Source: a virus. Taken from it: a DNA stretch of 64,000 bases. Positions within the stretch are counted from its first letter, which is position 1, and each line of letters begins with the position of its first letter. This document shows, piece by piece, positions 1 to 64,000 of this stretch. The DNA lies in the IMG/VR virus record IMGVR_UViG_3300045988_075875; one strand, given 5' to 3'. Made by a program: the position numbers and the translations under genes. The notes under the pieces were generated by a model. That model worked only from the letters and a program-made list of their open reading frames with translations. It ran no database searches and had not been told where the DNA came from.

Positions 1-521
1 AACTCCCCAACAAGGATGGAGGTGTTGGACGCCGCCACGCTGTCCGCAAACAGAACCTTGGGCTTGTCCTCCTCCGCCTTGGCTTCCAGCATCCGGCGCT
101 TCTGCCGTTCCTCCTTCAAGGTGGTCGCAAGCTGGATGATGTAGTCCGGGTCAGTCAGCGTCCGTTCGATCACGTCCGGCGTCATGTAGGCCCCATGTTT
201 GCGGATGGTGGGGATCACCTCATGCGTAATCCAATGCTTAAACTTCTTCGCATTCGGAAGTTTGCTGGACAATACCAGTGAATAAAGGCCGCTTTCATTG
301 ATAATCCATCCGCCGCGTTGCCCGAGGTTTAAATTCAAACTCGATAACGATTCGTTATTGAGTTTATCTTCTGCATCCACATGGTCTGATAGCGCCTTGC
401 TTGGATTTGCATATCCGAGAATTTCTGCAACATCCTTACCTACGAACCAAGGCTCCCCATCCATTTCAATGATCCTGATTTCCCCAAACTCTGGGTTGTT
501 AAAAATCTGCAACTCATTCAT
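1..521 (-). CDS. phage antirepressor (BRO-N domain + KilAC/ANT-type C-terminal region); C-terminus beyond window edge
   Basis: Hand translation from ATG at 521 (GGAGG RBS): MNELQIFNNPEFGEIRIIEMDGEPWFVGKDVAEILGYANPSKALSDHVD...KHWITHEVIPTIRKHGAYMT...; open to position 1, absent from ORF track because edge-truncated. Confidence 0.85.
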   Translation of the reverse strand, partial: MNELQIFNNPEFGEIRIIEMDGEPWFVGKDVAEILGYANPSKALSDHVDAEDKLNNESLSSLNLNLGQRGGWIINESGLYSLVLSSKLPNAKKFKHWITHEVIPTIRKHGAYMTPDVIERTLTDPDYIIQLATTLKEERQKRRMLEAKAEEDKPKVLFADSVAASNTSILVGE

Positions 522-735
522 TCTCAGGAACCTCCTTCCCGCAGGTCTCCAGGATGCACCGCTCCAACACCGGAAGGGGGACCCGGTACATCGCCGCCAG
601 CGTGGGCCATAGTTTCTTCGCCGGGGCACACTCTCCATTTTCCCAGCGGCATACTGCCGACTGGGTAATCATCAATGCGGCCGCCACCCCGCCCTGCGTC
701 AAAGAAACATTACGCCGCAGGTCTCTCAACGTCAT
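514..735 (-). CDS. XRE-family HTH regulator, Cro-like (first gene of leftward early operon)
   Basis: 73 aa, HTH stretch LTQGGVAAALMITQSAVCRWENG; GGAGAG RBS; overlaps antirepressor start by 8 nt; divergent from CI-like gene. Confidence 0.8.
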   Translation of the reverse strand: MTLRDLRRNVSLTQGGVAAALMITQSAVCRWENGECAPAKKLWPTLAAMYRVPLPVLERCILETCGKEVPENE

Positions 736-971
736 TTTCTCACTCTCCTCTACTCAAAACTCATAAATATGACTTTTCCGCTTGACAACCTCATAGAGCG
801 GCGATACAATACAACTGCCAAGAAATATTGCAAATCAGCCACTCTATGAGGGGTCAGTTTTTTGCACCCTGCCCGGTGCAAATATATAATAACTCATATT
901 TATCGTATTTGCAATAGCAAAATTATGTTTTGTCGCATTTTGGTTAAACTGTATAAATGTGAGGCTATTTT
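736..971. promoter_or_regulatory. divergent immunity switch region (promoters and operators)
   Basis: TTGACA(782-787)-17 nt-TACAAT(805-810); 10-bp inverted repeat CCTCATAGAG (789-798) / CTCTATGAGG (842-851); palindrome TTTGCACC-N6-GGTGCAAA; repeated TTGCAA/TTGCAC half-sites. Confidence 0.55.
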
Positions 972-1340
972 ATGGACATTGTGTTGGAACGAATCCTATC
1001 ACTTATCCCCAAAAAGGAAAATGGAGATTTTGTTCACGGTTCTAAAAAGGAATTTTGCCAAAAGATTGATGCTCCCACCAACATTGTGAATGCGTGGGTT
1101 CGGGGAACAAATCACTCTTATCGGAATTATCTTTACCGTATTGCGTCTGAGTACGATGTTTCCGTGGAATGGCTGGAAGGCAAAACTGCAAAAAAAAATA
1201 ACCGCCCCACCGAAACCGGTAGGGTGGCCGATAAGCGCACGCAGCGCATATTTACTTTCGTAGATGAGTGCAGTCCGGAAGAATTGTCCGACCTCACAAA
1301 ATATATTGACTTCCTTGAAACCCGGAGGACTGCAAAATGA
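972..1340 (+). CDS. HTH DNA-binding protein, CI-like repressor candidate
   Basis: 122 aa; XRE-like HTH (FCQKIDAPTNIVNAWVRG...IASEYDVSVEWLEG); divergent from Cro-like gene. Confidence 0.65.
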   Translation: MDIVLERILSLIPKKENGDFVHGSKKEFCQKIDAPTNIVNAWVRGTNHSYRNYLYRIASEYDVSVEWLEGKTAKKNNRPTETGRVADKRTQRIFTFVDECSPEELSDLTKYIDFLETRRTAK

Positions 1341-1684
1341 TGCTTGATAAAATGACAAATCTTCTCCTTAAAGAACTCTACGCAAGAGATAAAATGACTA
1401 TTCAAGAGATTGAACACATCACCGGCACAGATGAGATGAAATCAACCTCCCCTCAACTTCAACTACTTTCAGAGGCGGGTTTTATCTTCTCATGGGAAAA
1501 TAAGGATGTAATTCATGACGAGTATGATAAAAAATACTTGGGCTATGCAATTACCATCCAAGGCCGCGCTTACATAGAGCAGCAACGGCAGCAGAAATAT
1601 CAGTTTTGGGTCCCGTACCTTATTACAACTGTAATTGCCGCATCGAGTCTCGTTGTATCTCTTATAAGCCTAATTATCCGTTAG
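1337..1684 (+). CDS. hypothetical protein with C-terminal transmembrane helix
   Basis: 115 aa; ATGA start/stop coupling with upstream gene; hydrophobic C-terminus VPYLITTVIAASSLVVSLISLII. Confidence 0.55.
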   Translation: MMLDKMTNLLLKELYARDKMTIQEIEHITGTDEMKSTSPQLQLLSEAGFIFSWENKDVIHDEYDKKYLGYAITIQGRAYIEQQRQQKYQFWVPYLITTVIAASSLVVSLISLIIR

Positions 1685-1917
1685 TGCACTCGCTTGTAGT
1701 GCTCACATTTGCTTTTTACATCGACATCACAGCCCAGAAGAAACGAGAGGCCATTCCCTCGGTCTACAAAAACTGCGTGTTCACAGACCCGACAGACAGC
1801 CCCCTTGCATTTTCCAAGGCCACTGTCCTCGCACTGTTTGATGAGCTTCTCCAAATAGTCATTTCTCTCTTGCAGACATTGTATCTGCTTTTTCAGCTCA
1901 CTTCTTGTCTGGAACAT
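1681..1917 (-). CDS. hypothetical Cys-rich protein
   Basis: 78 aa; GGAGGG RBS upstream of ATG at 1917. Confidence 0.5.
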   Translation of the reverse strand: MFQTRSELKKQIQCLQERNDYLEKLIKQCEDSGLGKCKGAVCRVCEHAVFVDRGNGLSFLLGCDVDVKSKCEHYKRVH

Positions 1918-2046
1918 AGGTTTCCCTCCTCTATGGCCTTTAACAGTTCGTCCAATTCATTGTCTGTCAACCCAAGTATACGTTCTTTCAGTTTCTCTCG
2001 CAATGCCAAGTCGCTATGTAATTTCTTTTCTTCCATGTCCCAATGT
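1903..2046 (-). CDS. small hypothetical protein (47 aa)
   Basis: Hand-found ORF MEEKKLHSDLALREKLKERILGLTDNELDELLKAIEEGNL...; below track cutoff; weak RBS. Confidence 0.3.
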
Positions 2047-2302
2047 CATATCCCTTTCTCCCCATCTCCGTTCCGTTTTTCTCCCTTGCCCCCTGAAGCT
2101 GTGATGGAGAGCCGCCGCCCCAGCCACGAAAGCGGCGGCCCGTTAAGACCTGCTGCTTGGGGGTGCGGTAGGTCTGTTATTATCGTACCATCAAGTCTCC
2201 AGGTTTGTAAGTCTTAATACGCACGATTTCGGTGTTGATACACACAATTCCGATTGCTATTTCGCACATTTTGTCAATTTTCAACAAGGAGGTACTCTAT
2301 GT

Positions 2303-2755
2303 ATGCTGTCATTGATTGACCAGTGCCGCGCGGTAAAAGAAGAAAAACACATCACCAACAAGGAGATCGCGGACGGCAGCGGAGTTCCTCTCAACACGGT
2401 GAACAATATGTTCCGTGCCACCACCCATTCCCCTACGTTGGAAACTCTCGGCCCCATCTGCGTTTTCCTCGGAATTTCCATTGACCAGTTTTTAGGGATG
2501 AAACCAACGGAAGATTCTACGCCACCGGAAACCATAGAGGAAATCATAAACCGGGAACTGTGTGTCTACCGTCAGGAGATCAACGGCCTGAACGCCCAGA
2601 ACGAACTTCTCCGGGAATTTATGGAACGTCAGTCCCACGGCATCCGCAACCGGGACCGTCTTTTGCGATGGATGTTGGTCCTTCTGATCTTCGTCTTGGC
2701 TTACGCCGTTTATCTGGACCTGCACTGTCTGGAATTTGGGTTCTTCCACGGCTGA
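2303..2755 (+). CDS. XRE-family HTH protein with coiled-coil and C-terminal transmembrane anchor
   Basis: 150 aa; AAGGAGG RBS; HTH ITNKEIADGSGVPLNTVNNMF; C-terminal LLRWMLVLLIFVLAYAVYL. Confidence 0.7.
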   Translation: MLSLIDQCRAVKEEKHITNKEIADGSGVPLNTVNNMFRATTHSPTLETLGPICVFLGISIDQFLGMKPTEDSTPPETIEEIINRELCVYRQEINGLNAQNELLREFMERQSHGIRNRDRLLRWMLVLLIFVLAYAVYLDLHCLEFGFFHG

Positions 2756-2775
2756 TACACACGGGAGGTGTGCGC

Positions 2776-3939
2776 ATGAAATGCAAAAACTGTAAGCGCG
2801 TCATTGACGATGATTCCATCTTCTGCAAATGGTGCGGCGAACGTCAGATCAGGGAGCGCAAAAAGAAGGGCGAGATCAAAGTCCCCTCCCCACGTCAGTT
2901 GAAGTCCGGCAAGTGGAACATCGAACTGCGGGCCGAAGGGCAAAGTATCACGGAGGATACCGCCGCTCTCTGCGAAGCCAAGGCCCGCGCCATCCGCGCC
3001 GGCTTTCTGGAAGCTAAAAAGGACGCAAAATGCAGTCTCACGCTTCTTCAGGCAATCGACAGTTATTTGAAAAAAAATCAATCTCTATCCCCGTCAACGA
3101 TCCGGGGATATGAGTGCATCAAAAAGAATCGCTTCCCCGGAAAGATCAATGCCAAAATACAGGACCTTTCAAATTGGCAGTCGGAGATCGACGAAGCCAG
3201 TGAAACCCTGTCCCCTAAAACGGTGTATAATTCATGGGGCCTTGTTTGCACCGTGATGCGGGATAATCACATCGCTCCGCCGGAAGTCCGTCTCCCTCAA
3301 AGCATAAAAAAAGACCTTCCCTGGCTGACCTACCAGCAGATTCTTGTTTTTGTAGACGCTGTGAGCGGCAGCCGGTTTGAAGTGGGCGCATTGCTGGCCC
3401 TTCACAGCCTCCGCCGTTCTGAGATATTCGGTCTTTCCTGGGAAAATATAGACTTAAAGAAAAAGCGGATTAAAATTCAGGGCGCACGGGTCATGGATAA
3501 AAACGGAGACTTTGTGTATAAAAAGACCAACAAAAACGTTTCATCTCAACGCACGATCCAAATTATGATCCCCGCCCTTTACGATCTCCTTTCACAGAGG
3601 AAAAGCGCCGGCCTTCCCATTATGGATTGTACTGAAAATTCTTTGCGCGGCGGCATCAACCTGATCTGCAAAAAGAATGACCTTCCTGAGTGCGGTGTTC
3701 ACGGTCTCCGCCGCTCCTTTGCCTCCCTCGGTTTCCATCTTGGGCTTAGCGAATTGGAAGTGCAAGAAATCGGTGGATGGAGCGACCACAACACCGTTCA
3801 CAAGATTTACCTAAAACTTGCCAAAGAAGATCGGCTCAACGCCGAAAACAAAATGGAGCGGTTTTACAAAAACCGAGGCGATGACACCGCTTCGGACGCA
3901 GAGCATACCCTCGAAAAAAAGCCTTGTGCGTCCGCCTGA
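2776..3939 (+). CDS. int: tyrosine site-specific integrase with N-terminal zinc ribbon
   Basis: Start moved to ATG 2776 (GGGAGG RBS), MKCKNCKRVIDDDSIFCKWCG; catalytic-domain motifs LHSLRRSE, HGLRRSFAS, GGWSDHNTVHKIYL; next to att site. Confidence 0.9.
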   Translation: MKCKNCKRVIDDDSIFCKWCGERQIRERKKKGEIKVPSPRQLKSGKWNIELRAEGQSITEDTAALCEAKARAIRAGFLEAKKDAKCSLTLLQAIDSYLKKNQSLSPSTIRGYECIKKNRFPGKINAKIQDLSNWQSEIDEASETLSPKTVYNSWGLVCTVMRDNHIAPPEVRLPQSIKKDLPWLTYQQILVFVDAVSGSRFEVGALLALHSLRRSEIFGLSWENIDLKKKRIKIQGARVMDKNGDFVYKKTNKNVSSQRTIQIMIPALYDLLSQRKSAGLPIMDCTENSLRGGINLICKKNDLPECGVHGLRRSFASLGFHLGLSELEVQEIGGWSDHNTVHKIYLKLAKEDRLNAENKMERFYKNRGDDTASDAEHTLEKKPCASA

Positions 3940-3982
3940 CCTTTCACCGCCCTCCTCAGATTTCCCACCGCCAAACCTCACG

Positions 3983-4006
3983 TTTTACGAACGATTTTAC
4001 GAACGC
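3983..4006 (+). repeat. tandem 12-mers TTTTACGAACGN x2 (arm-type integrase-binding site candidates, int-proximal arm)
   Basis: Direct reading; same 12-mer pair recurs at 4202-4225 in same orientation. Confidence 0.6.
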
Positions 4007-4024
4007 CGCAAAACGCCCATTCAT

Positions 4025-4041
4025 TTTCAACGGTTATAGCC
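4025..4041 (+). repeat. 17-mer TTTCAACGGTTATAGCC flanking att core
   Basis: 14/17 match to TTTCAACGGATTCAGCC at 4115-4131, same orientation. Confidence 0.5.
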
Positions 4042-4049
4042 ATTTATTA

Positions 4050-4077
4050 GTGGGTTCGACTCCCGCCACTCGGACCA
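4050..4077 (+). other. att core: 3' fragment of a tRNA (T-arm, acceptor 3' strand, discriminator, CCA)
   Basis: GTGGG-TTCGACT-CCCGC-CACTCGG-A-CCA; no complementary 5' acceptor strand ~70 nt upstream, so not a complete tRNA. Confidence 0.7.
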
Positions 4078-4107
4078 ACCCCACAATCATTGTGATTGTG
4101 GGGTTTT
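4077..4107 (+). terminator. hairpin plus T-run after tRNA fragment
   Basis: AACCCCACAATCA-TTG-TGATTGTGGGGTTTT. Confidence 0.6.
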
Positions 4108-4114
4108 CCTTATA

Positions 4115-4131
4115 TTTCAACGGATTCAGCC
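4115..4131 (+). repeat. 17-mer TTTCAACGGATTCAGCC flanking att core (distal side)
   Basis: Partner of 4025-4041. Confidence 0.5.
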
Positions 4132-4201
4132 TTTTTTGGATGGTAAAAATATTTTCCATTGCGTCAATAAAAATACTAAATGCAAGGCGTTTTATCTTAA
4201 A

Positions 4202-4225
4202 TTTTACGAACGGTTTTACGAACGG
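4202..4225 (+). repeat. tandem 12-mers TTTTACGAACGG x2 (arm-type site candidates, distal arm)
   Basis: Partner of 3983-4006. Confidence 0.6.
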
Positions 4226-4226
4226 A

Positions 4227-4258
4227 AAACCCCCGCTTCAAAAGCGAGGGTTTTTCTT
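4227..4258. terminator. bidirectional terminator downstream of methyltransferase gene
   Basis: AAAACCCCCGCTTCAAAAGCGAGGGTTTTTC, A-run and T-run on either side of the stem. Confidence 0.55.
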
Positions 4259-4263
4259 TTGCA

Positions 4264-5223
4264 TTATTTGGCTTGCACGTCCTCCACATAGCACCAGCTT
4301 TGGGGTGGGCGACCGATAACCCGGCCATCACAGTCCATTTTGGCGTATTGATTTTTAGGGGTATTGCGGAATAACTCTCTGTACGACGGTGCAGAGTTGT
4401 TTTTCTTTTTTGGGTCAGGCTTTTGCACAATGATTATGTACTCATTTACATTTTTAAAGAGAAGATTTGGAGGATAGGGATAGCTCCCGAATATAGGACG
4501 CTGGGAAGTTGAAGATCCCCATCTGCCGCCAGTACCCTTCTTATTCCAAATAATTTGATTGATTAGTGAGAAACCAACAGACTGCGCAATTTTGGTTAAA
4601 TCCGATGCAATAGGGATTGTCACTAACCCATATTCTTTAGTATTTTGATTGACATTTGCAGTAACAATACAAAGCTTTCTACCAGGCATAAGAACACGAT
4701 AGCATTCTCTGACAACACTTTCCATGCTGTCAATGAAATCATCATAATATTCAAATCCACCAATATTTCCAATGTACTCGCCATAGTCTGCTTTGTTCCA
4801 GTAAGGAGGGGATGTAATTACGGCGCCGATACTGTTGTCCGGAATGGAGGCCATATCCAGGCAACTGTGATTGTGAATTACAAAAGCCCCATTTGCATTT
4901 TCGATGTTCTTATTTTGAATGACTTCGAGTAACCGCTGGGTTGAACGCTCATAGTACGTGGAGTTTGTTTCAAAACCTACATACTTTCTGCCGTTACTTA
5001 ACGCCGCTTCGCCAGTTGTACCGGTCCCCGAAAAGGGGTCAAGAATAGTTTCTCCCCAAAAAGAAAACATTCGTAGGAGCCTGTAGGGAATTTCGACAGG
5101 AAAGACCGCAGGATGAACGCTATCGCTAATATTTGCGATATCCCATACCGTCATTGTCCATTCTTTCCATTCTTCGCTTGTTATTTTAGATAGTTCTTTA
5201 ATTTCTTTAGTAATAGTGGCCAT
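4264..5223 (-). CDS. DNA methyltransferase (N4-cytosine/N6-adenine type), motif order FxGxG before SPPY
   Basis: Start set at ATG 5223 (GGAGG RBS; track start is TTG). HPAVFPVEIPYRLLRMFSFWGETILDPFSGTGTT then ITSPPYW; visibly AT-richer than its neighbours. Confidence 0.85.
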   Translation of the reverse strand: MATITKEIKELSKITSEEWKEWTMTVWDIANISDSVHPAVFPVEIPYRLLRMFSFWGETILDPFSGTGTTGEAALSNGRKYVGFETNSTYYERSTQRLLEVIQNKNIENANGAFVIHNHSCLDMASIPDNSIGAVITSPPYWNKADYGEYIGNIGGFEYYDDFIDSMESVVRECYRVLMPGRKLCIVTANVNQNTKEYGLVTIPIASDLTKIAQSVGFSLINQIIWNKKGTGGRWGSSTSQRPIFGSYPYPPNLLFKNVNEYIIIVQKPDPKKKNNSAPSYRELFRNTPKNQYAKMDCDGRVIGRPPQSWCYVEDVQAK

Positions 5224-5238
5224 CCTTTTTACCTCCAA

Positions 5239-5376
5239 TTATTCTTGAAACTCATCAACCGATTGGCATCCGCAGTCAACAAAATCAAAATACCATTGAT
5301 TTAAATATGTTAGAAAGGACTTGTCAATATTGAGAGCTTCTATCAAAAGAGTATCAATCTGTTCAATGATGCCCAT
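5239..5376 (-). CDS. small hypothetical protein (45 aa)
   Basis: Hand-found ORF MGIIEQIDTLLIEALNIDKSFLTYLNQWYFDFVDCGCQSVDEFQE; AT-rich like the adjacent methyltransferase. Confidence 0.35.
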   Translation of the reverse strand: MGIIEQIDTLLIEALNIDKSFLTYLNQWYFDFVDCGCQSVDEFQE

Positions 5377-5415
5377 AAGTTGTTTATGATCGTAGTCGTA
5401 ATGAGGGCAGGCGCG

Positions 5416-5892
5416 TCAACCAAAATCGACTCTACACACTGGCTTGAACTCGCTCAATTCTTTCGGCGTATCATAAATGCGCAAGTCGGAGATGTGCCAG
5501 CCGTAAAGCGGTGTTCCGTGCCCATAATCCCATAGTGCCCCATTTTCAAGGCAAGTCTGTAATACATAATTATCGTCAATGTCATAGATGCCATACGGTT
5601 CGTTTGCCGGGGAAAGTCTATCTATGCGGTCACAGGTAAATTCCCCGACGACCCTGCCGTTTCCTATGGCACCGCCCACCGGAATTGCCGTTTCCGCGTT
5701 CATACAGGTGATCAGGTTCGTGCCTGACGCATTCTGCATAAACGCAAGGTGCTTGTCTCTTGTGCAGTAGATATAGCACTTAAACGGCGTTTCCAGTTTC
5801 GGCTTGGTCTTGCGGACTTCGATAGTCTTTTCGCCGGAGGCAATCTTTTGACACCACTGCGGGCGAATGCTCAGCAAAGCAGCCTTACTCAT
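5416..5892 (-). CDS. ASCH (PUA-like) domain protein
   Basis: Start at ATG 5892 (GGAGG RBS): MSKAALLSIRPQWCQKIASGEKTIEVRK, typical ASCH N-terminus. Confidence 0.75.
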   Translation of the reverse strand: MSKAALLSIRPQWCQKIASGEKTIEVRKTKPKLETPFKCYIYCTRDKHLAFMQNASGTNLITCMNAETAIPVGGAIGNGRVVGEFTCDRIDRLSPANEPYGIYDIDDNYVLQTCLENGALWDYGHGTPLYGWHISDLRIYDTPKELSEFKPVCRVDFG

Positions 5893-6361
5893 CCTTCTTC
5901 GCCTCCAATGCACGATCCGCCTCCTCGCGGGTCAGGAATACGGTCTTGCCGATTTCATTAACCGGTACGCCGAAAATGGATTTATCAACAAACCCGGCTA
6001 CGATATCCCATTCAATGAATGTACAAAACAATTCCACGCGAATTGCCTTTACTCGGTATTCGCTTATGGTTTTTCGACTTGTAACCTCATACACCGTATC
6101 TCCCGCCTTGCACGGCGGTACCACCAGCCGCCCGTCTCTGTCGGCCTCGGCCAGATCGCGGATGCGATTGAGCAATGCAAGCTGCTCCGTCAGCGTTTTC
6201 GATTCTTCCAGCGCGTAATCAAACAGTTTTCCCAACGCGGTTACTTCTTCCGGCGTCCGCCCCGTCTCTTCGTAGGCGGCAAGGCGGTTTGCCGCCTCAC
6301 CGCTTCCGCAATGATAAGACCAACACCCGTATTCTTCGTTCCAATAGGTCAATCGCTCCAT
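5885..6361 (-). CDS. hypothetical phage protein
   Basis: 158 aa, co-oriented, 8-nt overlap with downstream gene. Confidence 0.6.
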   Translation of the reverse strand: MERLTYWNEEYGCWSYHCGSGEAANRLAAYEETGRTPEEVTALGKLFDYALEESKTLTEQLALLNRIRDLAEADRDGRLVVPPCKAGDTVYEVTSRKTISEYRVKAIRVELFCTFIEWDIVAGFVDKSIFGVPVNEIGKTVFLTREEADRALEAKKDE

Positions 6362-6365
6362 CTGA

Positions 6366-6794
6366 TTACCTCCAAACCATATCGCATTTGTGGACTGCGC
6401 AATCTGTCAAAATAGCCTTGAAATCCCGGAACATGGCGCAGTCTTTTCTTCCAGAGTAGCCGTAGTGAATTTCATCATCATAGTCTCCAATCACCTTTAG
6501 GATCTCCTTGCAGGCCCCATAGTGGATACTACCGCCAGCGTCCGGTTGAAGCAGAAAATCCACTATTTTTACGGAAACCTTTTTCTCTCGGATTAAATCT
6601 TCTGTCCTTTTGTCGAAGGCATCAAAATACTGCTTCCGTGCTTCTCCCATAAAGGGGGCTTTGTCAATGCCCTGATAGTGATCCCAAAATACACCGCCGT
6701 GCAACTCTGCGACCTTATCCCTCAGTCGCTTAAATCCAAAATAGCCAAGGTCAATGCTCCGCCCGGTTTTCCGGCATAAAACTGTCATTCCCAT
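6366..6794 (-). CDS. hypothetical phage protein
   Basis: 142 aa, GGGGAGA RBS. Confidence 0.6.
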   Translation of the reverse strand: MGMTVLCRKTGRSIDLGYFGFKRLRDKVAELHGGVFWDHYQGIDKAPFMGEARKQYFDAFDKRTEDLIREKKVSVKIVDFLLQPDAGGSIHYGACKEILKVIGDYDDEIHYGYSGRKDCAMFRDFKAILTDCAVHKCDMVWR

Positions 6795-6796
6795 TT

Positions 6797-7189
6797 TTAT
6801 CTCCCCATCTTTTCCAAAAACTCATCGATCCGGCCCTGATCTGCCACAACAACCTCTTTCCCAATCTTCTCGGCGTAGGCTCGCTCCAACCGTGCCACAG
6901 AACTCTCACGCCAGTCCGGCAGCAGAACCACACAGTCCGCACAGTCGATCATGGAAAAGCAGATACGCATATAATCGCCCTGCTCCATGCCGGAGGGGAG
7001 GTTCGCCGGGTTTAGGACACAATGTCCCATGGCAGTGAGGGCTTGCTCTGCCTTGGCGAACTTCTCCCGGTAGTTCGCATCCCCGGTGATCTTCCCGGCA
7101 ATATACACACGCAGGTGCGCCCCGACCTGAACGTCAAACGCCCGCTTCGCGGGCCGCTGCTTACTTACAACTCTGATGTACTCAATCAT
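6797..7189 (-). CDS. DUF4406 / nucleoside 2-deoxyribosyltransferase-like protein
   Basis: Start at internal ATG 7189 (MIEYIRV..); VYIAGKITGDANYREKFAKAEQALTAMGHCVLNPANL matches my recollection of the DUF4406 pattern. Confidence 0.65.
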   Translation of the reverse strand: MIEYIRVVSKQRPAKRAFDVQVGAHLRVYIAGKITGDANYREKFAKAEQALTAMGHCVLNPANLPSGMEQGDYMRICFSMIDCADCVVLLPDWRESSVARLERAYAEKIGKEVVVADQGRIDEFLEKMGR

Positions 7190-7568
7190 CCTTACTCTCC
7201 TTTGCATCCCGCATACGCAGTTCATTGACGGCATCCACAAGCTCGTTGATTTTCTTAATAATCTCACGAGAATCAAGGTAATACTCACCCTTGCTATCAA
7301 CATCTTCTAAAGTCCAAGACTTTATTAAAGGCTCAATCTTGTCTTCAGCCTTCTTAGTAAAATCATACTGGCCAATGCGTTTGTACCCCGGAAACCCTTT
7401 CGCATACTCGTAAACCGTAATGCAATCACTATTGCCGTCCGTATACAGGACGAAAGGTTCGTAGAAACCGCGCGCCTTGCATTGCTCACATTGGCAGATG
7501 GATTGGATATAACCGACCCGGCCAGTAACATCTTCAACGTAGTCCCCGACACGAAAATCATACTTCAT
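7182..7568 (-). CDS. hypothetical phage protein
   Basis: ATG 7568 in TTTTGATG stop/start junction. Confidence 0.6.
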   Translation of the reverse strand: MKYDFRVGDYVEDVTGRVGYIQSICQCEQCKARGFYEPFVLYTDGNSDCITVYEYAKGFPGYKRIGQYDFTKKAEDKIEPLIKSWTLEDVDSKGEYYLDSREIIKKINELVDAVNELRMRDAKESKDD

Positions 7569-7855
7569 CAAAAATCATCCCCCTCATACAATCCTCCGGA
7601 AACATCAAGGGTATCAACCCCCTGAATGCCGTGGAGACGAATATATTTTTCACCTTCCCACCAATAGTTTAACCATTCAACGCACCTTTGGTATGGGGAG
7701 GCAATTTCATTTGTGCAACGCCATTCGACCGAATCATAGGACGCTTCAACAGAAACGATTACATCTTCATCACCATGGCAATCCCAGTACCTTTTCACAT
7801 ATTCTTCAACTCTGCTATATCCATTTTCGTTGTCTTTAAGAATTAGAACTACCAT
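7568..7855 (-). CDS. hypothetical phage protein
   Basis: ATG 7855 in TTTTGATG junction; AT-richer segment. Confidence 0.55.
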   Translation of the reverse strand: MVVLILKDNENGYSRVEEYVKRYWDCHGDEDVIVSVEASYDSVEWRCTNEIASPYQRCVEWLNYWWEGEKYIRLHGIQGVDTLDVSGGLYEGDDF

Positions 7856-8175
7856 CAAAAATCTTCTCCTTTCTCACATTTTTCGCCTAAACCCGCTAAA
7901 ATCAAGGCGTAGATTTCTTCAAACTTTTCAGTAATCCCATCAGTAATCTTAGCCATGCTGGACATTGTACCGTCATCTTTCGACCATTCCCAACCATGGA
8001 AGGCACAATCATTTTTCCAATAAGAGAGGAAAAAGATATATTCATCATAAAAATTCTCAATAAGGGGTTTAAGTCTACCCAAACTATCATAAACACCCCT
8101 CATTGTTGCCTTTTTGCAACCGCTATCTTCAATCATTTTATTGATTGTGTCAGCAGAATAAACAAAATTACTCAT
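7855..8175 (-). CDS. hypothetical phage protein
   Basis: ATG 8175 preceded by GGGGGA. Confidence 0.55.
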   Translation of the reverse strand: MSNFVYSADTINKMIEDSGCKKATMRGVYDSLGRLKPLIENFYDEYIFFLSYWKNDCAFHGWEWSKDDGTMSSMAKITDGITEKFEEIYALILAGLGEKCEKGEDF

Positions 8176-8188
8176 CAAAAGTCCCCCT

Positions 8189-8359
8189 TTAATTCAAAAA
8201 AATCATCTGGCACAAAGCAAACCCACACTGGAACGCCGCGCCGGTCAACAGCAGCATCAGGATCGCCAGTGCGCCTTTGTCCCAGTCTTTACAGATGCCG
8301 TAACAGGCCCACCCACAAAGGCAGAGCGGAATAAATAGCAGAATCGCCAGTTTAGCCAT
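8189..8359 (-). CDS. small membrane protein (56 aa)
   Basis: MAKLAILLFIPLCLCGWACYG...; two hydrophobic helices; 8-nt overlap with upstream methyltransferase stop. Confidence 0.45.
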   Translation of the reverse strand: MAKLAILLFIPLCLCGWACYGICKDWDKGALAILMLLLTGAAFQCGFALCQMIFLN

Positions 8360-8942
8360 TTTTATTTTCCGCTCCCATCTCCGGCCGCATAAGCGGACGG
8401 TACACCGTCTGAATATCATTCTTCCATGGTGTCAGCCATACGCACCACATCACGTCCATCAGCGGACTTCCCTTCTCTCCGGGCATCCGCTTCTTGAAAA
8501 AGAAATCCGGGCGCCACGTCAGCGGCAGAATGTAGCTGGGCGGGATCTCGTCAAACAGCTTCCGCCGGCACGTTGCGTTCCAATACTGCGACTTGAGCAG
8601 GAACGCAAAAGGCTTGCCCAGCTCCGCTGCTCTGCGGATAAACGCCTCCGCCAGCGAGAAAGGCGGGTTTGTGATGATCCAATCAGCCGCGTCAATGCTG
8701 GACTTCAAGAAGTCCGTCCCATCCAGAATGTCTGTTGCATAGACGGTCTCAAAGTAGGTCTGAAGCACACCAGCCATATCGCCCTCTCCCGTTGCCGGTT
8801 CCCACACGGACGTTGTGCGCGGAAGATTCAAAAAGCGCATAAGTACCACCGTCACATCCGGCGGCGTGGGATAGAAGTCTGACTGACTCCGCCCATACGC
8901 ACTGTTCCCGCCAGCTATCCTGCTTGCATTCAAGCTATCCAT
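8352..8942 (-). CDS. N6-adenine-type DNA methyltransferase (NPPF motif)
   Basis: ATG 8942 (GGAGG RBS). YPTPPDV, EPATGEGDM (motif I-like), IITNPPF (motif IV). Confidence 0.75.
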   Translation of the reverse strand: MDSLNASRIAGGNSAYGRSQSDFYPTPPDVTVVLMRFLNLPRTTSVWEPATGEGDMAGVLQTYFETVYATDILDGTDFLKSSIDAADWIITNPPFSLAEAFIRRAAELGKPFAFLLKSQYWNATCRRKLFDEIPPSYILPLTWRPDFFFKKRMPGEKGSPLMDVMWCVWLTPWKNDIQTVYRPLMRPEMGAENKNG

Positions 8943-8944
8943 AT

Positions 8945-9628
8945 TCAACCTCCCGTAAACAAACTGATCTGCGCCGTGTGTTCCGCAAAGCGCTTTTCCT
9001 GCGCCTGAAAATAGTGAGGGTCGATCTCACACCCAACAAAATCAAAGCCAAGATCATAGGCGGCTATGCGGCTGCTGCCGCTGCCTAAGTGGGTGTCCAG
9101 TATCTTGTCTCCCGGCTTTGCGTACTTCTGCAAAATCCATGTGTATAACGCCACCGGCTTCTGCGTTGGGTGGATGCGCTTCTCATTAAGAGCTTTGTTC
9201 CCCTGTTGGACTGTCCCCTCTGCGATACTCTTCCCCTGGAACATCCCATTCCACATATAGCGGAACAGACGGACGCTTTCAAAGCAGTTCGTCGCCGCAA
9301 TTTCGCAATCGCTAAAGCTGCTCTCCCCATTGCACTTGTCCCACACGATTCGCCCGTGGGAAAACACGAAATCAAAGTAGTTACATCCCCATACGATATA
9401 ATGTTTTGACACTCTGTCCAATTCAGCAAAAAATTCTGCGTCAGGTATATCCCATTTGGGAGACACAGGGTAATCCCGTTTCACCCCAATGGGGCTGATC
9501 TTACAGCCATAATAGCCACGCCGCTCCGGACCGCTGAAATATGGAGGGTCCACCACGGCCAGATCAAACGCCTTGTCCTGCAGCGTCCGCATATACTCCA
9601 TGCAGTCCATGTTATAGGCTACGTTCAA
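8945..9628 (-). CDS. DNA methyltransferase, beta-class N6A/N4C (DPPY ... HPTQKP ... DTHLGSGSS)
   Basis: 227 aa; VVDPPYF at N-terminus, HPTQKPVALY, ILDTHLGSGSS at C-terminus; TTGA-coupled TTG start. Confidence 0.85.
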   Translation of the reverse strand: MNVAYNMDCMEYMRTLQDKAFDLAVVDPPYFSGPERRGYYGCKISPIGVKRDYPVSPKWDIPDAEFFAELDRVSKHYIVWGCNYFDFVFSHGRIVWDKCNGESSFSDCEIAATNCFESVRLFRYMWNGMFQGKSIAEGTVQQGNKALNEKRIHPTQKPVALYTWILQKYAKPGDKILDTHLGSGSSRIAAYDLGFDFVGCEIDPHYFQAQEKRFAEHTAQISLFTGG

Positions 9629-9918
9629 TCCCTTTTCCCTCCCTCAATCACGGTAAATGCCCCTCGGCGCTTGACCGCCGCACGAGCCTCCTTCTGCTTC
9701 ACCTGTTCCAGATACTCTTTATACTTCGCCGGCAGGCGAAATTTTTCACACGATTTTCGCCATTGGCTCCGCTTCGTATAGTCCCGATCGAACCACTTGC
9801 ACTCATCACAGCAATAGCAGACGTCCTCCACGTCCTTGATCTCCCCCGGCGTGAAGTATGCGCCGTATAACTCGCAGTTATAGAGACAGTTGTTGCAGAT
9901 ACACCCATAGCAGCTCAT
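9625..9918 (-). CDS. Cys-rich hypothetical phage protein
   Basis: 97 aa, MSCYGCICNNCLYNC...CYCCDEC; ATGA coupling. Confidence 0.6.
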   Translation of the reverse strand: MSCYGCICNNCLYNCELYGAYFTPGEIKDVEDVCYCCDECKWFDRDYTKRSQWRKSCEKFRLPAKYKEYLEQVKQKEARAAVKRRGAFTVIEGGKRD

Positions 9919-10130
9919 TTCGCATCTCCATCAGCCGGAACGTTCTTATCCGCAAAGTAAAGGTGTCCTCCGCCGATTTCCCTGATAAGCATATCAAGCT
10001 GCCAGTGCATAAAGACTTGCTTATGAACCGTCCTCCCATGCCAGGAAAAATACTGCGTCTCCGGGGAATGCACAAAGTCCTCAATGCTCTTGACCCGCGC
10101 CCCCTGCCTGTATTTCCGCGTGTATGCCAT
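9915..10130 (-). CDS. hypothetical phage protein
   Basis: 71 aa, GGAGG RBS. Confidence 0.55.
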   Translation of the reverse strand: MAYTRKYRQGARVKSIEDFVHSPETQYFSWHGRTVHKQVFMHWQLDMLIREIGGGHLYFADKNVPADGDAK

Positions 10131-10151
10131 GTCTCTCGACCTCCTACTGCT

Positions 10152-10499
10152 TTACGTCCCAAGGCCAATTTCCGTGATCGTCATTTCGGTGACAGTTTCT
10201 GTTTTATCGAAAATCACATCTTCGCACGTTCCACCAAACCGCAAAAATCCATTTACCTCAACGAAGCCTTCCGGGTCCCACTTGATAGACTTGACAATAC
10301 CAATCGTTTTAGGAGTACCGTCTGCCTGAAACTGAATGACCGGGACGTTCGTATCCCCCTTGCAGGAATTTTTAATGGCATCAATCGTATAAACAACACC
10401 GTTCAAATCCCGGAAGCGTGGGCCGTGGTCGCAACCACCGCTATCGTAATTCTCAGAAACAGGAAATCTCGCGTGAAATTCAACTGGTGTACATCTCAT
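10152..10499 (-). CDS. hypothetical phage protein (first gene of leftward accessory operon)
   Basis: 115 aa, AGGAGG RBS. Confidence 0.55.
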   Translation of the reverse strand: MRCTPVEFHARFPVSENYDSGGCDHGPRFRDLNGVVYTIDAIKNSCKGDTNVPVIQFQADGTPKTIGIVKSIKWDPEGFVEVNGFLRFGGTCEDVIFDKTETVTEMTITEIGLGT

Positions 10500-10941
10500 A
10501 AATCATTCCTCCTATCTTTAGCATAGCAACCCCCTCCAATAGGGTTTTTGCATGTCTGCTTCACCTACCGCCTACCAGCACGTCACCTACCGACCGCCTG
10601 CGCCCCGCCCGCGCCGCGCAACCTAAGTACGTATTCCCCACATAAGCGAAGCGTTTTTATAAAATTTTTTTTGGGCCCCTTTTTGACTTTTCCGTTTTTT
10701 GCCCACGGTTTTCTAAACTACCCCCCCTTTAAAGGGGGAGGAAGGGCGACGGGGATGAGAACGTGGGGGGGAAAGAACGTGAGTGGAGGGGGAAGAGTTG
10801 TGGAGAGATTCTGCGCCGATCCGGTGGCCAGGTCTGTAAACCACCCCCCCACCCAGCCGGGGCCGTGGTCATCTGGTCAGCTGGTCAGCCGGGGCCGCTG
10901 GGCGGGTCTCGGAGAGTGTCAAGACCTGTTGCAAATGCCTA

Positions 10942-10976
10942 AACTGTTGCCATAATAAGCAATTATGGCAACAGTT
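10942..10976. repeat. perfect 15-bp inverted repeat with 5-nt spacer
   Basis: AACTGTTGCCATAAT-aagca-ATTATGGCAACAGTT, followed by accgccTTTTTT. Confidence 0.7.
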
Positions 10977-11469
10977 ACCGCCTTTTTTGGTGGTAAATGC
11001 AACAACAGCCTATGCCGCCCTTGTGCAACCTGACGAAAGGCGGCGGGAGCCGGGGCCGCTGCCGGTTCTCTGGACTTCGGTGGCGGTGGTGGTGGCCGTC
11101 CTCCGATGGTCGGCGGCTGGCCCGCTTGCGGTTCCCGGGCTGGTATGGTCGGCGGTGGCCGTGGTGGCCGATCTGATGCAATCAGCCGGAACAGACCCCC
11201 GGCGGTGACTCCTCCACCCTTTCCCCTTTTTCCCTTGTCCATTGCTTCCGGTCCTGCGGGAGTGCTCCGCGCTTTTCTTCATCCGGGTAAAGCGTCCGGG
11301 GGTCTCCGTGGGTACATTTGTGTATACTCTAATCAAGCGCGCCCGCAAGAAACGCGCCCGCGCGCATAGGGGTTAAAAATAGCCGCTTGGGACGGCGTAG
11401 GGTGCAAGCGGCTGCGCGGCGTGGGTCTGCTGCGGTGCGGTGCTGGGCAGTATTGCTCAGAGGGCACGA

Positions 11470-11500
11470 GAAAAGCCCGCGGGGGGCTTCCCTGCGGGCT
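11470..11500 (-). terminator. intrinsic terminator of 12075->11517 operon
   Basis: Stem AGCCCGC/GCGGGCT; T-run on minus strand (gaaaa on plus). Confidence 0.6.
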
Positions 11501-11516
11501 GTGGTGGCTGGTGGTA

Positions 11517-11879
11517 TCAGGTCAGAAACAGTTCGCCGTTGATCTCAAGGCTGACGGCCTCTTGTTTCATTTCGCGTTTGATCTTGTGGCAGATGGCGAC
11601 GATCTCGGCGCCGTGGCGCTCGATGTCCTCGGCTGCGGCGTTGCTGTAAACGATGGTGACGGCCTCGCCCACGAGTCCGGCGGACTGGCTCACCCAGTAG
11701 CCGCGGGCCTCGGTAGCGGTGGCACCGCCAAACATGGCGGACAGCTTCGCGGCGACTTCCTCCACCTGCTGCCGGTTGTCGGTGGGGTGGTCGGTGTCGG
11801 TGGTGCTCGGTACATAGATAGCCACGCGGGAGTCCAGACGGACAACGCCGGGGATCGTGTCAAAAAAGCTCTTTTTCAT
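11517..11879 (-). CDS. hypothetical protein
   Basis: 120 aa, GGAGGAA RBS. Confidence 0.65.
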   Translation of the reverse strand: MKKSFFDTIPGVVRLDSRVAIYVPSTTDTDHPTDNRQQVEEVAAKLSAMFGGATATEARGYWVSQSAGLVGEAVTIVYSNAAAEDIERHGAEIVAICHKIKREMKQEAVSLEINGELFLT

Positions 11880-11898
11880 TTCGTGTTCCTCCTCTTCC

Positions 11899-12075
11899 TT
11901 ATGCGGTCGCCCGTGTGCGGCGGTTGATCTCTGCGAGTGCTGCCCTTACTGCGGTTTCATCTTCGGCGTATGCCGTGCCGGAGATCGTCCCGCAGGCCCT
12001 CCGGTATGCTGCCCGGTCATCGGCCCAGGCGATCAGCTCGCGGAGCTTGTCCATGCTCATTTTGCTGTAATCCAT
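11899..12075 (-). CDS. small hypothetical protein (58 aa)
   Basis: Hand-found MDYSKMSMDKLRELIAWADDRAAYRRACGTISGTAYAEDETAVRAALAEINRRTRATA; AAAGGA RBS. Confidence 0.45.
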   Translation of the reverse strand: MDYSKMSMDKLRELIAWADDRAAYRRACGTISGTAYAEDETAVRAALAEINRRTRATA

Positions 12076-12136
12076 TTTGTAATCCTTTCCGGCCCGGTGG
12101 GCCTCCGTGGTTTTCCTCTGTTTTCATTTACCATTA

Positions 12137-12221
12137 TATATGGGTAAACCCCATATTTCAATAGTCAATTCCTACAAAAGTAAACCCCATATTTTGTATA
12201 ATATTTATGGGGTAAACCCAT
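12137..12221. promoter_or_regulatory. operator array plus extended -10 promoter between divergent operons
   Basis: Three copies of GTAAACCC(C)AT in dyads ATATGGGTAAACCCCATAT (12137-12155), GTAAACCCCATATT (12180-12193), ATGGGGTAAACCCAT (12207-12221); TGTATAAT at 12195-12202. Confidence 0.55.
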
Positions 12222-12318
12222 TGTTTTTCTGTTTCCGGCTCCCTATAATAATAGATGTCAAAAGGATAGCACCAAACCACCGGACCGGCGGCCGCTCCGC
12301 CGGGGAAAGGATGTTAAA

Positions 12319-12726
12319 ATGTCGGATTTATTGGAAAGGTACGAGGCCCAATATGGCCCCGTTGCAAGTGGCTACTTGTACACGCTGGGCGGTGATCCTG
12401 CCGCCATCGTGGCGGAGATGGAGCGCACCCAGGAAGCGCCGGAAGCGGACCCGCTCGCGTTTCTGGCTCCGCTGATGCCCACCACCCCGGAACAGGACGC
12501 ACACAACGCCATCATGAAAGAGATCCAGCGGCTCTATTTTCTGCCGATCTCCCGCGCCTCCGCTCTGGCCGTGTGTAACGTGCTGGGCGAGGCAGGCGAG
12601 CTGATCCCCTTTCCCGGCTTGCCGGATTTCCGGTTTAATTCTTGGACTTTTAAAAACGCCTGGAACGATGCCCACCCGGACGAGGCACGGATCACCGTTA
12701 ACGGTGCCGCCATGCTGAGTGTTTGA
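12319..12726 (+). CDS. hypothetical protein
   Basis: 135 aa, AAAGGA RBS, first gene of rightward block. Confidence 0.6.
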   Translation: MSDLLERYEAQYGPVASGYLYTLGGDPAAIVAEMERTQEAPEADPLAFLAPLMPTTPEQDAHNAIMKEIQRLYFLPISRASALAVCNVLGEAGELIPFPGLPDFRFNSWTFKNAWNDAHPDEARITVNGAAMLSV

Positions 12727-12789
12727 CCCCCCAGAACAGCGGCCCAGGATCACCCCGGGCCGCTGAACAGGAAAACGGAGGTTTGCGAA

Positions 12790-13341
12790 ATGGCAAGAGT
12801 CAAGATCACTTTAAAATGCGAGCACTGCGGGAAAGAGTTTGAACACATCCACATGTGCCGCAATTCCACCGAGGCGGGATCTTATGAAGTCTGGGCGCGG
12901 GAAAACCTCGCCACCTGCCCCGCCTGCTACGCAGAACAGAAGAACGCGAAACGAGGCGCGGAGCTTTCCGGCTACATTTCCAGCTTCAGCGACCGGCACC
13001 CGCTGCCGCAAATAACCGGCGTTTCCGAAAAACAAATTTCTTATGCTTCAAGCCTGCGGGAAAAATTCATCCGTGAAAATCTAATGCCGGTTCAGCTTGA
13101 TGTGAACTGTTTTTTTGAAATCGCGGACAAGATCAAGCCGGAAAACTGCGACGAAGCAGGGCGGGATCTCATGCACAAGGCCGCAGCCGATGCCGGGAAG
13201 CCCTTTGAAATCTGGTTTGAAGCGTTCCGGGCGGACCGCCTCCGGCGCTATTTCGGCCTGATCTATGCCGCTGACGCGGACAAAATCGAAACCATTTTTA
13301 CAGAGAACAGCGCATCTAAAATTATTGATGCGCTGAGATAG
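12790..13341 (+). CDS. hypothetical zinc-ribbon protein
   Basis: 183 aa; CEHCGKEF...CPAC; GGAGG RBS. Confidence 0.6.
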   Translation: MARVKITLKCEHCGKEFEHIHMCRNSTEAGSYEVWARENLATCPACYAEQKNAKRGAELSGYISSFSDRHPLPQITGVSEKQISYASSLREKFIRENLMPVQLDVNCFFEIADKIKPENCDEAGRDLMHKAAADAGKPFEIWFEAFRADRLRRYFGLIYAADADKIETIFTENSASKIIDALR

Positions 13342-13358
13342 GACAGGAGGAAAAACAC

Positions 13359-13664
13359 ATGATCGCCCATCTTTACAAAATCCCTTCAACTTTTCGGAAC
13401 GTTCCCGACGCGGTGCAGGTTCGCGCGGTTCCCTTTGAAAATTTTCCCGGCACCTGGCTACATGCAACGCTGAATTTGCCCGACGGTCTCCGCGTGGCCG
13501 ACTCAAAATACGGAGAAGGGGCATTTATCACGGAGTCCGGCGAGGTCATCGGCGAGGCATACGCCGACCCCGAACAGATCGCCGGAAACGAACTGAAAGG
13601 CCGCGTTACCGTGCGGGACTCCGCCGGAAATTTTCTTGTTGATACCGTTGTCATCTGGCAATGA
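13359..13664 (+). CDS. hypothetical protein
   Basis: 101 aa, AGGAGG RBS. Confidence 0.6.
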   Translation: MIAHLYKIPSTFRNVPDAVQVRAVPFENFPGTWLHATLNLPDGLRVADSKYGEGAFITESGEVIGEAYADPEQIAGNELKGRVTVRDSAGNFLVDTVVIWQ

Positions 13665-13686
13665 TCCATGAAAGCGAGGTAAAACC

Positions 13687-13890
13687 ATGCCCAGACCCAG
13701 AACCAGCGCCACCAGAACAGACGCCCAAAGACGGGCGGAAAACAAGTATAAAAACAAGGCGCAAATTGTGATTGCCTGCCGGATGGACCGCCAGACGGGG
13801 GAACGCTATAAGGCCCTTTGCGCCGAACGCGGCACCACGCCCAACGCCGAAATCAAAGCCTTTATTTTGTCCCAGCTTGGCGAACAGTAA
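13687..13890 (+). CDS. small basic protein, ribbon-helix-helix-like
   Basis: 67 aa; basic N-terminus then IVIACRMDRQTGERYKALCAERGTTPNAEIKAFI. Confidence 0.5.
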   Translation: MPRPRTSATRTDAQRRAENKYKNKAQIVIACRMDRQTGERYKALCAERGTTPNAEIKAFILSQLGEQ

Positions 13891-13906
13891 GAAGGAGGCC
13901 GCGCAC

Positions 13907-14191
13907 GTGAAAGAAGAATATTACATCCCGAACACAAGCGGCGAAAAAATTTCTTTTGACGGAAAAGAATACATTTTTGCGGAAGATTTGCACGATGAAA
14001 TTTCCCCGCCACAAAACCCGGATGACCCGGCGGATCGTGCACAAATTTCCTACCGTGCGCAAGTAATTGACCCGGCCGCGCCGGAACGTCTGCTTGAGCT
14101 TTATTATGCCCCTATCTTAGTATGTGATGATCCGCCATTCGATTACAAAACAGCCGAGATCATCGGAATTATCGAAACGGAAACCGACTAA
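13907..14191 (+). CDS. hypothetical acidic protein
   Basis: GTG start after GAAGGAGG RBS; upstream part of track ORF 13772..14191 overlaps the previous gene. Confidence 0.45.
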   Translation: MKEEYYIPNTSGEKISFDGKEYIFAEDLHDEISPPQNPDDPADRAQISYRAQVIDPAAPERLLELYYAPILVCDDPPFDYKTAEIIGIIETETD

Positions 14192-14206
14192 CCCCAAAAC
14201 GCAGAA

Positions 14207-14244
14207 CAGCGACCCGGAAAAAATCCGGGCCGCTGCTTTTTTTA
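14207..14244. terminator. terminator shared by convergent genes
   Basis: CAGCGACCCGG-aaaaaaat-CCGGGCCGCTG then TTTTTTT. Confidence 0.7.
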
Positions 14245-14448
14245 TTCTGCTTTTTCTTCCGGCTGATATTCCATGATCTCACCCGGCTGCACGTTCAGTG
14301 CTGCACAGATTTTGCATAAAACATCCGTTGTCACGCTATCCCCTTTCCCCAGTTTGGCCAGCGTAGGCGATGAAATCCACTGCAAGAGATCCGTTTTTTT
14401 CATCCCCCGGCGGGCCAGCAGGTCAAACAACTTAAAATATCGCATCAT
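14242..14448 (-). CDS. XRE-family HTH regulator
   Basis: 68 aa; MKKTDLLQWISSPTLAKLGKGDSVTTDVLCKICAALNVQPGEIMEY. Confidence 0.75.
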   Translation of the reverse strand: MMRYFKLFDLLARRGMKKTDLLQWISSPTLAKLGKGDSVTTDVLCKICAALNVQPGEIMEYQPEEKAE

Positions 14449-14469
14449 CTTTTTTCACCTCGCCATATT

Positions 14470-14600
14470 TAGCATATCTTAACACCGGCAAAATGTCAAT
14501 AAAAAAAACATTTGCAAGTGCTAAAATAACTGTTGACTTTTATATTAGTATATGCTAATATAATATCAACGAAAGCAAAGCGAATTTTCACACCGTCAAA
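14470..14600. promoter_or_regulatory. AT-rich promoter/operator region with 22-bp near-palindrome
   Basis: TTGACT-17-TAATAT; palindrome TATATTAGTATATGCTAATATA (20/22 symmetric); extra TTAGCATAT half-site near HTH gene start. Confidence 0.55.
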
Positions 14601-14619
14601 AGCCAAGGAGGCCGAGATC

Positions 14620-14712
14620 ATGAGTTTTCACCTTTTTATCCTCGTTCTGGGCGCTGGCACCTTTGCCCGCCTGATGTTCCGCGTGGTGGATCTCATCGAG
14701 GCCCGCCGCTAA
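14620..14712 (+). CDS. 30-aa hydrophobic peptide
   Basis: AAGGAGG RBS; MSFHLFILVLGAGTFARLMFRVVDLIEARR. Confidence 0.35.
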   Translation: MSFHLFILVLGAGTFARLMFRVVDLIEARR

Positions 14713-14736
14713 ATCAAAATCAAGGAGGATCACAAA

Positions 14737-14913
14737 ATGACCACTTATAAAACCCGCAAAGCCGCCGCCCGTGATGCGGCGATCATAGCCCAGCAGGAAG
14801 CCGCCGAACAGGTGCAAAGCTGGGAAGAAGTCGCAGAGACCGCCGACTGTCTGGAACGGCTGGCCCGCCGTTTCGGTCTCCTGCGGGAGTTCCGGGAAAA
14901 CGGCCTTATCTGA
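14737..14913 (+). CDS. small hypothetical protein (58 aa)
   Basis: AAGGAGG RBS; MTTYKTRKAAARDAAIIAQQEAAEQVQSWEEV... Confidence 0.45.
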   Translation: MTTYKTRKAAARDAAIIAQQEAAEQVQSWEEVAETADCLERLARRFGLLREFRENGLI

Positions 14914-14934
14914 ACAAAGAAGGAGGACCCCACC

Positions 14935-15129
14935 ATGAAAATTGAAATCCGTTCCCTTTTTTCCGGCTGGCAGACCGTAGACCGGGAGACCGCCGCCCGT
15001 TTTGTTTCTCACCTGCTCCGCAATATGTCCGCGATCCCTGCCGCCCAGCGTCCCGCCTATATCGAGGCGCACCGGCTCCGGGGCTGCACCGTCTCCGACC
15101 TGCTCCACCAGAACAGCGCCACCAACTAA
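14935..15129 (+). CDS. hypothetical protein
   Basis: 64 aa, GAAGGAGG RBS. Confidence 0.55.
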   Translation: MKIEIRSLFSGWQTVDRETAARFVSHLLRNMSAIPAAQRPAYIEAHRLRGCTVSDLLHQNSATN

Positions 15130-15143
15130 AAGGAGGTTCACCC

Positions 15144-15773
15144 ATGTTTAACAGTCTTTACCATGCCGAGATCGGCGGCGGCTACACCCTCCGCCGGAAA
15201 GTCATTATCAACGCCGCGGACCTGCGGCCCCTGGGCGGTCAAATCGAGGTTGCCGCCATCATCGAGAACGGGGACGAGCTGAACAGCACCACCGTTACAA
15301 CGGAGGCCGCTGCGCTGGCCGCGTTTCATTCCATGGTCCAGCAGTACGCCGAACCCCTGCAAAAAGCTGTGGACGCCGCCGGACTGGTTCTGGGCCGGAA
15401 ATATACCCTTGTATATCTCTCCGAGTTCGGTTTTCCCATTGCGGAGAAAATCACCTTTCACGGCTACACCCTCACCACCTACGCCCAGCACGCCGACGTT
15501 GTGCGCCTGACCTACACCCCATACCGTAAGCGCTCCACACGCGGCCGGCTGTTTTTAGGCTCGTCCTCCCTGCTGATCTTCAACGGCTGGCAGGATCTCC
15601 CAGAACAGGCCACCCATGAAACCCTGAAGGAGGACGAGAAAGTCAAGATCACCCGCAGTAAATACGGCTGCTTTTCCGCTTCCTATATCGAGGATGCCGC
15701 CGCCCTGCTGAAGGACCCGGTTCTGATCTTCAAAAGCTACCAGACCGGCGCCAACGGCAAAGTTTACGCCTGA
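15144..15773 (+). CDS. hypothetical protein
   Basis: 209 aa, AAGGAGG RBS. Confidence 0.6.
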   Translation: MFNSLYHAEIGGGYTLRRKVIINAADLRPLGGQIEVAAIIENGDELNSTTVTTEAAALAAFHSMVQQYAEPLQKAVDAAGLVLGRKYTLVYLSEFGFPIAEKITFHGYTLTTYAQHADVVRLTYTPYRKRSTRGRLFLGSSSLLIFNGWQDLPEQATHETLKEDEKVKITRSKYGCFSASYIEDAAALLKDPVLIFKSYQTGANGKVYA

Positions 15774-15876
15774 ACAGCCACCCCGGACACCTTGGAGCCG
15801 CCGCACCGATAAAAGCGACGGCACCCCAGAAAGCCAAAATCTACACATTCAAAACACATTTCAGGAGGATTTTACC

Positions 15877-17373
15877 ATGACTGACAAGAACAACCGCACC
15901 ATGAAAACCGGCGACGTGGTGGAGATCACCGGCGCATACTTCAAGAATGACAACGGCCTTTACTTCGTCGAGCACACCCCCGGCGATCCGAATTGGAGCG
16001 GCCGCGATCACTGCCTCCGGCGCATCAAGCGCAACGGCGAACTCAGCACCGCAAAGGATAACATTTGCTTCTGGCCCATTTCCGCCTTTGTGAACAGCCG
16101 GGACAAGCGGGCCGCCGCGAACCAGTGGAATCAGGAGCATGCGGAAATCGAAATCAAGGCCTTCCCCCACACCACCCATATTGCGGCCTACTTCGCAGAC
16201 GAGGCGGAAAAGCAGGACAAGGAGGCCCAGCGCTGCATCTGGAACCTTGGCGAGGATCACGAGGTAGTCAAGGCCATCCAGGCGACGCGCAACTTCCTCC
16301 GCTCCATTTCCGACGGCCTCCGGGCCGAACAGCCCACCCCCGCCGACACCCAGCAGCCCGAACAGCAGACCCCCGCCACCGGCGCAGGCGCAGAAGCGCC
16401 CGCGGAACAGCTGGAGGCCACCACCGCAGAACAGGCAGAACAGCCCGCCCCGGAAAATCGACCTGCTACGGTCCCGACCTACTACGAGATCAGCGAGGAA
16501 ACCGCCCGGAACGCTCACTATTGCGTCCACATGAGCGACTACAAACCCGGCAGCGCCACCGCCGATTATCGAAATTCCGTGAACAGCGCCGCCGAACTGG
16601 TGGAACAGCAGAAGGACCGCGTTAGCACTTTTTACCATGACAAGCTGGACGCCCTGCTTGACCGCTACGCCCGCCGCCTTGCCCAGTGGACGAACGATTA
16701 CAACCGCAACCAGGCCAGCTATCCCAGCCAGTTTATCGCCGGGGCGGGTAACTTCAATATGCGCAAGCACAACCGCCAAATGTCCCGCGAGGGATCCCTG
16801 TGGGAGGAATACCGGCAGATCGAGGCGATTCTGGACAAGATCCGCAGCGTCGGCACCGGCCCGGTAGACCTTGCCGACCCCCACGCCCGCGAAATGCTCA
16901 CCGAGCGCCTGAACAGCCAACGCCAAATGCTGGAGGATGCCAAGACCGCAAACGCCTACTATCGCAAGCACAAAACGCTGGAAGGCTGCCCCGGCTTTAC
17001 GTCTGAACAGGCCGCGAACCTCACCGACCCGAACAGCTTTGATATTCGCGTTCACGGTTCCCCCTTCCCCGCTTACGAGCTGGCCAGCATCCGGGGCAAA
17101 ATCGAGCGGGCAGAACAGCGCCTCGCGGAGCTTGACCGCAGAGAACAGCAGGCCGCCGAGCCTCAGACCGGCACCGCCTTTGACGGCGGCCAGATCGTCC
17201 GCAATATCGACCTGAACAGACTCCAAATCCTCTTTGATGCCATTCCCGACGCCGACACCCGCGCCGCCCTGAAGCAAAACGGCTTCCGCTGGTCTCCGAA
17301 AAATCAGGCATGGCAGCGCCAGCTCACCGACAACGCCGAACGCGCCGCCCGTCAGGTCCTCCGCCTTGCCTGA
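15877..17373 (+). CDS. large hypothetical protein, C-terminal part resembles DUF3560-type plasmid/ICE/phage proteins
   Basis: 498 aa, AGGAGG RBS; Q/E/A/P-rich linker; C-terminal ...ALKQNGFRWSPKNQAWQRQL. Family assignment from memory only. Confidence 0.6.
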   Translation: MTDKNNRTMKTGDVVEITGAYFKNDNGLYFVEHTPGDPNWSGRDHCLRRIKRNGELSTAKDNICFWPISAFVNSRDKRAAANQWNQEHAEIEIKAFPHTTHIAAYFADEAEKQDKEAQRCIWNLGEDHEVVKAIQATRNFLRSISDGLRAEQPTPADTQQPEQQTPATGAGAEAPAEQLEATTAEQAEQPAPENRPATVPTYYEISEETARNAHYCVHMSDYKPGSATADYRNSVNSAAELVEQQKDRVSTFYHDKLDALLDRYARRLAQWTNDYNRNQASYPSQFIAGAGNFNMRKHNRQMSREGSLWEEYRQIEAILDKIRSVGTGPVDLADPHAREMLTERLNSQRQMLEDAKTANAYYRKHKTLEGCPGFTSEQAANLTDPNSFDIRVHGSPFPAYELASIRGKIERAEQRLAELDRREQQAAEPQTGTAFDGGQIVRNIDLNRLQILFDAIPDADTRAALKQNGFRWSPKNQAWQRQLTDNAERAARQVLRLA

Positions 17374-17470
17374 ACAGCGGCAAAAACCCCCTTGGCCCAC
17401 CCTGCTACAATGAAATTAAGAACTGAACAGCCCAGCCCCGGAGGTCACGAGGGCATGAAAGGACAACCCC

Positions 17471-17686
17471 ATGTTTATGGTTTACTTCAAAGGCCCCAGA
17501 GACAAACAGCATAAGCCCATGAGCCTGAACACCGGCGAGCTGTTTAATCGCCTCGTTTATGCGCCCGTCTACAATGACGATCTTCTCCCCGCCGTGAAGT
17601 CATGGATCGACCTGAACAAGAAGAACGCCCCGGATTGTTCGATCCAGTGCCGCGTCCCCGGCACCTCGAAAATCCTATATGCCTGA
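17471..17686 (+). CDS. hypothetical protein
   Basis: 71 aa, AAAGGA RBS. Confidence 0.55.
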   Translation: MFMVYFKGPRDKQHKPMSLNTGELFNRLVYAPVYNDDLLPAVKSWIDLNKKNAPDCSIQCRVPGTSKILYA

Positions 17687-17712
17687 ACAGCCGCACAGAA
17701 AGGAGCGCAACC

Positions 17713-18198
17713 ATGAAAACCGCCGGATATTGGGAGTGCAGAAATGAGATTATCGCCGCGCGCCTCCCCACCCCGCACAAGTACGAACCGTTTACCGAGC
17801 TTTTTGACGTGGATAAGCTCGACGCTATCCGCGACAAATACGGCGTTGACCTTTACCGCGAGTGCTACACAGACGTAGCCCGCGAGGTCATGGCCGATGC
17901 GATAAATGCACAGAAGGAAGCCCGTGAAAAAATGACTTATTCTGAAAAAATCGCCGAAGTCAAGAAGGTCGCGGTCAACTGCCAAATAACTGGAGGCTTG
18001 CTTGACCGTGGATATTGGTATGGCGAAAATCCGTATGCCGATCATCTGATCGAGTGTGCGCTGCTGTGGGACCTTTTTCCTGAAACAGTTGCTGATTTTG
18101 AAAACTTTTGCAGTTTCCGCAGATCCGATTATGCCATTCTCAGACTGAGCAAAAAAGCCAAACGTGAAATAGGAGGTACAACCCATGCTGAACACTGA
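17713..18198 (+). CDS. hypothetical protein
   Basis: Start at ATG 17713 (AAAGGAG RBS), MKTAGYWECRNEII... Confidence 0.55.
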   Translation: MKTAGYWECRNEIIAARLPTPHKYEPFTELFDVDKLDAIRDKYGVDLYRECYTDVAREVMADAINAQKEAREKMTYSEKIAEVKKVAVNCQITGGLLDRGYWYGENPYADHLIECALLWDLFPETVADFENFCSFRRSDYAILRLSKKAKREIGGTTHAEH

Positions 18199-18877
18199 AC
18201 AGTCCCTCACCTGCGTTTTGCAGCTCGTCCACGGACTGGACGAGGACGGAGCCGCCATTTATACCGCCGTCAGCAAAAACCCCTATGAATGGAAAAGCGC
18301 CGACGGCCCCATCCCCCGGCTGTATTTCTTAGAACAGGATCTCCGCCGCACGTTGGTGGAGGAAGCTGCCAGCCGCATCTGCGACGCAGCCGTGCGCATG
18401 AACAGCCAACGCCCCAATGAACAGGGCTTCTGGATCGACGAGGAAGGCAAGCAGTGCGTCTGCGACGGGCACCGGGGCTTCCGCCTGAACAGCCCCATAG
18501 AGCTGACCGCCGCGCCGGAACTAAGCGCAGACGGTTCCCGGTTTAACCTGGCGCAGATCATCGCCCCCATCCGCAAGAACACCCTGCGCCTCACCCTTCC
18601 CACTGTGGCGGAGGTCCGGGCGCAAATCAAAACGGACCGCGCGGAATGGGCCGCCAAGCGCCGCCGCAAGGGCGAGACCTTCAAAGCCAGTTATGATTTC
18701 GGCCCCGGCCTCCCCAGTGTCGATGCCAACTATCTGATCGACTTTCTTCAGCTGTTCCCGGACGGCGAAGCGTTCACCTCTGAACAGAAGCCCTATATCA
18801 CCCCCATCTATTTCCGGTCCGCCGACGGTGAAGGCATTCTCTGCCCCATCCGCAAGGCCACCGAAGCCGCCGCCTGA
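18185..18877 (+). CDS. hypothetical protein
   Basis: 230 aa, AGGAGG RBS. Confidence 0.6.
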   Translation: MLNTEQSLTCVLQLVHGLDEDGAAIYTAVSKNPYEWKSADGPIPRLYFLEQDLRRTLVEEAASRICDAAVRMNSQRPNEQGFWIDEEGKQCVCDGHRGFRLNSPIELTAAPELSADGSRFNLAQIIAPIRKNTLRLTLPTVAEVRAQIKTDRAEWAAKRRRKGETFKASYDFGPGLPSVDANYLIDFLQLFPDGEAFTSEQKPYITPIYFRSADGEGILCPIRKATEAAA

Positions 18878-18903
18878 ACAGCGGCGCAGGAAGGAACCGT
18901 CCC

Positions 18904-19332
18904 ATGAATGATAAAGCTATTATGAAGTACAACGCATTGATTGATGATCTTGCTTCGCTTGCCAAAGAGTCGCATGATTCCCGAGAGTCTATCGTCTGCA
19001 CGGAGGCGTCAGGATGGCTCAAGCATCTCTTCGACAAAAGCGAACGGCTTTCGATGGAGCTGAAGCACACGGAAGAAGTCGCCGCAAGCGCCAAGTCTGA
19101 AAAGTTCAGTCTGCAATCTTTTATCCTCGCGAACCTCGTTCAACCGAATCAGCAGGTGATCCTGTATGAATATACAGGTGTCCAGACTATGTGCCAATCT
19201 TGGCTCGGCAAGTTTTGTGGAATCCCAGATTCTTATGTCCACCGCACTGTGGATAAAGTTTTTGTCCCAGCCTACCCGGATATGTTGCCTTTCAACTCCA
19301 CCCTTTACATTCTTTTGGCCCCGGAAACCTAA
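18904..19332 (+). CDS. hypothetical protein (AT-richer)
   Basis: 142 aa, GGAAGGA RBS. Confidence 0.55.
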   Translation: MNDKAIMKYNALIDDLASLAKESHDSRESIVCTEASGWLKHLFDKSERLSMELKHTEEVAASAKSEKFSLQSFILANLVQPNQQVILYEYTGVQTMCQSWLGKFCGIPDSYVHRTVDKVFVPAYPDMLPFNSTLYILLAPET

Positions 19333-19381
19333 AGTCCCTATCCCCAACAACATTTGATTTTTATAGGAGGATGAATCGGAA

Positions 19382-19711
19382 ATGCAAAAAATTGTTTTGA
19401 ACGGCATGACCTTTGACGGCGCATCCGTCCTTCGGGCCGTGGAGCAGGTGGACCTGTTACCCTGTGGCGGTGAAGGTATGACCTGGAATCCGTGGCAGAT
19501 CGCAACCCCGGAGGAATATGCCATGCGCCTTCAAAAGATCAATTCGGCTCACTGGGATGCGCTGGATGTTGGCGAGATCCAGCCGGGTCCTTGTCTCTCT
19601 GCGCGGGAGATCGTCAGAGGCGGATGGAAGTTTTTATATCAGGTCGATGGACGTGGAGACTGGCAGTCTCAATGCTTTACTGTATGTGAAGCGGTTCTTA
19701 AGAAGTCCTAA
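19382..19711 (+). CDS. hypothetical protein
   Basis: 109 aa, AGGAGG RBS. Confidence 0.55.
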   Translation: MQKIVLNGMTFDGASVLRAVEQVDLLPCGGEGMTWNPWQIATPEEYAMRLQKINSAHWDALDVGEIQPGPCLSAREIVRGGWKFLYQVDGRGDWQSQCFTVCEAVLKKS

Positions 19712-19751
19712 ATGTCAAAAACTCTATTGGATGGGTATGGTACAATAAAAT

Positions 19752-19785
19752 CAAGGGCGAGATAGACGCCGCCCTTGCTTTCCAT
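19752..19785 (+). terminator. terminator of rightward block
   Basis: CAAGGGCG-loop-CGCCCTTG then CTTTCC. Confidence 0.5.
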
Positions 19786-19856
19786 CTTTCTATCTTCCCT
19801 CACGCACGGCGGCTGCCGGCCTACCCAACGGCAGCCGCCAAACTCCAAAACAGTAT

Positions 19857-19929
19857 GGGCGAAAATTGTGCGAACAGGGTTTTTGGCTTGTCCTCTGTTC
19901 TTCCGGTTCAACTCCGGTTTCGCTCACCA
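19857..19929 (+). ncRNA. tRNA-like element (good acceptor stem, T-arm and CCA; aberrant D/anticodon region)
   Basis: GGGCGAA...CCGG-TTCAACT-CCGG-T-TTCGCTC-A-CCA; 7-bp acceptor pairing (one G-U); middle folds only as GAACAG/CTGTTC stem with 16-nt loop. Confidence 0.3.
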
Positions 19930-20039
19930 GCGGCGCGAATGCCGCACGTAGTATTCTCCTACCTTCCAAGCGTGGCCCGTAAGTACACGCTCGCCGTTCT
20001 CGGAGCGGTGCCCCGGTGCAACCCCGGCAGGGCAGCAAC

Positions 20040-20113
20040 GCGGATATAGTTCATCGGCAGAACGGCGGCTTCCCAAGCCGCGAAGGTGGGTTCGATTCCC
20101 ATTATCCGCTCCA
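20040..20113 (+). tRNA. tRNA-Gly (anticodon CCC)
   Basis: Hand-folded cloverleaf: GCGGATA/TATCCGC acceptor, GTTC/GAAC D-stem, GCGGC-TTCCCAA-GCCGC anticodon arm, GTGGG-TTCGATT-CCCAT T-arm, encoded CCA. Confidence 0.85.
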
Positions 20114-20657
20114 AGGGTGCACGAAGCGCCCTGCATGGATCGCAAAGCCTCCTGAATGTGTATGACAGCCCGGAAAGACGGGCCGCCACATCACCCGCCA
20201 TGGCGCAAACAAGGCGGGATCACGCAGACGTCCAACCGATACTTCTGTCCTTTCCACCGGGAGCCGGGGACCTCTCCGGCCGTCTGCACCATGCCCGCCC
20301 ACATAAGAGGTGGTTACTCTATAAAAAACCGTAGTGGGAATGAAACCTCCATGTCTGGCAGTGGAGTCGGCGGGTTGATACAGCCGCTATCGGGATGGTT
20401 TTCTCAGAGACACTTGAGCAACCTGACAGCCGGGAAAGACCGGCATCTATATGCAGACGTCCAAGCCGCGGACGATCACGTGGGGAGTTGGGGGCATCTC
20501 CAACCGTCTGCACCACATCCAGCGCCGTGAGAAGTATACACTCACAAACGGGTTGCCCGGAGATGGGCGCGGCAGGGCAACAGAAACGTGTACCTATGGG
20601 GGCCAACCGCAGGCAGCCGACACGCAGCGGTGACAGTCTGGAAAGACAGACAAACAT
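20114..20657 (+). ncRNA. candidate large structured ncRNA between two tRNAs (ROOL/GOLLD-like context; class unverified)
   Basis: 544 nt with no credible ORF; three TGACAG-stem-GAAAGA-stem hairpins (20163, 20424, 20631); duplicated modules closed by GCAGACG/CGTCTGC helices. Confidence 0.45.
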
Positions 20658-20732
20658 AGGGGTGTAGCCAAGCGGTAAGGCAAGGGACTTTGACTCCCTC
20701 ACGCGCTGGTCCGAATCCAGCCATCCCTGCCA
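20658..20732 (+). tRNA. tRNA-Gln (anticodon UUG), atypical T-loop TCCGAAT
   Basis: AGGGGTG/CATCCCT acceptor (one G-U), AGGGA-CTTTGAC-TCCCT anticodon arm, GCTGG-TCCGAAT-CCAGC T-arm, encoded CCA. Confidence 0.75.
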
Positions 20733-20760
20733 TTGAAATTTTAGGAAAGGAGGATGTCCC

Positions 20761-21036
20761 ATGAACAAGACTGAACTGATCGCCGCCGTGGCGGAGCGTT
20801 CCGGCCACACCAAGCACGATACCGCCATCATGATGGATGCCGTGTTCACCGTCATTGAGGAATCCCTGCTCAACGGCAGCGAGGTCAAAGTCCCCGGCTT
20901 CGGCAAGTTCGCCGTGAAGCACCGGGAAGCACGGGTGGGGAAAGACCCCCGCACCGGCGAGGAAAAGGAATTTCCCGCCAAGACGGTTGCGGTGTTCCGC
21001 CCCGCAAAGCCCCTGAAGGACGCCCTGAACGGCTGA
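20761..21036 (+). CDS. hup: HU-family DNA-binding protein
   Basis: 91 aa; MNKTELIAAVAE...GFGKFAVKHREARVGKDPRTGEEKEFPAKTVAVFRPAKPLKDAL, canonical HU/IHF fold sequence. Confidence 0.9.
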   Translation: MNKTELIAAVAERSGHTKHDTAIMMDAVFTVIEESLLNGSEVKVPGFGKFAVKHREARVGKDPRTGEEKEFPAKTVAVFRPAKPLKDALNG

Positions 21037-21191
21037 TACCCCCATTTCGTAAATCGCCCACAGAAGCCCTGTAAGCGCCCCTTGAGTTTCGTGGGGTAGA
21101 GTTTTCAGCCCCCGCCTCTCTCTTATCTCTCAGGCCGCTTGTGGGGCCGTCAGCGCAAGAATTTTAATCAAGACCATACTCATACCGAAAA

Positions 21192-21235
21192 AGGGGGAAC
21201 GGTTTCCGTTTTGGAAAAGGTTCCTCCCTTTTTTA
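21192..21235 (+). terminator. terminator after HU gene
   Basis: GGGGGAAC...GTTCCTCCC then TTTTTT. Confidence 0.55.
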
Positions 21236-21237
21236 TC

Positions 21238-21266
21238 TCGACATTTTCTTGCAAATCGCCTATAAT
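21238..21266 (+). promoter_or_regulatory. sigma-A-type promoter
   Basis: TCGACA-17 nt-TATAAT. Confidence 0.5.
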
Positions 21267-21315
21267 TTTTCTGTAAAAAGGAATTACACGCCTAAAGGTA
21301 AAGGAGAATTTTACA

Positions 21316-21615
21316 ATGAAGATCATGAACCCCACCGCCATGAACCGATACAACGCCCTGCGAGAGGCCGCCGGGAAGATCGACCGTCTGGTCCCCCAGG
21401 TCCGCTTGCTGGACCAGCCGCCTCATGAGAACCGGGAGAACGCCTCCGTTGCGCTGGAATTTCCCACTCCCCTTGTGGTACTTAATTCCACCATCCGGCA
21501 GGCCCTCTCCTTCCTGTTCTGCCAGTGCGACACCGTGCAGACCGACAAAACGGACCGGGGTATCTGCTTCACCTTTACCGTCTCTGAAATCTGGATCACG
21601 GAGGAAACCACATGA
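21316..21615 (+). CDS. hypothetical protein
   Basis: 99 aa, AAAGGAGA RBS. Confidence 0.55.
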   Translation: MKIMNPTAMNRYNALREAAGKIDRLVPQVRLLDQPPHENRENASVALEFPTPLVVLNSTIRQALSFLFCQCDTVQTDKTDRGICFTFTVSEIWITEETT

Positions 21616-21806
21616 ACCTGAAAACCAATGTCACCCGCCGGGACTTCGCCTTCAGCGTCACCGCCGAGACCAAGGCGGGAGAACTGCGGATGTTCGATCA
21701 TACCGTTGACGCCGAAAGCGAGGAAGCCGCCCGCCTGCTCCTGATCTCCTATCTGGAAAGCCGGGGAATGGAGCTGGTGGAGGCCCGTCTGACCGGCGCG
21801 GAATAA
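21612..21806 (+). CDS. hypothetical protein
   Basis: 64 aa, ATGA coupling, GGAGGAA RBS. Confidence 0.5.
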   Translation: MNLKTNVTRRDFAFSVTAETKAGELRMFDHTVDAESEEAARLLLISYLESRGMELVEARLTGAE

Positions 21807-21819
21807 CGAGGTGCACTGC

Positions 21820-22119
21820 ATGAGTAATCAAAACGCCGACGTGAAAGTGCTGGCCGATAGCCTCTGGAATAACTACTTCCAGCCCAAAGTGGCGGATGCT
21901 ACCCGCTCCTGTCTCCGTCTGGAAAAGGCCACCGTAAAAGCGGCCCCCAGCGGCGGCACCGTGGCCGTCCAGCTTCCCTTTGACGAGACCGTGCTAAACC
22001 TGCCCTACGCCTCGTCCCTCTCAGGTCTCACCGCCGGACAGTCCGTCTGGGTGGGCATCCCCTACTCCGACCTATCCAACGGCGTTGTGATGTTCGACGC
22101 CACATTCCAGAACCTTTAA
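21820..22119 (+). CDS. hypothetical protein
   Basis: ATG 21820 (MSNQNADVKVL...). Confidence 0.5.
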   Translation: MSNQNADVKVLADSLWNNYFQPKVADATRSCLRLEKATVKAAPSGGTVAVQLPFDETVLNLPYASSLSGLTAGQSVWVGIPYSDLSNGVVMFDATFQNL

Positions 22120-22131
22120 ACGGAGGAACCA

Positions 22132-22434
22132 ATGAAAAACAGATTAACGGTCAGGCACGGGATGCTGTCAGACCTGAAAACGTATCTGACCCAAAGCGGC
22201 TGGAACCTTGAAGATCCCGTTGGAAAATACGAGGTTTTGCGGGCGCGGAATCTAAATTACCCGCGTCCGCTGCTCGTCCACAACCGCTCTGAGCGCGGAA
22301 TCGGATACAGCATCGACGAGCGCGATATGAAGATTTACAGCGGATGGAGGCGAAACCGCCGCAAGCGGGGACTCTCTCCTGACTTTCCGACAGAGGAAGA
22401 AAACGCGGCATACTGGCGCGGAGAAATCCAATAA
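22132..22434 (+). CDS. hypothetical basic protein
   Basis: 100 aa, GGAGGAA RBS. Confidence 0.55.
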   Translation: MKNRLTVRHGMLSDLKTYLTQSGWNLEDPVGKYEVLRARNLNYPRPLLVHNRSERGIGYSIDERDMKIYSGWRRNRRKRGLSPDFPTEEENAAYWRGEIQ

Positions 22435-22465
22435 GCAAACAAATCATCAAACAATTTGCAAAGTC

Positions 22466-22498
22466 TAAGCAAGATTTAAGCAAGTTGTAAGCAAGTTA
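22466..22498 (+). repeat. three tandem 11-mers TAAGCAAGNTN
   Basis: TAAGCAAGATT TAAGCAAGTTG TAAGCAAGTTA, then degenerate AAAAGCAAAG. Confidence 0.7.
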
Positions 22499-22506
22499 AA
22501 AAGCAA

Positions 22507-22531
22507 AGCCGCCCGTGTTGGGCGGCTTTTT
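22507..22531 (+). terminator. intrinsic terminator
   Basis: AGCCGCCC-gtgtt-GGGCGGCT TTTT. Confidence 0.8.
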
Positions 22532-22540
22532 CACAGGCGC

Positions 22541-22569
22541 TTGACTTCTCCTGCAAAATGCGATATGGT
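22541..22569 (+). promoter_or_regulatory. promoter of membrane-protein moron
   Basis: TTGACT-17 nt-TATGGT; shares CTTGACTT...CAAAATGC architecture with promoter at 23370. Confidence 0.6.
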
Positions 22570-22600
22570 CAAACCATCAGGAATTTAGGAGGTTTTTGAT

Positions 22601-23320
22601 ATGGCACTGATAAAATGCACCGAATGTGGCAAAGAGTTCAGTGATAAGGCGTCCGCTTGCCCTAACTGCGGCTGCCCTACAAAGGATGTTTTGTCCGAAC
22701 TGGCCCGGTCTCAGGAAACGCTGGAAGTAGAGCCGAAAACCGCAGAACCTCCTGCACCTGAAACACCAACCACACCTGTGGAATCCGCTCCACAGTCTAC
22801 GCCAAGTGAAATGATTCTGCCTGCTACGGGAAATGACGATACAGAAAAGCCTTGTGGGGAAAAGAAAGGTCATAATATTGTTCAAATGCTTGTCGGCCTT
22901 TTTATCTGCTTTGCCATCCTTTGTGCTGGTTTTTTCGTATTCTCTAAGAAAACAAATAAAAATCTTCAAGATACGCATACGCAAACAAAAACGAGCGATA
23001 CTTACCATTCTTCAGGAAGCTCCTCCACCTCGTCCAGCTCTTATACGAAAAAGACGGACACGAACACCGCCCGCCATTCCGACGAGGACGCCTTTTACTG
23101 TGCACAGTTGATTGTAGAGGACTATCTGAAAGCGCCGTCCACTGCAAAATTCTGCAAGCTATCGGATGCTACCGTGACCCATTTGGGAAACGGTGAGTAT
23201 ATGGTCACAGGCTGGGTGGATGCGGAAAATTCCTATGGAGCCATGATCCGCAGTGATTTTGTTGTCACCTATACCGCCACCGAAAAAGGCTTTAAAAACG
23301 GGAACGCCATAATCGGATAA
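22601..23320 (+). CDS. zinc-ribbon / single-pass membrane protein (moron; possible surface or exclusion function)
   Basis: 239 aa; MALIKCTECGKEFSDKASACPNCGCP, Pro/Thr linker, TM LVGLFICFAILCAGFFVF, Ser-rich linker, C-terminal globular domain; own promoter and terminator; AT-richer. Confidence 0.65.
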   Translation: MALIKCTECGKEFSDKASACPNCGCPTKDVLSELARSQETLEVEPKTAEPPAPETPTTPVESAPQSTPSEMILPATGNDDTEKPCGEKKGHNIVQMLVGLFICFAILCAGFFVFSKKTNKNLQDTHTQTKTSDTYHSSGSSSTSSSSYTKKTDTNTARHSDEDAFYCAQLIVEDYLKAPSTAKFCKLSDATVTHLGNGEYMVTGWVDAENSYGAMIRSDFVVTYTATEKGFKNGNAIIG

Positions 23321-23332
23321 AGATTGAAAAAG

Positions 23333-23358
23333 ACCGCCCTTCCGGGCGGCCTTTTCTT
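23333..23358 (+). terminator. intrinsic terminator
   Basis: CCGCCC-ttcc-GGGCGG then CCTTTTCTTC. Confidence 0.7.
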
Positions 23359-23369
23359 CGCCTCTGCTC

Positions 23370-23416
23370 TTGACTTTTGCCAGACAAAATGCTATGATAC
23401 TTATGCCAGACAAAAT
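23370..23416 (+). promoter_or_regulatory. promoter with duplicated operator GCCAGACAAAAT
   Basis: TTGACT(23370)-17 nt-TATGAT(23393); GCCAGACAAAAT at 23379-23390 and 23405-23416. Confidence 0.6.
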
Positions 23417-23433
23417 AGGAGGTGATCATCCCC

Positions 23434-23610
23434 ATGTCTGCCGCAAAGCTGGGCCGTCCCACAGACAACCCTCGCCCTCACAAAATCAGCATCCGTATCA
23501 ATGACCGCAGCCAGCAGATTTTAGAAGCCTACTGCCGGGAGCAGAACGTCACGAAAACGGAAGCCATTGAGCGCGGGATCACCCTGCTGGCGACCGCCAA
23601 ACCGATATAA
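23434..23610 (+). CDS. ribbon-helix-helix (CopG/Arc-like) DNA-binding protein
   Basis: MSAAKLGRPTDNPRPHKISIRINDRSQQILEAYCREQNVTKTEAIERGITLL; likely autoregulator of the operator repeats. Confidence 0.6.
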   Translation: MSAAKLGRPTDNPRPHKISIRINDRSQQILEAYCREQNVTKTEAIERGITLLATAKPI

Positions 23611-23796
23611 AATTTCCCCATGCTGCTCTATCTTGCCGGACGGACAGCATGAGGAAAACGGCAAATATCCGCAGGGACTCGCCAAATTCATTATGGCGCG
23701 GGCCTTGTGAAAAGTCAAGTATTCTGTCAAAAAGCCCCTTGTCAGCGGCTGGTACAATAAAGATAGAATACTGGAAAGATCAAGGAGGAATCCCCA

Positions 23797-24876
23797 ATGC
23801 TCAAGAGTTACTATTTCGACGCGGCGGCCCACGAACCGCCTTCCCCTGCCGCGATCAAGGCGTTCACCCGCGCCCTGCCCCTTGGCAACCCAAGCGCCCT
23901 TCACGCCTGCGGCGTTGCCGCAAAGATCGCCTTGGAGGAAGCCCGCGCCTCCATCGCCCAGGACCTGAACTGTCTCCCGGAGGAAGTTTACTTCACCAGC
24001 GGAGCAACGGAAGCCTGCAACTGGATGATGAAAAGTCTGAGTGCCTACACCGGCAAGCTGGACTTCCCCCGCCATTACGAGCACCACTCCGTTTTGGAAT
24101 ATCCCCCCGTGGATCATCCCCACCGCACAGACCGCACCGGCTTCACCCACATGATGGCCAATAACGAGACCGGCGAGACTTACGACATTCTCTCCAGACG
24201 GCGAAACGCCCCCAACGCCCTGTTCGCCTGTGACGCGACGGCGGCGGTCGGCCAGATCCCCGTGGACTTCAAGGCCCTTGGCGTGGACTATCTGGCTTTC
24301 GGCGCTCACAAGTTCGGCGGCATCTCCGGCATCGGCTGTCTGATCGTCAAGAAAGACACGCCCCTGATTTCCATGATTCGCGGCGGAGATCAGGAGTGGG
24401 GCAAGCGCGGCGGCACCGAAAGCGTGGCCCTCGCCTGCGCCATGGCAGCGGCCCTCCATGAGCGCATGGACAATATGCTCTCCAACATGAAGCGGATCGC
24501 CCGTTGCCGCGACCTGCTGATTTCCTATTTGTTGAGGTTCGTCCCGGATACCTATGTCAACGGCCCCTATACCCCCGGTGACGTGCTCCTCCGTCTCCCC
24601 GGAAACGCCAACCTCTCTTTCCTTGGCGTGGAATCGCAGGCCCTTGTCATGGCCCTGTCTGCGGAGGGCGTGTACGCTTCCTCCGGCTCCGCCTGTACCA
24701 GCGGGGAGGCTGACGGAAGCTATGTCCTCCGGGCCATGGGCTACCCCGCCAACCGCGCCCGCTCCGCCGTCCGTTTCACTCTCCCCTATACCGTCACCGA
24801 GGATGATATTCTGGGCGCCGTCCCTCTGATCGTCAGCGCCGTGGAAAATCTCCGCCGCCTGACCCCTACCCCCTGA
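23797..24876 (+). CDS. cysteine desulfurase (NifS/IscS-like class V aminotransferase)
   Basis: 359 aa; PLP-lysine context AFGAHKFGGISGIGCLIV; catalytic Cys loop SSGSACTSG; AAGGAGG RBS. Confidence 0.8.
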   Translation: MLKSYYFDAAAHEPPSPAAIKAFTRALPLGNPSALHACGVAAKIALEEARASIAQDLNCLPEEVYFTSGATEACNWMMKSLSAYTGKLDFPRHYEHHSVLEYPPVDHPHRTDRTGFTHMMANNETGETYDILSRRRNAPNALFACDATAAVGQIPVDFKALGVDYLAFGAHKFGGISGIGCLIVKKDTPLISMIRGGDQEWGKRGGTESVALACAMAAALHERMDNMLSNMKRIARCRDLLISYLLRFVPDTYVNGPYTPGDVLLRLPGNANLSFLGVESQALVMALSAEGVYASSGSACTSGEADGSYVLRAMGYPANRARSAVRFTLPYTVTEDDILGAVPLIVSAVENLRRLTPTP

Positions 24877-24909
24877 TACCCGCCTGTTTAACTGGAAAGG
24901 ACTGATTTT

Positions 24910-25917
24910 ATGGGAAGAACCTCTGCGCAGGAGCGCCGGGTCATGTCGGCCTTAGACTCATGGCTCCGCAACGTGCAGGCCAGCGGCGCGGCGGAACGCA
25001 CCGTCACCGCCTACGCTGCCGTCACAAACAGCTTTTATTCCTTCCTCGTGGAAAGCGGCCTTTCCACCGAGGAACCCACCTTCACCACCATGCAAGCCTA
25101 CCGGGATCACCTCTTTGACCGTGGCCTCTCCCCTGTCTCCGTCCGGTATCATCTGGTGGTCCTCCGCTCCTTCTTCACCTACGCCAGCTCCCCCGAACTG
25201 GGCGAGGATCGCTTTTATGAGCAAAACCCTGTTTCCCTCTACCTGATGCCCTCCCTCCGCAAATTGGGAAAGCGCCCCTATGACGTGCTGCTCACCGATG
25301 AGCAGGTCTGCAAGCTCTGGAGGGATTCCCCAGTCCGCACCACCCACCCGGAGAACTGGCCCCGGAATTACGCCATCGTGATCCTGCTGCTGACCACCGA
25401 GCTGCGCAACGCCGAACTGCGGGCCTTGACCCCGGCGGACATCGACTTGGAGGAAGCCGCCCTCCGTGTGGAACACGGCAAGGGCGATAAATTCCGGGTG
25501 GTGGACCTGCCAGACATCGCCGTGATTGCCCTCCGCCATTACATTGCCAGCGGCATCCGCCCGGATGATCTCCCGGATACCGCCCCCCTGTTCGGCACCC
25601 TCCGTTCCGGGGAATGGAAGGCCGGCACAAAACAGTGGCTTTCGGAGCTGGTGGAGCGTCACGTCCGTTCCGTCACCGGCGTTCCGGACATCCGCAGCCA
25701 CGATCTCCGCCATGTCGGCTCCCGCTTGGATCTCAACTCCGGTATGCCCGAAAACGAACTGCAAGCCAAATTGGGCCATGCCAGTCCCGTCACCACCCAG
25801 CGTTATTCCGGGCGGCTCATGGACCGTTCCGGCCGGAAAAGCGCCAAGAAGGTCTTTGCCGAACGGGACTTGCAAGCCAAGCGCAGTGCCGACAAACTTG
25901 CCTCCTTTTCCGCCTGA
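24910..25917 (+). CDS. tyrosine recombinase, XerC/XerD-like
   Basis: 335 aa; N-terminal SAM-like core-binding domain, LLLTTELRNAE, HDLRHVGS, LGHASPVTTQRY. Confidence 0.8.
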   Translation: MGRTSAQERRVMSALDSWLRNVQASGAAERTVTAYAAVTNSFYSFLVESGLSTEEPTFTTMQAYRDHLFDRGLSPVSVRYHLVVLRSFFTYASSPELGEDRFYEQNPVSLYLMPSLRKLGKRPYDVLLTDEQVCKLWRDSPVRTTHPENWPRNYAIVILLLTTELRNAELRALTPADIDLEEAALRVEHGKGDKFRVVDLPDIAVIALRHYIASGIRPDDLPDTAPLFGTLRSGEWKAGTKQWLSELVERHVRSVTGVPDIRSHDLRHVGSRLDLNSGMPENELQAKLGHASPVTTQRYSGRLMDRSGRKSAKKVFAERDLQAKRSADKLASFSA

Positions 25918-26018
25918 TCCCTCAACATTTACCCTGAAATCAAAACACACGTCCGTGCGTTACTTCGCATGGGCGTGTGTTTTTATCGTGCGTTTTACGA
26001 AAGAAAGGACAATTTACT

Positions 26019-26666
26019 ATGATTTACGGCTATATCCGCGTCTCCACCGACAAGCAGACCTTGGAAAATCAGCGCCATATCATCCTCAATTACTGTGAAG
26101 TAAATGAGCTCCACATAGACGGCTGGATCGAGGAAACCATCTCCGGCACCAAGGCCCCGGACAAACGAAAGCTGGGCCAGCTTCTCCGCCATGTCCAGCC
26201 GGGAGACACCATCCTCTGTTCCGAGATTTCCCGCCTTGGCCGCAGCCTGTTTATGGTCATGTCCATCCTCTCCCTCTGCATGAGCAAGCGCGTCAGTGTC
26301 CACACCATCAAGGACGGCTTTGACCTCAGTGACGATCTCCAATCCAAGGTTCTTGCCTTTGCCTTTGCCCTTGCCGCCGAGATCGAGCGTCAGATGATCT
26401 CCCAGCGGACGCGGGAAGCGCTGGACCTCCGCCGCAGTCAGGGCGTCACCCTTGGCCGTCCAAAGGGTGCTTTGGGCAAGCACACCAAACTCTCCGACTA
26501 TGAATCCACCATCCGCGTTCTGATCGAGCAGGACAATTCCTATGCGGAGCTGGCTCGATTGTTCCATGTGGACCGTTCCACCATGAAACGCTTCTGCGAT
26601 GCGCGGGACATCAAACGCCCCTTTTCCCGCAGCGCCGCCGGTTTCATTTCCAACGTTGCGGGATAA
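26019..26666 (+). CDS. small serine recombinase (resolvase/invertase family, Hin/Gin/Cin-like)
   Basis: Start ATG 26019: MIYGYIRVSTDKQTLENQ (catalytic Ser), SEISRLGRS, C-terminal HTH YAELARLFHVDRSTMKRF; 215 aa is too small for a large serine integrase. Confidence 0.85.
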   Translation: MIYGYIRVSTDKQTLENQRHIILNYCEVNELHIDGWIEETISGTKAPDKRKLGQLLRHVQPGDTILCSEISRLGRSLFMVMSILSLCMSKRVSVHTIKDGFDLSDDLQSKVLAFAFALAAEIERQMISQRTREALDLRRSQGVTLGRPKGALGKHTKLSDYESTIRVLIEQDNSYAELARLFHVDRSTMKRFCDARDIKRPFSRSAAGFISNVAG

Positions 26667-26900
26667 CCCCCTCTATTTCGCCCGGAAACGCCCTCAGACG
26701 CGCTCCACCGCTTTCCTATCACTCCGTATACCGCCTGACCCGTCCTCGCGTTCCTGTGCCCCTCCCTGTCCGCCGCCGTTGCCATTTATAGGCTGTTTGG
26801 ACGCAACAGTTGATGGAAAAAGTTTTCTGCCTGCCGCCGGATTTCACGCTTTTTCGGCACGGCGGCTGTGGTACACTGACCGTAGAAAGGAGGAGACGAT

Positions 26901-27038
26901 ATGGAGCATCTGGACCCGGAATACCTCTGCCTGTTTCACGCCATTACGGAGACCATTGAAGAACTGGAACGGTTAAAAGCAGACCTGATGGCCGCACAGC
27001 GCAGAGCGGAAGCCCTGTACGTGGAGCGCACGGATTGA
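26901..27038 (+). CDS. small hypothetical protein (45 aa)
   Basis: Hand-found, strong RBS GAAAGGAGGAG; MEHLDPEYLCLFHAITETIEELERLKADLMAAQRRAEALYVERTD. Confidence 0.45.
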   Translation: MEHLDPEYLCLFHAITETIEELERLKADLMAAQRRAEALYVERTD

Positions 27039-27055
27039 CCGTGCGTTCCTTTTTT
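27027..27055 (+). terminator. intrinsic terminator just outside the left inversion-site candidate
   Basis: CGCACGG-attga-CCGTGCG then TTCCTTTTTT. Confidence 0.7.
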
Positions 27056-27070
27056 ACGTTGCGTCCAATT

Positions 27071-27084
27071 GGCCGATAGTTTGG
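27071..27084 (+). repeat. left copy of 14-bp inverted repeat GGCCGATAGTTTGG (candidate inversion crossover site)
   Basis: Perfect reverse complement at 28869-28882; each copy sits just upstream of the RBS of a tail-fibre gene. Confidence 0.6.
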
Positions 27085-27105
27085 CCGGGAAGGAGCGTGG
27101 CTGAT

Positions 27106-27798
27106 ATGGCATATACACCGACAGTCTGGAAGAATGGAGAATTTCCTCCGATTGACGCGGAGCACCTCAACAAGATCGAGCAGGGCATTGCCAACTCTGC
27201 CCCTGGCGGGTTTGGGTTGGGAGAGTTAAGTGGACGGACGGCCAATAGTTTTTCTGATATAACTGGCTATGGATTCTATCGGATTCCAACTGAAAGTGGT
27301 TTTGCTCCAGACACATCGACGAACTGGGGGGGCGTCTATATTGGGGCAAGTCTATCGTATGGAACCCTGCTGTATGCACGGAATAGCGCATTGATGGCCG
27401 TAAGAGAGGTTTCTGGTGGTGAAGTCGGCCCAATTGAATGGATCAATCCTCCCATGCAGTTAGGCGTAGAGTACCGCACCACGGAGCGGTATCTTGGCAA
27501 GCCGGTTTATGTGAAAACGATAAACATGGGGAATCTCCCGGGCAATGCCGTAAAGCAGTCCAGTTTCCAGTCGAACAATGTTGTTGATAAAATCGTATCC
27601 GTAACCGGGCAATGCACTTCCGACTCAGGCGTGAACATGTCCTTGCCTTACCACGCAGGGTCTGGTCCGAACTGGAATACCGTAATTCTTATTGGCGCGA
27701 CAGGGGTAGGAACAGCTCAAATTGTCACATTTGCTGAAGATTTTGCCGGTTATACAGATGCCTGTATCACGGTAAAATACACCAAGTTGGCAGATTAA
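27106..27798 (+). CDS. tail fibre / receptor-binding protein, variant A (currently not joined to late operon)
   Basis: ATG 27106 (AAGGAG RBS): MAYTPTVWKNGEFPPIDAEHLNKIEQGIANS parallels variant B N-terminus; C-terminus unrelated. Confidence 0.7.
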   Translation: MAYTPTVWKNGEFPPIDAEHLNKIEQGIANSAPGGFGLGELSGRTANSFSDITGYGFYRIPTESGFAPDTSTNWGGVYIGASLSYGTLLYARNSALMAVREVSGGEVGPIEWINPPMQLGVEYRTTERYLGKPVYVKTINMGNLPGNAVKQSSFQSNNVVDKIVSVTGQCTSDSGVNMSLPYHAGSGPNWNTVILIGATGVGTAQIVTFAEDFAGYTDACITVKYTKLAD

Positions 27799-27810
27799 AG
27801 GGGTGGCTCT

Positions 27811-27900
27811 ATGGAAAACACCTGCGTATGCTGCGGAGCCATCATCCCCGAAGGCTTACAGGTCTGTCCGATCTGTCAACGAACGTGGCCCACATTTTGA
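27811..27900 (+). CDS. 29-aa Cys4 zinc-ribbon mini-protein A
   Basis: MENTCVCCGAIIPEGLQVCPICQRTWPTF; homologous mirror copy on minus strand. Confidence 0.5.
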   Translation: MENTCVCCGAIIPEGLQVCPICQRTWPTF

Positions 27901-27933
27901 AAAGCCGGAGGGAAATCCCCTCCGGCTTTTTTT
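27901..27933. terminator. bidirectional terminator at the centre of the convergent fibre cassettes
   Basis: AGCCGGAGGG-aaatc-CCCTCCGGCT then TTTTTTT. Confidence 0.8.
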
Positions 27934-28019
27934 CAGAACTCCGGCCACCGTCTCTCACACTGAGGACACACCTGACGGCCTTCGGGGATGATAGCCCCAC
28001 AACAGATGCAAGTGTTCAC
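27933..28019 (-). CDS. 28-aa Cys4 zinc-ribbon mini-protein B
   Basis: GTG start overlapping fibre B stop (GTGTGA): (M)NTCICCGAIIPEGRQVCPQCERRWPEF. Confidence 0.5.
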   Translation of the reverse strand: MNTCICCGAIIPEGRQVCPQCERRWPEF

Positions 28020-28858
28020 ACCAATGCACCGTCCATGAAAATGATGCCGCCGTAGTCCTTTTTATACTTAGTTGTACCGTCAATCGTGCAGTTATAGCCA
28101 ACAACAATTCCACCAAACCCGGAACTGGAGGAACCCGAATTGATCGCAACCGCATTATTCGTTCCGCTTACACGTCCACAGTATAGCGTTGTGCCGTCTG
28201 CGGAGATGCCTGCTTTGCTTTTATCAGAAACTTCTGAATAGTAGATGCTTGCCCATGTGCATGAATCAAACCACACCCCAAAGACGGCCATAGTGCCAAC
28301 TAAGGCGACATCATAAACCTGGATACCATGTACATGCAAAGCCGCTACGTTAGAACCGGAAGTTGCCCCTTTGATCGTGAATTTGCTGATCAGAACGAAG
28401 CACATACACGATGAGACTTCGATGCCACCAGTAACAATTGTGCTTTCACGATCCTCGCCTATGATGGAAATGGCGTAATGATTCAGGTAGCCAGTCCCGA
28501 AAAAACCGGCGATTTTAAATCCGGCATATTCACCAGCGGCGACACTGATTTTAATTTCGCTTGCCCCAAGATTTTTTGGCAAAGAATCAATGGCCCTCTG
28601 AACCTGGCGGAACGGCTTGCTCTGGCTGCCATCACCGGTGTTATCGTTCCCGCTGGGGGAAACATAAATGGTTTTGAACGCATTCAAGCCTATTTGTTCC
28701 GCCCCGATGTTCGTCCGGGCCTGCGACTGTTGTTCGGAACTGAGCGTCTGCGGCGTAACGCTGACCGCATCCGCAATCCCCTGTTCGATTTTATTCAGAT
28801 GGTCGGCGTCCAGCGCCGGGGCCTGACCGTTGACCCACACGGTTTTCTCGTATGCCAT
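28016..28858 (-). CDS. tail fibre / receptor-binding protein, variant B (in expressed orientation), beta-helix-like C-terminal part
   Basis: 280 aa; MAYEKTVWVNGQAPALDADHLNKIEQGIADA; GGAGG RBS; last gene of late operon. Confidence 0.75.
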   Translation of the reverse strand: MAYEKTVWVNGQAPALDADHLNKIEQGIADAVSVTPQTLSSEQQSQARTNIGAEQIGLNAFKTIYVSPSGNDNTGDGSQSKPFRQVQRAIDSLPKNLGASEIKISVAAGEYAGFKIAGFFGTGYLNHYAISIIGEDRESTIVTGGIEVSSCMCFVLISKFTIKGATSGSNVAALHVHGIQVYDVALVGTMAVFGVWFDSCTWASIYYSEVSDKSKAGISADGTTLYCGRVSGTNNAVAINSGSSSSGFGGIVVGYNCTIDGTTKYKKDYGGIIFMDGALV

Positions 28859-28868
28859 TACACCACCT

Positions 28869-28882
28869 CCAAACTATCGGCC
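28869..28882 (-). repeat. right copy of 14-bp inverted repeat (CCAAACTATCGGCC on plus strand)
   Basis: See 27071-27084. Confidence 0.6.
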
Positions 28883-28954
28883 GTTTTTCCGCAACAAATC
28901 TTCTTCATAAAAGTCCTCCTTTTGATCCGGTGCCCTTTTGGGCTGCTTCACTGT

Positions 28955-30211
28955 TCAGGTGGGCCACCCCGTCACGGTGGCTGTGGGGAAATCCTGGACC
29001 GACACGGCGGAAATCTGCATGGGGCCGCTCCATGTCAGGGGCCTTGTGAACCCCTGTACCAGATGCCGCTCCACCGGAGACCCCGCCTTGTCGCTCCGCA
29101 CAATGGAGATCAGTTCGTTCTCGTTCAGGTGCATGATCTGGCTGCACGAAACCGAGACGGACTTTTGCAGTGCCGCGGACCGTTTCAGCTTCCACACAGC
29201 CAAGTCCTCGCACTGTCTTTTCGTGGAATATCCCGCCGCCCGGTAGCGCACGGTTTTGCGCCCAATCCGACTTACATTCGTGCTGCTGGCCGGGTCCAGA
29301 TTCTGTGCCCGCGCCGCCACCTGCGCACTGTTGTTCACGGCTTCCCCAATCACGATGAAATCGTTGTACACCTCCGTGTTCTTCTCCGTGTACTCCGTCC
29401 CCAGCAGCTCCGCCTCGCTTTGGGAGAACTGCCACGCCAGCGGCTTGTCGCTGTCCAGAATGTCATCCTGAGAGGGATCGATCCGCAGTGCGCCGGACGC
29501 ATCGTACCCGATCCACGCCGCCAGCATTTCCGCAAGGCCGAGGCACACGTCCGCATAGCTTCCGTTTTCGCTGTCCACCCGCAGGGTGTAGGGTGCGTCC
29601 GTCAGCTTGAACACAGACCCGTCCGCCAGCTGCTGAGTCTTGCCGTTGTAATATTCCGTAAATACCGGGGGCACGTTGTCCACCAGATCCCCGTTCCCCC
29701 GGTCCAGCTTCAGCAGGGCGGCGATGGGGTCAAAGACGTTGGTCCCTGCCTTTACCTCGTAGGTGCTTTCCAGATAGCCGAAAAGTGTTCCGTCCAGGTC
29801 CGACCATTTGTCCACCAGGTTGTACTGCGCCGTCCGCTTGGCCGGTTCCAGCGTCTCCACAGGGTCCTTCACCAGAAAGACCCCCTGTTGGATGTAAAAG
29901 TCCGTGCCGTCGCTGAGCACAAGCCCCTCGTCCAGTGCGATCCGGTTCCCGAACCACACCCGGTTGATGTTGTAATCGAACGTGCCGTCCAGATTCGCCA
30001 GTGTCACCGAGGCCGTCCGCCGCTGGCCGTTGTTCAGATTCACAGACAGGCTTCCGTCCGCGATAAATGCCCCGGCAAAGCGCCCCGTTGGGTTGTTGTC
30101 CAGTGCGAAAGCCGTGGAGCCGTCCGGCTGTAAAAACCGCAGACGGCACAGCTTGGTAAAAGGCCGGCGCAGCATTTTGCGGTAATCGTTCATCCGTTCC
30201 GCTTGGGTCAT
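28955..30211 (-). CDS. tail tip / baseplate hub-like protein (Tal/gpD-like by position)
   Basis: 418 aa, GGAGG RBS, second gene downstream of the tape measure gene. Confidence 0.45.
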   Translation of the reverse strand: MTQAERMNDYRKMLRRPFTKLCRLRFLQPDGSTAFALDNNPTGRFAGAFIADGSLSVNLNNGQRRTASVTLANLDGTFDYNINRVWFGNRIALDEGLVLSDGTDFYIQQGVFLVKDPVETLEPAKRTAQYNLVDKWSDLDGTLFGYLESTYEVKAGTNVFDPIAALLKLDRGNGDLVDNVPPVFTEYYNGKTQQLADGSVFKLTDAPYTLRVDSENGSYADVCLGLAEMLAAWIGYDASGALRIDPSQDDILDSDKPLAWQFSQSEAELLGTEYTEKNTEVYNDFIVIGEAVNNSAQVAARAQNLDPASSTNVSRIGRKTVRYRAAGYSTKRQCEDLAVWKLKRSAALQKSVSVSCSQIMHLNENELISIVRSDKAGSPVERHLVQGFTRPLTWSGPMQISAVSVQDFPTATVTGWPT

Positions 30212-30229
30212 CTCTGCATCGCCTCCATC

Positions 30230-32329
30230 TTATGCAAATAAAGCGTCGCTGGATATGAGCAGGATACGCGCCCCGTCTGCGGAGCCGATCTCCACCCACG
30301 GCAGCGTTACCGTCTGCACCTGCTGTCGGCTTCCGTCCATGGTGCTCATGGAAATGGCACCGCCTGCCCGGATCTGCCACAGGTCTCCCCGCCTGTCTTT
30401 CAGAAACAGAGTGTCCTGCGTGGCTGAGAGGGCGTACACGGCGTCCCGCACCTCGTTGGTATCCGTATACTCCCCGTTCTCAAGAACGCGCCCTATGGCC
30501 GCTGAGAGCGTCCCGGAGCGGTAATCGCTGGGGGAACTTTGTACCGTTGGATACCGGGTGAAGTTGCTCAGTATGCCGGGGCTGTTGTTGTTGCTGATCC
30601 CGCCGCTGGCCACATTCAGGCTGAATCGGAAGATCGCCGCCGGGTGATAGGCGCCCTCTGCGTCCTTGGTGCATTGCAGGACCGTCCAGTCCCAGAAGAT
30701 GGGCGTCACCGCGTCGGAGATCAGGGCGTTGGTCACGATAACGTCCGCGCCGTTCGTGTTTTTGCCGAGGCCGAACATATAGTAGCGGTATGTCTCCTGC
30801 GATACCGCCTTGCAGTCCCAGATAGCCCGCTCCGAAAGGGGCATCTGCGCCACAGGTTCCAGCGTGGCGTCTCCCTCGTGGTAGCGGTAAATGGCAAAGC
30901 CCGTCAGCGTCCCGGCAAAGGTCAGGTTGCCCGCCTGTAAGCCGCCACCGGCGAAATCCGTCTGAAACAGCGTGTTTCCGGAAAATGCTCCCGGTGTCCA
31001 CCCTTCCAAACTCAGGATCTGAGACAAAATGCTTTCGTCCAGTGTCTCCCCCGTCACCCACAGATAGTCACAGGTCTGAACGCCGCCCAGCGTCAAAGAT
31101 GTGATGGGTTTCCCCGTCAGGTCTGCCCCGCCGGTAAAGACCCGCAGTTCTTCGCGCTCCTGAATGGGAAACAGCTTGACGGACGGGAACAGGGTGGTCA
31201 GGGGATAAATGCCGCCCGCCAGCGTGATCTGCCGCAGATAGACGTTCCCGTTTGCGATCGCCACCGTAAACCGGTCTGTCTCCCGCAGCCACGGGAGGGC
31301 CTGACTCCAAACCGTGCTGCCCCCCACCGTCAGTTTGCCGCCGTTTTTGCCCAGCGAAAGCACTGCCGAGGTCTCCCCCATGCCGACGGTCACAATGGGG
31401 TTGTCGCGGCTCACGTCCACTGTCCCGCTCCACACAAGGCTCCACGGCTGCGGGTAGTTCATGGGCTGTCCCGTCACCTCGTTCCATGTGACGCTGCCGT
31501 CGCTTCCGATGTTCAGTTTGCCCCCGGAGATCTCCGTACTGCCCGCCGCAGTTCCGGGGATGGAGTACAGCCCCGGCCAGCTTACCCGGATGCCGGACTG
31601 CTTGCAGTTGGGACACGCCACCACAGCGCCGGAGACCTCCGTGGTATCGTAGGCCACCCGGAAGCTCACCCAGCCGGTGTCTGCCTGAACGCCGTTTTCC
31701 GTCTGCACCTGACAGCGGACGGCGTAATCCGTGTCAGAAAACAGGCCGTCATATTCCATCCGCAGTTCCGCCGTGCCATAAATGCGCCCGCTGTCATAGA
31801 GGATTGCTTTGTTGTTCCCGGCCCGCAGCATCCACCGCACCCAGTTCAGCGTGTCCCCCTGCGCCTGCGTGTAGGCCGCCGTAAAGGCGTACTTCCGCAC
31901 CGTCAGAGGCGAGGGGATGGCGGCCACGGTCAAAACCGGGGCCGTCCGGGTGAGAAAGACCGATGCGCTCCGCTGGGTCACGCTCTCCGCGTCGGTCGCC
32001 CCCCACCACTGCCGGATCAGCAGCTTGTACTGCTGTCCGTTTACCATCCCGGCTCCGCTCAGTGCGCTGGCCGGAATGGTGTAGGTGAATAGCAAGGTGT
32101 TCCCCGCGTAGTCCGTCCCGTAGAAAGGGCACCCCGCCGTCAGTTTTCCGGTGGAATATACCTGCGTGGACGCCGCATCGTTTTTGCAGATCGTCAGGGA
32201 AAACGCGGTCATAGCGGAGTTGCCGTTCACCTGCCAACTCACCGCCAGCGGCTTTGTAATGTCAACCGTGCCGTTTCCCAGTTCCCCAAGGGACGAGGGA
32301 TAAATATTCGTTGGTTGGAATAACGCCAT
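30230..32329 (-). CDS. distal tail protein-like structural protein
   Basis: 699 aa, GGGAGG RBS, immediately downstream of tape measure gene. Confidence 0.45.
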   Translation of the reverse strand: MALFQPTNIYPSSLGELGNGTVDITKPLAVSWQVNGNSAMTAFSLTICKNDAASTQVYSTGKLTAGCPFYGTDYAGNTLLFTYTIPASALSGAGMVNGQQYKLLIRQWWGATDAESVTQRSASVFLTRTAPVLTVAAIPSPLTVRKYAFTAAYTQAQGDTLNWVRWMLRAGNNKAILYDSGRIYGTAELRMEYDGLFSDTDYAVRCQVQTENGVQADTGWVSFRVAYDTTEVSGAVVACPNCKQSGIRVSWPGLYSIPGTAAGSTEISGGKLNIGSDGSVTWNEVTGQPMNYPQPWSLVWSGTVDVSRDNPIVTVGMGETSAVLSLGKNGGKLTVGGSTVWSQALPWLRETDRFTVAIANGNVYLRQITLAGGIYPLTTLFPSVKLFPIQEREELRVFTGGADLTGKPITSLTLGGVQTCDYLWVTGETLDESILSQILSLEGWTPGAFSGNTLFQTDFAGGGLQAGNLTFAGTLTGFAIYRYHEGDATLEPVAQMPLSERAIWDCKAVSQETYRYYMFGLGKNTNGADVIVTNALISDAVTPIFWDWTVLQCTKDAEGAYHPAAIFRFSLNVASGGISNNNSPGILSNFTRYPTVQSSPSDYRSGTLSAAIGRVLENGEYTDTNEVRDAVYALSATQDTLFLKDRRGDLWQIRAGGAISMSTMDGSRQQVQTVTLPWVEIGSADGARILLISSDALFA

Positions 32330-32342
32330 GCGCCCGCCTCCC

Positions 32343-35300
32343 TTAATGTTTGTAGAGGCCCAAGTTCCCGGCCCCGTGGTTCAATGCCTTCATGACCTGC
32401 GCAACGGTCAGGCGGTTGGCCGCCTCCGCCCCGATCTGAACGCCGTTTACGCTGTAACTGTCTCCGTAGTGGTCATAGCTGGTCCGGCTCATCACCGTCT
32501 TTCCCGGCATGGTGCCGCCCCGCTCCGCTGCGCCGTACAGCCACCCAAGTTCGCTCATCCGCTTTTGGAAGGTGCTGTCTGCGCTGGGTTCCAGCATCTT
32601 TTCCGCCAGCAGCGGGGGAATCACAATCTCGTCCTGACTGGTGGCCTTGATACCCCCAAGTCCCCGCAGGATGCCGCCGGAATCGTACTTCTTGTACGGG
32701 TCCTTGCCGCCGTACTTATCGTTGATCTTGTTCTGCCGTTCTTCCTTTAGTTTGTCGATGGTGGACTGACTGGCTCCATTCTTCTCCGCGTTCTTGATAG
32801 CCAGAGAGTAGTCCACGTTGCTGTCATAGCCCTTGCCGGAAGAACCGGAGGAATTGCTTTTGGAGGAAGAGGAACCGCCGCTGGAGGGCGGCTTAAAGCC
32901 TTCGTTCATTTCAGCGTCCGTCCAGCCGCCGCCGGGGTTTTTGTTGAAGTCAAAATGGAATCCACCGCCGGAAGAACCGCCTCCAGACGGGCTTGAACTC
33001 CCGCCGGACGGGCTTGAACTTCCGCCGGACGGTTTGCCGCCCTTGTCCGGGTCTACCCCGCCGTACATGGCGTTGATCTTGTTCTGCCGCTCCGTCTCTA
33101 ACTGCTTGATTACGCCTTCCCCGGCTCCGGACTCCTTGGCCTGCTTGATGGCAAGGTTGTAATCCACGTTCTTGTCATAGCCAACGTAGTGCATTTCGTT
33201 GCCGTTTGCGTCAACCTTGGTGTAAATTCCCGACAGGTCATCCCGTGCCGCTCCCTGATGGACGTTGGTGGCGGAAACCGCATAGCCAAGTTTGTCATAG
33301 GTGATCACATAGCCGTTTTTTTCAACGGTTTTTCCCGCCAGCTTTTCGTCCCGGCTCATGTCCGGGCCTTTGTACTTGCCCTGCTCTCCTTTTCCATAAG
33401 GCGTTGTGTCCTTAAAATTCAGGTCGGCTGCACTGCCGTCCGCCAACTGCCAGCCGGAAGCGCTGCTTCCGTTAAACCCCTCATTCATTTCAGCGTCCGT
33501 CCAGCCGCCGCCGGGGTTCTTGTTGAAATCAAAATGGAACCCGCCGGTGGTCCCGGTCCCGTTGGTCACGCCGCCCGGTTGGCCGGGGAACTGTCCGCCG
33601 TTTATAGCCCCGGCAATGTACTGATTCAGCTTGCCCAGCAGATTGTTGACCTCATCAACCTGCTCCCGCATTTTGGGCGTCCCGTTTCTGGCAATGTCGC
33701 TGAGAATATCGCTGATCGTCCGGGTGGGGTTTTGCATGCTGTCCGTGATCCGCTTCCACTCGGCCTTTAGGGTGTTATAGGTTTCTTCGATCAGGGTTTT
33801 CTTGGCTTCCAGTTCGTCAATTTCCCGCTGAAGAGCCAACTCCCGCTCATATTCCGCCAAGTCCTCCTTGGCCTTTTCATAGGCATCCTGCGCGGACTTC
33901 ACGGACGAGGCGTTGGCTTCCCACTCCCATTGTCCGGTTGCGGCGTTGAATACCCGCACCGTCCGTTCCTTCTGGGCTTCCAGCAAGGCGTTCTGCTTTT
34001 CCAGCACCGCCGCCTTCAGCTGTTCCAGTTTCAGAGCTTCGTCCTCGGCTTGCTTGGCGTCCTTCAGCGCTTCAATCTGCTTGTCAATGGCGTCAACCTG
34101 CTTGTCACGGGCATCCGCCGCTTCTTCCAGCTTTTTGTTTACGGCATCTTCCAGTTCGTCCCAAAGATCCTCCTGCAGCTCCTTGATCTGCTTGGTGATC
34201 TTCCAGTGCTCCGTGGACAGGGCGTTGATGTCCGCCTGACTGGCCCCGATCCGCCGCATATACTCCGCCTGTGCGTGGAGCGCCGCTTGGATCTGCCGCA
34301 TCTTGTCGATCTGGTCCGCCGTGCTGTCCCCCCGCTCCTGCATGAGGGAAAGCTCCGACTTCCGCAGGGATACGATGTCCTTCAGCCGTTCCAGCTCCGC
34401 GTCCTTAGTGGATTTCCCCGTGGACGATGTGGTGGAGGACGTATCCACTCTGGAGGTGGTATCCACCGTCCCGCTGTCCCGCCCGGTGTCCGTAAACATG
34501 GACTTGTAGATCCGGTTCAGAACGATGGCACGGGCTTCGTCATAGGTCTTGGCCTTTCCGGTCTGCAACAGGCCCTTGATGGTCCGCTCTACATCCTGCG
34601 TCTTGGCGGCACCGATCATGCCCACGGAATAGGCGGCCGCCCCGGCTTCGGTGGCCAGCTGCCGCAGCGCCCCGATCTGCTGACTCAGGTCCAGCTTCTT
34701 CTCGTTCAGAACGATCATCCGCTTCACCAGATTGTAAATCTGATCCCCGGTTTTCCCTGCTTGCTTTTGTTCGCGGATCAATCCGTTTACATAGTATGTG
34801 ATGCGGTTTGATGCTTCGTCATACGCTTTATTCAGTTTATCAAGTGCGGCCTTTGCCTCTGTATTCTTATCACCAAGCACATCATGAGCTTGTGCAAACC
34901 TGGCAAGTCCCGTGGTAACGGAATCGTATTCTCCCTGAAGTTCTTCAAGGTCTCCCCGGTTCTCCTTCAGCTTTTCAGAAAGTGCCGATGCTTGTGCAAT
35001 CAGGGATTTCTCATACGTCTCCCCGGTCTGATAGGCTTTTTTCTCCGTTTCCTCAAACTGGACGCCCAGCGCCTCCAATTCCTTCCGGGACTTTTCCGCC
35101 GCTCCCGGAATGTACTGGTCCAGGTATGCGGTCAGTTCCGCATAGCTCTTAAAAGTCCGCCCAGTGAGACCCAGCGCCTCCGCACCGCCCCGACTTTCCC
35201 CCATAGAGGTCAGGTGATATACCGTCTCCCCGGTTCCTACATACCCTCCGGCGCTTTTCAGGGTGCGCTTGGCCTGTCTCTCTTCCAGTTTTTTGAGTTT

Positions 35301-37577
35301 TTCAATCTGCCGTTCCAGTTCGGCGTTTTCCTGTTCCAACGCCGCCTTTTCATTCAGAATTTCCGGAGTTTTTTCGTTCCAGCCAAGCTCATTGATCTCG
35401 GTGAGCCGCCGCCGATTTTCCTCCAACTTTTCTGTGTTGTCGGAAATGTCGGTGTTCAGTTCGTCAAGGCTTTTCCGGTAGTCCTCCGTGGCATTCCACA
35501 AAAATTCAAACGCCGCCACCGTCGCGCCGATGGCAAGAATCCACGGGTTCATGGTGATCCCAGCCGCCGACAGTTTTGTAAACGCCGCCGTCGCGCCCTT
35601 GGCCGCCGCCTGAATACCGATCAGCCCCAGCGACACCGCTCCGGCAGTCACCGCCGCGTGCCCAAGGTCCGTGTTCAGGGATTCTACCGCGCCGATCAGA
35701 ACGTCCAGTCCGCCCTTAACGGTGTCGGTGCTCACCATGCTTTGAATGAACTCCGTCCATTCGTTTTTCAGAATGTTGGTCTTGCGGGTCCAACTGTCCA
35801 GCGCGTTTTCAATTTCCTTGTCCGCGCTTCCTACGGCGTTGGCGTAGTCTTTCAGCATGGACTGGTACATATCCCAGTTCTGGATCAGGGCCAGCAGTTG
35901 AGAGGTCCGCAGCTTGCCGCCGATGTCGCTGACCATCTCCATCAGCTTTTGTTCGGTCAGCAGCCCGTCCTTCATGCTCTGGGCAAGGCCCCCGATGGCT
36001 TCCATGGGATCAATGACCTCGCCGGTGGCCTTGGCCGCTTCATACGCAGCCGGGGCGTACTGTCGGATTACGTCCCTCAACCCGGCGATCTCCCCAGTGG
36101 TCCACGTCACGCCCTCGTCGATCTCGGTTTTCGTGTCCCCCACGATGTTCAGCACAAGTGCCCGGAACGCACGGGCCGCTTCGCTGCCGCTCCGCTGTGT
36201 GACCGCCGTGATCGTACCGATTGCCGCCGTCAGTTCATCGATCCCCACATGGGCCTGTGCCGCCACCGGAGCCACGGTCCCCAAGCCCTCCGCCAGCTTT
36301 TCAATGCTGGTGGCGTACTTGTTGTCAATCTCGTTGGCGCCGTCCAGCACCTTGGTCAATGCTTCAATGTTTCCCTTGTACTGATACGCCGCGTCCACGG
36401 ACAGCAGGAATTGCTGTGCCGTTTCTGCGTTAGTGTCGCCAACCAGCTTTGTCTTGGTGGCCAGCTCCGCCAGCGCGTCCGCCTGTTCGCCGTAACCGGC
36501 ACGGGCAAACGCCGCCACGGAGTTCAGATATTCGTCCGCCGCCTCGCCGTAGGCCGATGCCGTCTCATAGGCCCGATCCCGCAGATTTTCCATCTGCTCC
36601 GCTGTAAAGCCAGTTACCTTGCGGACCGTCACCATTTCATCGTCCACGGCTTTCGTGGTGGAAATGGCATCCCGGAAGGCCCCAATGGTCTTGGAGACGA
36701 TGGTTCCCATCACCTGCCATTGCAGCATTTTCAGGTAGACGTTGGTGAATCTGTCCCCTAACAGCCCGGTTTTCTCGGTAGACTCCTTTACGCCTTCACT
36801 GAGTCGGTAGACCTCTCCGGTCGCTTGGTCAATGGCGATCTTGAAGTTTTGGGCAGTCCCGTCCGCGTTCTTGACGCTTGCCCGGAATGTTTGAAACGTT
36901 CCAGCGGAATCCTGTACGATGCCCGTGGCCTTTACCTGTGCGTTTTGCAGTCCGTCCAGCGTCTTGATATACTCCTTGGCGCTTTCAGTGTTTCCGCTAA
37001 ACAGTCCTTGGCTCTGCCCGTACTTGGTTTGAATATTGCTCCACGCCCGCTCAAACGCGCCGGCACTGTCCGCAGCACTCTTGGCGGCATTCCCGATGCC
37101 CACCATGCCCTCGATCTGCCGCTGGATTGATGTGGGATTATAAGGGGTGTTCTGCGCTGCTCTGGTCTGCTGCTGTAAATAGGCGTTGGCCTGTCGGGTG
37201 GCTTTCAGTTCTGCGGCAGCGGCTTTCTCCGCCGCTTGGGCCTGCTGTCGGTAGTTCCGGGTCACGGTCTGCTGGGTCACAGCAAGATCTCCCGTCTCCT
37301 TGTTCAGCGTTGCCACCACGCGGGTGGTCTCTCCCAGCCGTGCGGAGAAATCCCGCACCTGCCGCGTGGCCTGCCCGTTTGCGTCAAAAGTGGTGGAGAC
37401 CTTCTGTAAATTCCCCGCCAGCTTCCCGGCGGCATTGGCCGCGCCGTTCAAGCCCTGCGTTGTGCCGTTCAGATTCACCTTTGTGGAGGAAACCGACGCT
37501 ACCTCCTGCTTCAGCTTTGCGATCTCCGCTCGGACCTCTGTAAAATCGGGTACGCCCTTAAAGATAATTTGTGCCAT
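32343..37577 (-). CDS. tail tape measure protein
   Basis: 1744 aa; long A/E/K/Q-rich coiled coils, central hydrophobic segment, Gly/Ser-rich C-terminal region with internal duplications; lies between tail and tail-tip genes. Confidence 0.9.
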   Translation of the reverse strand: MAQIIFKGVPDFTEVRAEIAKLKQEVASVSSTKVNLNGTTQGLNGAANAAGKLAGNLQKVSTTFDANGQATRQVRDFSARLGETTRVVATLNKETGDLAVTQQTVTRNYRQQAQAAEKAAAAELKATRQANAYLQQQTRAAQNTPYNPTSIQRQIEGMVGIGNAAKSAADSAGAFERAWSNIQTKYGQSQGLFSGNTESAKEYIKTLDGLQNAQVKATGIVQDSAGTFQTFRASVKNADGTAQNFKIAIDQATGEVYRLSEGVKESTEKTGLLGDRFTNVYLKMLQWQVMGTIVSKTIGAFRDAISTTKAVDDEMVTVRKVTGFTAEQMENLRDRAYETASAYGEAADEYLNSVAAFARAGYGEQADALAELATKTKLVGDTNAETAQQFLLSVDAAYQYKGNIEALTKVLDGANEIDNKYATSIEKLAEGLGTVAPVAAQAHVGIDELTAAIGTITAVTQRSGSEAARAFRALVLNIVGDTKTEIDEGVTWTTGEIAGLRDVIRQYAPAAYEAAKATGEVIDPMEAIGGLAQSMKDGLLTEQKLMEMVSDIGGKLRTSQLLALIQNWDMYQSMLKDYANAVGSADKEIENALDSWTRKTNILKNEWTEFIQSMVSTDTVKGGLDVLIGAVESLNTDLGHAAVTAGAVSLGLIGIQAAAKGATAAFTKLSAAGITMNPWILAIGATVAAFEFLWNATEDYRKSLDELNTDISDNTEKLEENRRRLTEINELGWNEKTPEILNEKAALEQENAELERQIEKLKKLEERQAKRTLKSAGGYVGTGETVYHLTSMGESRGGAEALGLTGRTFKSYAELTAYLDQYIPGAAEKSRKELEALGVQFEETEKKAYQTGETYEKSLIAQASALSEKLKENRGDLEELQGEYDSVTTGLARFAQAHDVLGDKNTEAKAALDKLNKAYDEASNRITYYVNGLIREQKQAGKTGDQIYNLVKRMIVLNEKKLDLSQQIGALRQLATEAGAAAYSVGMIGAAKTQDVERTIKGLLQTGKAKTYDEARAIVLNRIYKSMFTDTGRDSGTVDTTSRVDTSSTTSSTGKSTKDAELERLKDIVSLRKSELSLMQERGDSTADQIDKMRQIQAALHAQAEYMRRIGASQADINALSTEHWKITKQIKELQEDLWDELEDAVNKKLEEAADARDKQVDAIDKQIEALKDAKQAEDEALKLEQLKAAVLEKQNALLEAQKERTVRVFNAATGQWEWEANASSVKSAQDAYEKAKEDLAEYERELALQREIDELEAKKTLIEETYNTLKAEWKRITDSMQNPTRTISDILSDIARNGTPKMREQVDEVNNLLGKLNQYIAGAINGGQFPGQPGGVTNGTGTTGGFHFDFNKNPGGGWTDAEMNEGFNGSSASGWQLADGSAADLNFKDTTPYGKGEQGKYKGPDMSRDEKLAGKTVEKNGYVITYDKLGYAVSATNVHQGAARDDLSGIYTKVDANGNEMHYVGYDKNVDYNLAIKQAKESGAGEGVIKQLETERQNKINAMYGGVDPDKGGKPSGGSSSPSGGSSSPSGGGSSGGGFHFDFNKNPGGGWTDAEMNEGFKPPSSGGSSSSKSNSSGSSGKGYDSNVDYSLAIKNAEKNGASQSTIDKLKEERQNKINDKYGGKDPYKKYDSGGILRGLGGIKATSQDEIVIPPLLAEKMLEPSADSTFQKRMSELGWLYGAAERGGTMPGKTVMSRTSYDHYGDSYSVNGVQIGAEAANRLTVAQVMKALNHGAGNLGLYKH

Positions 37578-37599
37578 GCTTCACCGCCCTGCCTTTACT

Positions 37600-38121
37600 T
37601 CAATATCCTTCGTCACCCTCCCGGCCCGTGTAGCCGTTGGCTTCGATCTGTAATTCTGCGTCCTGTTGGTTCATGGCCCGTACCAGCGTTTCCTCCGCCC
37701 GTCCGCCTTCTACCAGCTCCGTGACAAAATTTTCAAAAAACGGTCTGGCCGGGGGCCTCCGGGTCCAGTCATAGGGCGGGTCCAGATGCTCAATGCGCCC
37801 GATCAGTGCGTCTCCGTTCAGCGGGTTTTCCACCTGTTCGCTCTCGCCGCTTGGCTGGTAATCCATGGAAACGCTGTCCTCTGTCACCGCAAACTCCGTG
37901 TTGCCGTCAATGTCAGCCAAGCCGCCGTATTCTCCCCGCCGGATATATTCCTTTGGGTCGAATTTTTCGTATACGTCGCCCTGCACGTGCTCAAAAAGGC
38001 ATTGGGACAGATCCTCCCGCAGCGTGGGCATGGCCCCCGCCAGCGCCGCCTTGAACCGCTGTTCCAGCGCCGCCATGTCCTCGTCCAGCCCTGTGATCCT
38101 GGCAGATGCGCTCCCGCTCAT
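37600..38121 (-). CDS. hypothetical tail-module protein (in the slot usually held by the tail chaperone)
   Basis: Start set at ATG 38121 (AAGGAG RBS, MSGSASARITGLD...); no obvious frameshift partner seen. Confidence 0.45.
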   Translation of the reverse strand: MSGSASARITGLDEDMAALEQRFKAALAGAMPTLREDLSQCLFEHVQGDVYEKFDPKEYIRRGEYGGLADIDGNTEFAVTEDSVSMDYQPSGESEQVENPLNGDALIGRIEHLDPPYDWTRRPPARPFFENFVTELVEGGRAEETLVRAMNQQDAELQIEANGYTGREGDEGY

Positions 38122-38313
38122 ATCCCCGCTCCTTTCCGTCATTTTCGTGACCTCACGAAAATGGTCCCAGGCATACGCCAAAGCATGAGTCTCTCATGCC
38201 CTCCCGTCTGCCGGGGAACAAAAAGCGGAGCCGACCGCCGGGTTTCCCCGGCAGTCAGCCCCGCTCGGCTCATCCTATCCAACGCTTAGGATAAGGCGTT
38301 TTTGGTGTGTCAC

Positions 38314-39441
38314 TTACTCGGCGGTGACTTCCAGAACCGCCTGCGCGGTGTACTTGGCGGCTCCCTCGGCGGGATACTGGATGGCGATGCTCCCGGTGCC
38401 CTGCGTACTCCCGGCGGTCACAATGCCGTCCGTGGAGACCGTGGTCCCGGTAGCAGTCCCGGCGGTCACGGTGTACTTCAGCAGGCTTGCGGGAGAGGGC
38501 ATCACCAGTTCGCCGTTTTTCATGACCAACTTGGCATTCACGGGGGCAGTGCCACTGGCAGCCACGCTCACCACGCCGCCGATCACGGCGATCCCGGCCA
38601 CCTCGTCGCTTTCCTCGTCAGGCACCAGCACCATGTAGGCCACGGTGCCCATGCCGCCGCAGGCGTCGCACTCAGCGGATACCACCTCCGCGTCCTCGTT
38701 GATGGCGCGGCCGGTGATGGTGGTGGTGTCGTAGTTGGTCTGGTCGCCGGTGGTGTTGGCCCCTTCGGGGTTCAGATACAGGCGGGGCACGATCAAATAG
38801 CCCCACCCCCAACGGGTGCCCTTATTCTTGCCGGACACGTTCTGATACACGGCGATCTGAGCGGTGAAATGGACAATGCGGCCATTGAACGCACCGTTCA
38901 CAATGCCCACCTGGGCCGCGGGCTTCTTGGCGAAGTACCACACCTTGTAGCTCTTGCCGTTCTCAGCGACAAAGCCGGTAATAGCGCCGGTGGCAGGGTC
39001 GATGGGATAGGGAACGCCGCCCACAGCGTAGGAGGACGCGGCCCCCACCTCCTGCACGTAGCAGAAGATGTTGGAATAGCCGTACTGGGCCACCGGCACC
39101 AGCTTGCTCACGTCGGCCTTCAGGGAAGTACCCGCGGCCTCCACCGTCTGGCAGACGGGGGAAACGGCGTTGTAGTTCACGGTGCCGCCCACAGCCATCA
39201 TCTTGCTCATCAGGTCGAAGTCCGCGCGGGTGAAGTTCACCTGCGTGTCGCTGTCGCTGGCAATGATGGTGGCAATGCCGTTGCCAAGGCCCGCCCGCAG
39301 GGGGTCGGTGTTGGCGGAGAACTGAATGTTGCCGGTGGAAAACTTGTCGCTCTGGCTCAGAATCTCCCCGGTGGAGGGGTCCTGAAGCTGTGCGGAGCAA
39401 ATGCCCTTAGCGTACAGTCTCTTGTCGGTAAAAGTGATCAT
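38314..39441 (-). CDS. major tail protein candidate with C-terminal Ig-like extension
   Basis: 375 aa, GGAGTG RBS, position upstream of the tape measure gene; Thr/Gly/Ala/Val-rich C-terminal domain. Confidence 0.6.
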   Translation of the reverse strand: MITFTDKRLYAKGICSAQLQDPSTGEILSQSDKFSTGNIQFSANTDPLRAGLGNGIATIIASDSDTQVNFTRADFDLMSKMMAVGGTVNYNAVSPVCQTVEAAGTSLKADVSKLVPVAQYGYSNIFCYVQEVGAASSYAVGGVPYPIDPATGAITGFVAENGKSYKVWYFAKKPAAQVGIVNGAFNGRIVHFTAQIAVYQNVSGKNKGTRWGWGYLIVPRLYLNPEGANTTGDQTNYDTTTITGRAINEDAEVVSAECDACGGMGTVAYMVLVPDEESDEVAGIAVIGGVVSVAASGTAPVNAKLVMKNGELVMPSPASLLKYTVTAGTATGTTVSTDGIVTAGSTQGTGSIAIQYPAEGAAKYTAQAVLEVTAE

Positions 39442-39458
39442 GTCTGTTCACACTCCTT

Positions 39459-40259
39459 TTAATGTTCCGTATTGTTGGTAAATTGACTCAGCGGGGTCAT
39501 GGCCCCCGTGTCCTCCCGCTCCCGGTCATAGAAAAGGTGGGGTACAGGGTTCCCGCCCTTCCATTTGGTGCCGCCGCCCTCCGAAATGCCGCAGATCAGA
39601 TAATCCGCCGCCCGCTGGATGGCTTCCTGACGCCGTTTCAGCTTCAGCAGGGGCCATTCGTCCATCTCTGTTTCCTCACAGCCTGTAAACAGGGCGATGG
39701 AGGAAAGCAGACCGGCCGGGTCCCGGCGCAGCTTCGGCCCATTTCTTCGGGCCAGCTCCGCCTCCGCTTCCAACAGGTCCGGATTGGCGTCCTCATCCGT
39801 CAGCTCAATGCCGTTCTGGTAGGCCAGAATGGCCCTGAGTCGCTGGAATTGTACCGGGGTAATGGTGATTTCTTCCTCCCCGTTCCATGTAAAGGATATT
39901 CCCTTTAAATCCATTGTGTTTTCAGGTGAAAGTTTCACATGAAACAGGCGGATGCGGTCTGAAAGGCTCCGGCCCTCCCCCAGCCGCAGCGCCAGCGCCA
40001 AAAACGCAAGCGCCCGGTTGAAAAGGCCCACCGGTTCCTCCCCCCGCTCCATACTTTCCAGATCCATGACCCAATAGGCTGTCAGTAGAGGCATGACCGC
40101 ATAGCGCACAGGGAGCGCCTGCTGGATCACGTCAATGGCGGGCCTCGCCCGCTCAAATTCCTCCTGCTCACATACCCGGATGGGCCATAGGGTCAGTCCG
40201 GCGGTTTCTACGGGTTCGTAGCGGTCCGCCGCCCGCTTGATATTCCGTGAGAGTTCCAT
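39459..40259 (-). CDS. hypothetical structural-module protein
   Basis: 266 aa, GGAGAGG RBS. Confidence 0.55.
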   Translation of the reverse strand: MELSRNIKRAADRYEPVETAGLTLWPIRVCEQEEFERARPAIDVIQQALPVRYAVMPLLTAYWVMDLESMERGEEPVGLFNRALAFLALALRLGEGRSLSDRIRLFHVKLSPENTMDLKGISFTWNGEEEITITPVQFQRLRAILAYQNGIELTDEDANPDLLEAEAELARRNGPKLRRDPAGLLSSIALFTGCEETEMDEWPLLKLKRRQEAIQRAADYLICGISEGGGTKWKGGNPVPHLFYDREREDTGAMTPLSQFTNNTEH

Positions 40260-40289
40260 TTTTTAATTCATCCTCTCCAATATCTGAAA

Positions 40290-40592
40290 TCAAATGGCAA
40301 TGCCCGCGCTGGCAAACAGCGCCGCAATACAGGCCCCGGCGATCAGCCAGATCACTTTGTCCACGAGGCTGTCCCACCGTTTGGCGGACTTCCCTTCCAT
40401 CTCCGTCATCTTTTCATCGATCCGGCTCACCTTCGTCCCCATTTCTTCTTGCTTGGTCGCCATTACCTCTACGCTGGCAGTCAGCTTGATCAGCGCCTGC
40501 TGATCCCGCTCCACCTCCTCCATGCGGTGTTTCAGGGACTTGATCTCGTGCTCATGCCCCTCTATCTTTACGGCTGCTTCTTCCATGGTCAT
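40290..40592 (-). CDS. XhlA-like coiled-coil membrane protein
   Basis: 100 aa; N-terminal coiled coil, C-terminal TM VIWLIAGACIAALFASAGIAI; resemblance to XhlA is architecture only. Confidence 0.45.
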   Translation of the reverse strand: MTMEEAAVKIEGHEHEIKSLKHRMEEVERDQQALIKLTASVEVMATKQEEMGTKVSRIDEKMTEMEGKSAKRWDSLVDKVIWLIAGACIAALFASAGIAI

Positions 40593-40616
40593 GGTGGCTG
40601 TCCTCCCGTTGTGAAT

Positions 40617-41321
40617 TTAGTAGTCCTCAATGGTATCCCCCATGGCGGCTTCGCTTTCCGCCCAATGTATGCTCATTTTCAGTTCCCGGCCAACCACCGT
40701 GCCCGTCTGGTCATATACCGGGCGGCTTCCGTTGTCCGCGTGTGCGGTACGGGAAAAATCGCACACGCCGATCCCCGCCAGATTTACCCCATTCAGCGCT
40801 TCGAGGATGCACTGCTCCATATCGTAGGAGCGGGCGTATGCCTCCGTTTTGGTGGTAGTCTCCTGATTCACGTTGCAAGAAATCACAAACGTGATCCCGA
40901 TTCGCGCATCAAAGGGCGTCTGTGCAAAAATGCGGCCCAAATAACATTTGATCGTGCTTTTCGCCTCCGTCTGGGCTTCTCCCCAGAACTTCTGAGCGTA
41001 AAGGCGATACCCTTTCGGGTGCTTGCGCCGCTGGGCATCCGTGTCTACCACCGGCTCGTTTCCGTCAAAAAGAAGGCTCTGCTTTTCCTTGGCCGTGGGC
41101 AGCCGCTCTCCCAGCGGCTTGGCCCCGTCATGCCATAGATATTTCATCAGCCGGACACGGGGCCGGGTGTTGTCATCCACCGGCTCGTAGCCGTCCGGCA
41201 GCGGCAGATCCATCAGATAGGTCAACAGCTTGTGGGGGATTTCCTCTGCCCCACAGAAGGTCAGAAACGATGGCATAACTCTTTCGTATGGATATGTAGG
41301 GCTGTGGAAGGCCGGGTTCAT
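40617..41321 (-). CDS. hypothetical head-tail joining module protein
   Basis: 234 aa, ATGA coupling. Confidence 0.55.
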   Translation of the reverse strand: MNPAFHSPTYPYERVMPSFLTFCGAEEIPHKLLTYLMDLPLPDGYEPVDDNTRPRVRLMKYLWHDGAKPLGERLPTAKEKQSLLFDGNEPVVDTDAQRRKHPKGYRLYAQKFWGEAQTEAKSTIKCYLGRIFAQTPFDARIGITFVISCNVNQETTTKTEAYARSYDMEQCILEALNGVNLAGIGVCDFSRTAHADNGSRPVYDQTGTVVGRELKMSIHWAESEAAMGDTIEDY

Positions 41322-41890
41322 TGTGCGCCGCCTTTCCGCTGCTGAAAGGCCGCGTCAAAGGCGCTCCGGGCCTCCTTCAGGTCATTCAGCGTCTTTTGCA
41401 CCGCCTCCGGCGTCATGCTCTGCGCCGCAAGGTCCTGAAACCGGCTCACGGGATCGTTCATGGCTTGCAGCATCCCGTAAATCTCCGTTTTCAGCATCTT
41501 TTCCAGATCCCGGTAGTCCGCCAGCAGGTCAAAGGCCTTGTCCCGCAGCTCCGGCCCTTTCCCCTTCATGCGGTCGATCTGATTAAAAATGTGCCCTCCG
41601 GCCCAGCGGTCATAGTCGTCGGCGGACATGAGGTAAGTTTCCCCCTCCACCGGTTCAAAGTCCTCTCCCAGATACAGCTTTACAAAGCCGCCCATGAGAT
41701 ATCGGCTCCGCCGCTCCACGTTTTCCCGGTAATAGGGCAAAACCTCTCCCTGTTCAAGCCGCACCTCCATCCGGTCAAAGCACCGTCCAGCGCACTCCGC
41801 AGCAAACGCCGCCTTTTCCATCAGGGGTACATAGTCTCTGGCTGCCAGCAGCCCTTCTTCTGTCAGCTTTTTCCATTCCATATACGTCAT
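41318..41890 (-). CDS. hypothetical head-tail joining module protein
   Basis: 190 aa, GAAAGGA RBS. Confidence 0.55.
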   Translation of the reverse strand: MTYMEWKKLTEEGLLAARDYVPLMEKAAFAAECAGRCFDRMEVRLEQGEVLPYYRENVERRSRYLMGGFVKLYLGEDFEPVEGETYLMSADDYDRWAGGHIFNQIDRMKGKGPELRDKAFDLLADYRDLEKMLKTEIYGMLQAMNDPVSRFQDLAAQSMTPEAVQKTLNDLKEARSAFDAAFQQRKGGAQ

Positions 41891-41895
41891 TCCTT

Positions 41896-42090
41896 TCAGA
41901 TTTTTTGGAATTTTTCACGGTCAATCCCTCGCAGGGGGCACAAGGCCGCCTGCGGCGTGTTCTCCCACTGCCCGGTCACGCCACACAAATGCTGGTGGGC
42001 GCAGATAGGGAATTTCTGCCCCGGCTGCTTCTCGCACAGCAGGCTCACCGTTCCGGGCCGCTTGTAGGCGTATGGGCACTTATCTGCCAT
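41896..42090 (-). CDS. small Cys-containing hypothetical protein
   Basis: 64 aa, GGAGGGG RBS. Confidence 0.5.
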   Translation of the reverse strand: MADKCPYAYKRPGTVSLLCEKQPGQKFPICAHQHLCGVTGQWENTPQAALCPLRGIDREKFQKI

Positions 42091-43412
42091 CAGAACCCCT
42101 CCAATTCAATCTCCGCGCTGACGCTCTCGCCCTCGCATTTGGCTGTTACCGTCAGCGGTTTCGGGCTGTAGCCCCAGCACCGTACTGTCAACTGGTTTCC
42201 ATTGACACTTACGCTGTAAGAACCCTCTGTGGCTCCCTCATAGGTCCACTCCACCACCGCGTCCTGTCGAACGCCGCCAATAAACAGCGCCGCCTCCAAG
42301 GTCTCCACATCGTAGGGGGCCATGTACTTGGGAACCTCATTCAAAAACCGTATCGCCGGTGTTTTTGCCGCCGATGCCTCCACCGTCACTGTAAACTCAC
42401 CGGCACAGTCCAGGTTCTGTTCCAGTGTCGCCTTGATCTGGCAGGTGCCCTCGCCTACCGCTGTTACCACGCCTTTGCCGTCCACCGTGGCTACATTGGG
42501 ATCGCTGGACGTCCATACATAACCGATGGGGTGTGCCTCCGTGGTCTCCACCTCGGCCCCATTCCGCCGGGAGGCTGCGGTAAATTGGGCCGAGTCTCCC
42601 GCTGTCATGCGAGGCGCCCCGGTGACAAATACCGCCCAGGAGAAGTTCTTCCCCCCTGCTACCTTCGCTTCCATATCGTCGATCTCGTGGTTCGGCTCCT
42701 GCATCCGGGCGTTGAAATACAGCAGGTGTGTACTCTCATCGTCCCCGGTAAACTCCTGCGTCACGTCGGAGTAGCCCGTGATCTGATAGGCCCGCCGCCC
42801 TAAGATCAGGCGGCTGTTCTGGTCCAGCTGCTCCGTGTTTTCGTTTCGCTGGCAGATGATGTTGAAATATCCCTGCATGATGAGGGTCATTTCCTGAAAG
42901 TCATTGGATGTGGCCTGCGCCAAGGACTTTTCCACAAGGATCGGTTCTTCTCGGATGTTCCCGTACCAATCCAGAAACCGCCACACGGCGTTGCACCGCC
43001 GCATAATGCCGCACCCCGACACGCTGGACAGGTTGGATGGGTTCGTTACCAGCCAGTAGGAACCCATGGTCTCCACCTTAGCTCCCTCCGGGATGTAATC
43101 CACCCCGGCGTCCGCCACCAGAAACGCCTTCTGGTCATCGGTTTTCCGGGTAAGGCTGACGCCCTGCTTGGTGGTGTCGGAGAGCCGGATGCGCTTTGTG
43201 CTCCACCGGTAGAAGTCTCCGGGAACCAATCCCTGCATCCGGGCCGTCACAAAGTCCGTGGCGTAAGGAGCCATTTCCTCCGCAAACAGCGCCGTGGCAT
43301 CCGCAAAATACTGCCGCTGCCGATCCCTGTATTGGGCCGGAGCGTTGGTCGCCCTGCCGTTCCCGCCGCTCAAAAGGCTGATGTTTTTCATGCTCCGCTT
43401 AACATCTGCCAT
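42090..43412 (-). CDS. structural protein with Ig-like (Big_2-type) domains
   Basis: 440 aa; YVWTSSDPNVATVDGKGVVTAVGEGTCQIKATL. Confidence 0.6.
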   Translation of the reverse strand: MADVKRSMKNISLLSGGNGRATNAPAQYRDRQRQYFADATALFAEEMAPYATDFVTARMQGLVPGDFYRWSTKRIRLSDTTKQGVSLTRKTDDQKAFLVADAGVDYIPEGAKVETMGSYWLVTNPSNLSSVSGCGIMRRCNAVWRFLDWYGNIREEPILVEKSLAQATSNDFQEMTLIMQGYFNIICQRNENTEQLDQNSRLILGRRAYQITGYSDVTQEFTGDDESTHLLYFNARMQEPNHEIDDMEAKVAGGKNFSWAVFVTGAPRMTAGDSAQFTAASRRNGAEVETTEAHPIGYVWTSSDPNVATVDGKGVVTAVGEGTCQIKATLEQNLDCAGEFTVTVEASAAKTPAIRFLNEVPKYMAPYDVETLEAALFIGGVRQDAVVEWTYEGATEGSYSVSVNGNQLTVRCWGYSPKPLTVTAKCEGESVSAEIELEGF

Positions 43413-43425
43413 GTGCCCCCTCCTT

Positions 43426-44139
43426 TCAGATCAGCTCTATCCGCCGCGTAGATCGGCGGAACGCCGTGGCGTATGCACAGTCCTGCTCATACTTCCGCAA
43501 TTCCTCGTTCAAAAGCCCCCGGTTTTGCAGTTTCTTCTTATTGCCCTTTTCCATGTACTGTGACTCGTTAGGCGGGTTAAAACTCCGGTCATGATCTTTG
43601 GGCGCGTCGCTGAGCCAGTTGCGGAAAAACCGCTCGTCCCATACGGAGGCTACGCACAGTCCCAATAGCCGCTTTTGCTCCGCCGTCAGGTCATGGGCAA
43701 AGGCCCCGTCGGTGTAAAAGTCCATCTCGTACTGCAATCCCGCATCCATCTGCGGCGGGAAGGTCACGGTCCCGGTCTCCGGGTCATACACCGCCTCTCC
43801 ATACGGTACTAAGAGCACGGACCCGTCCGGCTGCTCCGCCCGCTGTGCGCAGGAGAATAATTCGTAGCCGGTCATCCCTGTTTCCACCTTGGTCTCCGCC
43901 GTCAGGCTTTCCTCCGTGGAGACCCATGTGCTGTCTCCGTATGCCGGTTCCGTCAGTCCATTTTTCAGGTAATCCACCATCTCAGGGGGACGGTTGAATA
44001 CCGGGATCGCGTTTTTCATGTACAGGCTCATCCGACGCAGAAACTGTGCGGGGTTTTCCTCCGCCTGCCTTGTCAGCCGCACGTCATCAATAAAAACCTT
44101 GGCATGGTCGGAAATGATCTCGCTCCAACTCGTTCCCAT
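43426..44139 (-). CDS. hypothetical structural-module protein
   Basis: 237 aa, GGAGGGA RBS. Confidence 0.55.
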   Translation of the reverse strand: MGTSWSEIISDHAKVFIDDVRLTRQAEENPAQFLRRMSLYMKNAIPVFNRPPEMVDYLKNGLTEPAYGDSTWVSTEESLTAETKVETGMTGYELFSCAQRAEQPDGSVLLVPYGEAVYDPETGTVTFPPQMDAGLQYEMDFYTDGAFAHDLTAEQKRLLGLCVASVWDERFFRNWLSDAPKDHDRSFNPPNESQYMEKGNKKKLQNRGLLNEELRKYEQDCAYATAFRRSTRRIELI

Positions 44140-44297
44140 AGCCGTCCCTCCTTTTTGGCCTGTTTTATATGTTTTCCGTCCCGCCCTGTTTTTTCGGAAC
44201 GGTCATGTTCTGTTTTAATATTGCCCCATGCCGCCGCATTCCCAGTAGCATGGGGCTTTTCGCCTGGTTTCTCTCAGCCGGTCCAGTCGGCCTTTAA

Positions 44298-44864
44298 TCA
44301 AGGTTGAAAACCTTTTGCAAACGTCCAGTGAAGTCCCCCAGCACTTTGCGCATTTCGGTATTTTGTGCAGCAAGAATGAATACACCCTCGATTGATGCCC
44401 GTTTCTCGTTCCGCTGCTCCGCACGAACAATAAACTTTTCCTGTTTCAACGCAAACCACGGGACGGCCTCTTGATTTGCTGAATTTTTCCGCACGTCTCC
44501 CATAATTCTTGTTGTATTTTGCTGTGCACCATTCAAGGTTGTCCGCGTGGTTGTTCCCCCGGTTTTCATCAATGTGATTGATTTCCGGGTACCGATTGGG
44601 ATTCGGCAAATATGCCATAGCCACAAGTCGATGTACGTAATACTTTTTTGGCCTGCCATCAATGCACACGCACACATGTTTGTATCCGTGGCCGTTATCC
44701 ATTTGCTTTAAAGTTTTGTTGCTTTTTAGACTAAAAACCTCTCCGCTTTTGCTTACCGCATAATCGCCGTTCAAGATGCGTTTTAGCCCGTCCAATCGGC
44801 TTTCACCTCTCTTGTGTCGATGTGCGTAAAGCCCTTTTTCGCGTAGATCCCTACGCCGCCCCAA
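44298..44864 (-). CDS. HNH homing endonuclease (NUMOD4-like N-terminus + HNH_3); start uncertain
   Basis: YAVSKSGEVFSL..., VHRLVAMAYLPNP, EINHIDENRGNNHADNLEW; AT-richer; annotated start overlaps endolysin 3' end. Confidence 0.75.
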   Translation of the reverse strand: MGRRRDLREKGLYAHRHKRGESRLDGLKRILNGDYAVSKSGEVFSLKSNKTLKQMDNGHGYKHVCVCIDGRPKKYYVHRLVAMAYLPNPNRYPEINHIDENRGNNHADNLEWCTAKYNKNYGRRAEKFSKSRGRPVVCVETGKVYCSCGAAERETGINRGCIHSCCTKYRNAQSAGGLHWTFAKGFQP

Positions 44865-45796
44865 TCGGGCATCAGCTGTCGGGCGTAGGCCGCCACCTGC
44901 GCCGGGGTCTTTCCCCGTACCACAATGTCAGCCGCCGTGCCGTAGCAGTGCTGGCTGTGTGCCACGCCGCCCTCTTTGGCGTTGTACTGGGGCGTCCGGT
45001 AGGCACTGTTGATTACCACAGCGGAACCGAAATGTGTGCGGATGGATTCCAGCACCATCACAAGGCGGGGCGCCACCAGAATGGCGTCGCTGCCGTCCCT
45101 GCAGGCAAACTCCCGGACCTTGAAGTGGGCGGAAAGACGCTTGTTCCCGTCCTTGGCCTTGGAGTATCCGTTGATTTCTACCATGGGTTTTCCTCCTTTC
45201 GGTTCCGGGTCGATGTTCCAAAAGCAAATGTAGTTCTGCACCCGGCGGCTGGAATAGATGTACTGATTCCCCGCCTGTGACAGCTGGGTGGACCCGCCGC
45301 CGTCCAGCATCAGCGCGTAGTCGATGCCGGGAATGGCGCCCAGCGTGGCTTGCAGTTGGGCGGGAGTCTGGTTTCGCACTCCCTCCTTCATGGCGTAGAC
45401 CCAAATGCTGCCGTCCTTCAGTCCGTAGATGGCGGTCCGTCCGGCGGCCCGCTTCACGTCCGGTGTCATATCCGGAAGTGCCAGCTTTTTCCCCTCGTTG
45501 ATCAGAAACACACAGGAAATGAAGTTTTCGTACTTCGCCATCTCCCCGGAGACAGCCACCGTAAAGCGGCTGTCCCCGTTGTTCCATGCAAGACCCCGGT
45601 AGGCGTAGCGATCATTGGAAAGCACCTTCCCATTCGCCTTCACGTCGCAGGTCGGCACCCACTTGGCGGCATTGAAAAGGGTCCCGTTGATCACCACGTC
45701 CGCCCCCGTCAGCTTTCGGACCTGTGACGCCGTTTTCTTTCTGTTCTTCGGCGTTACAAATACCCGGATCTTCCCCGGCGTCACACGCACGTTCAT
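44783..45796 (-). CDS. endolysin-like cell-wall hydrolase: phosphodiester glycosidase (NAGPA/DUF2233)-like N-domain + peptidase M15A C-domain
   Basis: 337 aa; ALMLDGGGSTQL; INSAYRTPQYNAKEGGVAHSQHCYGTAADI. Confidence 0.8.
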   Translation of the reverse strand: MNVRVTPGKIRVFVTPKNRKKTASQVRKLTGADVVINGTLFNAAKWVPTCDVKANGKVLSNDRYAYRGLAWNNGDSRFTVAVSGEMAKYENFISCVFLINEGKKLALPDMTPDVKRAAGRTAIYGLKDGSIWVYAMKEGVRNQTPAQLQATLGAIPGIDYALMLDGGGSTQLSQAGNQYIYSSRRVQNYICFWNIDPEPKGGKPMVEINGYSKAKDGNKRLSAHFKVREFACRDGSDAILVAPRLVMVLESIRTHFGSAVVINSAYRTPQYNAKEGGVAHSQHCYGTAADIVVRGKTPAQVAAYARQLMPDWGGVGIYAKKGFTHIDTREVKADWTG

Positions 45797-46176
45797 CTGT
45801 TCAGATTCTTCCGGCTGTAGCAGCAGCCCCGGCTGTCATAGCTCAGCTCCCAGTGACCCACGGTGATGGTGGTGTCGGCGCGGCTCTCGTCCCGATCCAT
45901 CACGGGGATGGCAACGCCGTAGACTCCGCCGCCCAGTGCCTTGTTGGAGTAGCGGATAGGCTTGCCGTCGCTGGCGGTTTTGTAGATGCCGTCTTTCCCG
46001 TCATCCTCGGCGGGGATAAAGCCCTCCTTCATTTCCTGTTCCGTCCAACCGGACACGCCGCCGTCGGGATTCAGGTGGAAGTTTGCACCGGCCTCCTTCA
46101 GGGCCTCGTTGATCTCATCAATGCTCTTGCCGTTCTTCTTGCCCTCGTTGATGATCTCTGCATATTTCTTTTCCAT
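45793..46176 (-). CDS. hypothetical protein sharing a GWTxxEMxEGF motif with the tape measure protein
   Basis: ATG 46176 (AAAGGAGAA RBS); ...FHLNPDGGVSGWTEQEMKEGFIP... Confidence 0.55.
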   Translation of the reverse strand: MEKKYAEIINEGKKNGKSIDEINEALKEAGANFHLNPDGGVSGWTEQEMKEGFIPAEDDGKDGIYKTASDGKPIRYSNKALGGGVYGVAIPVMDRDESRADTTITVGHWELSYDSRGCCYSRKNLNR

Positions 46177-46194
46177 GATTTGTTCTCCTTTCAA

Positions 46195-46475
46195 ATCAAA
46201 AAATGGTTGTTGATTCTATCTATGCCCCCTCGTCGTTTCCCCGTTCCTCGTCCTCAAGGAGGGGTTTCCAAAGGGGATTCCCCCGTCTCCCGTCTTATGG
46301 GAGAGGGTTTTCAAAGGGAGAGGGCCGCAGCCCTCGCCCTTTGTGCCAGAGGGGGGATGGGGGACGGTGGCGTCCCCCATGTTTCTGGTGGGGGTTTAAG
46401 GGGGAGGGATCTTTGCGCCAAAGATTCCTCCCCCTTGCCCTGACACGGGAATGTCCCCCTGCGGGGAGCGCAATT
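46195..46475. other. G-tract-rich, hairpin-dense intergenic region inside the late operon
   Basis: No ORF; repeats GGGGTTTCCAAAGGGG / GAGGGTTTTCAAAGGGAG / GGGGGTTTAAGGGGGAGGG; ~12-bp hairpin GAGGGATCTTTG-cgc-CAAAGATTCCTC. Confidence 0.5.
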
Positions 46476-46742
46476 TTAATTACTCATCTGCTTTGCGATC
46501 TGATTCACGCCGGTGCTGGCCAGACCGCTTACAATGCCTACTGCCACGGCGGTAAGATAGTCCGTTGCGGGAAAGTCTGCCATAATCAGCATTCCCACCA
46601 CGCCCAGAACGCCGCCGGATACGCCCACAATAATGGGAATCCACTTGTTCTCAATGGCGGTGGCCTTCACAGCCATGCCGATCAGGTAGCAGATCACCGT
46701 GATTACCGCCACGCTGGCAATGCCAAATCCAGAAATATCCAT
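46476..46742 (-). CDS. holin (Hol44-like, multi-TM)
   Basis: 88 aa; MDISGFGIASVAVITVICYLIGMAVK...IPIIVGVSGGVLGVVGMLI...ASTGVNQIAKQ. Confidence 0.75.
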   Translation of the reverse strand: MDISGFGIASVAVITVICYLIGMAVKATAIENKWIPIIVGVSGGVLGVVGMLIMADFPATDYLTAVAVGIVSGLASTGVNQIAKQMSN

Positions 46743-46763
46743 GTCTAATTCCTCCTTTTATTT

Positions 46764-47552
46764 TTAGTCCTCTTCCGCTGCCTCCGCGCTGTTCAGCGCG
46801 TCCAGCACCGGGCGGAACATTCCCTTCCGCCGGGGGTCCTCCTTGGGTTCCTCCGCATACCGGGCCTTGTTCTTCGCGTTCAGCTGCTTCAGCAGTTCCC
46901 GACGGTCAGAGCTTACCTCGCCCCGCTCCCATGCGTCGTAATAAGCCTTGGCCACCATCTCCTGATGCTCCGTGCAGAGATCGTCGAAGATGTCCAGCAG
47001 CTTGTCCCCCATGGTCACGGCGCAACGGAAAGCCGTCTCGTCCAGCACCTCGCCCTTGCGGTACGCACAGTGATACACCGCCCGTTCCTCGTCCGTCATG
47101 CCGGAGAGCACCACCAGCCAGCGCCGCTCAATGAGCCGTCTTGCCGTCTCATCATAGAACCGGCTCCACTCGCTCTTGGGCACCATCACGGTGCCGTTCT
47201 TCCCGGTCACGGTGCCGTACATCCCGTTGGGACCGAATACAGCCAGATTATCGTCCGCCACCGGGGCGCACCAGCGGAGCGTCACTTTTTCCGTGTCCGC
47301 CATCACCTGCACCACTTGGGGTTTGACCTCCGCCATAGCCTTTGCAACGGCCTCCGCCGCCGCCTGTTTGGCGATCTCCGCTACCTCATCGGCTGTATAG
47401 AGCTTTTCGGGTTCTTTCTCCGCCGCAGGCGCTTTCTGCTCTGCCACGGGCGCAGCCTTTGTCTGTTCCCGCAAGGGCTGGTCGGCTGCTTCCAGCTCCT
47501 GGGCTTCAATCCCCGCCGCCACATCTGCGGCCGTCCGTTTCTCTTTTGCCAT
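46764..47552 (-). CDS. hypothetical head-module protein
   Basis: 262 aa, GGAGCGG RBS, Ala/Glu-rich N-terminus. Confidence 0.55.
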   Translation of the reverse strand: MAKEKRTAADVAAGIEAQELEAADQPLREQTKAAPVAEQKAPAAEKEPEKLYTADEVAEIAKQAAAEAVAKAMAEVKPQVVQVMADTEKVTLRWCAPVADDNLAVFGPNGMYGTVTGKNGTVMVPKSEWSRFYDETARRLIERRWLVVLSGMTDEERAVYHCAYRKGEVLDETAFRCAVTMGDKLLDIFDDLCTEHQEMVAKAYYDAWERGEVSSDRRELLKQLNAKNKARYAEEPKEDPRRKGMFRPVLDALNSAEAAEED

Positions 47553-47666
47553 CCTTGTCCGCTCCTTTCAGATAAAAGATGCTGGTTTGTTTCTTGCGCT
47601 TCGCCCTCATGCGGACTTCGCGCCATATCTGCGGGAGAGAGGGTTTCCTCCCTCCCGCTTTGGGTC

Positions 47667-48911
47667 TTACGCGTTAATGACGGCCATTTTATTGGCGGGG
47701 ACCGGCACACAGTCGATGGACATAGAAACCACTGCGTCGATGCTCATGTCTGCGGTCTGGTCGGGGGTCAGCTCCAACTGAATGGGAGTGCCCTCTTCCA
47801 CGCCGATGAACACGGGCTTGTAGCCGCCCACGGCGGTCAGCCAAATCTTGTCGGCGGGTACGATGTCGGTCACGGTGGTGTTCTGAGTGCCGGGGACAAT
47901 GGCGGTATCAATGGGCATCAGGTTCATGCCCATGTACTCGCCAAGGAACCCATAGCGCGTCCAGTCCAGCCCCAGCATGGTGGACAGGGCCGCATCCAGG
48001 TTCACGGTGGAGGCGTTCACCACACCGCTGGGCAGTGCCTTGGTCAGTGCGGAGGGACGGCCAATGGCCATCACATTCCGGTAGCGAGTCCCGTTCACAA
48101 CGCTCACGCGTTCACCGGCGGTGACCCAGTTGGCGGAAGTGTTGGTGAAGGTCATGTTGGCGGGCACATAGGCGGTGTTGGCGGTCATCTTGGTCAGGGT
48201 GCTGATCCACAGAGCGGTGATCTTGGAGTACATACCGGCGGCCAGGGCGTTGAAGAACCGGCCCATGTCGGCATCGTTGCCCACCAGCTGATACCACTTC
48301 ATGCTCACCCGCGCGGTGCGCAGACGGGGGTTCAGGGTCACGCTCTTGTTGTAGAGGGTGTTGGCGGGCTTGGAGCGGGACGAGCCCCAGCTGTCATCCT
48401 CAAAGAGGAAGATGTCGTTGGACATGATGTCCAGCTCCTTGGTCTGGCCGATGGGCACGGTGGTCATCTCAGCCAGCCAGCCCAGCCCGGAACTCATGAC
48501 GGTGGGCAGCATGGGGGTCACGATCTCGGTGACGATCCCGGCCAGAGTCTTGAGGTACAGGCTGTCGCTCATGAACTTGCGCTGGTTGCGGCGGAACTCG
48601 TCCAGATCAGCGGGGGGAATCTCCCCGCTCAGAGCGCACACCCGCTTGGCGCAGAAAAGCAGCAGGTTCTTCTGAAAGTTGCGGTTGGTCATGCTGTAAC
48701 TGTTCTGCCCCTCGCCGTCCGCCAGCATGGCGGTGAAATCGTCGGGCTGCTTGGTCATGACTCGCAGGGCGCGTTCGTCCCGGCCCAGACGCTCACGCAT
48801 CAGCAGACGGCCACAGGTCACGATGAAGGCCCGCTCCCGCTCCGCGTTGCTGAACTCCTTGGCTGCGCTGTCATATACATCAGGATTGATGCTGTTCAGT
48901 TTGATTGCCAT
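47667..48911 (-). CDS. major capsid protein candidate
   Basis: ATG 48911 (GAGAGGAGAG leader); ~414 aa; position downstream of protease/scaffold and decoration-like genes. Confidence 0.65.
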   Translation of the reverse strand: MAIKLNSINPDVYDSAAKEFSNAERERAFIVTCGRLLMRERLGRDERALRVMTKQPDDFTAMLADGEGQNSYSMTNRNFQKNLLLFCAKRVCALSGEIPPADLDEFRRNQRKFMSDSLYLKTLAGIVTEIVTPMLPTVMSSGLGWLAEMTTVPIGQTKELDIMSNDIFLFEDDSWGSSRSKPANTLYNKSVTLNPRLRTARVSMKWYQLVGNDADMGRFFNALAAGMYSKITALWISTLTKMTANTAYVPANMTFTNTSANWVTAGERVSVVNGTRYRNVMAIGRPSALTKALPSGVVNASTVNLDAALSTMLGLDWTRYGFLGEYMGMNLMPIDTAIVPGTQNTTVTDIVPADKIWLTAVGGYKPVFIGVEEGTPIQLELTPDQTADMSIDAVVSMSIDCVPVPANKMAVINA

Positions 48912-48934
48912 TGTTGTCACTCTCCTCTCGTTTC

Positions 48935-49567
48935 TCAGCCCGCTGCCGCGTCAACCTTGCAGGCCAGCACGTCCACGAACTCAAATGCGCTCTGTGCGCC
49001 CTCGGTAAAGGTGCCGCCGGTGGGCAGAACCTTGAAGTACGGAGTCCCCACGTCGGTGGGAGCAGCGCTGGCGGGCACCAGCAGACCGTTGGCAATGGTC
49101 AGGAACTTGTTGGCCCCCAGAGTGGTGGACAGGTTGCCGATGCCGAAGCGGTAAATCTTGTTCCCGTCGAACACGATCTTGGTGAAGGTGACGGGATAGC
49201 CCTTGGGCGCAGGCAGGCCCAGCGTGTTGGCGCCGACCTTGTAGAGGTTGCCGGTCGCGGGGTCCTGAACCATGTTCACGTCATAGGGGTTGCAGGCGAA
49301 AATGCCGTCGCCCTCGCTCTTCACGGCGGCTCCGGTGGCCTTCATGTTCCAGCTGTTGCTGTTCTTGATGGTCACGGTGGAGCCGGTGGGGCCAACGCCC
49401 ACATAGCCCTCGCAGTCCATCAGCTCGTCCTTCACGCACAGGAAACCGGCGGAGCACAGCTCATCCTGCTTCTCGCCGTTCTGGAACTTGCCGGTGATGT
49501 TCAGAGTCTCGTCGAATACGCGGTTGGTCACGCGGGGCCAAAACGCAGTCTTTTCAATGTATGCCAT
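48935..49567 (-). CDS. head decoration / accessory capsid protein candidate
   Basis: 210 aa; same conserved leader as capsid gene. Confidence 0.45.
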   Translation of the reverse strand: MAYIEKTAFWPRVTNRVFDETLNITGKFQNGEKQDELCSAGFLCVKDELMDCEGYVGVGPTGSTVTIKNSNSWNMKATGAAVKSEGDGIFACNPYDVNMVQDPATGNLYKVGANTLGLPAPKGYPVTFTKIVFDGNKIYRFGIGNLSTTLGANKFLTIANGLLVPASAAPTDVGTPYFKVLPTGGTFTEGAQSAFEFVDVLACKVDAAAG

Positions 49568-49591
49568 TGTGATTCACTCTCCTCTCGTATC

Positions 49592-50908
49592 TCAGCCGTT
49601 CATGCGGGCAAGCATTTCCTCAATGCCGCCGCCCTCACCGCTGTTGGTCTTGGGGTTGTTCCATGCGAAGGAATGCTGCTTGGCGGCCATTTCCTTCTTG
49701 CGCTTCTCGGTCTGTGCCTTGCCGTGTGCGGCCATCAGGTCCAGCACGGCGCGGTCTGCGCCGCAGAACTTCCCGTCAGTCTCCATGGCTGCGAACTCCT
49801 CTGCCCGGTCACACAGGCCCTTGGCAGTCTCGGTCATGTCGGCGTCGCCTTCCACGGCGCAAGCCTGGATGTCCTCCAAGGCACCGTTCACGGCTTCCTT
49901 CACGGCCTCCACCCGGCGCTCATGCTCGGCGGCTTCCATGGTGCGGATCTTTTCCTCCGCCTTGTCCAGACGTGCCTGCAGTTCTTTCACATCCTCCGCT
50001 TGCTGTCCCTTTGCGGCGCAGGCATAGTCCACGATGTCGCTTACCTCTACCGTGGCCTCCGCCCCTTCGCCAAAGGGGAAGGCTGCCGTGAGATAAGCGG
50101 GCTTGATGCGGCTCTCCACCACGGCGCCGTTATCCTCCGCGTTAAAGGCGTAGGTATAAGCGCTGCCGGCAGAGTCCACGAGGCCAACGTGCATCCCGTC
50201 CTCGCTCAGAGCGACCACGCGGTAGCCCGAGAATTTCTCGGACATGGCCTCCATTGCCTTCTTGCTCATGATGTTCACTCCTTTTCTCTTGTTCGTTTCG
50301 TTGCTTCCCTTTCCGGGGTCCAGAGACGCCGCCCGCAGTTTCAATGTCTTAAACTCTTCCTGCATGGCACTCAGCGCCTTGATCCGCGCCCCCGGAATTG
50401 CCGGCGGCACACCTTTTCCAAGGACCGTTACCGCCAAGCCTTCCCATTCCGTAAAAACTTCAATGTCTCCATCCTGGTAAGACTTACTTACAATGGTCTC
50501 CGCCGACACATCCATGCGCCCTGTCCGCACAATGAGATCGACAAGCTCCTTTGCGTAAAAGGCAAACAATTTGCCTTTTGCGGTGATCCATGTATGACCA
50601 TCTCTTTTTACAAGAGCAAAGTCCTTTTTGTCATCGGACAGCGTTCCGACGATGCGCTCCGCCGTCCCATCGAGGTAGGAATAGTATTCCTCCCCGGTCT
50701 TTGGGTCGATTTTCTTCCGGGCGTTGTGCCCATCCCCGATCTTTCCATTTACATAGGCAATCAGGATTGGACGCCCAACAAATGTCAGATAGTGGTTCTC
50801 AAGGTTTTGATAATTCCATTTATTCTGGTTTTCCGCGTCCCGCATGATCCACAGCTCCACTTCAAATTCGTGGTTGCTGATTTTTTGCAGAACCCGCAGT
50901 TCACCCAT
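49592..50908 (-). CDS. prohead protease / scaffolding protein candidate
   Basis: Start at internal ATG 50908 (MGELRVLQK...); C-terminal half is A/E/K-rich coiled coil; lies between portal and capsid. Confidence 0.45.
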   Translation of the reverse strand: MGELRVLQKISNHEFEVELWIMRDAENQNKWNYQNLENHYLTFVGRPILIAYVNGKIGDGHNARKKIDPKTGEEYYSYLDGTAERIVGTLSDDKKDFALVKRDGHTWITAKGKLFAFYAKELVDLIVRTGRMDVSAETIVSKSYQDGDIEVFTEWEGLAVTVLGKGVPPAIPGARIKALSAMQEEFKTLKLRAASLDPGKGSNETNKRKGVNIMSKKAMEAMSEKFSGYRVVALSEDGMHVGLVDSAGSAYTYAFNAEDNGAVVESRIKPAYLTAAFPFGEGAEATVEVSDIVDYACAAKGQQAEDVKELQARLDKAEEKIRTMEAAEHERRVEAVKEAVNGALEDIQACAVEGDADMTETAKGLCDRAEEFAAMETDGKFCGADRAVLDLMAAHGKAQTEKRKKEMAAKQHSFAWNNPKTNSGEGGGIEEMLARMNG

Positions 50909-51596
50909 GGCAGACGCCGGTTCCTTTTTCTTGATTCCCAATTTGTTTTCCCCCCTTATCTGGTATTCGCAGCAGCGTTTCCGCTGATTTCCCACGTCGC
51001 ATCCTTGCTCGGATCGTGCTGTCTGCTATTCCCGTTTCTTCCGCCCATTGGGCCACTGTCTTTTCTTCTCCATTCCATGTGATTCTTTTGTTCACACGGG
51101 TGTTGTTTAGCTGGGTTTTCATGGTCGCCCACCGGCAATTCTCCGGGCAATAGTTGCCGTTCACATCAATGCGGTCTATGGTGCATTCCCCTCTCGGTGC
51201 TGTTTCGTCATACCCGTTGGCAAGCGCCCAATCCCGGAACGCTTCAAAACTCTCAGCCCATTCTTTACAAACCGTGATGCCTCTGCCGCCGTAATGCCGA
51301 AAAGCGTTGCTTTTCTCGTTCCTACAACGCGATCTCATCCCAACCCAGACCCGGTAAAGATGTGTACGGCTTTCAAAGTGTTTTGTGTGATTTGGCGTAT
51401 GAGAAACCGATACCTCTAATCCATAGCAACCGCAGCTTTGGGTATGTCCGGTTCTTAGTGATTGTCCGCAAACCACGGTTTCCTTCCCGCAGTCGCAGAT
51501 ACAGCGCCATTGTGCTTGTGCTTTAGGGCTTTTTATCCGCTCAATCACTTGCAGACGCCCAAACCGTTGTCCGCTCAAGTCAATTAAACGTCCCAT
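50901..51596 (-). CDS. free-standing homing-endonuclease-like DNA-binding protein (AP2/HNH-associated type)
   Basis: ATG 51596; GQRFGRLQVI..CICDCG, LYRVWVGMRSRCRNEKSNAFRHYGGRGITVCKEW, C-terminal HTH-like WAEETGIADSTIRARM; AT-richer insert. Confidence 0.5.
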   Translation of the reverse strand: MGRLIDLSGQRFGRLQVIERIKSPKAQAQWRCICDCGKETVVCGQSLRTGHTQSCGCYGLEVSVSHTPNHTKHFESRTHLYRVWVGMRSRCRNEKSNAFRHYGGRGITVCKEWAESFEAFRDWALANGYDETAPRGECTIDRIDVNGNYCPENCRWATMKTQLNNTRVNKRITWNGEEKTVAQWAEETGIADSTIRARMRRGKSAETLLRIPDKGGKQIGNQEKGTGVCHG

Positions 51597-51694
51597 ATTC
51601 AATTACTCCCTTCGGTAATCCCCTTATTGATAAAACCGGGGAAGGCGGTAAGGGTGCCGCTTTTCGGGAGCTACCCTATCCCCTGTTTATCTAC

Positions 51695-52219
51695 TTATTC
51701 GAAAAACAGGTGTTCGATCCAGTTGTCATAGCTGGTTCCACTGGATTCCGTGGCGTCATACATCTGCCATGCGTAAAGCATGGTCTCGTAGCTTTTGCTG
51801 TTCTCCATCTGAAGGTTTTCAAATTCCCTTGCCAGAGGATACAGCCCAACTTTTTCGCTGGTTCCCACGCAGTCCCGCAAGGCGCCCTCAATGTCCTCCA
51901 ACAGCCGGATCACCTCTCCGAAAACGCCGTCCATGTCCTCCGGCCGCTCCCGGTATTCCGGGGTCTCCGGGTATTCCTGCATCAGGTGCCGCTGGTGGAG
52001 AATGTCTCCGATCACGTCAAACCGCTTGGGCTGTTCGTGGGCCAGACGATGAATGGCGTCCGCCGTGTGTACCAGTCCAAACTCTACCAGAACCCACTCC
52101 TTCAGCGTGTCCAGACCCCGTGCGGCGTTCTGGTATGCCGCCGTGGCCCGCCTCGCCGCGTCCCGCAGAGGGGAAAAGCGGGGGTCCTCGTAATTGTAAA
52201 TTTCCCTCAGCTTTGCCAT
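51695..52219 (-). CDS. hypothetical head-module protein
   Basis: Start at ATG 52219 (MAKLREIYNYED...). Confidence 0.5.
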   Translation of the reverse strand: MAKLREIYNYEDPRFSPLRDAARRATAAYQNAARGLDTLKEWVLVEFGLVHTADAIHRLAHEQPKRFDVIGDILHQRHLMQEYPETPEYRERPEDMDGVFGEVIRLLEDIEGALRDCVGTSEKVGLYPLAREFENLQMENSKSYETMLYAWQMYDATESSGTSYDNWIEHLFFE

Positions 52220-52340
52220 GTGGTTTCCTCCTCTCATGTTGAAAAAAAGCGCTGCCCACGCCGGTCATTCCGGCGTCAGCAACGCTTTGCTCCTCCCGCT
52301 CACCGCTTAGAGCGGGGTGCTCTGTTCACTTTTTCTTCGG

Positions 52341-54110
52341 CTATCCGCCGTAGGTGTCAATGTCCGCTTCCTGCCCCTCGCTGGTCACGGTGCCGTCCCC
52401 CTTGGGTCTCCCGCCGGGGTTCAGATCGTGGGCCGCCTGGGGCGGCAGTCCGCTTTCGGACTGCTTGGCATTGTAGCTGGTCACCAGCGGTAGCCGCTTA
52501 TCCATGATGCCGCTTGCCTTGATGGCGTTGGAAATGCTCAGATCGTCCAGCAGAGAAAGATCGTTCATCGCCATGTAGATGATGGTCTGGGGCAGGATTC
52601 CGAGGGTCATGCCCTGCTTGGCCTCCTCCATCCGCTTTTCCTCTGTGGAGAGGGTCCCAAAGAGCGAGAACCGCCACGAATATTTCAGATTCAGCTTGTC
52701 CATAATGGCCGCCATCATCCGTTCGTAGCCCCGGTATACGCACTCCGCGAATTTCCCTTCGATCTGCAGGGAGATTTGAGCGATGCCTGCCTTGGGGTCC
52801 TCCGTGGTGGGTACAATGGCGGACAGCCCTGCCTTGTTCATGGCGTAGCTGTACCCGGCTGCGGAAATCTTGGTTGCGCTGGGTGCTTCTGCCAGCTGGT
52901 GCATTTTGATGTTTTCCACAGGGGCCGTGAACCAGCCGATCCCGCTGGTGTTGCTCTCTTGTAGCATCTGATACCACAGGTACTCAAACAGCCGTCGTCC
53001 CGCATCGGAAAGCCGGTAATCGTCCTCTGTGCTTGTAATTTCGGGCTTATCCTTGTAGGGGATCTCGCCGGTAAACAGGGCGATCAGGGGGTTCTGCACC
53101 AGTTCCAGCTGGATCTGCTCGTACTGGGCCATCTGCACCAGAGAGAGATACAGCCCCGCCAGCGGGGAAATGGCGTTCCGGGATACATCGTCTGCCTCAA
53201 AGGTGAAAATCTTGTCCACCGGCAGCGTCACCCAGTAGAACCACCGCCCGTTCTGGGAGTATACCTCCGGGTCTCCCGCCAAGCGACCTCCGGTCTGCTT
53301 CCTCCGCTGTTCCAGCACGTTCAGGTCTACCCGGCCCCGCGCCGCGAAGATCACCCGCTTCCCCGTGCCCTCCGGTGCCCGCTCCGCCGATGCGTAGAAG
53401 TCATCCAGATAGGGCAGCAGCAGGTCTCCGAACTGCAACGGGTCCGTCCCCGGCTGCATAAAGTACATCAGGTTCATCGCCACCGTGTATTTGGAAATGT
53501 TGTTGAACCCCACGATCTTTACCCAGTCGCTGGGGAGCTGCTGTAAAAAAGCGTGGTTTACCTTGTTGTGGGGTTTGTCCACGCTGACCCGGGGATAGTA
53601 GAAAACCTTTCCCTCCTGCAATACCTGCCCCGCGATCTCATGGGCCGTGGCCTTGGGATCCAGCGTTTTCCGCAGCTTGTCCAAAAGCTGCCATTCCCGC
53701 AGAAAGTCCTTCCGCTTCGCTTCTTCCTCTGTGGCGTACTCCGGGGCAATGTAGCTGTGGTAGGTGAGCATTTCCGTGTACACCTTCCGGGTGTGAAACA
53801 GGGGATACGCCGTCCATTCCAGCGCGTGGGCCACCTGCCGTAGGCCCTGTTCGTTGCCGTCCGGGGCGGTGAGCATCTCCGCCACCTTGTCCTTGCTGTA
53901 ATTCACCGGCAAGGAGGAAATGGCCTTTACCCGGCGGTTCTGAATGTAGGGGTTATTCCGGGTGTAGGTGCTGCTGGCCGCCCGCATAAACGCGCCGCTT
54001 ACGGTGTCCATGGGCAGGTCGCCATACTGTGCCGCCAGTTCCCGTAGCCTTCCGAATATCTTCGGGTACGAGGCGAATTGCACCGACCTCAATTCAGTTT
54101 GCAGGTCCAT
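52341..54110 (-). CDS. portal protein candidate
   Basis: 589 aa, GGGAGG RBS, second gene downstream of the large terminase. Confidence 0.6.
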   Translation of the reverse strand: MDLQTELRSVQFASYPKIFGRLRELAAQYGDLPMDTVSGAFMRAASSTYTRNNPYIQNRRVKAISSLPVNYSKDKVAEMLTAPDGNEQGLRQVAHALEWTAYPLFHTRKVYTEMLTYHSYIAPEYATEEEAKRKDFLREWQLLDKLRKTLDPKATAHEIAGQVLQEGKVFYYPRVSVDKPHNKVNHAFLQQLPSDWVKIVGFNNISKYTVAMNLMYFMQPGTDPLQFGDLLLPYLDDFYASAERAPEGTGKRVIFAARGRVDLNVLEQRRKQTGGRLAGDPEVYSQNGRWFYWVTLPVDKIFTFEADDVSRNAISPLAGLYLSLVQMAQYEQIQLELVQNPLIALFTGEIPYKDKPEITSTEDDYRLSDAGRRLFEYLWYQMLQESNTSGIGWFTAPVENIKMHQLAEAPSATKISAAGYSYAMNKAGLSAIVPTTEDPKAGIAQISLQIEGKFAECVYRGYERMMAAIMDKLNLKYSWRFSLFGTLSTEEKRMEEAKQGMTLGILPQTIIYMAMNDLSLLDDLSISNAIKASGIMDKRLPLVTSYNAKQSESGLPPQAAHDLNPGGRPKGDGTVTSEGQEADIDTYGG

Positions 54111-54462
54111 GCTCCCCGCCTCCCTTCATGCGTTCCCGCTCCTTCTGCAATTCCCATTCCAGCCGGTCCAGAGTGCTGACCCATTGCTTCTCCGCTGCTT
54201 CCGCCGTTACGCCCGCTTGGGCCGCCGCTTCTGCCAGGATCATGGTGTTGCAGTCCGCCAGCCACAGGCGGTCCCCGTCTGTCAGCCGGTCCAGGTCTGC
54301 CCCGGTCACCTCCACTGCGCCCTCCAGCTTTTTCCGTCCGGTGAGATACAGCAGAATGTATCCTGCGCAGATCCGGTAAAACCGGGTGTCATACGCGATC
54401 TCTTCCGTTTTCCGGGTCCGCCCCATGGCGTACAGCCGGTATTGTTTCTTCCGTTGAGCCAT
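54094..54462 (-). CDS. hypothetical protein
   Basis: ATG 54462 after GGAGG. Confidence 0.5.
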   Translation of the reverse strand: MAQRKKQYRLYAMGRTRKTEEIAYDTRFYRICAGYILLYLTGRKKLEGAVEVTGADLDRLTDGDRLWLADCNTMILAEAAAQAGVTAEAAEKQWVSTLDRLEWELQKERERMKGGGEHGPAN

Positions 54463-54464
54463 TG

Positions 54465-56318
54465 TCAAAACCTCCGGCCTCCCCGCCGCGCCGTCACCAG
54501 CCGTCCGCTGCTTCCGGTGCTGATAGGCGGAGCCACTTTGTTTTCCTTGAACCGATCCAGCGCCGACGCCCAGTCGCTCTTGTTTTTCCCGTGGATCTCC
54601 GTCAGCAGTTCCTCCCGCTCGATCAGCTGGGCCAGCCGCAGGGCATATTTCGTGGCGGACCAGCTATCGCGCTGGATGGCCTTGGAAATGCGCTTCTCGC
54701 TCATTCCCGCCCCGCTGGGCACCAGCTTCAGGTTCTGTATCTGGCCGGACAGTTCCCGGCACTTCTGGTAGGGCTGTGCAAACTGGTAGTCCCGGTCATC
54801 GTCCCGGATGCGGTGGGCGCGCTTATACGCCTCCACGCCTTCGTTGGCGTTCAGCGTCAGAAGTTCAACGTTGTGGTGCTCAAACTCCGTCTGCGCGTAT
54901 TTCAGCATTTCAAAGTCCGGGTCCGTCACGCCGGTGCCGCCTGCCTTGATGGGGTAGATCACCGGGATGGCCCCCGGCAGCTCCGCCGCCGCATAGGCCG
55001 CGTGGTTCTTTACGCACAGGGGCGGCAAGCCGTCTCCCAAGTCGGTCATCAAGTCCTCTAAAACGCCCCGGCCATACTGCCAAGAGTCAATGGCGATGTA
55101 GGTCTGGCTCCCGTCATAGCAGAACCGGTTCCAGATCGCTTTCAGCCGCCGTGCCTGCGCCTTGCTCTGGTCCGGCGGGGGCCAATCGTCAATGTAAACC
55201 ATCTGCTTCAAAAAGCGGTCCCGTTTCAGGTATTCCCGCTGCCGTGTCAGCTTCAGCACCACGCAGGCGCATTTGGCGTTCTTTGCCGAATCCTCGTAGG
55301 AAACGTCATAGCCCACAATGTAAATAACTTCCTCCGGGTCCAGCTTGGGGTGCGGGTCCTTGCAGCAGTGCTCCGTCTCCATCACCAGCACCCGCTGGGA
55401 ATCCGTCAGCACCTCGTCGGAAAGCACGGGGAACTCGTCCGCGCCGGTGTACCGGCTCTCCATTTCCCGCATCCACTTTTCCGCCGACAGTTTTTTCCGC
55501 TGTTTCAGTACCCATGAGTATGGGCGGATCTGCTGAAGTATAACGCATTCCCAAGAAATATCCATAGCAAACGCGCTCTCACCGGCAGTCATGGACTTCA
55601 TCGCGTCGCATCGAGCCTGAAACGCCGGATTCTGCTTGCGTCCAGCACTGGTGATGGAGTGATCCTTGTACGCGACAAAATTGGGGTCGGCTTCTCCGCT
55701 GATGTTGTGCAACAAACGCACCGCCGGCATTACAATTGTCCCGTATGCCTCGTGGTCAAAGGGTTCTCCATCCTCTTGGGCAAATTCCTCCGCCGTAACC
55801 GCGTGTATGTTGTCACCGCGCATGGCAGAGATATAAAAGGCGCTTCCGCAGTCCGTCTCGATCTTGAAATCGTCCTTGCTCTCCGCCGTGACCCTCCAAT
55901 GCGCTGCCAGCGTCGGAAAGTCTTTTTCGATTTGGCGAAACGTTTTGCTGCCGATGCTGGCCATCTGCCTGTAGCTTGGACCAAAATATGCAACCTGTGT
56001 GGCCGGCCATACAACACCGTTCACCATCTCGTATTTCATCTTGGAATAGGTTTTTGTAATGCCTCTGGTTCCCGTAAAGGCCACGCTGGATTTTCTTGCG
56101 TACACCCGCTCCATAACCCTTTGCAAAATCTCGTCTCGCGCGTAGTCCGCGTTCTCCCCACGGCAAATATCTAACAACTTGTCCGGGAACCACCGAAATG
56201 TCCAGATCAGAAAGGCCCACCAGGCATCCTCATAGTTCGTGTAGTCCCGCTCCGCTGTTGGCTTCACGCTGACCCAGCCCTGTGAACTTGTCCATGCCTT
56301 TCCAGCCCGCCGTGCCAT
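54465..56318 (-). CDS. terL: terminase large subunit
   Basis: 617 aa; Walker-A-like FTGTRGITKT; size and position upstream of portal; AAGGAGG RBS. Confidence 0.75.
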   Translation of the reverse strand: MARRAGKAWTSSQGWVSVKPTAERDYTNYEDAWWAFLIWTFRWFPDKLLDICRGENADYARDEILQRVMERVYARKSSVAFTGTRGITKTYSKMKYEMVNGVVWPATQVAYFGPSYRQMASIGSKTFRQIEKDFPTLAAHWRVTAESKDDFKIETDCGSAFYISAMRGDNIHAVTAEEFAQEDGEPFDHEAYGTIVMPAVRLLHNISGEADPNFVAYKDHSITSAGRKQNPAFQARCDAMKSMTAGESAFAMDISWECVILQQIRPYSWVLKQRKKLSAEKWMREMESRYTGADEFPVLSDEVLTDSQRVLVMETEHCCKDPHPKLDPEEVIYIVGYDVSYEDSAKNAKCACVVLKLTRQREYLKRDRFLKQMVYIDDWPPPDQSKAQARRLKAIWNRFCYDGSQTYIAIDSWQYGRGVLEDLMTDLGDGLPPLCVKNHAAYAAAELPGAIPVIYPIKAGGTGVTDPDFEMLKYAQTEFEHHNVELLTLNANEGVEAYKRAHRIRDDDRDYQFAQPYQKCRELSGQIQNLKLVPSGAGMSEKRISKAIQRDSWSATKYALRLAQLIEREELLTEIHGKNKSDWASALDRFKENKVAPPISTGSSGRLVTARRGGRRF

Positions 56319-56327
56319 GGCTCCTCC

Positions 56328-57293
56328 TTACCGCTTTTTCTTCGCCGGAGGCATCTTCACCAGTCCGAGCTGCTGGTATGCCTCCTTTTCTTGCTCGTTG
56401 GGTTCCTCCGCAAACTCGCCCAAATCGTCCCGCAGCCGCATCTCCGGCGGCAGGGTGGTCAGCTCAGGCCGCCCCTCATTCTGCCGCATCCGGTTTTCGT
56501 TAATTAAAATCATTTGCTCCGCCGCGTCCATGGTGTAGGGGTATTTGCAGGATCGCCCAAACAAAATGCGGAACATTTCGTCCGGGTCGCATTGCTTCCC
56601 ATTTTTCAAAAGCCCCTTCTTTTCCAGTGCTTCCACCAGACTGTCGATCCGCAGATCGTCAATCGGCTTCGCGTCCTTTTTCCGCAGCCCTTCGCTGGAC
56701 AGGTTATCCTGAACCATCTTGTTCAGCTTGGCCGCCTTGTCATATTGGCCGATGGCCCGCATCTTATCCCGGTCCAGCGTCATTTTCGCGCAATCCCGCA
56801 GAATGAACTCCTGTTTCACGCTTACGCCGCCCGCCGCCATCAGGTCGCTGGCCAGCGCCTCGTAAATACGGTCCAGTTCGTCATAGTCCTCGGAGGTGTA
56901 GGGGTTCTTCGCAGAGTTCTCGCCCCAGTTCTTCCTCTGCTGTGCCGTCCCCACTTTCCGGTTCCGGGCGGATTTCTCATTGCCCACCGCTTTGGTAAAT
57001 TCCCCGGCGGACAGTCCCTCGCCAAAAATCTTGGTAATGTCCGTCAGCCCGTCCAGAAACCCAAGGGGTTCCCCCCGCCGCGTGTCCAGCTTTTTCAGCC
57101 GCAGGTTGTCCAGATAGGCGATCCACTTCTCGCCTACGTCCGGCTCTTTTGGCACCGCCAGCATATCGAAGGGCCGGTCAAATTCAATGCAGCAGTAAAA
57201 AAGGGCAAGGCTGTCGCTTGTGGCACGGGCAATGGCGTCATAGCGTTCCTGCTGTGCAGTCAGTTCCGCCGTATCCATCGGTTCCAGTTCCAT
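56328..57293 (-). CDS. terminase small subunit candidate (by position)
   Basis: 321 aa, GGAGG RBS, first gene of late operon, directly upstream of terL. Confidence 0.4.
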   Translation of the reverse strand: MELEPMDTAELTAQQERYDAIARATSDSLALFYCCIEFDRPFDMLAVPKEPDVGEKWIAYLDNLRLKKLDTRRGEPLGFLDGLTDITKIFGEGLSAGEFTKAVGNEKSARNRKVGTAQQRKNWGENSAKNPYTSEDYDELDRIYEALASDLMAAGGVSVKQEFILRDCAKMTLDRDKMRAIGQYDKAAKLNKMVQDNLSSEGLRKKDAKPIDDLRIDSLVEALEKKGLLKNGKQCDPDEMFRILFGRSCKYPYTMDAAEQMILINENRMRQNEGRPELTTLPPEMRLRDDLGEFAEEPNEQEKEAYQQLGLVKMPPAKKKR

Positions 57294-57310
57294 TTGCGGC
57301 CTCCTTACCT

Positions 57311-57353
57311 CAAAAAACAGAGAGTGAAAAGAATTTATTTCTTCTCACTCTCT
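57311..57353 (-). terminator. strong intrinsic terminator 17 nt upstream of the first late gene
   Basis: Minus strand: AGAGAGTGAGAAGAA-ataaa-TTCTTTTCACTCTCT then GTTTTTTG (~14-bp stem, one mismatch). Confidence 0.7.
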
Positions 57354-57410
57354 ATTATTTCACAAGGTTTTCTTAATTTGGTAAACTTTAGTAGCCACTT
57401 GAAAATTTTT

Positions 57411-57644
57411 TTATTCCGGCTCCAAGCCAAGGATGTAATCCACACTCACGCCGTAAAAATCCGCCAGCGTGATCAGGGCCGTGGCCTTCGGTTCCTTCAT
57501 GCCGCTTTCGTAAAAGCCTACCATACCGTGGCTCATACCGCAGTATTCGGATACCCGGCGGCTGCTCACGCCTCTGGCCCGCCGCAATTCCCGCAGCCGT
57601 ACCGCGTAGACCGGCAGTTCCCTGCGGTCCTCAGTCCTCTCCAT
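57411..57644 (-). CDS. XRE-family HTH regulator (last early gene before late operon)
   Basis: 77 aa; LRELRRARGVSSRRVSEYCGMSHGMVGFYESG...LADFYGVSVDYILGLE. Confidence 0.75.
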   Translation of the reverse strand: MERTEDRRELPVYAVRLRELRRARGVSSRRVSEYCGMSHGMVGFYESGMKEPKATALITLADFYGVSVDYILGLEPE

Positions 57645-57840
57645 CGTCCCCCTCCCCTTCCAGCAATTCGCAAAGCCGTTTCAGGCGCCGTTTGATGCTT
57701 TCCATCTTCCAAAGCAAAGAAAACAGCGCCAGCAGTGTGCAGGCGTATACCGTCATGGCAATATTTCCGCTGTTTGCCTCATAGACCGCAAAGCCCACCA
57801 CTACAAGCAGGATCACAAAATTTACAAGCGTCTCTGCCAT
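57631..57840 (-). CDS. small membrane protein
   Basis: 69 aa, two hydrophobic helices, acidic tail. Confidence 0.5.
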   Translation of the reverse strand: MAETLVNFVILLVVVGFAVYEANSGNIAMTVYACTLLALFSLLWKMESIKRRLKRLCELLEGEGDDGED

Positions 57841-57857
57841 GTCCTCCGCTCCCTTTC

Positions 57858-58067
57858 TCAGACTGCCCGGACCTCTTCGGGCAAAAAGTTTTCCGTCACG
57901 TCCCCGCCCTTAGTGTGGGTGGTCACGGCGATAAACCGTCCGCGAGGATGAATCCATGCAACCCATCCCCGCCGAATCGGGCACAGTTCCACGCTTGACC
58001 GCTCACTTCTCGCCCGCTCCACCGGCAGCGTCTTGAACTTCGCTTCTACCGCCTGTCCGATCTTCAT
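57858..58067 (-). CDS. hypothetical protein
   Basis: 69 aa, GGAGG RBS. Confidence 0.5.
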   Translation of the reverse strand: MKIGQAVEAKFKTLPVERARSERSSVELCPIRRGWVAWIHPRGRFIAVTTHTKGGDVTENFLPEEVRAV

Positions 58068-58408
58068 TTCCGTCCTCCATACGTCACTTTTTTTAAATCT
58101 TTGTACCGCTCAGCGTGCGGAATCAGCTCCGCCTTATCCCGGATGATCTCTTTCAGCACCCGGTCCATGTGCTCCTGACACACGTCCGCCGCCGGATTCT
58201 TGTAGTCCAGCGCCGGTCTGTATTCTTTTCTCACCTCTGCCCATGCTTCGGTGAGCCTCATAATGCGGTCATAACCCCAGCCCTCCGACTGGTGGATCGC
58301 GATTTGCAATGTATCAATGTCGAATTGCGAGGTTATAACCATCGTTGCCTGAAGCAGCCGGTTGGTCTCGTTCTCCCACCGTTGCAAGTATCCAGATTGT
58401 TTGGCCAT
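58064..58408 (-). CDS. hypothetical protein
   Basis: 114 aa, ATGA coupling. Confidence 0.55.
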   Translation of the reverse strand: MAKQSGYLQRWENETNRLLQATMVITSQFDIDTLQIAIHQSEGWGYDRIMRLTEAWAEVRKEYRPALDYKNPAADVCQEHMDRVLKEIIRDKAELIPHAERYKDLKKVTYGGRK

Positions 58409-58409
58409 C

Positions 58410-58553
58410 TTACTTCCCCCTTAACAAGTGCAGTTTCAGCCACAGTGGAATGTCGGCGGTTAAAATGCTTTTGAAATAAAACACGATAAGCGCAATGCCA
58501 GCGGCTATAACCAACGTCCAAAAGGCTATAATCAGCCAGTCTTTCAACTTCAT
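58410..58553 (-). CDS. small membrane protein (47 aa)
   Basis: Hand-found MKLKDWLIIAFWTLVIAAGIALIVFYFKSILTADIPLWLKLHLLRGK; ATGA coupling. Confidence 0.4.
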   Translation of the reverse strand: MKLKDWLIIAFWTLVIAAGIALIVFYFKSILTADIPLWLKLHLLRGK

Positions 58554-58810
58554 TCAGCACCTCCGTCCTTTCTCTTGCCGTCGCTGCAATAATCGTCCGG
58601 ATGTTCACGGTCGAGATGGACTTCACACCATCCCGTTTTCGGTTTGTTGTATGACCGACAATCCTTGCACCGCGTCACGATCACAGCATCCACGGTGGGG
58701 GCTTTTTCGATCAAGCCAAGTAAGCCGTTCCAACCAGCGCAATACGCCGCAGGGAGAACATCTTTGCTGCACCGCCCCACGCCCAAATCATCAACATCAA
58801 CCAGCTTCAT
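58550..58810 (-). CDS. hypothetical Cys-rich protein
   Basis: ATG 58810 after GGAGG (MKLVDVDDLG...). Confidence 0.55.
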   Translation of the reverse strand: MKLVDVDDLGVGRCSKDVLPAAYCAGWNGLLGLIEKAPTVDAVIVTRCKDCRSYNKPKTGWCEVHLDREHPDDYCSDGKRKDGGAE

Positions 58811-58871
58811 GGTCAGCACCTCCGTCCATTATCGCCCCGCAGTTGGGGCAAAAGTTCTTGTCTCCTTGTGT

Positions 58872-59081
58872 TTACAGTTTGTGTCCATACGGGTTTTCAT
58901 CTCCGCTCATCATTGCCAGCATCTCTCGTACTTTCGGCGGAAAAATCAGTTCTTCCATACGTGCCGCCATGATCTGCCGCACAGCCTTTTTCCCCAATGG
59001 CGGTTTCTTCGGTGGTATTTCTCCCCGTCTTGCCGCTTGTGCAACAGGGTTATTCTTTGCTGCCCATCCCATGCTCAACAT
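58872..59081 (-). CDS. hypothetical basic protein (start uncertain)
   Basis: 69 aa ORF overlapping upstream gene by ~30 nt. Confidence 0.35.
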   Translation of the reverse strand: MLSMGWAAKNNPVAQAARRGEIPPKKPPLGKKAVRQIMAARMEELIFPPKVREMLAMMSGDENPYGHKL

Positions 59082-59340
59082 CTCCTTCCGTGCTTTCGCC
59101 GTTCATATTGGCCCTCTCAATCTCAAGCGCACGTTCACGAAGGTCTCCGAATCCGTACTCATCCTGCCAGCCCAGCTCCGCAGAGGCTTTTTGGCAACTC
59201 TCACATAGATAACACGTCCACGGAGTTCCATCAAAAACACAACTGCGTTCCATCATAGTCCCTCGGTAAAATTTTCGCCCACACCCAAAGCAAACATGGT
59301 CAACCCTCGTTTTTACAACTTTTCTTCCGGCAACATCCAT
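59050..59340 (-). CDS. hypothetical zinc-binding protein
   Basis: ATG 59340 after GGAGG; CFGCGRKF...CYLCESC. Confidence 0.55.
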   Translation of the reverse strand: MDVAGRKVVKTRVDHVCFGCGRKFYRGTMMERSCVFDGTPWTCYLCESCQKASAELGWQDEYGFGDLRERALEIERANMNGESTEGDVEHGMGSKE

Positions 59341-59344
59341 GTGT

Positions 59345-59605
59345 TCATCCTCCGTCATGCACCGTTGTGTACTTCCAAATCAACGTGTTCAACTTTCTCA
59401 GCCCCTCCATGGTGATTAGGCCCTGCTCGCAGAGTTCGTCCCGCAGGCGCTCCAGCGCTTCGATTGGGGCCACGTCTGCGGCAGGTAATTGTTCAATAAT
59501 GGCATATACCCCGTCTGCAAATACTCTTTCGATAAAGCTGTTTTCGCCCAACTTCAGCCGCTTAAATTCGGCTTTCAGCGCTTCCCGCTTGATGTATTCA
59601 GTCAT
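59345..59605 (-). CDS. hypothetical protein
   Basis: 86 aa, GAGGAGA RBS. Confidence 0.55.
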   Translation of the reverse strand: MTEYIKREALKAEFKRLKLGENSFIERVFADGVYAIIEQLPAADVAPIEALERLRDELCEQGLITMEGLRKLNTLIWKYTTVHDGG

Positions 59606-60189
59606 TATTTATTCTCCTCTTTTATTGCTGTGCCAACTTCATTGCCCCAGCAATCCCATCCGACGGCCTCTTGACGTGCGAATAGTTCAATGCGATGGAA
59701 ATGATGATACATACTATCTATACGATTTCGTATTTCTGCGGGTTTTTCTGAGTGACGTCCAACCCTTTCGCTCAAAAACTGCTTAATATTTGTTACAGTA
59801 CGTTTGGGGATTGTCCCTTTTTTAAATGCCAAGCAAAGCTCACATTGGCTCAATGTATAAAATCCATAGTTTGTTCTTTGCTTGTCCCATACAAAAGCAA
59901 CTGTTTTATATTCAAAGCCCCATGCCTTGCCTAACTCTATTGCAACATCTAAGTTTGGACTGGTTGCCCACATATATAGCAAGCAACTGTCATCAGCGAT
60001 TTTGTTCACTGGTAATGCTTTTAATTCACTTATAGACATCGCAGGATAATGCTCTGTAACATCGTTTTCGTATTTTTTATTTTCGTCATAATGTTGAAAG
60101 TTCATTTGCTTTTGTCTATACGCCCAAGGGGGATCGGCATAGATAATACGGTATTTCTTATCAGTGTTATAAATGTTTATAAATGCCAT
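59605..60189 (-). CDS. MT-A70 family N6-adenine DNA methyltransferase
   Basis: 194 aa; IIYADPPWAY (DPPW motif), SEKPAEIRNRI; AT-rich. Confidence 0.85.
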   Translation of the reverse strand: MAFINIYNTDKKYRIIYADPPWAYRQKQMNFQHYDENKKYENDVTEHYPAMSISELKALPVNKIADDSCLLYMWATSPNLDVAIELGKAWGFEYKTVAFVWDKQRTNYGFYTLSQCELCLAFKKGTIPKRTVTNIKQFLSERVGRHSEKPAEIRNRIDSMYHHFHRIELFARQEAVGWDCWGNEVGTAIKEENK

Positions 60190-60191
60190 TG

Positions 60192-60551
60192 TCAGCCCTT
60201 CTTTCTTTCCTGCTCCTCAAAGTAAAACTCAATCGGTTTTTCGGCCTCGATGACATTGCCATAGACCACGCCAATCTTGTAGATATAGTTCTCGCGCAGC
60301 TTTCGCGGAATTTCTGCGATGTAGCGTCTAAAAGTTTCAAGCGAATTTGCACGCTTGTAGTGGTTGCACATCCGGCAGGCTGGCATGAGGTTGTCAAGGT
60401 CATCTGTTCCAGCGTCCTCAATACCCCACGCCCTCAATGGGAGGAAATGGTCTACCTGCATATCCTTGTAGGCGATTTCGCGTCCACAATACGCACAGTG
60501 GCCATTATACTTTCGGTAGACCGCTTCACGCTTTGATTTGCTAATTGCCAT
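60192..60551 (-). CDS. HNH endonuclease
   Basis: 119 aa; CAYCGREI...QVDHFLPL...DNLMPACRMCNHYK. Confidence 0.85.
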   Translation of the reverse strand: MAISKSKREAVYRKYNGHCAYCGREIAYKDMQVDHFLPLRAWGIEDAGTDDLDNLMPACRMCNHYKRANSLETFRRYIAEIPRKLRENYIYKIGVVYGNVIEAEKPIEFYFEEQERKKG

Positions 60552-61209
60552 TTTTCTTCGCCCCCAATACTTTCTCCGCCTCTTCGCTTACCGCAGTAAT
60601 TCTCCCCTGTTTTACCAGATCACAGAATACATTGTAATCCATGTGAAACACAATTCCGCAACTGCTGCAATAGCGAATTGCAAGCTCTACATCCTTCATA
60701 AGTCGCGGACTGTCGATGTTTTCCTTGCATAGCAAAGTGCGCCCACTGGTAAATGGCAGCACCACCAGCCGACCGGCTCTGTCGGCCTCCATCAGCGCAA
60801 CAATGCGCTTAAATGTCACGCCCTTACTGATGGCCTCATCCTCAAACGTCTTGTAATTGGCGCACATCGCAGGTTCCAGGCCCGTGTCCTCATATTGCAT
60901 GAGCCTGCCCCGCAGTTCTGCGTATGACCATGCTACGGTATAAAGCAGGGCAAGCAGGCCTGTCGGCTCATCAGGGCCGTCCAGCAAAAGCTCACCCATC
61001 GCATAGTCTACGCCATCATCATCCATTGGAAAGTCCAAGTCCGGCAGCAAAATCTTTGCGGCTTTGCGGATAAAATCGTAGAGCCGGATGTCTGGGTAAT
61101 CCGGGCCATCACCTCCGCCCCGCACCCACGTTTCGGAGTCTTTGATGTAAAACAGATTCAGGGCGGCATCAAGGTTGTTATCCGGGCAATTAGTTGTCAA
61201 TCTTTTCAT
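60541..61209 (-). CDS. hypothetical protein
   Basis: 222 aa, GGAGGAAAGG RBS. Confidence 0.6.
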   Translation of the reverse strand: MKRLTTNCPDNNLDAALNLFYIKDSETWVRGGGDGPDYPDIRLYDFIRKAAKILLPDLDFPMDDDGVDYAMGELLLDGPDEPTGLLALLYTVAWSYAELRGRLMQYEDTGLEPAMCANYKTFEDEAISKGVTFKRIVALMEADRAGRLVVLPFTSGRTLLCKENIDSPRLMKDVELAIRYCSSCGIVFHMDYNVFCDLVKQGRITAVSEEAEKVLGAKKNGN

Positions 61210-61587
61210 TTACCTTTCCTCCTTCGGCGGTTCCGGCAGCGGCATCCACGCCAAAGCACGAGCATTTGTTCCATTGGCAACTTCACCGCCCCAGCGCCCG
61301 TTGTTTTGATATCCGAGTGCGTAATTTACAAACATTCCATTAAAGTCTCCATAGCGGAAATACTCACCCCAACACAGCACTTTCCGAAAATTCTCCGGTA
61401 GCCGCTCCTCCACCGGGATCCAGTGGGGCACCTGCCCCCGCAGTTTCTCAATTTCTTTCGCCTGCGCTTCGATCCGGTCAGCAGCTTCTGTCAGATCATC
61501 GCCCAGCGTGATCGGCGTTTCCCACTCATTTGCCCACGCCCATTCTGCGTGCTCACGCAGCGCATTTACGAGGTCTTGATCGTTCAT
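61210..61587 (-). CDS. DUF551-like phage protein
   Basis: Start ATG 61587 (ATGA coupling); ...WIPVEERLPENFRKVLCWG...WMPLPEPP. Confidence 0.55.
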   Translation of the reverse strand: MNDQDLVNALREHAEWAWANEWETPITLGDDLTEAADRIEAQAKEIEKLRGQVPHWIPVEERLPENFRKVLCWGEYFRYGDFNGMFVNYALGYQNNGRWGGEVANGTNARALAWMPLPEPPKEER

Positions 61588-62114
61588 AATTCCCCTTCCA
61601 ATTTCATAAAGCAGCCCCAAAAGGTCTGCGATTTTTTCCCGCTGTGGTGCCCGAAAAGAGGGCGTTCTCCGATTGCCGCCCAAACATCTGCGGCGGGGAT
61701 TTGCGTTTCTGCCCACTTAAAAATCAGCACACCGTCCGGTTTTAATACGCGCATACACTCGCGGAATCCGTCATGCAGCATTTCGCGCCAATTCTCTCCG
61801 AGATGCCCGTACTTCTTCTGCAGCCACGCATTTTCGCTGATGCGCAAAAGGTGTGGCGGGTCAAATACGACCAGCGCAAAAGAATTATTGGGAAACGGTA
61901 GATCCGTGAAGTCGCACAGCACGTCAGGATGCACGATGCAGGTTCGTTCTGAATCTTTATTGCTACTTTTCCAGACCCCCGTGTATTCCTCGTCCCGAAC
62001 GTCGCAGTAGATCGCAGCGGGATGGTTCTTGCTAAACCAAATTGATCTGCCCCCGCAGGTCACGTCAAGAATTTTCTTTCCATGCAATTCGTTTAAAAGG
62101 TTTGTATCTCTCAT
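61584..62114 (-). CDS. SAM-dependent (DNA) methyltransferase with DPPH motif
   Basis: ATG 62114 (GGGAGG RBS); KILDVTCGGRSIW (motif I-like), LVVFDPPHL (motif IV-like). Confidence 0.6.
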   Translation of the reverse strand: MRDTNLLNELHGKKILDVTCGGRSIWFSKNHPAAIYCDVRDEEYTGVWKSSNKDSERTCIVHPDVLCDFTDLPFPNNSFALVVFDPPHLLRISENAWLQKKYGHLGENWREMLHDGFRECMRVLKPDGVLIFKWAETQIPAADVWAAIGERPLFGHHSGKKSQTFWGCFMKLEGEL

Positions 62115-62806
62115 AGTTCCTCCCTTATATCTCCGCCCCATTGCTCCGCCATGGCTCTGGCAATGCCGGGGAAGGTCTTGCTCCTTGCCCTTGCCGTGCG
62201 CGGGTCATTCCATCTCAGGACTTTCCCCTTTTCATCTTTCGCATAATTCGCACTCGCACCTATACTGTATCCACCTGGTAAAATTTCCCCTGCGTCTACA
62301 ATATTTGTAGGTTTCAAAGCTGGAAGTCCCTTTAACCACAGGCAAGTCTTTTTTCTTGCCTGGTGCCCGAACTCATACGGCTGGATAATGCAATCCGGCT
62401 TACGATAGTATGTAGACATATATCCAACGGGATTTTCCACTGCGATTTTGCAAACATCTGCATTTGCAAAAGCCATGAAAAACGCCGCAGCTTCTTCCCG
62501 CAACGCCAGCCGCCTGACCGCCTTTTCCCCATATCTTTCCGTGTTAAACCAACGATTCCCGGTAACAGTTAAATATGTGCACGGAGGGTGCGCGATCAGC
62601 AAGTCCCACCTGTCGACGTCATGCGTCTCCCCGTCCATGGTAATCACTTGCCCTCCCTCGATGGCCTTGAGCGCATCTCCTAAGATGTGCCACTCAGGAT
62701 GCCCGCCGGACGGCTTCTGAATGTCGCAGCTATACGCCTCGTGCCCTAGCGCCCGGAACGCCTTGCAGACTTCCTGCGATTCCTCGCAGGCTATCAACAC
62801 TTTCAT
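62111..62806 (-). CDS. C5-cytosine methyltransferase-like protein (PPC and ENP motifs, no canonical FxGxG)
   Basis: ATG 62806 (GGAGG RBS); LLIAHPPCTYLTVTG, IAVENPVG. Confidence 0.5.
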   Translation of the reverse strand: MKVLIACEESQEVCKAFRALGHEAYSCDIQKPSGGHPEWHILGDALKAIEGGQVITMDGETHDVDRWDLLIAHPPCTYLTVTGNRWFNTERYGEKAVRRLALREEAAAFFMAFANADVCKIAVENPVGYMSTYYRKPDCIIQPYEFGHQARKKTCLWLKGLPALKPTNIVDAGEILPGGYSIGASANYAKDEKGKVLRWNDPRTARARSKTFPGIARAMAEQWGGDIREEL

Positions 62807-63150
62807 GTGTCCTCCACCTCCGCAAGCCAGAACTCCTTTTTGCACTCAAAGCAAGTTCGCTTGTTGCAGTCGATACCCGTATTTCCGAATACATCCATTG
62901 GGCAAGCATTAAGGAATCCCGAATCAGTTTGTGCGTTCGGAAACAGCTTCAAGAACTCGCTCTGTCGGGTTTTGGCGGGGTGCTCGGCGGCCCACTGTTC
63001 CACGATAGCAACGGCCTCCTCCGGGTGGGCTTTTCTCCAGGCTGTGCAGGTTTCATGCACGATAAGCCTTTTCCCAAGCTCGCATTGACTGCAGCACTCG
63101 CAGTTGCACATTCTGCGCAACGTTTTTAAATACTTTATAGCATCCATCAT
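62803..63150 (-). CDS. Cys-rich hypothetical protein
   Basis: 115 aa; CNCECCSQC...CFEC. Confidence 0.55.
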   Translation of the reverse strand: MMDAIKYLKTLRRMCNCECCSQCELGKRLIVHETCTAWRKAHPEEAVAIVEQWAAEHPAKTRQSEFLKLFPNAQTDSGFLNACPMDVFGNTGIDCNKRTCFECKKEFWLAEVEDT

Positions 63151-63311
63151 TTTCCCTCCCCTTCCTCGTCCAATTCGTTAAAATACTGGCTCCCGCAGTA
63201 GGGACAGCCCACCTTCCGAAACCGCTCAAAAAAGCAGTCCGGGCGCGGGTCAGACCCGACTAAGATCATCGGTGCTTCAAAATCTGCGCCGCAGGTTTCA
63301 CAGTGATACAT
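63147..63311 (-). CDS. small zinc-ribbon protein (54 aa)
   Basis: Hand-found MYHCETCGADFEAPMILVGSDPRPDCFFERFRKVGCPYCGSQYFNELDEEGEGK; ATGA coupling. Confidence 0.45.
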   Translation of the reverse strand: MYHCETCGADFEAPMILVGSDPRPDCFFERFRKVGCPYCGSQYFNELDEEGEGK

Positions 63312-63534
63312 GGTGTTTCCCTTTCTCCGGGCGGTAAACGTCTCCCCGGTTCCACGCCTTTGTGGCGCAGTTCAGACCGTGGTACGGTCTGGTCCGCGCC
63401 CCGCAGGAAGCGCACGCCACGATGTAGTCAAAGGGCGGCGCCGCATCCTCGACCCGCTCCCCGCTGTCCAGTCCGCAGAGGGGGCAGGGTGGCAGCTTTT
63501 TATTCCACCCTACTCTCCGGTTCTCCCTGTTCAC
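63298..63534 (-). CDS. Lar-family restriction-alleviation-like protein
   Basis: 78 aa; CPLCG...YIVACASCGARTRPYHGLNCATKAWNRG fits the Lar pattern as I recall it. Confidence 0.5.
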   Translation of the reverse strand: MNRENRRVGWNKKLPPCPLCGLDSGERVEDAAPPFDYIVACASCGARTRPYHGLNCATKAWNRGDVYRPEKGKHHVSL

Positions 63535-63728
63535 GGCGTTCCACCTCCCAGAATGGCTTTCGTCAGCAAAATCGCCACCAAAAGCAAGAAGCAGATTCCG
63601 CCGATCAGGGCGGATGTGTCCGCCCGCTCCCGGCGCCGCTGCTCTCTGGTTTTGCGGTTCTTCTCCGCCCGCCGCCGTTCCATCTCCCAGTAGGCTTCCT
63701 GTTCCCAGTAATCGTTGCTGTGCTTCAT
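63531..63728 (-). CDS. small membrane protein
   Basis: Start at ATG 63728 (MKHSNDYWEQEAYWEMERRR...ALIGGICFLLLVAILL). Confidence 0.45.
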   Translation of the reverse strand: MKHSNDYWEQEAYWEMERRRAEKNRKTREQRRRERADTSALIGGICFLLLVAILLTKAILGGGTP

Positions 63729-64000
63729 GTCCCGCTCCTTTCGTGTCTGGCCGTTCTTGGTGCCTCTCTCCGCAGTTTCCGTTTGCACCGACTCAGAAAA
63801 TCCGCGTCCATGTGCATCTCCCGGCAAATATCCGCCGGGTCTGTCCGTGCTTCCAGCATCTCCCGCAGCTTCTGCATTTCCGCTTCCCGCAGAAGGGGCG
63901 GCCGCCCGCCGCGGCTGGTAGTCCGACCTCCGCCCGCGCAGTTCACGCATTCCGCATAGGGGCAGTGGTTCAGGCAGTAGTCGATCTGGCTCTGCCGGTC
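63725..64000 (-). CDS. hypothetical protein with HTH-like C-terminus; N-terminus beyond window edge
   Basis: Frame stays open upstream of the track's GTG start to position 64000 (...DRQSQIDYCLNHCPYAECVNCAGGG...). Confidence 0.45.
   Translation of the reverse strand, partial: DRQSQIDYCLNHCPYAECVNCAGGGRTTSRGGRPPLLREAEMQKLREMLEARTDPADICREMHMDADFLSRCKRKLRREAPRTARHERSGT

Follow-up and report, generated by a model that had tools for sequence, protein, structure and literature searches.

A strand-polar GAACAG word array under nucleic-acid-level selection in the accessory operons of a human-gut phage clade

Chi, KOPS, stoperators and uptake sequences are arrays of short polar words, and each of them revealed a machine that reads DNA or RNA directionally. 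The orienting words KOPS and SRS are 7–8 nt long and rich in G and A, and the start-associated sequences of Cluster K mycobacteriophages are 13-bp sites that encompass the ribosome-binding site and are confined to intergenic DNA. The known Chi sequences of Firmicutes comprise 5–7 nt and are species-specific (PMC5959072; PMC4614115), and the stoperators of mycobacteriophage L5 lose their function on inversion (PMC9283540). Cleavage by Type III restriction enzymes requires inverted sites (PMC3413136, PMC6158743), and phage T7 escapes EcoP15I because all of its 36 CAGCAG sites are arranged head-to-tail (PMC12707154). Here we analyze an array of the hexamer GAACAG and its extension to the octamer CTGAACAG in a human-gut phage. 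The original prediction, which had pointed out this array, knew of no described element with such a sequence, and full-text literature searches agreed: the octamer was absent and GAACAG returned nothing relevant. The signal is real and unusual.

The array is carried by a temperate siphophage of human-gut Oscillospiraceae with a genome of about 73.3 kb, 64 kb of which form the window (the whole stretch of DNA analyzed). It occupies an accessory region in the middle of the genome map, flanked by the tail-fibre genes and the integrase and not situated at a genome end, which leaves the earlier idea of a signal on the entering strand unsupported. All contigs carrying this phage family are 66–82 kb long and hence phage-sized. 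The minus strand is the G-rich strand over the whole window and encodes nearly all genes outside the block. The phage has a CI-like protein of 150 aa (2303–2755), for which we found no link with GAACAG. The block genes are of the polyvalent-protein or DUF3560 type and may play a role in establishment or counter-defence, and the accessory operons of the phage probably serve counter-defence. Searches of the block proteins gave no informative matches in Pfam, NCBIfam, PADLOC or PDB and did not reveal a reader protein; the structure models (pLDDT 37–38) were too low in confidence for use.

Between positions 12300 and 18900 we counted 38 copies of GAACAG on the plus strand (spanning 12490–18881, consensus C-W-GAACAG-C) and a single copy on the minus strand (18752–18757), close to the hand count of about 37 against one CTGTTC that had drawn attention to the block. 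An order-1 Markov model leads us to expect 1.85 ± 1.4 copies of the hexamer and 0.10 of CTGAACAG in the block, an order-3 model 11.5 ± 3.3 and 1.4, respectively. GAACAG is the most over-represented 6-mer of the block and CTGAACAG its most over-represented 8-mer; the 13 octamers predicted were all found exactly in place and all on the plus strand, and the reverse complement CTGTTCAG does not occur in the block at all. The density amounts to 5.7 per kb here versus 0.78 per kb for sense copies in the late genes; values of about 5.6 and 0.7 had been proposed. The complete 73.3-kb genome contains 44 plus-strand and 50 minus-strand copies, and 49 of the 55 copies outside the block lie on the minus strand.

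Two plus-strand operons carry the array. Operon 1 (genes A–E, 12319–14191), whose gene content is highly mosaic among relatives, contains nine copies including intergenic ones and ends in a bidirectional terminator (14205–14237). Another 29 fall into the central part of operon 2 (14737–18877; genes G, H, I, J, K, L and M), which is read from a promoter-like site at 14533–14561. Genes J (DUF3560, 15877–17373) and M (18185–18877), both on the plus strand, are the densest, with 14 and six internal copies, respectively, and one further copy at each stop codon; a cluster of five copies falls into a low-complexity linker of gene J (16327–16443). Four consecutive genes had been described as ending in TGA-ACAG; the pattern holds, and the number has to be raised to five (stops of genes I, J, K, L and M at 15771, 17371, 17684, 18196 and 18875). 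The plus-strand 11-mer GCCTGAACAGC runs across the TGA stops of genes I (15768–15778), J (17368–17378), K (17681–17691, some 8 nt ahead of the gene L ribosome-binding site) and M (18872–18882), and it is also found within genes J (16907–16917) and M (18483–18493), where it is read as Arg-Leu-Asn-Ser. At the TGA stop of gene L the octamer CTGAACAG (18195–18202, plus strand) additionally provides Glu-Gln (18197) close to the 5' end of gene M, which overlaps gene L; the stop junction of gene M is paralogous with the K–L junction over 37 nt. Intergenic plus-strand copies are CAGAACAGC at 12732 and CTGAACAGG at 12763 between genes A and B (12732–12772), a further CAGAACAGC forming the 5' arm of the operon 1 terminator hairpin (14202–14237), and CTGAACAGC between genes J and K (17423–17431). 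The CAGC and GCTG ends of the two A/B copies form the base of a 9-bp hairpin, and the latter of them is directly adjacent to the gene B ribosome-binding site. At most gene junctions (7–8 junctions) a copy lies 0–25 nt upstream of the ribosome-binding site. Downstream of the block we also noted a conserved plus-strand hairpin, GAACAGGG...CCTCTGTTC (19872–19900), with the same 23-nt spacing in relatives, and a Xer-like recombinase gene at 24910–25917.

The core of the word is exact: all 18 one-mismatch variants occur only 0–5 times each, which is about the level given by base composition. Among 366 distinct contexts the flanking consensus bases are found in 73% (C), 76% (W) and 61% (C) of the cases, and the W at position -1 speaks in favour of a protein reader and against base-pairing with a fixed RNA. 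By scanning from -45 to +45 we observed that the informative positions adjoining the core are -2, -1 and +1 only, with a slight rise over controls at the isolated positions -25 and 6, 8 and 18 nt past the core. A promoter array, for instance with TGAAC as an ECF-type -35 element, was rejected, as neither a -10-like element nor any second conserved element follows at a fixed distance downstream. A structured RNA family was rejected as well: Rfam matched two tRNAs and an int-alpA RNA in the window and nothing else, thus not the array, and the predicted RNA accessibility at GAACAG sites was the same as, and no higher than, that of controls.

Regarding the reading frames of the 38 copies, 19 are read as GAA-CAG (Glu-Gln), ten as xxG-AAC-AGx and one in the third frame; four of the remaining copies are intergenic and four overlap a stop codon without another reading. 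Within coding sequence we counted 30–31 copies, the number varying with the start chosen for gene E. We compared this number with synonymous shuffles, which preserve codon usage and the amino-acid sequence, hence every dipeptide. The shuffled sequences contained 10.7–10.8 ± 2.4 coding copies versus 30–31 observed, a count that none of 2000 shuffles reached; a codon permutation control gave 3.2 copies. An artefact of codon or dipeptide usage, against which the original prediction had proposed such shuffles, is thereby ruled out. Its view that the word is not a peptide repeat was borne out in the same way, since copies occupy three frames, spacers and stop codons and the shuffles fall short. All 19 Glu-Gln pairs of the block are written GAA-CAG, though GAA and CAG make up only 58 and 76% of their codon sets, and GAGCAG was not found (6.6 expected). 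The pairs themselves are in excess, with 19 Glu-Gln versus 6.6 expected and 13 Asn-Ser versus 3.9 expected. Within the conserved domain encoded by gene J, this clade has EQA, EQR, VNS and LNS in place of the EAA, QAR, VDE and LQK of distant homologues; the residues differ exactly at the positions of the word, and the protein was altered so as to make it. Every cheap opportunity is used, namely all Glu-Gln pairs, stop codons and the spacers before ribosome-binding sites. The shuffles, the word-creating replacements and the higher retention in relatives (see below) bear out the original view of a frame-independent polar oligomer selected at the nucleic-acid level: there is strong, clade-wide selection for many copies on the sense strand.

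The array was kept in 40 of 40 close relatives scored and in others fetched later, and at least 20 additional contigs of the phage family from human-gut metagenomes also contain it, with coverage reaching several hundred-fold in some of them. The signal is thus well replicated across relatives and contigs of an uncultured but abundant lineage of gut phages. Homologues at ≤67% identity do not carry the array, distant J homologues likewise, and the enrichment is specific to one phage clade. In an alignment of gene J from 31 relatives, frame-0 copies were retained at 0.89 compared to 0.63 for control hexamers (p = 0.002), and homologues of gene M that are only 46–47% identical still keep TGA-ACAG at the stop. 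Within the operons, the enrichment is limited to the long-resident core genes with high GC3 (A–D, G–J and M). No enrichment is seen in the terminal genes N and O of operon 2, in the low-GC3 genes E, K and L, or in 18 alternative cargo families that relatives carry at the position of operon 1 (5 copies in 5.7 kb versus 3.7 expected). From this we can infer that the word is not needed by every gene of the transcripts. Each of the genes A–H is present in only 1–23 of 41 relatives, and newly acquired cargo genes lack the word.

The restriction to long-resident high-GC3 core genes, its absence from newer cargo at the same place and the lack of the word in distant J homologues could also be explained if the array had no present function and were a sequence relic of the genome in which the core genes formerly resided, or had arisen through biased repair or a gene-conversion drive. 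We consider this highly improbable. An exact 6-mer whose one-mismatch variants stay near background, the 100% use in Glu-Gln pairs, the occupation of five consecutive stop codons and of spacers, the retention above control hexamers and the copy kept at the stop of the diverged M homologues all argue for continuing selection, and we know of no mutational process that writes a 9-nt word onto one strand.

Outside the block, the early-left recombination operon on the minus strand contains 12 sense copies versus 6.3 expected (4 of 1000 shuffles reach 12) and no antisense copy, so that the orientation of the word tracks transcription on both strands (38:1 in the plus-strand block, 12:0 in the minus-strand operon). 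In the 27 kb of late genes we found 21 copies on the sense strand, where 16.4–16.9 are expected from codon usage, and only one antisense copy versus 9.0–9.3 expected. The opposite orientation is depleted in the late genes: CTG-TTC is used once and CTG-TTT 14 times, and other NNG-TTC pairs are not avoided. Likewise, 24 further relatives have hardly any plus-strand copies over about 16 kb of minus-strand genes. The plus-strand genes at 20.7–27 kb contain no sense and four antisense copies and thus no sense enrichment, and in relatives the region of plus-strand genes at 20–26 kb shows nine distinct plus contexts versus 15 distinct minus contexts. The two orientations converge at about 19–20 kb, where we found neither a cos/pac site nor a cluster of contig ends. 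Because nearly all genes outside the block are on the minus strand, transcription-linked polarity and polarity of the DNA strand are not fully separable in this genome.

An alternative is that the word is the recognition sequence of the host AddAB or RecBCD enzyme, or otherwise serves to attenuate an exonuclease or to promote recombination; the dense plus-strand cluster in genes J–M would then stop a leftward-moving enzyme and stimulate exchange in the adjacent mosaic cargo. As with Chi sequences, the word is an exact, short and orientation-dependent oligomer, its confinement to one clade is what adaptation to a host predicts, and the copies outside the block lie predominantly on the G-rich minus strand, comparable to Chi on leading strands. 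Late genes are depleted of the wrong orientation, recently acquired genes are free of the word, as horizontally acquired DNA lacks Chi, and the variable cargo (operon 1 and the sporadic genes A–H) is located just past the cluster in the travel direction of the enzyme. However, the late genes show no positive selection on the sense strand over 27 kb, and the region at 20–26 kb has no clear polarity. Synteny places the packaging genes near 54–60 kb, and DNA ends are not known to be generated on the right side of the block; no clustering of contig ends is seen at 19–20 kb, and the phage encodes its own RecT/YqaJ recombination pair. We therefore regard this reading as unlikely. Both the Chi/AddAB option and the orienting-sequence option of the original prediction are unsupported as stated, given the sense frequency at codon-usage level outside the block and the unpolarized 20–26 kb region.

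The depletion of one late-gene orientation beyond the codon-usage prediction would also fit a target of host defence (Type III, Type ISP, Type IIL or BREX-like), with selection against inverted pairs or with the block acting as a decoy. Such systems use asymmetric 6-bp sites, and GAACAG, a hexamer that is itself asymmetric and exact in its core, has an A at position 5. T7 and EcoP15I provide a precedent, and the phage encodes several DNA methyltransferase genes and strongly avoids restriction sites. Classical targets are depleted on both strands (GAAGAC 0 vs 21.6, CCWGG 20 vs about 96), unlike the word, whose frequency is raised in the block and neutral on the late-gene sense strand; classical avoidance was rejected on these grounds. 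Escape from a Type III enzyme by strand bias was rejected too, as the sites are not all head-to-tail (44 plus and 50 minus in 73.3 kb). Since both orientations are present in bulk (38 plus in the block, 49 minus elsewhere), the genome would be fully cleavable by a Type III-like enzyme. Moreover, restriction escape predicts depletion or neutrality and not a 3- to 10-fold enrichment with amino-acid changes, and flank preferences are unexpected for such enzymes. A defence target is thus very unlikely.

For the L5 stoperators the defining observation was that the orientation of an asymmetric site correlates with transcription on both genome arms, and the same correlation is found here. Accordingly, a phage protein bound to the double-stranded word could block RNA polymerase in one orientation and either keep the accessory operons silent in lysogens or prevent convergent late transcription from entering them. 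Nine copies in intergenic spacers or across stop codons and an exact 6-bp core with weak flanks, which suits a single recognition helix, are in line with this. On the other hand, the promoter regions of both operons (12076–12318 and 14210–14805) contain no copy of GAACAG and instead hold unrelated operator-like repeats, namely GTAAACCCCATATTT three times and the palindrome TTAGCATAT/ATATGCTAA. The gap in the array (14242–14736, minus strand) contains divergent promoters with palindromic operators of their own, all of them free of the word, and a minus-strand Cro/C1-type helix-turn-helix gene of 68 aa (14242–14448), which is present in only one of 41 relatives and for which no link with the word was found; a monomeric two-domain repressor was not found. 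In addition, 29 of 38 copies lie within genes, the density is about 10-fold that of L5 sites, and the late-gene depletion of the reversed orientation is left unexplained. Taken together, a stoperator-like function appears doubtful, and clearly on the improbable side.

The explanation we favour, tentatively and with less than even confidence, is that the array is an orientation-dependent site read during or after transcription. The copies would be bound by a sequence-specific nucleic-acid-binding factor, which would recognize the exact (C-W-)GAACAG(-C) only when it points one way with respect to transcription, either on RNA (nascent or mature) or on the non-template strand of the DNA, and whose effect on the sense transcripts of both accessory operons would be positive. 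Such a factor may guard the transcripts against premature termination or decay; alternatively, the array may titrate an RNA-binding factor of the host. A protein as reader, RNA rather than DNA as its target and the positive sign of its effect are inferences. Of the sites for a phage or host protein proposed originally, one acting on the transcript is the best fit, and one on the entering strand found no support. In a more specific version, which is possible but somewhat less probable, the transcripts would be a multi-site platform for a sequence-specific RNA- or single-stranded DNA-binding factor and serve as an RNA sponge or decoy for a host factor, or as a dispersed signal that counters termination or decay. 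If true, this would represent a hitherto undescribed type of cis-code in phages, in which a family of abundant gut phages writes an exact 9-nt word dozens of times and bends its own proteins to do so. Finding the reader would yield either a Chi-like or orienting sequence, the first for Oscillospiraceae, or a new mode of operon-specific control in phages, and also a simple sequence marker for phage–host pairing.

None of the Chi-like, stoperator-like and Type III readings is established; the array nevertheless shares features with each known system. Chi hotspots of RecBCD and AddAB are likewise short, exact and species-specific, have one active orientation and are missing from recently acquired DNA. 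However, they are G-rich and spread over the host genome at modest density, whereas the enrichment observed here is local, follows gene orientation and is absent from late genes after correction for codon usage. The EcoP15I sites of T7 (CAGCAG) are also asymmetric hexamers nearly all on one strand of a transcription unit, but they keep a single orientation genome-wide at about 0.9 sites per kb, in contrast to two opposed sets (38 plus, 49 minus) and a block far above codon-usage expectation. The FtsK/SpoIIIE orienting sequences (KOPS, SRS) and architecture-imparting sequences resemble the array as polar, purine-rich short words converging on one point; they are chromosome-scale, sparse and independent of gene orientation, whereas the array is orders of magnitude denser and shows no polarity in the 20–26 kb region of plus-strand genes. 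Cluster A mycobacteriophage stoperators, the sites of the L5 gp71 repressor, have in common with it many asymmetric copies over phage transcription units, an orientation tied to transcription and some copies at gene ends or in intergenic spacers. They are, however, 13 bp long, number about 20–35 per 50-kb genome, lie almost all between genes and share their sequence with the early-promoter operator. The array has a 6-bp core (9–11 bp with flanks), reaches 5.7 copies per kb with three quarters of them intragenic, is confined to one 6.6-kb block, and its word is absent from promoters. Finally, the start-associated sequences of Cluster K are strand-specific conserved words just upstream of many start codons, as is GAACAG at 7–8 junctions, where it stands upstream of the ribosome-binding site, whereas most copies of the array are intragenic.

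We found 38 copies of the hexamer GAACAG on the + strand of the block at 12300-18900 and a single copy on its − strand, which bears out the enrichment claimed in the original prediction; the 13 coordinates it had listed for the octamer CTGAACAG were all exact and lay on the + strand every time. GAACAG is the most over-represented 6-mer of the block and CTGAACAG the most over-represented 8-mer. Markov models trained on the block itself predict 1.85 ± 1.4 (order 1) or 11.5 ± 3.3 (order 3) copies of GAACAG compared to the 38 on the + strand, and 0.10 (order 1) or 1.4 (order 3) copies of CTGAACAG compared to 13. The reading frames are mixed (19 Glu-Gln, 10 xxG-AAC-AGx and 1 in the third frame), and four copies are intergenic. 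A coding artefact was ruled out by synonymous shuffles within each gene, in which protein, dipeptides and codon usage were all preserved: 10.7-10.8 ± 2.4 in-gene copies were obtained versus 30-31 observed, and none of 2000 shuffles matched the observed count. Permutation of the codon order gave 3.2 in-gene copies. All 19 Glu-Gln pairs of the block are spelled GAA-CAG, although GAA accounts for just 58% of the Glu codons and CAG for 76% of the Gln codons, and GAGCAG is the block's most depleted hexamer (0 versus 6.6 expected). The proteins themselves are skewed towards Glu-Gln (19 versus 6.6 expected) and Asn-Ser (13 versus 3.9 expected). In the conserved C-terminal domain of the DUF3560 gene J (15877-17373) we observed EQA, EQR, VNS, LNS and LNR, where homologues of 39-67% identity have EAA, QAR, VDE, LQK and ADR; these differing residues at the word positions show that the protein sequence of J was altered so as to make GAACAG.

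The window is 100% identical to a human-gut metagenome scaffold of 73.2 kb, and adding the 9.3 kb that it lacks yields a circular map, about 73.3 kb in size, of a temperate siphophage, which was assigned to Oscillospiraceae through binned genomes. The late genes, including tape measure and portal, are located at 28-57 kb on the − strand, and an early-left operon with Cro-like, antirepressor, YqaJ, DUF1351, RecT, SSB and replication-organiser genes is on the − strand as well. The stretch at 2.3-3.9 kb encodes a CI-like repressor as well as a tyrosine integrase, and the block is contained in a long accessory region extending from the integrase to the tail fibres. Two + strand operons are found here: operon 1 (12319-14191, genes A-E), whose 3' end is a bidirectional terminator, and operon 2 (14737-19711, with genes G-M as its core), which has a promoter-like site at 14533-14561. 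Comparison of the block proteins with Pfam, PHROGs, NCBIfam, PADLOC and PDB sequences was uninformative except for DUF3560/LPD25 in J, the LPD25 domain being an insertion within J in some relatives; other matches were weak ribbon-helix-helix and zinc-ribbon hits, and single-sequence AlphaFold models of M and I (pLDDT 37-38) were left out of fold searches. DUF3560 and LPD25 are both associated with the polyvalent proteins found in phages and conjugative elements, and nothing relevant on DUF3560 was found in the literature. Between the operons there is a − strand Cro/C1-type gene with divergent promoters and their own operator-like repeats, and GAACAG is absent from all of these elements. Operator-like repeats occur in both promoter regions (12139-12226 and 14469-14558), GTAAACCCCATATTT is found three times between divergent promoters with spacings of 36 and 32 nt, and a palindrome TTAGCATAT...ATATGCTAA lies on both sides of the operon-2 promoter. 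The operon-2 leader carries a hydrophobic 30-codon ORF (14620-14712) that is a gene call in relatives, too. Correlation of orientation with transcription is the defining feature of stoperators (PMC9283540) and is seen for GAACAG as well; however, a stoperator-like roadblock fails on the operators, on the in-gene location of the copies and on the repressor, and we regard it as rather improbable.

Analyzing 366 distinct contexts from the window and 40 relatives we obtained the consensus C (73%), W (76%), GAACAG, C (61%), and no more informative positions adjoin the core beyond these flanks. The core is exact: each of the 18 one-mismatch variants was seen 0-5 times, approximately the base-composition expectation. 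The 11-mer GCCTGAACAGC around the word occurs six times, and four of these copies span the stops of I, J, K and M (18185-18877). TGA-ACAG stops in consecutive genes are indeed present, but in five genes (I, J, K, L and M) instead of the four originally described. At most gene junctions a copy of GAACAG precedes the ribosome-binding site of the following gene by 0-25 nt. The K-L (17681-17717) and M-N (18872-18908) junctions are paralogous (37 nt, 78% identity) and share the layout GCCTGAACAGC, ribosome-binding site, ATGAA; since the genes 3' of them, L and N, are low-GC3 cassettes (as is E), new genes may enter at these junctions. Just beyond the operon-2 terminators a hairpin at 19872-19900 combines one GAACAG and one CTGTTC (GAACAGGG-N13-CCTCTGTTC), and it is kept in relatives with its 23-nt offset unchanged.

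Outside the block we counted 6 copies on the + strand and 49 on the − strand. In the late genes the number of sense copies agrees with codon usage (21 versus 16.4-16.9 predicted), while antisense copies are depleted (1 versus 9.0-9.3 expected); Leu-Phe is written there 14 times as CTG-TTT and once as CTG-TTC, with no avoidance of other NNG-TTC pairs. CTGTTC is the 44th most depleted of the 4096 hexamers. The early-left recombination operon shows a modest enrichment (12 sense copies versus 6.3 expected, a count reached by 4 of 1000 shuffles), and neither enrichment nor depletion is seen at 20.7-27 kb (+ strand genes) or at 5.8-12 kb (− strand cargo). Strand bias of the Type III type has a precedent in T7 (PMC12707154), but this phage has plenty of copies in either orientation and shows enrichment of the word, which makes such an explanation highly improbable. 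The observations require ongoing selection of two kinds: in favour of many exact copies in sense orientation within a defined set of accessory genes that have long been resident, and against the inverted orientation in the late genes, which are highly expressed. We tentatively read GAACAG as an orientation-dependent recognition site used during or after transcription, a possibility to which we give somewhat less than even weight. Its reader would act positively, on RNA or on the non-template strand, and would in this way account for the sense enrichment on both DNA strands, the antisense depletion in late genes and the placement of copies over stop codons and in spacers preceding ribosome-binding sites.

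The array was present in the same block of all 40 close relatives scored (J amino-acid identity 76-94%), with 15-45 + strand copies each, and in at least 20 further contigs fetched via the integrase, some with an integrase only 49% identical. The signal is real, strong and replicated over many independent metagenomes. J homologues of at most 67% identity, mostly from Oscillibacter-type phages, showed neither the array nor an equivalent polar word; CCGCCG, considered as an analogous word in these phages (J 39-67% identity; 58 versus 30), had no longer-word extension and is consistent with repeated Pro/Ala codons. Within the GAACAG-bearing clade, retention of the frame-0 copies in J is 0.89 compared to 0.63 for control hexamers (p = 0.002), and single sites turn over while the total in J is steady at 11-16. 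Given the exact core and this retention of copies, a signature or drive without function has only a slim chance of being correct. M homologues of only 46-47% identity still hold 2-3 copies versus 0.6-0.7 expected and keep the TGA-ACAG end. Operon 1 is highly mosaic, with genes A-H present in 1-23 of 41 relatives, and I-M are kept. Conserved phage proteins include K (17471-17686, 97-100% identical across relatives), I, M, the N-terminal domain of J and a 120-aa protein encoded at 11517-11879. Enrichment is not explained by location alone: in relatives, 18 families of alternative cargo genes sited where operon 1 lies are not enriched (5 copies in 5.7 kb versus 3.7 expected), and no internal copy is found in the low-GC3 genes E, L, N and O, nor in K. 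An earlier value of 2.05 per kb in 'non-homologous' DNA came mostly from J insertions and divergent M genes. An exact word restricted to one clade, missing from new cargo and arrayed next to a recombination-variable region would suit a Chi-like signal, as originally suggested; however, positive selection is not genome-wide and no known DNA end faces the block, and we consider this unlikely, though not negligible.

GC skew is negative on the + strand over all 64 kb regardless of gene orientation, so that the sense strand of the block is C-rich and G-poor; AT skew flips with gene orientation, and the pattern fits single-direction replication. A glycine and a glutamine tRNA gene, tRNA-Gly(CCC) and tRNA-Gln(UUG), lie at 20040-20732 with a 545-nt non-coding spacer between them that has no Rfam match, followed by a phage HU gene (20761-21036) whose closest counterparts outside phages share no more than 57% identity with it. 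The accessory region also encodes a NifS/IscS/DndA-like cysteine desulfurase (23797-24876, +), whose match to the profiles is confined to their C-terminal two thirds; its neighbourhood contains no recognisable partner genes of a DNA sulfur modification system. A serine recombinase at 26019-26666 (+) scores 280 bits against a cutoff of 272 for the NCBIfam Mpi 'master DNA invertase' family and adjoins an Xer-like tyrosine recombinase (24910-25917, +) and the tail-fibre genes (27097-28858). Among 11 full-length contigs of relatives from metagenomes, six have their break some 19-24 kb beyond the integrase, a position that we judged, without alignment mapping, to be around this recombinase/tail-fibre region; together these observations suggest an invertible or variable host-range segment. 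In the head-gene region, distant from both integrase genes, we found an int-alpA RNA (51621-51686, −; 53.7 bits, Rfam gathering score 35.8). Proteins of 617 aa and 321 aa (54465-57293, −) occupy the expected terminase position just upstream of the portal. Searches of Pfam, PHROGs and NCBIfam linked neither of them to a terminase family, so the packaging module may be very divergent. DNA methyltransferase genes (4264-5238, 8352-9628 and 59605-60189, all −) vary in number among relatives and include a CcrM-like one, a second N6/N4 methylase, apparently divided between two ORFs, and an MT-A70 family gene adjoining an HNH endonuclease.

Several other readings were rejected. A promoter function lacks a −10-like partner element with GAACAG. 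A base-pairing small RNA is opposed by the absence of the complement from every non-coding region of the genome and by the W at −1, which is ill-suited to a fixed pairing partner; the complement may share 7 nt with the A-loop of 23S rRNA, presumably by chance. RNA structure gave no signal, predicted accessibility was not raised at the copies, and the array had no Rfam match. Integron-like cassette sites are opposed by the Xer-like nature of the tyrosine recombinase, which at 33 bits stays well below the integron-integrase cutoff of 265, and by the absence of attC-like structure. GAACA conforms to DRACH, the consensus of MT-A70 enzymes, and we regarded this as coincidental at about the 3-4% level. 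Integrated copies were sought via the CI-like protein, a right-end protein, a J homologue described as being on a 185-kb contig, HU and the integrase (protein search and metagenome scan), and all contigs obtained were phage-sized.

GAAGAC/GTCTTC, a Type IIS site like that of BbsI, is present a single time in the 64 kb (at 7341), with 0 versus 21.6 expected in the late genes; CCWGG (20 versus about 96) and CTGGAG (2 versus 19) are depleted, and CCGCGG, CGGCCG and GCCGGC likewise strongly. Depletion of this kind is classical avoidance of restriction sites, indicative of the host's restriction-modification repertoire, and GAACAG differs in its behaviour from these true restriction targets of the phage. 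In agreement with the original prediction that no such element had been described, a literature search found no mention of CTGAACAG and nothing relevant for GAACAG. Every known family considered fails at least one tested defining feature, and we file the array under the general class of polar short-word arrays, with a hypothetical reader.

What the first reader, a model, noticed from the sequence alone, without database searches (positions are those of the whole stretch)
20114..20657. A 544-nt repeat-structured non-coding segment between tRNA-Gly and tRNA-Gln: candidate large phage ncRNA (ROOL/GOLLD-like context)
The only ORFs here are antisense or overlapping shadow ORFs. The segment shows modular RNA-like structure. 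Three hairpins share the pattern TGACAG-stem-GAAAGA-stem (20163-20183, 20424-20444, 20631-20651). Two duplicated modules begin GCAGACGTCCAA (20224, 20453) and end CCGTCTGCACCA (20280, 20504), so each closes with the same 7-bp helix GCAGACG/CGTCTGC. There is also a 7-bp hairpin directly after tRNA-Gly (20114-20132). The large ornate RNAs ROOL and GOLLD are characteristically ~500-800 nt, found in Firmicutes prophages and adjacent to tRNAs, and size and context fit here. I cannot verify the consensus by eye, so it may be one of these or an undescribed class.
Basis: partly seen in the sequence, partly recalled or inferred. Interest (0 to 1): 0.8.

Follow-up and report, generated by a model that had tools for sequence, protein, structure and literature searches.

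The report
Phage array of tRNA-like RNA genes
The 544-nt stretch is not one large ornate RNA: it is the middle of a gut-phage tRNA operon that carries short tRNA-like RNA genes, each preceded by a small hairpin that turns out to be widespread in unrelated phages and absent from Rfam.

Summary
The interpretation as a single ROOL/GOLLD-like RNA is not supported: no Rfam family matches, even at E<=10.

The two "modules" closing with GCAGACG/CGTCTGC are tRNA-like genes. Each has a 7-bp acceptor stem, discriminator A and an encoded CCA, but no D-arm and no anticodon loop. Their three helices keep pairing through compensatory changes in about 30 related gut-phage contigs.

Those relatives gain, lose and swap whole units (4-8 units per array, counting canonical tRNAs). 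This fits an array of independent small genes within one tRNA operon (window 19857-20732), not one fold.

The hairpin TGACAG-stem-GAAAGA-stem lies 6-8 nt upstream of two 5' ends and 40 nt upstream of a third. It also occurs in at least 118 distinct viral contexts, always paired, with 24 stem variants, G.U wobbles and no A.C. At least 30% of these sit directly upstream of tRNAs. It is not in Rfam 15.

Most likely mechanism (inferred): RNase P and 3' trimming cut the transcript into tRNAs, tRNA-like small RNAs and structured spacers. What the tRNA-like RNAs and the hairpin do is unknown. No expression data were available.

The parts
19857..19929 (+). TL0: truncated tRNA-like gene. It has an 8-bp acceptor stem (GGGCGAAA/TTTCGCTC), a T-arm with a UUCAACU loop, then A-CCA. 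Relatives carry a 99-102-nt form with five helices.
   Evidence: ARAGORN at a relaxed threshold calls it 'tRNA-??? (gg)'. It gives a weak tRNA-Sec-model hit of 17 bits.
19930..20039 (+). Spacer S0. It has a hairpin directly after the CCA (GCGGC-GCGAAU-GCCGC) and a leader hairpin (GCCCCGGUGCAACCCCGGCAGGGC) ending 5 nt before tRNA-Gly.
   Evidence: Sequence. Median identity among relatives is 96%. A similar CCCCGGTGCAAYYCCGG hairpin recurs in other spacers of relatives.
20040..20113 (+). Canonical tRNA-Gly(CCC), with encoded CCA.
   Evidence: ARAGORN; Rfam tRNA model, 62.3 bits.
20114..20132 (+). 7-bp hairpin that starts at the first base after the CCA of tRNA-Gly.
   Evidence: Fold. The stem is kept and the loop varies between 4 and 7 nt in 17 variants.
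20163..20183 (+). HP1: UGACAG + 5-bp stem + GAAAGA loop.
20194..20218 (+). Second leader hairpin (CCCGCC...GGCGGG), ending 5 nt before TL-A.
   Evidence: Fold. The same hairpin sits in front of a different tRNA-like gene in the diverged relative L106.
20224..20291 (+). TL-A: 68-nt tRNA-like gene with no D-arm. It has the acceptor stem GCAGACG/CGTCTGC, a central hairpin with a 17-nt pyrimidine-rich loop (UACUUCUGUCCUUUCCA), a 7-bp hairpin with a tetraloop in place of the T-arm, then A-CCA.
   Evidence: Covariation is shown. Neither ARAGORN nor the Rfam tRNA model calls it.
20292..20423 (+). Spacer S2: conserved, with several hairpins. Variation among relatives falls in the predicted loops.
20424..20444 (+). 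HP2, ending 8 nt before TL-B.
20453..20515 (+). TL-B: 63-nt tRNA-like gene with no D-arm. It shares the acceptor stem and ACCA with TL-A, but has a different central hairpin (loop GACGAUCA) and a covarying 7-bp hairpin (GUUGGGG/CUCCAAC).
20516..20630 (+). Spacer S3: conserved and structured (about 98% identical among relatives).
20631..20651 (+). HP3, ending 6 nt before tRNA-Gln.
20658..20732 (+). Canonical tRNA-Gln(UUG), with encoded CCA. The HU-like gene (20761-21036) starts 28 nt downstream.

Best explanation
The segment is the inner part of a roughly 0.9-kb untranslated tRNA operon (19857-20732) of a temperate siphovirus-like gut phage. The likely host is an Oscillospiraceae bacterium.

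The operon interleaves two canonical tRNAs (Gly-CCC, Gln-UUG) with three tRNA-derived genes (TL0, TL-A, TL-B). These keep what tRNA-processing enzymes read: a 7-8-bp acceptor stem stacked on a second hairpin, discriminator A and an encoded CCA. They have lost or replaced the D-arm and the anticodon arm, so they cannot decode.

Inferred mechanism:
1. The region is transcribed as one precursor together with the downstream HU gene.
2. RNase P cuts at each acceptor 5' end, and 3' trimming stops at the CCA.
3. This releases the tRNAs, the 63-73-nt tRNA-like RNAs, and the 110-160-nt structured spacers. Each spacer begins with a hairpin and ends with the UGACAG-stem-GAAAGA hairpin.

The tRNA-like body most likely serves as a natural processing and stability scaffold that displays a variable loop. 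My leading guess for TL-A is antisense pairing of its CU-rich loop (GUCCUUUCCA) with purine-rich ribosome-binding sites, as with the RNase P-processed C4/CI RNAs of P1 and P4.

The UGACAG/GAAAGA hairpin is a separate, widespread cis-acting RNA element of phage tRNA clusters and operon leaders. Its partner is unknown.

Shown here: anatomy, conservation, covariation, modularity and distribution. Inferred: transcription, RNase P processing and every function.
For: 1. tRNA-like anatomy. The 7-bp stem followed by A-CCA occurs at 20224-20291 and 20453-20515, and an 8-bp version at 19857-19929.

2. The same acceptor stem GCAGACG/CGTCTGC+ACCA closes paralogues of 63, 65, 68-70, 72, 74, 75, 77 and 81 nt in relatives. 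The longer ones have a canonical D-arm (TAGCTCAGTxGGxAGAGC) and T-arm (GGTTCAAGTCC) but an aberrant anticodon region. This shows that the short forms are tRNA-derived.

3. Selection on structure. In 22 distinct D-armless sequences, 97% of cells are paired, against 37-50% when the partners are slid. Five pairs change on both sides, including C-G -> U.G -> U-A in the acceptor stem and CC/GG -> UU/AA in the 7-bp hairpin.

4. Conservation. The spacers and leader are 96-99% identical among relatives, while the upstream ORFs are 84-91% identical.

5. Modularity. Arrays of 4-8 units differ by whole-unit gain, loss or exchange.

6. A 72-nt sister tRNA-like gene with an AGGAGGU loop occurs in 93 IMG/VR stretches, mostly in roughly 25-45-kb contigs of other lineages. 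It also occurs in phage-like regions of Dysosmobacter, Oscillospiraceae and Clostridia MAGs. It shows T-stem covariation, so this family is maintained across phages.

7. The hairpin. All 118 distinct viral instances are fully paired, with 24 stem variants, 17 G.U pairs and 0 A.C pairs. Shuffling the arms leaves 35 of 118 paired. It ends 3-8 nt before the tRNA 5' end in the cases ARAGORN calls, and T-loop k-mers are enriched on both sides. Annotated phages show it in tRNA clusters and in operon leaders, co-directional with the downstream genes.

8. Plausibility of processing. Bacterial RNase P cleaves hairpin-like substrates that lack a T-loop (4.5S RNA, P4 CI RNA, P1/P7 C4 RNA; PMC5499578). 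A 7-bp acceptor stem is a major determinant of cleavage (PMC4201824).

9. TL-A loop targets. All five non-self GGAAAGGA sites in the window lie just upstream of start codons. One is a perfect 10-nt complement (TGGAAAGGAC, 24893-24902) at the RBS of a recombinase gene. Both partners are conserved in 14 relatives.
Against: - No expression or end-mapping data exist. No convincing promoter was found: the scan found none between 19300 and 21237, and only a -10-like TACAAT at 19741-19746 was seen by eye.
- RNase P cleavage of the D-armless forms is untested. Their acceptor plus hairpin stack is 14 bp, not the 12 bp of a tRNA, and they have no T-loop.
- TL0 is a deletion derivative in this window, and units are dispensable between relatives. 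That is also what decaying duplicates would look like.
- The covariation rests on few independent events among close relatives (about 90% identity).
- The antisense idea has no covariation support, because loop and target are both invariant. CU-rich loops match purine-rich RBSs easily by chance, and a 10-mer match somewhere in 128 kb is expected about once.
- The proposed TSS-to-HU co-transcription is an inference from spacing only.
Confidence: 0.65

Rival explanations
1. One large structured ncRNA (ROOL/GOLLD-like, or a new class) spans the whole tRNA-Gly to tRNA-Gln interval and works as a single fold.
For: The size (544 nt), the phage context and the flanking tRNAs fit the known context of ROOL and GOLLD. 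The whole segment folds somewhat better than shuffles (z = -1.8 on the + strand, -0.9 on the - strand). The spacers are highly conserved.
Against: No ROOL, GOLLD or other large-RNA model matches, even at E<=10. The internal modules end in ACCA behind acceptor stems. Relatives delete, insert or swap whole ~230-nt units and still keep the rest at 90-99% identity. The minimum-free-energy fold keeps the local modules, and the long-range pairs are not supported by anything else.
Confidence: 0.05
2. The tRNA-like modules are decaying tRNA pseudogenes left by duplication and deletion in a tRNA array, and the rest is precursor spacer without a function of its own.
For: The modules are clearly tRNA-derived. 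TL0 in this window is a 28-nt deletion form of the 99-102-nt element. Units are present or absent among close relatives. Some longer paralogues have T-stem mismatches.
Against: The helices are kept through compensatory changes and the CCA is always retained. The same acceptor sequence is preserved across bodies that are no longer alignable. The D-armless forms persist in 29 viral stretches. A sister form is shared by many unrelated phage lineages. The spacers are more conserved than the neighbouring coding genes.
Confidence: 0.13
3. The tRNA-like RNAs are decoys or mimics aimed at host factors that read the acceptor end or the tRNA body. Examples are tRNA-targeting defence nucleases or nucleotidyltransferase toxins, CCA-adding enzyme, an aminoacyl-tRNA synthetase and EF-Tu. 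On this view they are not base-pairing regulators.
For: The acceptor stem plus discriminator A plus CCA is preserved at sequence level across very different bodies, which suggests a sequence-specific reader of that end. Phage tRNA arrays are discussed as anti-defence devices (PMC12803027 abstract). A Tad2-like anti-defence gene lies about 1.5 kb from a sister TL in L110.
Against: No defence system or tRNA-acting enzyme was identified in the window among about 40 large ORFs. The anticodon loops that most known tRNA nucleases attack are absent. The sequence identity of the acceptor stems could also result from gene conversion between repeats.
Confidence: 0.12
4. The repeated elements work at the DNA level. 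The hairpin and the identical acceptor sequences would be recombination or cassette-exchange sites (or promoters) that shuffle tRNA cassettes.
For: Whole units are exchanged between relatives, with junctions near the repeated hairpin or acceptor sequences. The phage encodes two tyrosine recombinases and an invertase. Several hairpin copies are followed by TATA-like sequence at sigma70-like spacing from TGACA.
Against: The stems covary instead of being conserved. The wobbles are strand-specific: 17 G.T pairs and 0 A.C pairs. That points to a folded single strand of the transcribed sense, not a duplex protein site. A -10 element is absent in most copies, and a start site would fall inside the tRNA. 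Homologous recombination between repeats explains the shuffling without a dedicated site.
Confidence: 0.05

Closest known systems
Phage tRNA gene clusters with co-transcribed small stable RNAs (e.g. the T4 tRNA region with its species 1/2 RNAs; recalled from memory, not checked here)
   Same: An untranslated array of tRNA genes on one strand with extra small structured RNAs between them. It is presumably matured by host tRNA-processing enzymes.
   Different: Here the extra genes are recognisably tRNA-derived but lack a D-arm and anticodon loop. Paralogues share one acceptor stem. Each unit has a conserved leader hairpin.
C4 antisense RNA of phages P1/P7 and CI RNA of satellite phage P4 (Rfam C4 family)
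   Same: Phage-encoded RNAs of 60-80 nt, cut out of a longer untranslated leader by RNase P although they lack a T-loop (PMC5499578). By established knowledge they act through loop sequences that pair with sites in phage transcripts. That is the model proposed here for TL-A.
   Different: No match to any Rfam family other than tRNA, including the C4 family, even at E<=10. The TLs carry a full 7-bp acceptor stem plus encoded ACCA and sit in a tRNA operon. Target pairing is only a sequence coincidence so far.
Viral or cellular tRNA-like RNAs made by tRNA-processing enzymes: MHV68 TMER vtRNAs, mascRNA, bacterial YrlA Y RNAs
   Same: tRNA mimics without decoding function that are recognised by RNase P, RNase Z or the CCA enzyme (PMC4838037; PMC4201824). 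They sit in tandem with other hairpins in one transcript (TMERs).
   Different: The systems differ (eukaryotic pol III, or Ro60-linked). No Ro60 or Y RNA features are present here. The hairpin lies upstream, not downstream, of the tRNA-like unit.
Engineered tRNA scaffolds for RNA expression (PMC3753655)
   Same: The anticodon arm is replaced by a cargo RNA, while the acceptor and T regions secure processing and stability. This is the logic proposed for the TL family, whose paralogues differ mainly in the central arm.
   Different: That is an artificial design. The natural TL-A and TL-B also lack the D-arm and the T-loop consensus.
ROOL and GOLLD large ornate RNAs
   Same: Phage or prophage location next to tRNA genes, and overall length of the non-coding interval.
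   Different: No covariance-model match. The region is modular and divisible, and it is made of tRNA-like units with CCA ends.
Leader RNA elements that act on RNA polymerase: lambda nut boxB (5-bp stem, GAAAA/GAAGA loop; from memory) and HK022 put RNA (PMC9378689)
   Same: The UGACAG/GAAAGA hairpin is a short stem with a purine loop. It is found shortly after early promoters and before terminators in Rac-like/lambdoid prophage leaders, and in other operon leaders.
   Different: The loop has six bases, there is a conserved 5' UGACAG, and no boxA was seen. There is no detectable similarity to put-bearing phages in a BLAST of one such leader. The motif occurs in phages of Proteobacteria, Cyanobacteria and Firmicutes, and often lies 3-8 nt before a tRNA. 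Antitermination would not need that position.
P4 core of bacterial RNase P RNA (CR-I GAGGAAAGUCCGGGC, CR-V CGACAGAACCCGGCUUA)
   Same: By eye, the hairpin reads like J2/4 plus the distal P4 strand (GACAG-CCGG) joined to J3/4 plus the P4 strand (GGAAAG[A/U]-CCGG). The E. coli rnpB sequence was read. The variant GGGAAAGTCCGGC occurs in relatives. The hairpin sits where RNase P acts.
   Different: Only 5-7-nt stretches are shared. The hairpin stem sequence is free to vary. No test of binding or homology was possible, so this may be coincidence.

Membership tests
ROOL RNA (Rfam) | Match to the family covariance model | tested here: not met
   cmscan of the whole window at gathering threshold, and of 19500-21000 at E<=10, gives no ROOL hit.
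ROOL RNA (Rfam) | One indivisible ~500-600-nt fold conserved as a whole | tested here: not met
   Relatives delete, insert or swap ~230-nt units inside the interval.
GOLLD RNA (Rfam) | Match to the family covariance model | tested here: not met
   No hit at gathering threshold or at E<=10.
Canonical tRNA (RF00005 / ARAGORN) | 7-bp acceptor stem, discriminator base and 3' CCA | tested here: met
   GCAGACG/CGTCTGC + A + CCA in TL-A and TL-B; an 8-bp stem + A + CCA in TL0.
Canonical tRNA (RF00005 / ARAGORN) | D-arm, 5-bp anticodon stem with a 7-nt loop, and a T-arm with the T-loop consensus, scored by the model | tested here: not met
   The Rfam tRNA model does not report TL-A or TL-B even at E<=10, and ARAGORN does not report them at default or ps80 settings. 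The folds show a central hairpin with an 8- or 17-nt loop and a 7-bp hairpin with a tetraloop. TL0 has a T-loop but is deleted for two arms.
C4 antisense RNA family (P1/P7 C4, P4 CI) | Match to the family covariance model | tested here: not met
   No hit in the window or at E<=10 in 19500-21000.
C4 antisense RNA family (P1/P7 C4, P4 CI) | Excised from a leader transcript by RNase P | not testable with these tools
   Needs an in vitro RNase P assay or end mapping. The acceptor-like stem plus ACCA makes it plausible (PMC5499578, PMC4201824).
C4 antisense RNA family (P1/P7 C4, P4 CI) | Loop complementary to target sites in phage transcripts | tested here: inconclusive
   The TL-A loop has a 10-nt complement at the RBS at 24893-24902, 8-nt complements at four other RBSs, and a 12-nt complement on the - strand ending at 6610. 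Loop and target are invariant in relatives, so there is no covariation test.
HK022 put / lambda nut leader elements (for the hairpin) | Sequence or structure homology to put (two ~35-nt stem-loops) or to boxA+boxB | tested here: inconclusive
   The hairpin is a single 5-bp stem with a hexaloop. A prophage leader that carries it finds no HK022-type phage by blastn. No put or nut model was available to score.
Self-cleaving ribozymes in Rfam (hammerhead, twister, pistol, hatchet, HDV-like) | Match to a family model | tested here: not met
   No such hit at E<=10 in the region or at E<=1 in three other phage loci that carry the hairpin.

The most novel reading that the evidence does not exclude
Two undescribed RNA classes meet here.

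(a) A family of natural "tRNA-scaffold" small RNAs in gut phages. They share one acceptor stem plus ACCA and have interchangeable central loops. One loop is anti-Shine-Dalgarno-like (TL-A). The widespread 72-nt sister carries a perfect AGGAGGU. On this reading the RNAs act on translation initiation or on specific phage mRNAs.

(b) A 22-nt RNA hairpin found in phages of several bacterial phyla (UGACAG-stem-GAAAGA-stem-CA). It marks tRNA 5' leaders and operon leaders, and works through a universally conserved host machine. For example, it could mimic the P4/J3-4/J2-4 core of RNase P RNA and recruit or titrate the RNase P protein. Alternatively it could modify RNA polymerase like a minimal put or boxB.
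Probability: 0.2. Interest if true: 0.85.

Novelty: new variant of a known kind. Interest (0 to 1): 0.58.

Why it matters
Phage tRNA clusters are usually read only as codon-usage or anti-defence tRNA supplies. This locus shows that such clusters can also carry conserved, non-decoding tRNA derivatives and structured spacers that are more conserved than the neighbouring genes.

If the tRNA-like RNAs are processed and active, they would be a natural counterpart of the engineered tRNA scaffold, and a Firmicutes-phage analogue of the C4/CI immunity RNAs.

The leader hairpin is the more general lead. It occurs in phages of Proteobacteria, Cyanobacteria and Firmicutes, including cultured phages and about 10% of complete E. 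coli genomes. It is absent from Rfam 15 and from the searched literature. It is directly testable in E. coli prophages.

Tried and rejected
**ROOL, GOLLD or any Rfam family.** Nothing but tRNA was found.

**Similarity to cultured phages.** Only the two tRNAs match. The nearest primase is 53% identical, in Faecalibacterium phage FP_Toutatis.

**More distant primase relatives (about 60% identity).** They have no tRNA array next to the primase, so they gave no deeper alignment.

**Hairpin as a sigma70 promoter (TGACA as the -35 element).** Rejected. Most copies lack a -10 element, a start site would fall inside the tRNA, the stems covary, and the wobbles are strand-specific.

**Hairpin as hammerhead, pistol or twister ribozyme, CRISPR repeat, sigma54/ECF promoter, ANTAR site or CsrA site.** The consensus sequences, compared from memory, do not fit, and no Rfam hit was found.

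**Hairpin as HK022 put.** A leader that carries it does not match put-type phages. The put paper gives no sequence in its text to compare with.

**A partner protein encoded next to the hairpin.** All-against-all BLASTP of 3,662 ORFs from 120 loci found no family in more than 16 loci.

**Simultaneous pairing of the TL-A loop with both the UGACAG flank and the GGAAAG loop of the hairpin.** Rejected on strand topology.

**A host tRNA with the GCAGACG acceptor stem.** The genome scan found only alphaproteobacterial tRNA-His genes, which are unrelated, and prophage copies of the 72-nt TL.

**E. coli K-12 Rac prophage.** It lacks the hairpin.

**One mistyped pattern** wasted a viral scan.

**Exact-sequence literature search** for the hairpin found nothing.
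Full report
**1. What is in the sequence**

The window carries two tRNA genes on the + strand: tRNA-Gly(CCC) at 20040-20113 and tRNA-Gln(UUG) at 20658-20732.
- The motif TGACAG-stem-GAAAGA-stem occurs at 20163, 20424 and 20631. The three stems differ by compensation: CCCG/CGGG, CCGG/CCGG and TCTG/CAGA.
- The degenerate pattern matches exactly three times in 64 kb, whereas shuffles give 0.09 matches at up to one mismatch.
- Two modules start with GCAGACGTCCAA and end with CCGTCTGCACCA, at 20224-20291 and 20453-20515.
- A 7-bp hairpin starts right after the CCA of tRNA-Gly.

The ORFs across the interval are shadow ORFs. In relatives the sequence they cross changes length by 1-2 nt, or is replaced outright.

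**2. Context**

The window is a phage genome.
- It encodes a primase (phrog_19458), an HU-like protein directly after tRNA-Gln, integrases and an invertase, a tape-measure protein, tail proteins, a portal protein, an endolysin and an HNH endonuclease.
- No tRNA-processing or aminoacylation enzyme was seen among about 40 large ORFs.
- Cultured phages match only through the two tRNAs. The nearest primase is 53% identical, in Faecalibacterium phage FP_Toutatis.
- IMG/VR holds about 37 close relatives, 65-72-kb contigs mostly from one human-gut data set.
- A sister element occurs in phage-like regions of Dysosmobacter, Oscillospiraceae and Clostridia MAGs, which suggests the host group.

**3.

No Rfam 15 family except tRNA matches the region at gathering threshold. 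At E<=10 on 19500-21000 there are only chance-level hits: a tRNA-Sec-model hit on 19856-19926 and a 9.5-bit archaeal RNase P hit in 20539-20609. ROOL, GOLLD and the C4 family are all absent.

The whole segment folds only modestly better than shuffles (z = -1.8).

The comparison with relatives is decisive. The region is 90-99% identical where present, but the arrays differ by whole units.
- L030 has Gly, TL-A and Gln, with the TL0 region still present but not scored as a closed 7-bp stem (4 units).
- The window has TL0, Gly, TL-A, TL-B and Gln (5 units).
- L037 has eight units.

One large tertiary fold would not survive such changes. An array of independent genes would.

**4. What the modules are**

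CGTCTGC-A-CCA is a tRNA 3' end. TL-A (68 nt) and TL-B (63 nt) have three parts:
- a 7-bp acceptor stem;
- a central hairpin, with a 17-nt CU-rich loop in TL-A and an 8-nt loop in TL-B;
- a 7-bp hairpin with a tetraloop, which abuts the acceptor 3' strand.

They have no D-arm, no 7-nt anticodon loop and no T-loop. ARAGORN and the tRNA covariance model do not call them.

In relatives, the identical acceptor stem plus ACCA also closes paralogues of 72-81 nt. These have a textbook D-arm and T-arm but an aberrant anticodon region. Examples are a 6-nt CGAAAU loop, an extended stem, and a loop carrying AGGAGGU. The short forms are therefore tRNA derivatives.

A third element, TL0 (19857-19929), has an 8-bp acceptor stem, a true T-loop and ACCA. 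Here and in L060 it is a 28-nt deletion form of a 99-102-nt five-helix element whose stems covary between relatives.

**5. Are the modules maintained?**

On 22 distinct D-armless sequences the three helices are 97% paired, against 37-50% when the partners are slid. Five pairs change on both sides:
- acceptor pair 6:67 goes C-G -> U.G -> U-A;
- the 7-bp hairpin switches GCCGGGG/CUCCGGC to GUUGGGG/CUCCAAC, and this same change also appears within the TL-A lineage;
- the central stem switches G-C to C-G.

The CCA is never lost.

The non-coding parts (leader, S0, S1, S3) are 96-99% identical among relatives, while the upstream ORFs are 84-91% identical. Variation in the spacers falls in predicted loops.

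The 72-nt AGGAGGU-loop paralogue occurs in 93 IMG/VR stretches, mostly on 25-45-kb contigs unrelated to this clade. It has 57 sequence variants and T-stem covariation.

These data argue against simple decay. The events are few and the sequences are close, so the support is moderate, not overwhelming.

**6. The hairpin is a general phage motif**

- All 118 distinct instances form the hairpin. There are 24 stem variants, 17 G.U pairs and no A.C pair. Shuffling the arms leaves 35 of 118 paired. So it folds in the sense strand, as RNA or as single-stranded DNA.
- Nothing outside the 22 nt is conserved.
- ARAGORN finds a tRNA starting 3-8 nt after the closing base pair in 18 of 117 contexts. Inspection and a stem heuristic raise tRNA or tRNA-like starts to at least 30%. 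T-loop k-mers are enriched on both sides. About 11% of copies are followed by a U-run. The rest lie in long leaders.
- No protein family is consistently encoded nearby.

In annotated phages it sits in these places:
- 9 nt before tRNA-Ser in Xanthomonas phage DIBBI;
- before the tRNA cluster of Stenotrophomonas phage Pokken;
- in the early leaders of Pseudomonas phage Medea1 and coliphage mEp390;
- about 65 nt after a promoter-like site upstream of the terminase genes of Cronobacter phage ESP2949-1.

Rac-like prophages in 518 of 5426 complete E. coli genomes match a leader that carries it. There it lies about 45 nt after the early-left promoter. A degenerate second copy, GAGGAAAGACCAA repeats and terminators follow.

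It is not in Rfam. No paper containing the sequence was found.

In the window, HP2 ends 8 nt before TL-B, HP3 ends 6 nt before tRNA-Gln, and HP1 ends 40 nt before TL-A with another conserved hairpin in between.

**7. Mechanism**

Shown: an untranslated array of tRNA and tRNA-like genes with conserved leader and trailer hairpins, followed after 28 nt by the HU gene.

Inferred:
- One precursor is cut by RNase P at each acceptor 5' end and trimmed to the CCA.
- This gives tRNAs, 63-73-nt tRNA-like RNAs, and spacer RNAs bounded by a 5' hairpin and the 3' UGACAG/GAAAGA hairpin.

Two published findings make this plausible. Bacterial RNase P cleaves hairpin-like substrates without a T-loop, including the phage RNAs CI and C4 (PMC5499578). 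A 7-bp acceptor stem is a major determinant of cleavage (PMC4201824).

Paralogues keep the acceptor end and vary the central arm. I therefore read the tRNA body as a processing and stability scaffold, as in engineered tRNA scaffolds (PMC3753655), that displays a loop.

The TL-A loop GUCCUUUCCA is anti-Shine-Dalgarno-like.
- All five non-self GGAAAGGA sites in the window are ribosome-binding sites.
- One is a perfect 10-nt match, at the RBS of the recombinase gene 24910-25917. Both partners are conserved in 14 relatives.
- There is also a 12-nt match on the - strand ending at 6610.

This is a lead, not evidence. No covariation is available, and such loops match RBSs easily.

A decoy role for the conserved acceptor end is the main functional alternative.

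**8. What the hairpin might do**

Its positions suggest a cis-acting RNA signal read by a universally conserved host machine. It is found at tRNA 5' leaders, in operon leaders after promoters and before terminators, and sometimes before a U-run.

Two candidates stand out:
- processing or stability, defining or protecting the 3' end of the upstream RNA after RNase P cleavage or termination;
- control of elongation or termination, like nut boxB or put (PMC9378689).

By eye the motif resembles the P4 core of RNase P RNA. E. coli rnpB reads GGAGGAAAGTCCGGGC and CGACAGAACCCGGCTTA. The hairpin reads TGACAG-CCGG-GAAAGA/T-CCGG. I could not test this, and I treat it as a possible coincidence.

**9. Verdict**

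The interpretation as a ROOL/GOLLD-like large RNA is not supported.

The locus is a phage tRNA operon with non-decoding tRNA derivatives. That makes it a new variant of a known kind.

It also exposes a widespread hairpin motif that appears to be undescribed. All functional statements await expression and processing data.

Noticed in passing
window 20163-20183, 20424-20444, 20631-20651; loci L126-L245; L246-L253: The UGACAG-stem-GAAAGA-stem-CA hairpin is not private to this phage. The motif is also found in cultured phages of Stenotrophomonas, Xanthomonas, Pseudomonas, E. coli, Cronobacter, Acinetobacter and Planktothrix. It is often 3-8 nt before a tRNA. It is not in Rfam 15.
   Followed up: partly
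relatives L002, L006, L014 etc.; L256-L338; MAG loci L110, L113, L118 (not in the window): A 72-nt tRNA-like gene has the same GCAGACG acceptor stem and normal D- and T-arms, but carries a loop reading AGGAGGU (a perfect Shine-Dalgarno sequence) where the anticodon arm should be. It occurs in 93 IMG/VR stretches, mostly ~25-45-kb gut-phage contigs of other lineages, and in phage-like regions of Dysosmobacter, Oscillospiraceae and Clostridia MAGs.
   Followed up: partly
window 19857-19929; L031-L065 equivalents: TL0 is a 73-nt deletion form (found only here and in L060) of a 99-102-nt five-helix tRNA-like element. That element has an 8-bp acceptor stem, a 4-nt D-like loop, a 6-bp stem with a 9-nt loop, a long extra arm and a true T-loop. 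The layout is reminiscent of class II or Sec tRNAs. Its stems covary between two sequence types.
   Followed up: partly
window 24893-24902 (+), 20744-20751 (+), 12304 (+), 12090 (-), 38137 (-), 6599-6610 (-): Sequences complementary to the TL-A loop. There is a perfect 10-mer TGGAAAGGAC at the RBS of the recombinase gene 24910-25917. There are 8-mers at four other RBSs, including the adjacent HU gene. There is a 12-mer inside a minus-strand ORF.
   Followed up: partly
window 51621-51686 (-): A match to the Rfam int-alpA RNA above gathering score (53.7 bits), next to an HNH endonuclease ORF (50901-51602, - strand).
   Followed up: no
window 20194-20218 and 20011-20036; L106 5625-5655: Two further leader hairpin types end about 5 nt before tRNA or tRNA-like 5' ends. 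CCCGCC...GGCGGG precedes TL-A, and precedes a different tRNA-like gene in L106. GCCCCGGUGCAACCCCGGCAGGGC precedes tRNA-Gly, and a similar copy recurs in spacers of relatives.
   Followed up: no
L218, L223, L238, L216, L249 (Rac-like E. coli or enterobacterial prophages): Early-left leaders of about 500 nt carry the hairpin, a degenerate second copy (TGACATGCGGGAAAGACCGCAA), several GAGGAAAGACCAA repeats, hairpins with GACCAA loops and strong terminators. Downstream is a box, GCTGTGTGTAGTC, that is also present in the annotated KilS sRNA of E. coli K-12 Rac.
   Followed up: partly
L215 (+) about 4436-4530; L185 (+): Unrelated viral contigs carry the hairpin directly upstream of other non-canonical tRNA-like genes with ACCA. 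One is a 62-nt form with D- and T-arms but no anticodon arm.
   Followed up: no
window 20539-20609: A chance-level hit of the archaeal RNase P model (9.5 bits, E = 4.9) lies in spacer S3. That spacer contains GGGCAACAGAAAC, which resembles the conserved GUGCAACAGA stretch of RNase P RNA.
   Followed up: no
window 19748-19781 and 19808-19839: Upstream of the array there is a bidirectional terminator-like hairpin, scored as a terminator on the - strand. There is also a perfect 11-bp hairpin, GGCGGCUGCCG...CGGCAGCCGCC (z = -4.1 for 19760-19855). Both are about 99% conserved in relatives.
   Followed up: no
window 23797-26666: A cluster comprises a phrog_12787 protein, a tyrosine recombinase (24910-25917) and a serine invertase (25977-26666). 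It lies in the middle of the genome, in addition to an integrase at 2560-3939.
   Followed up: no
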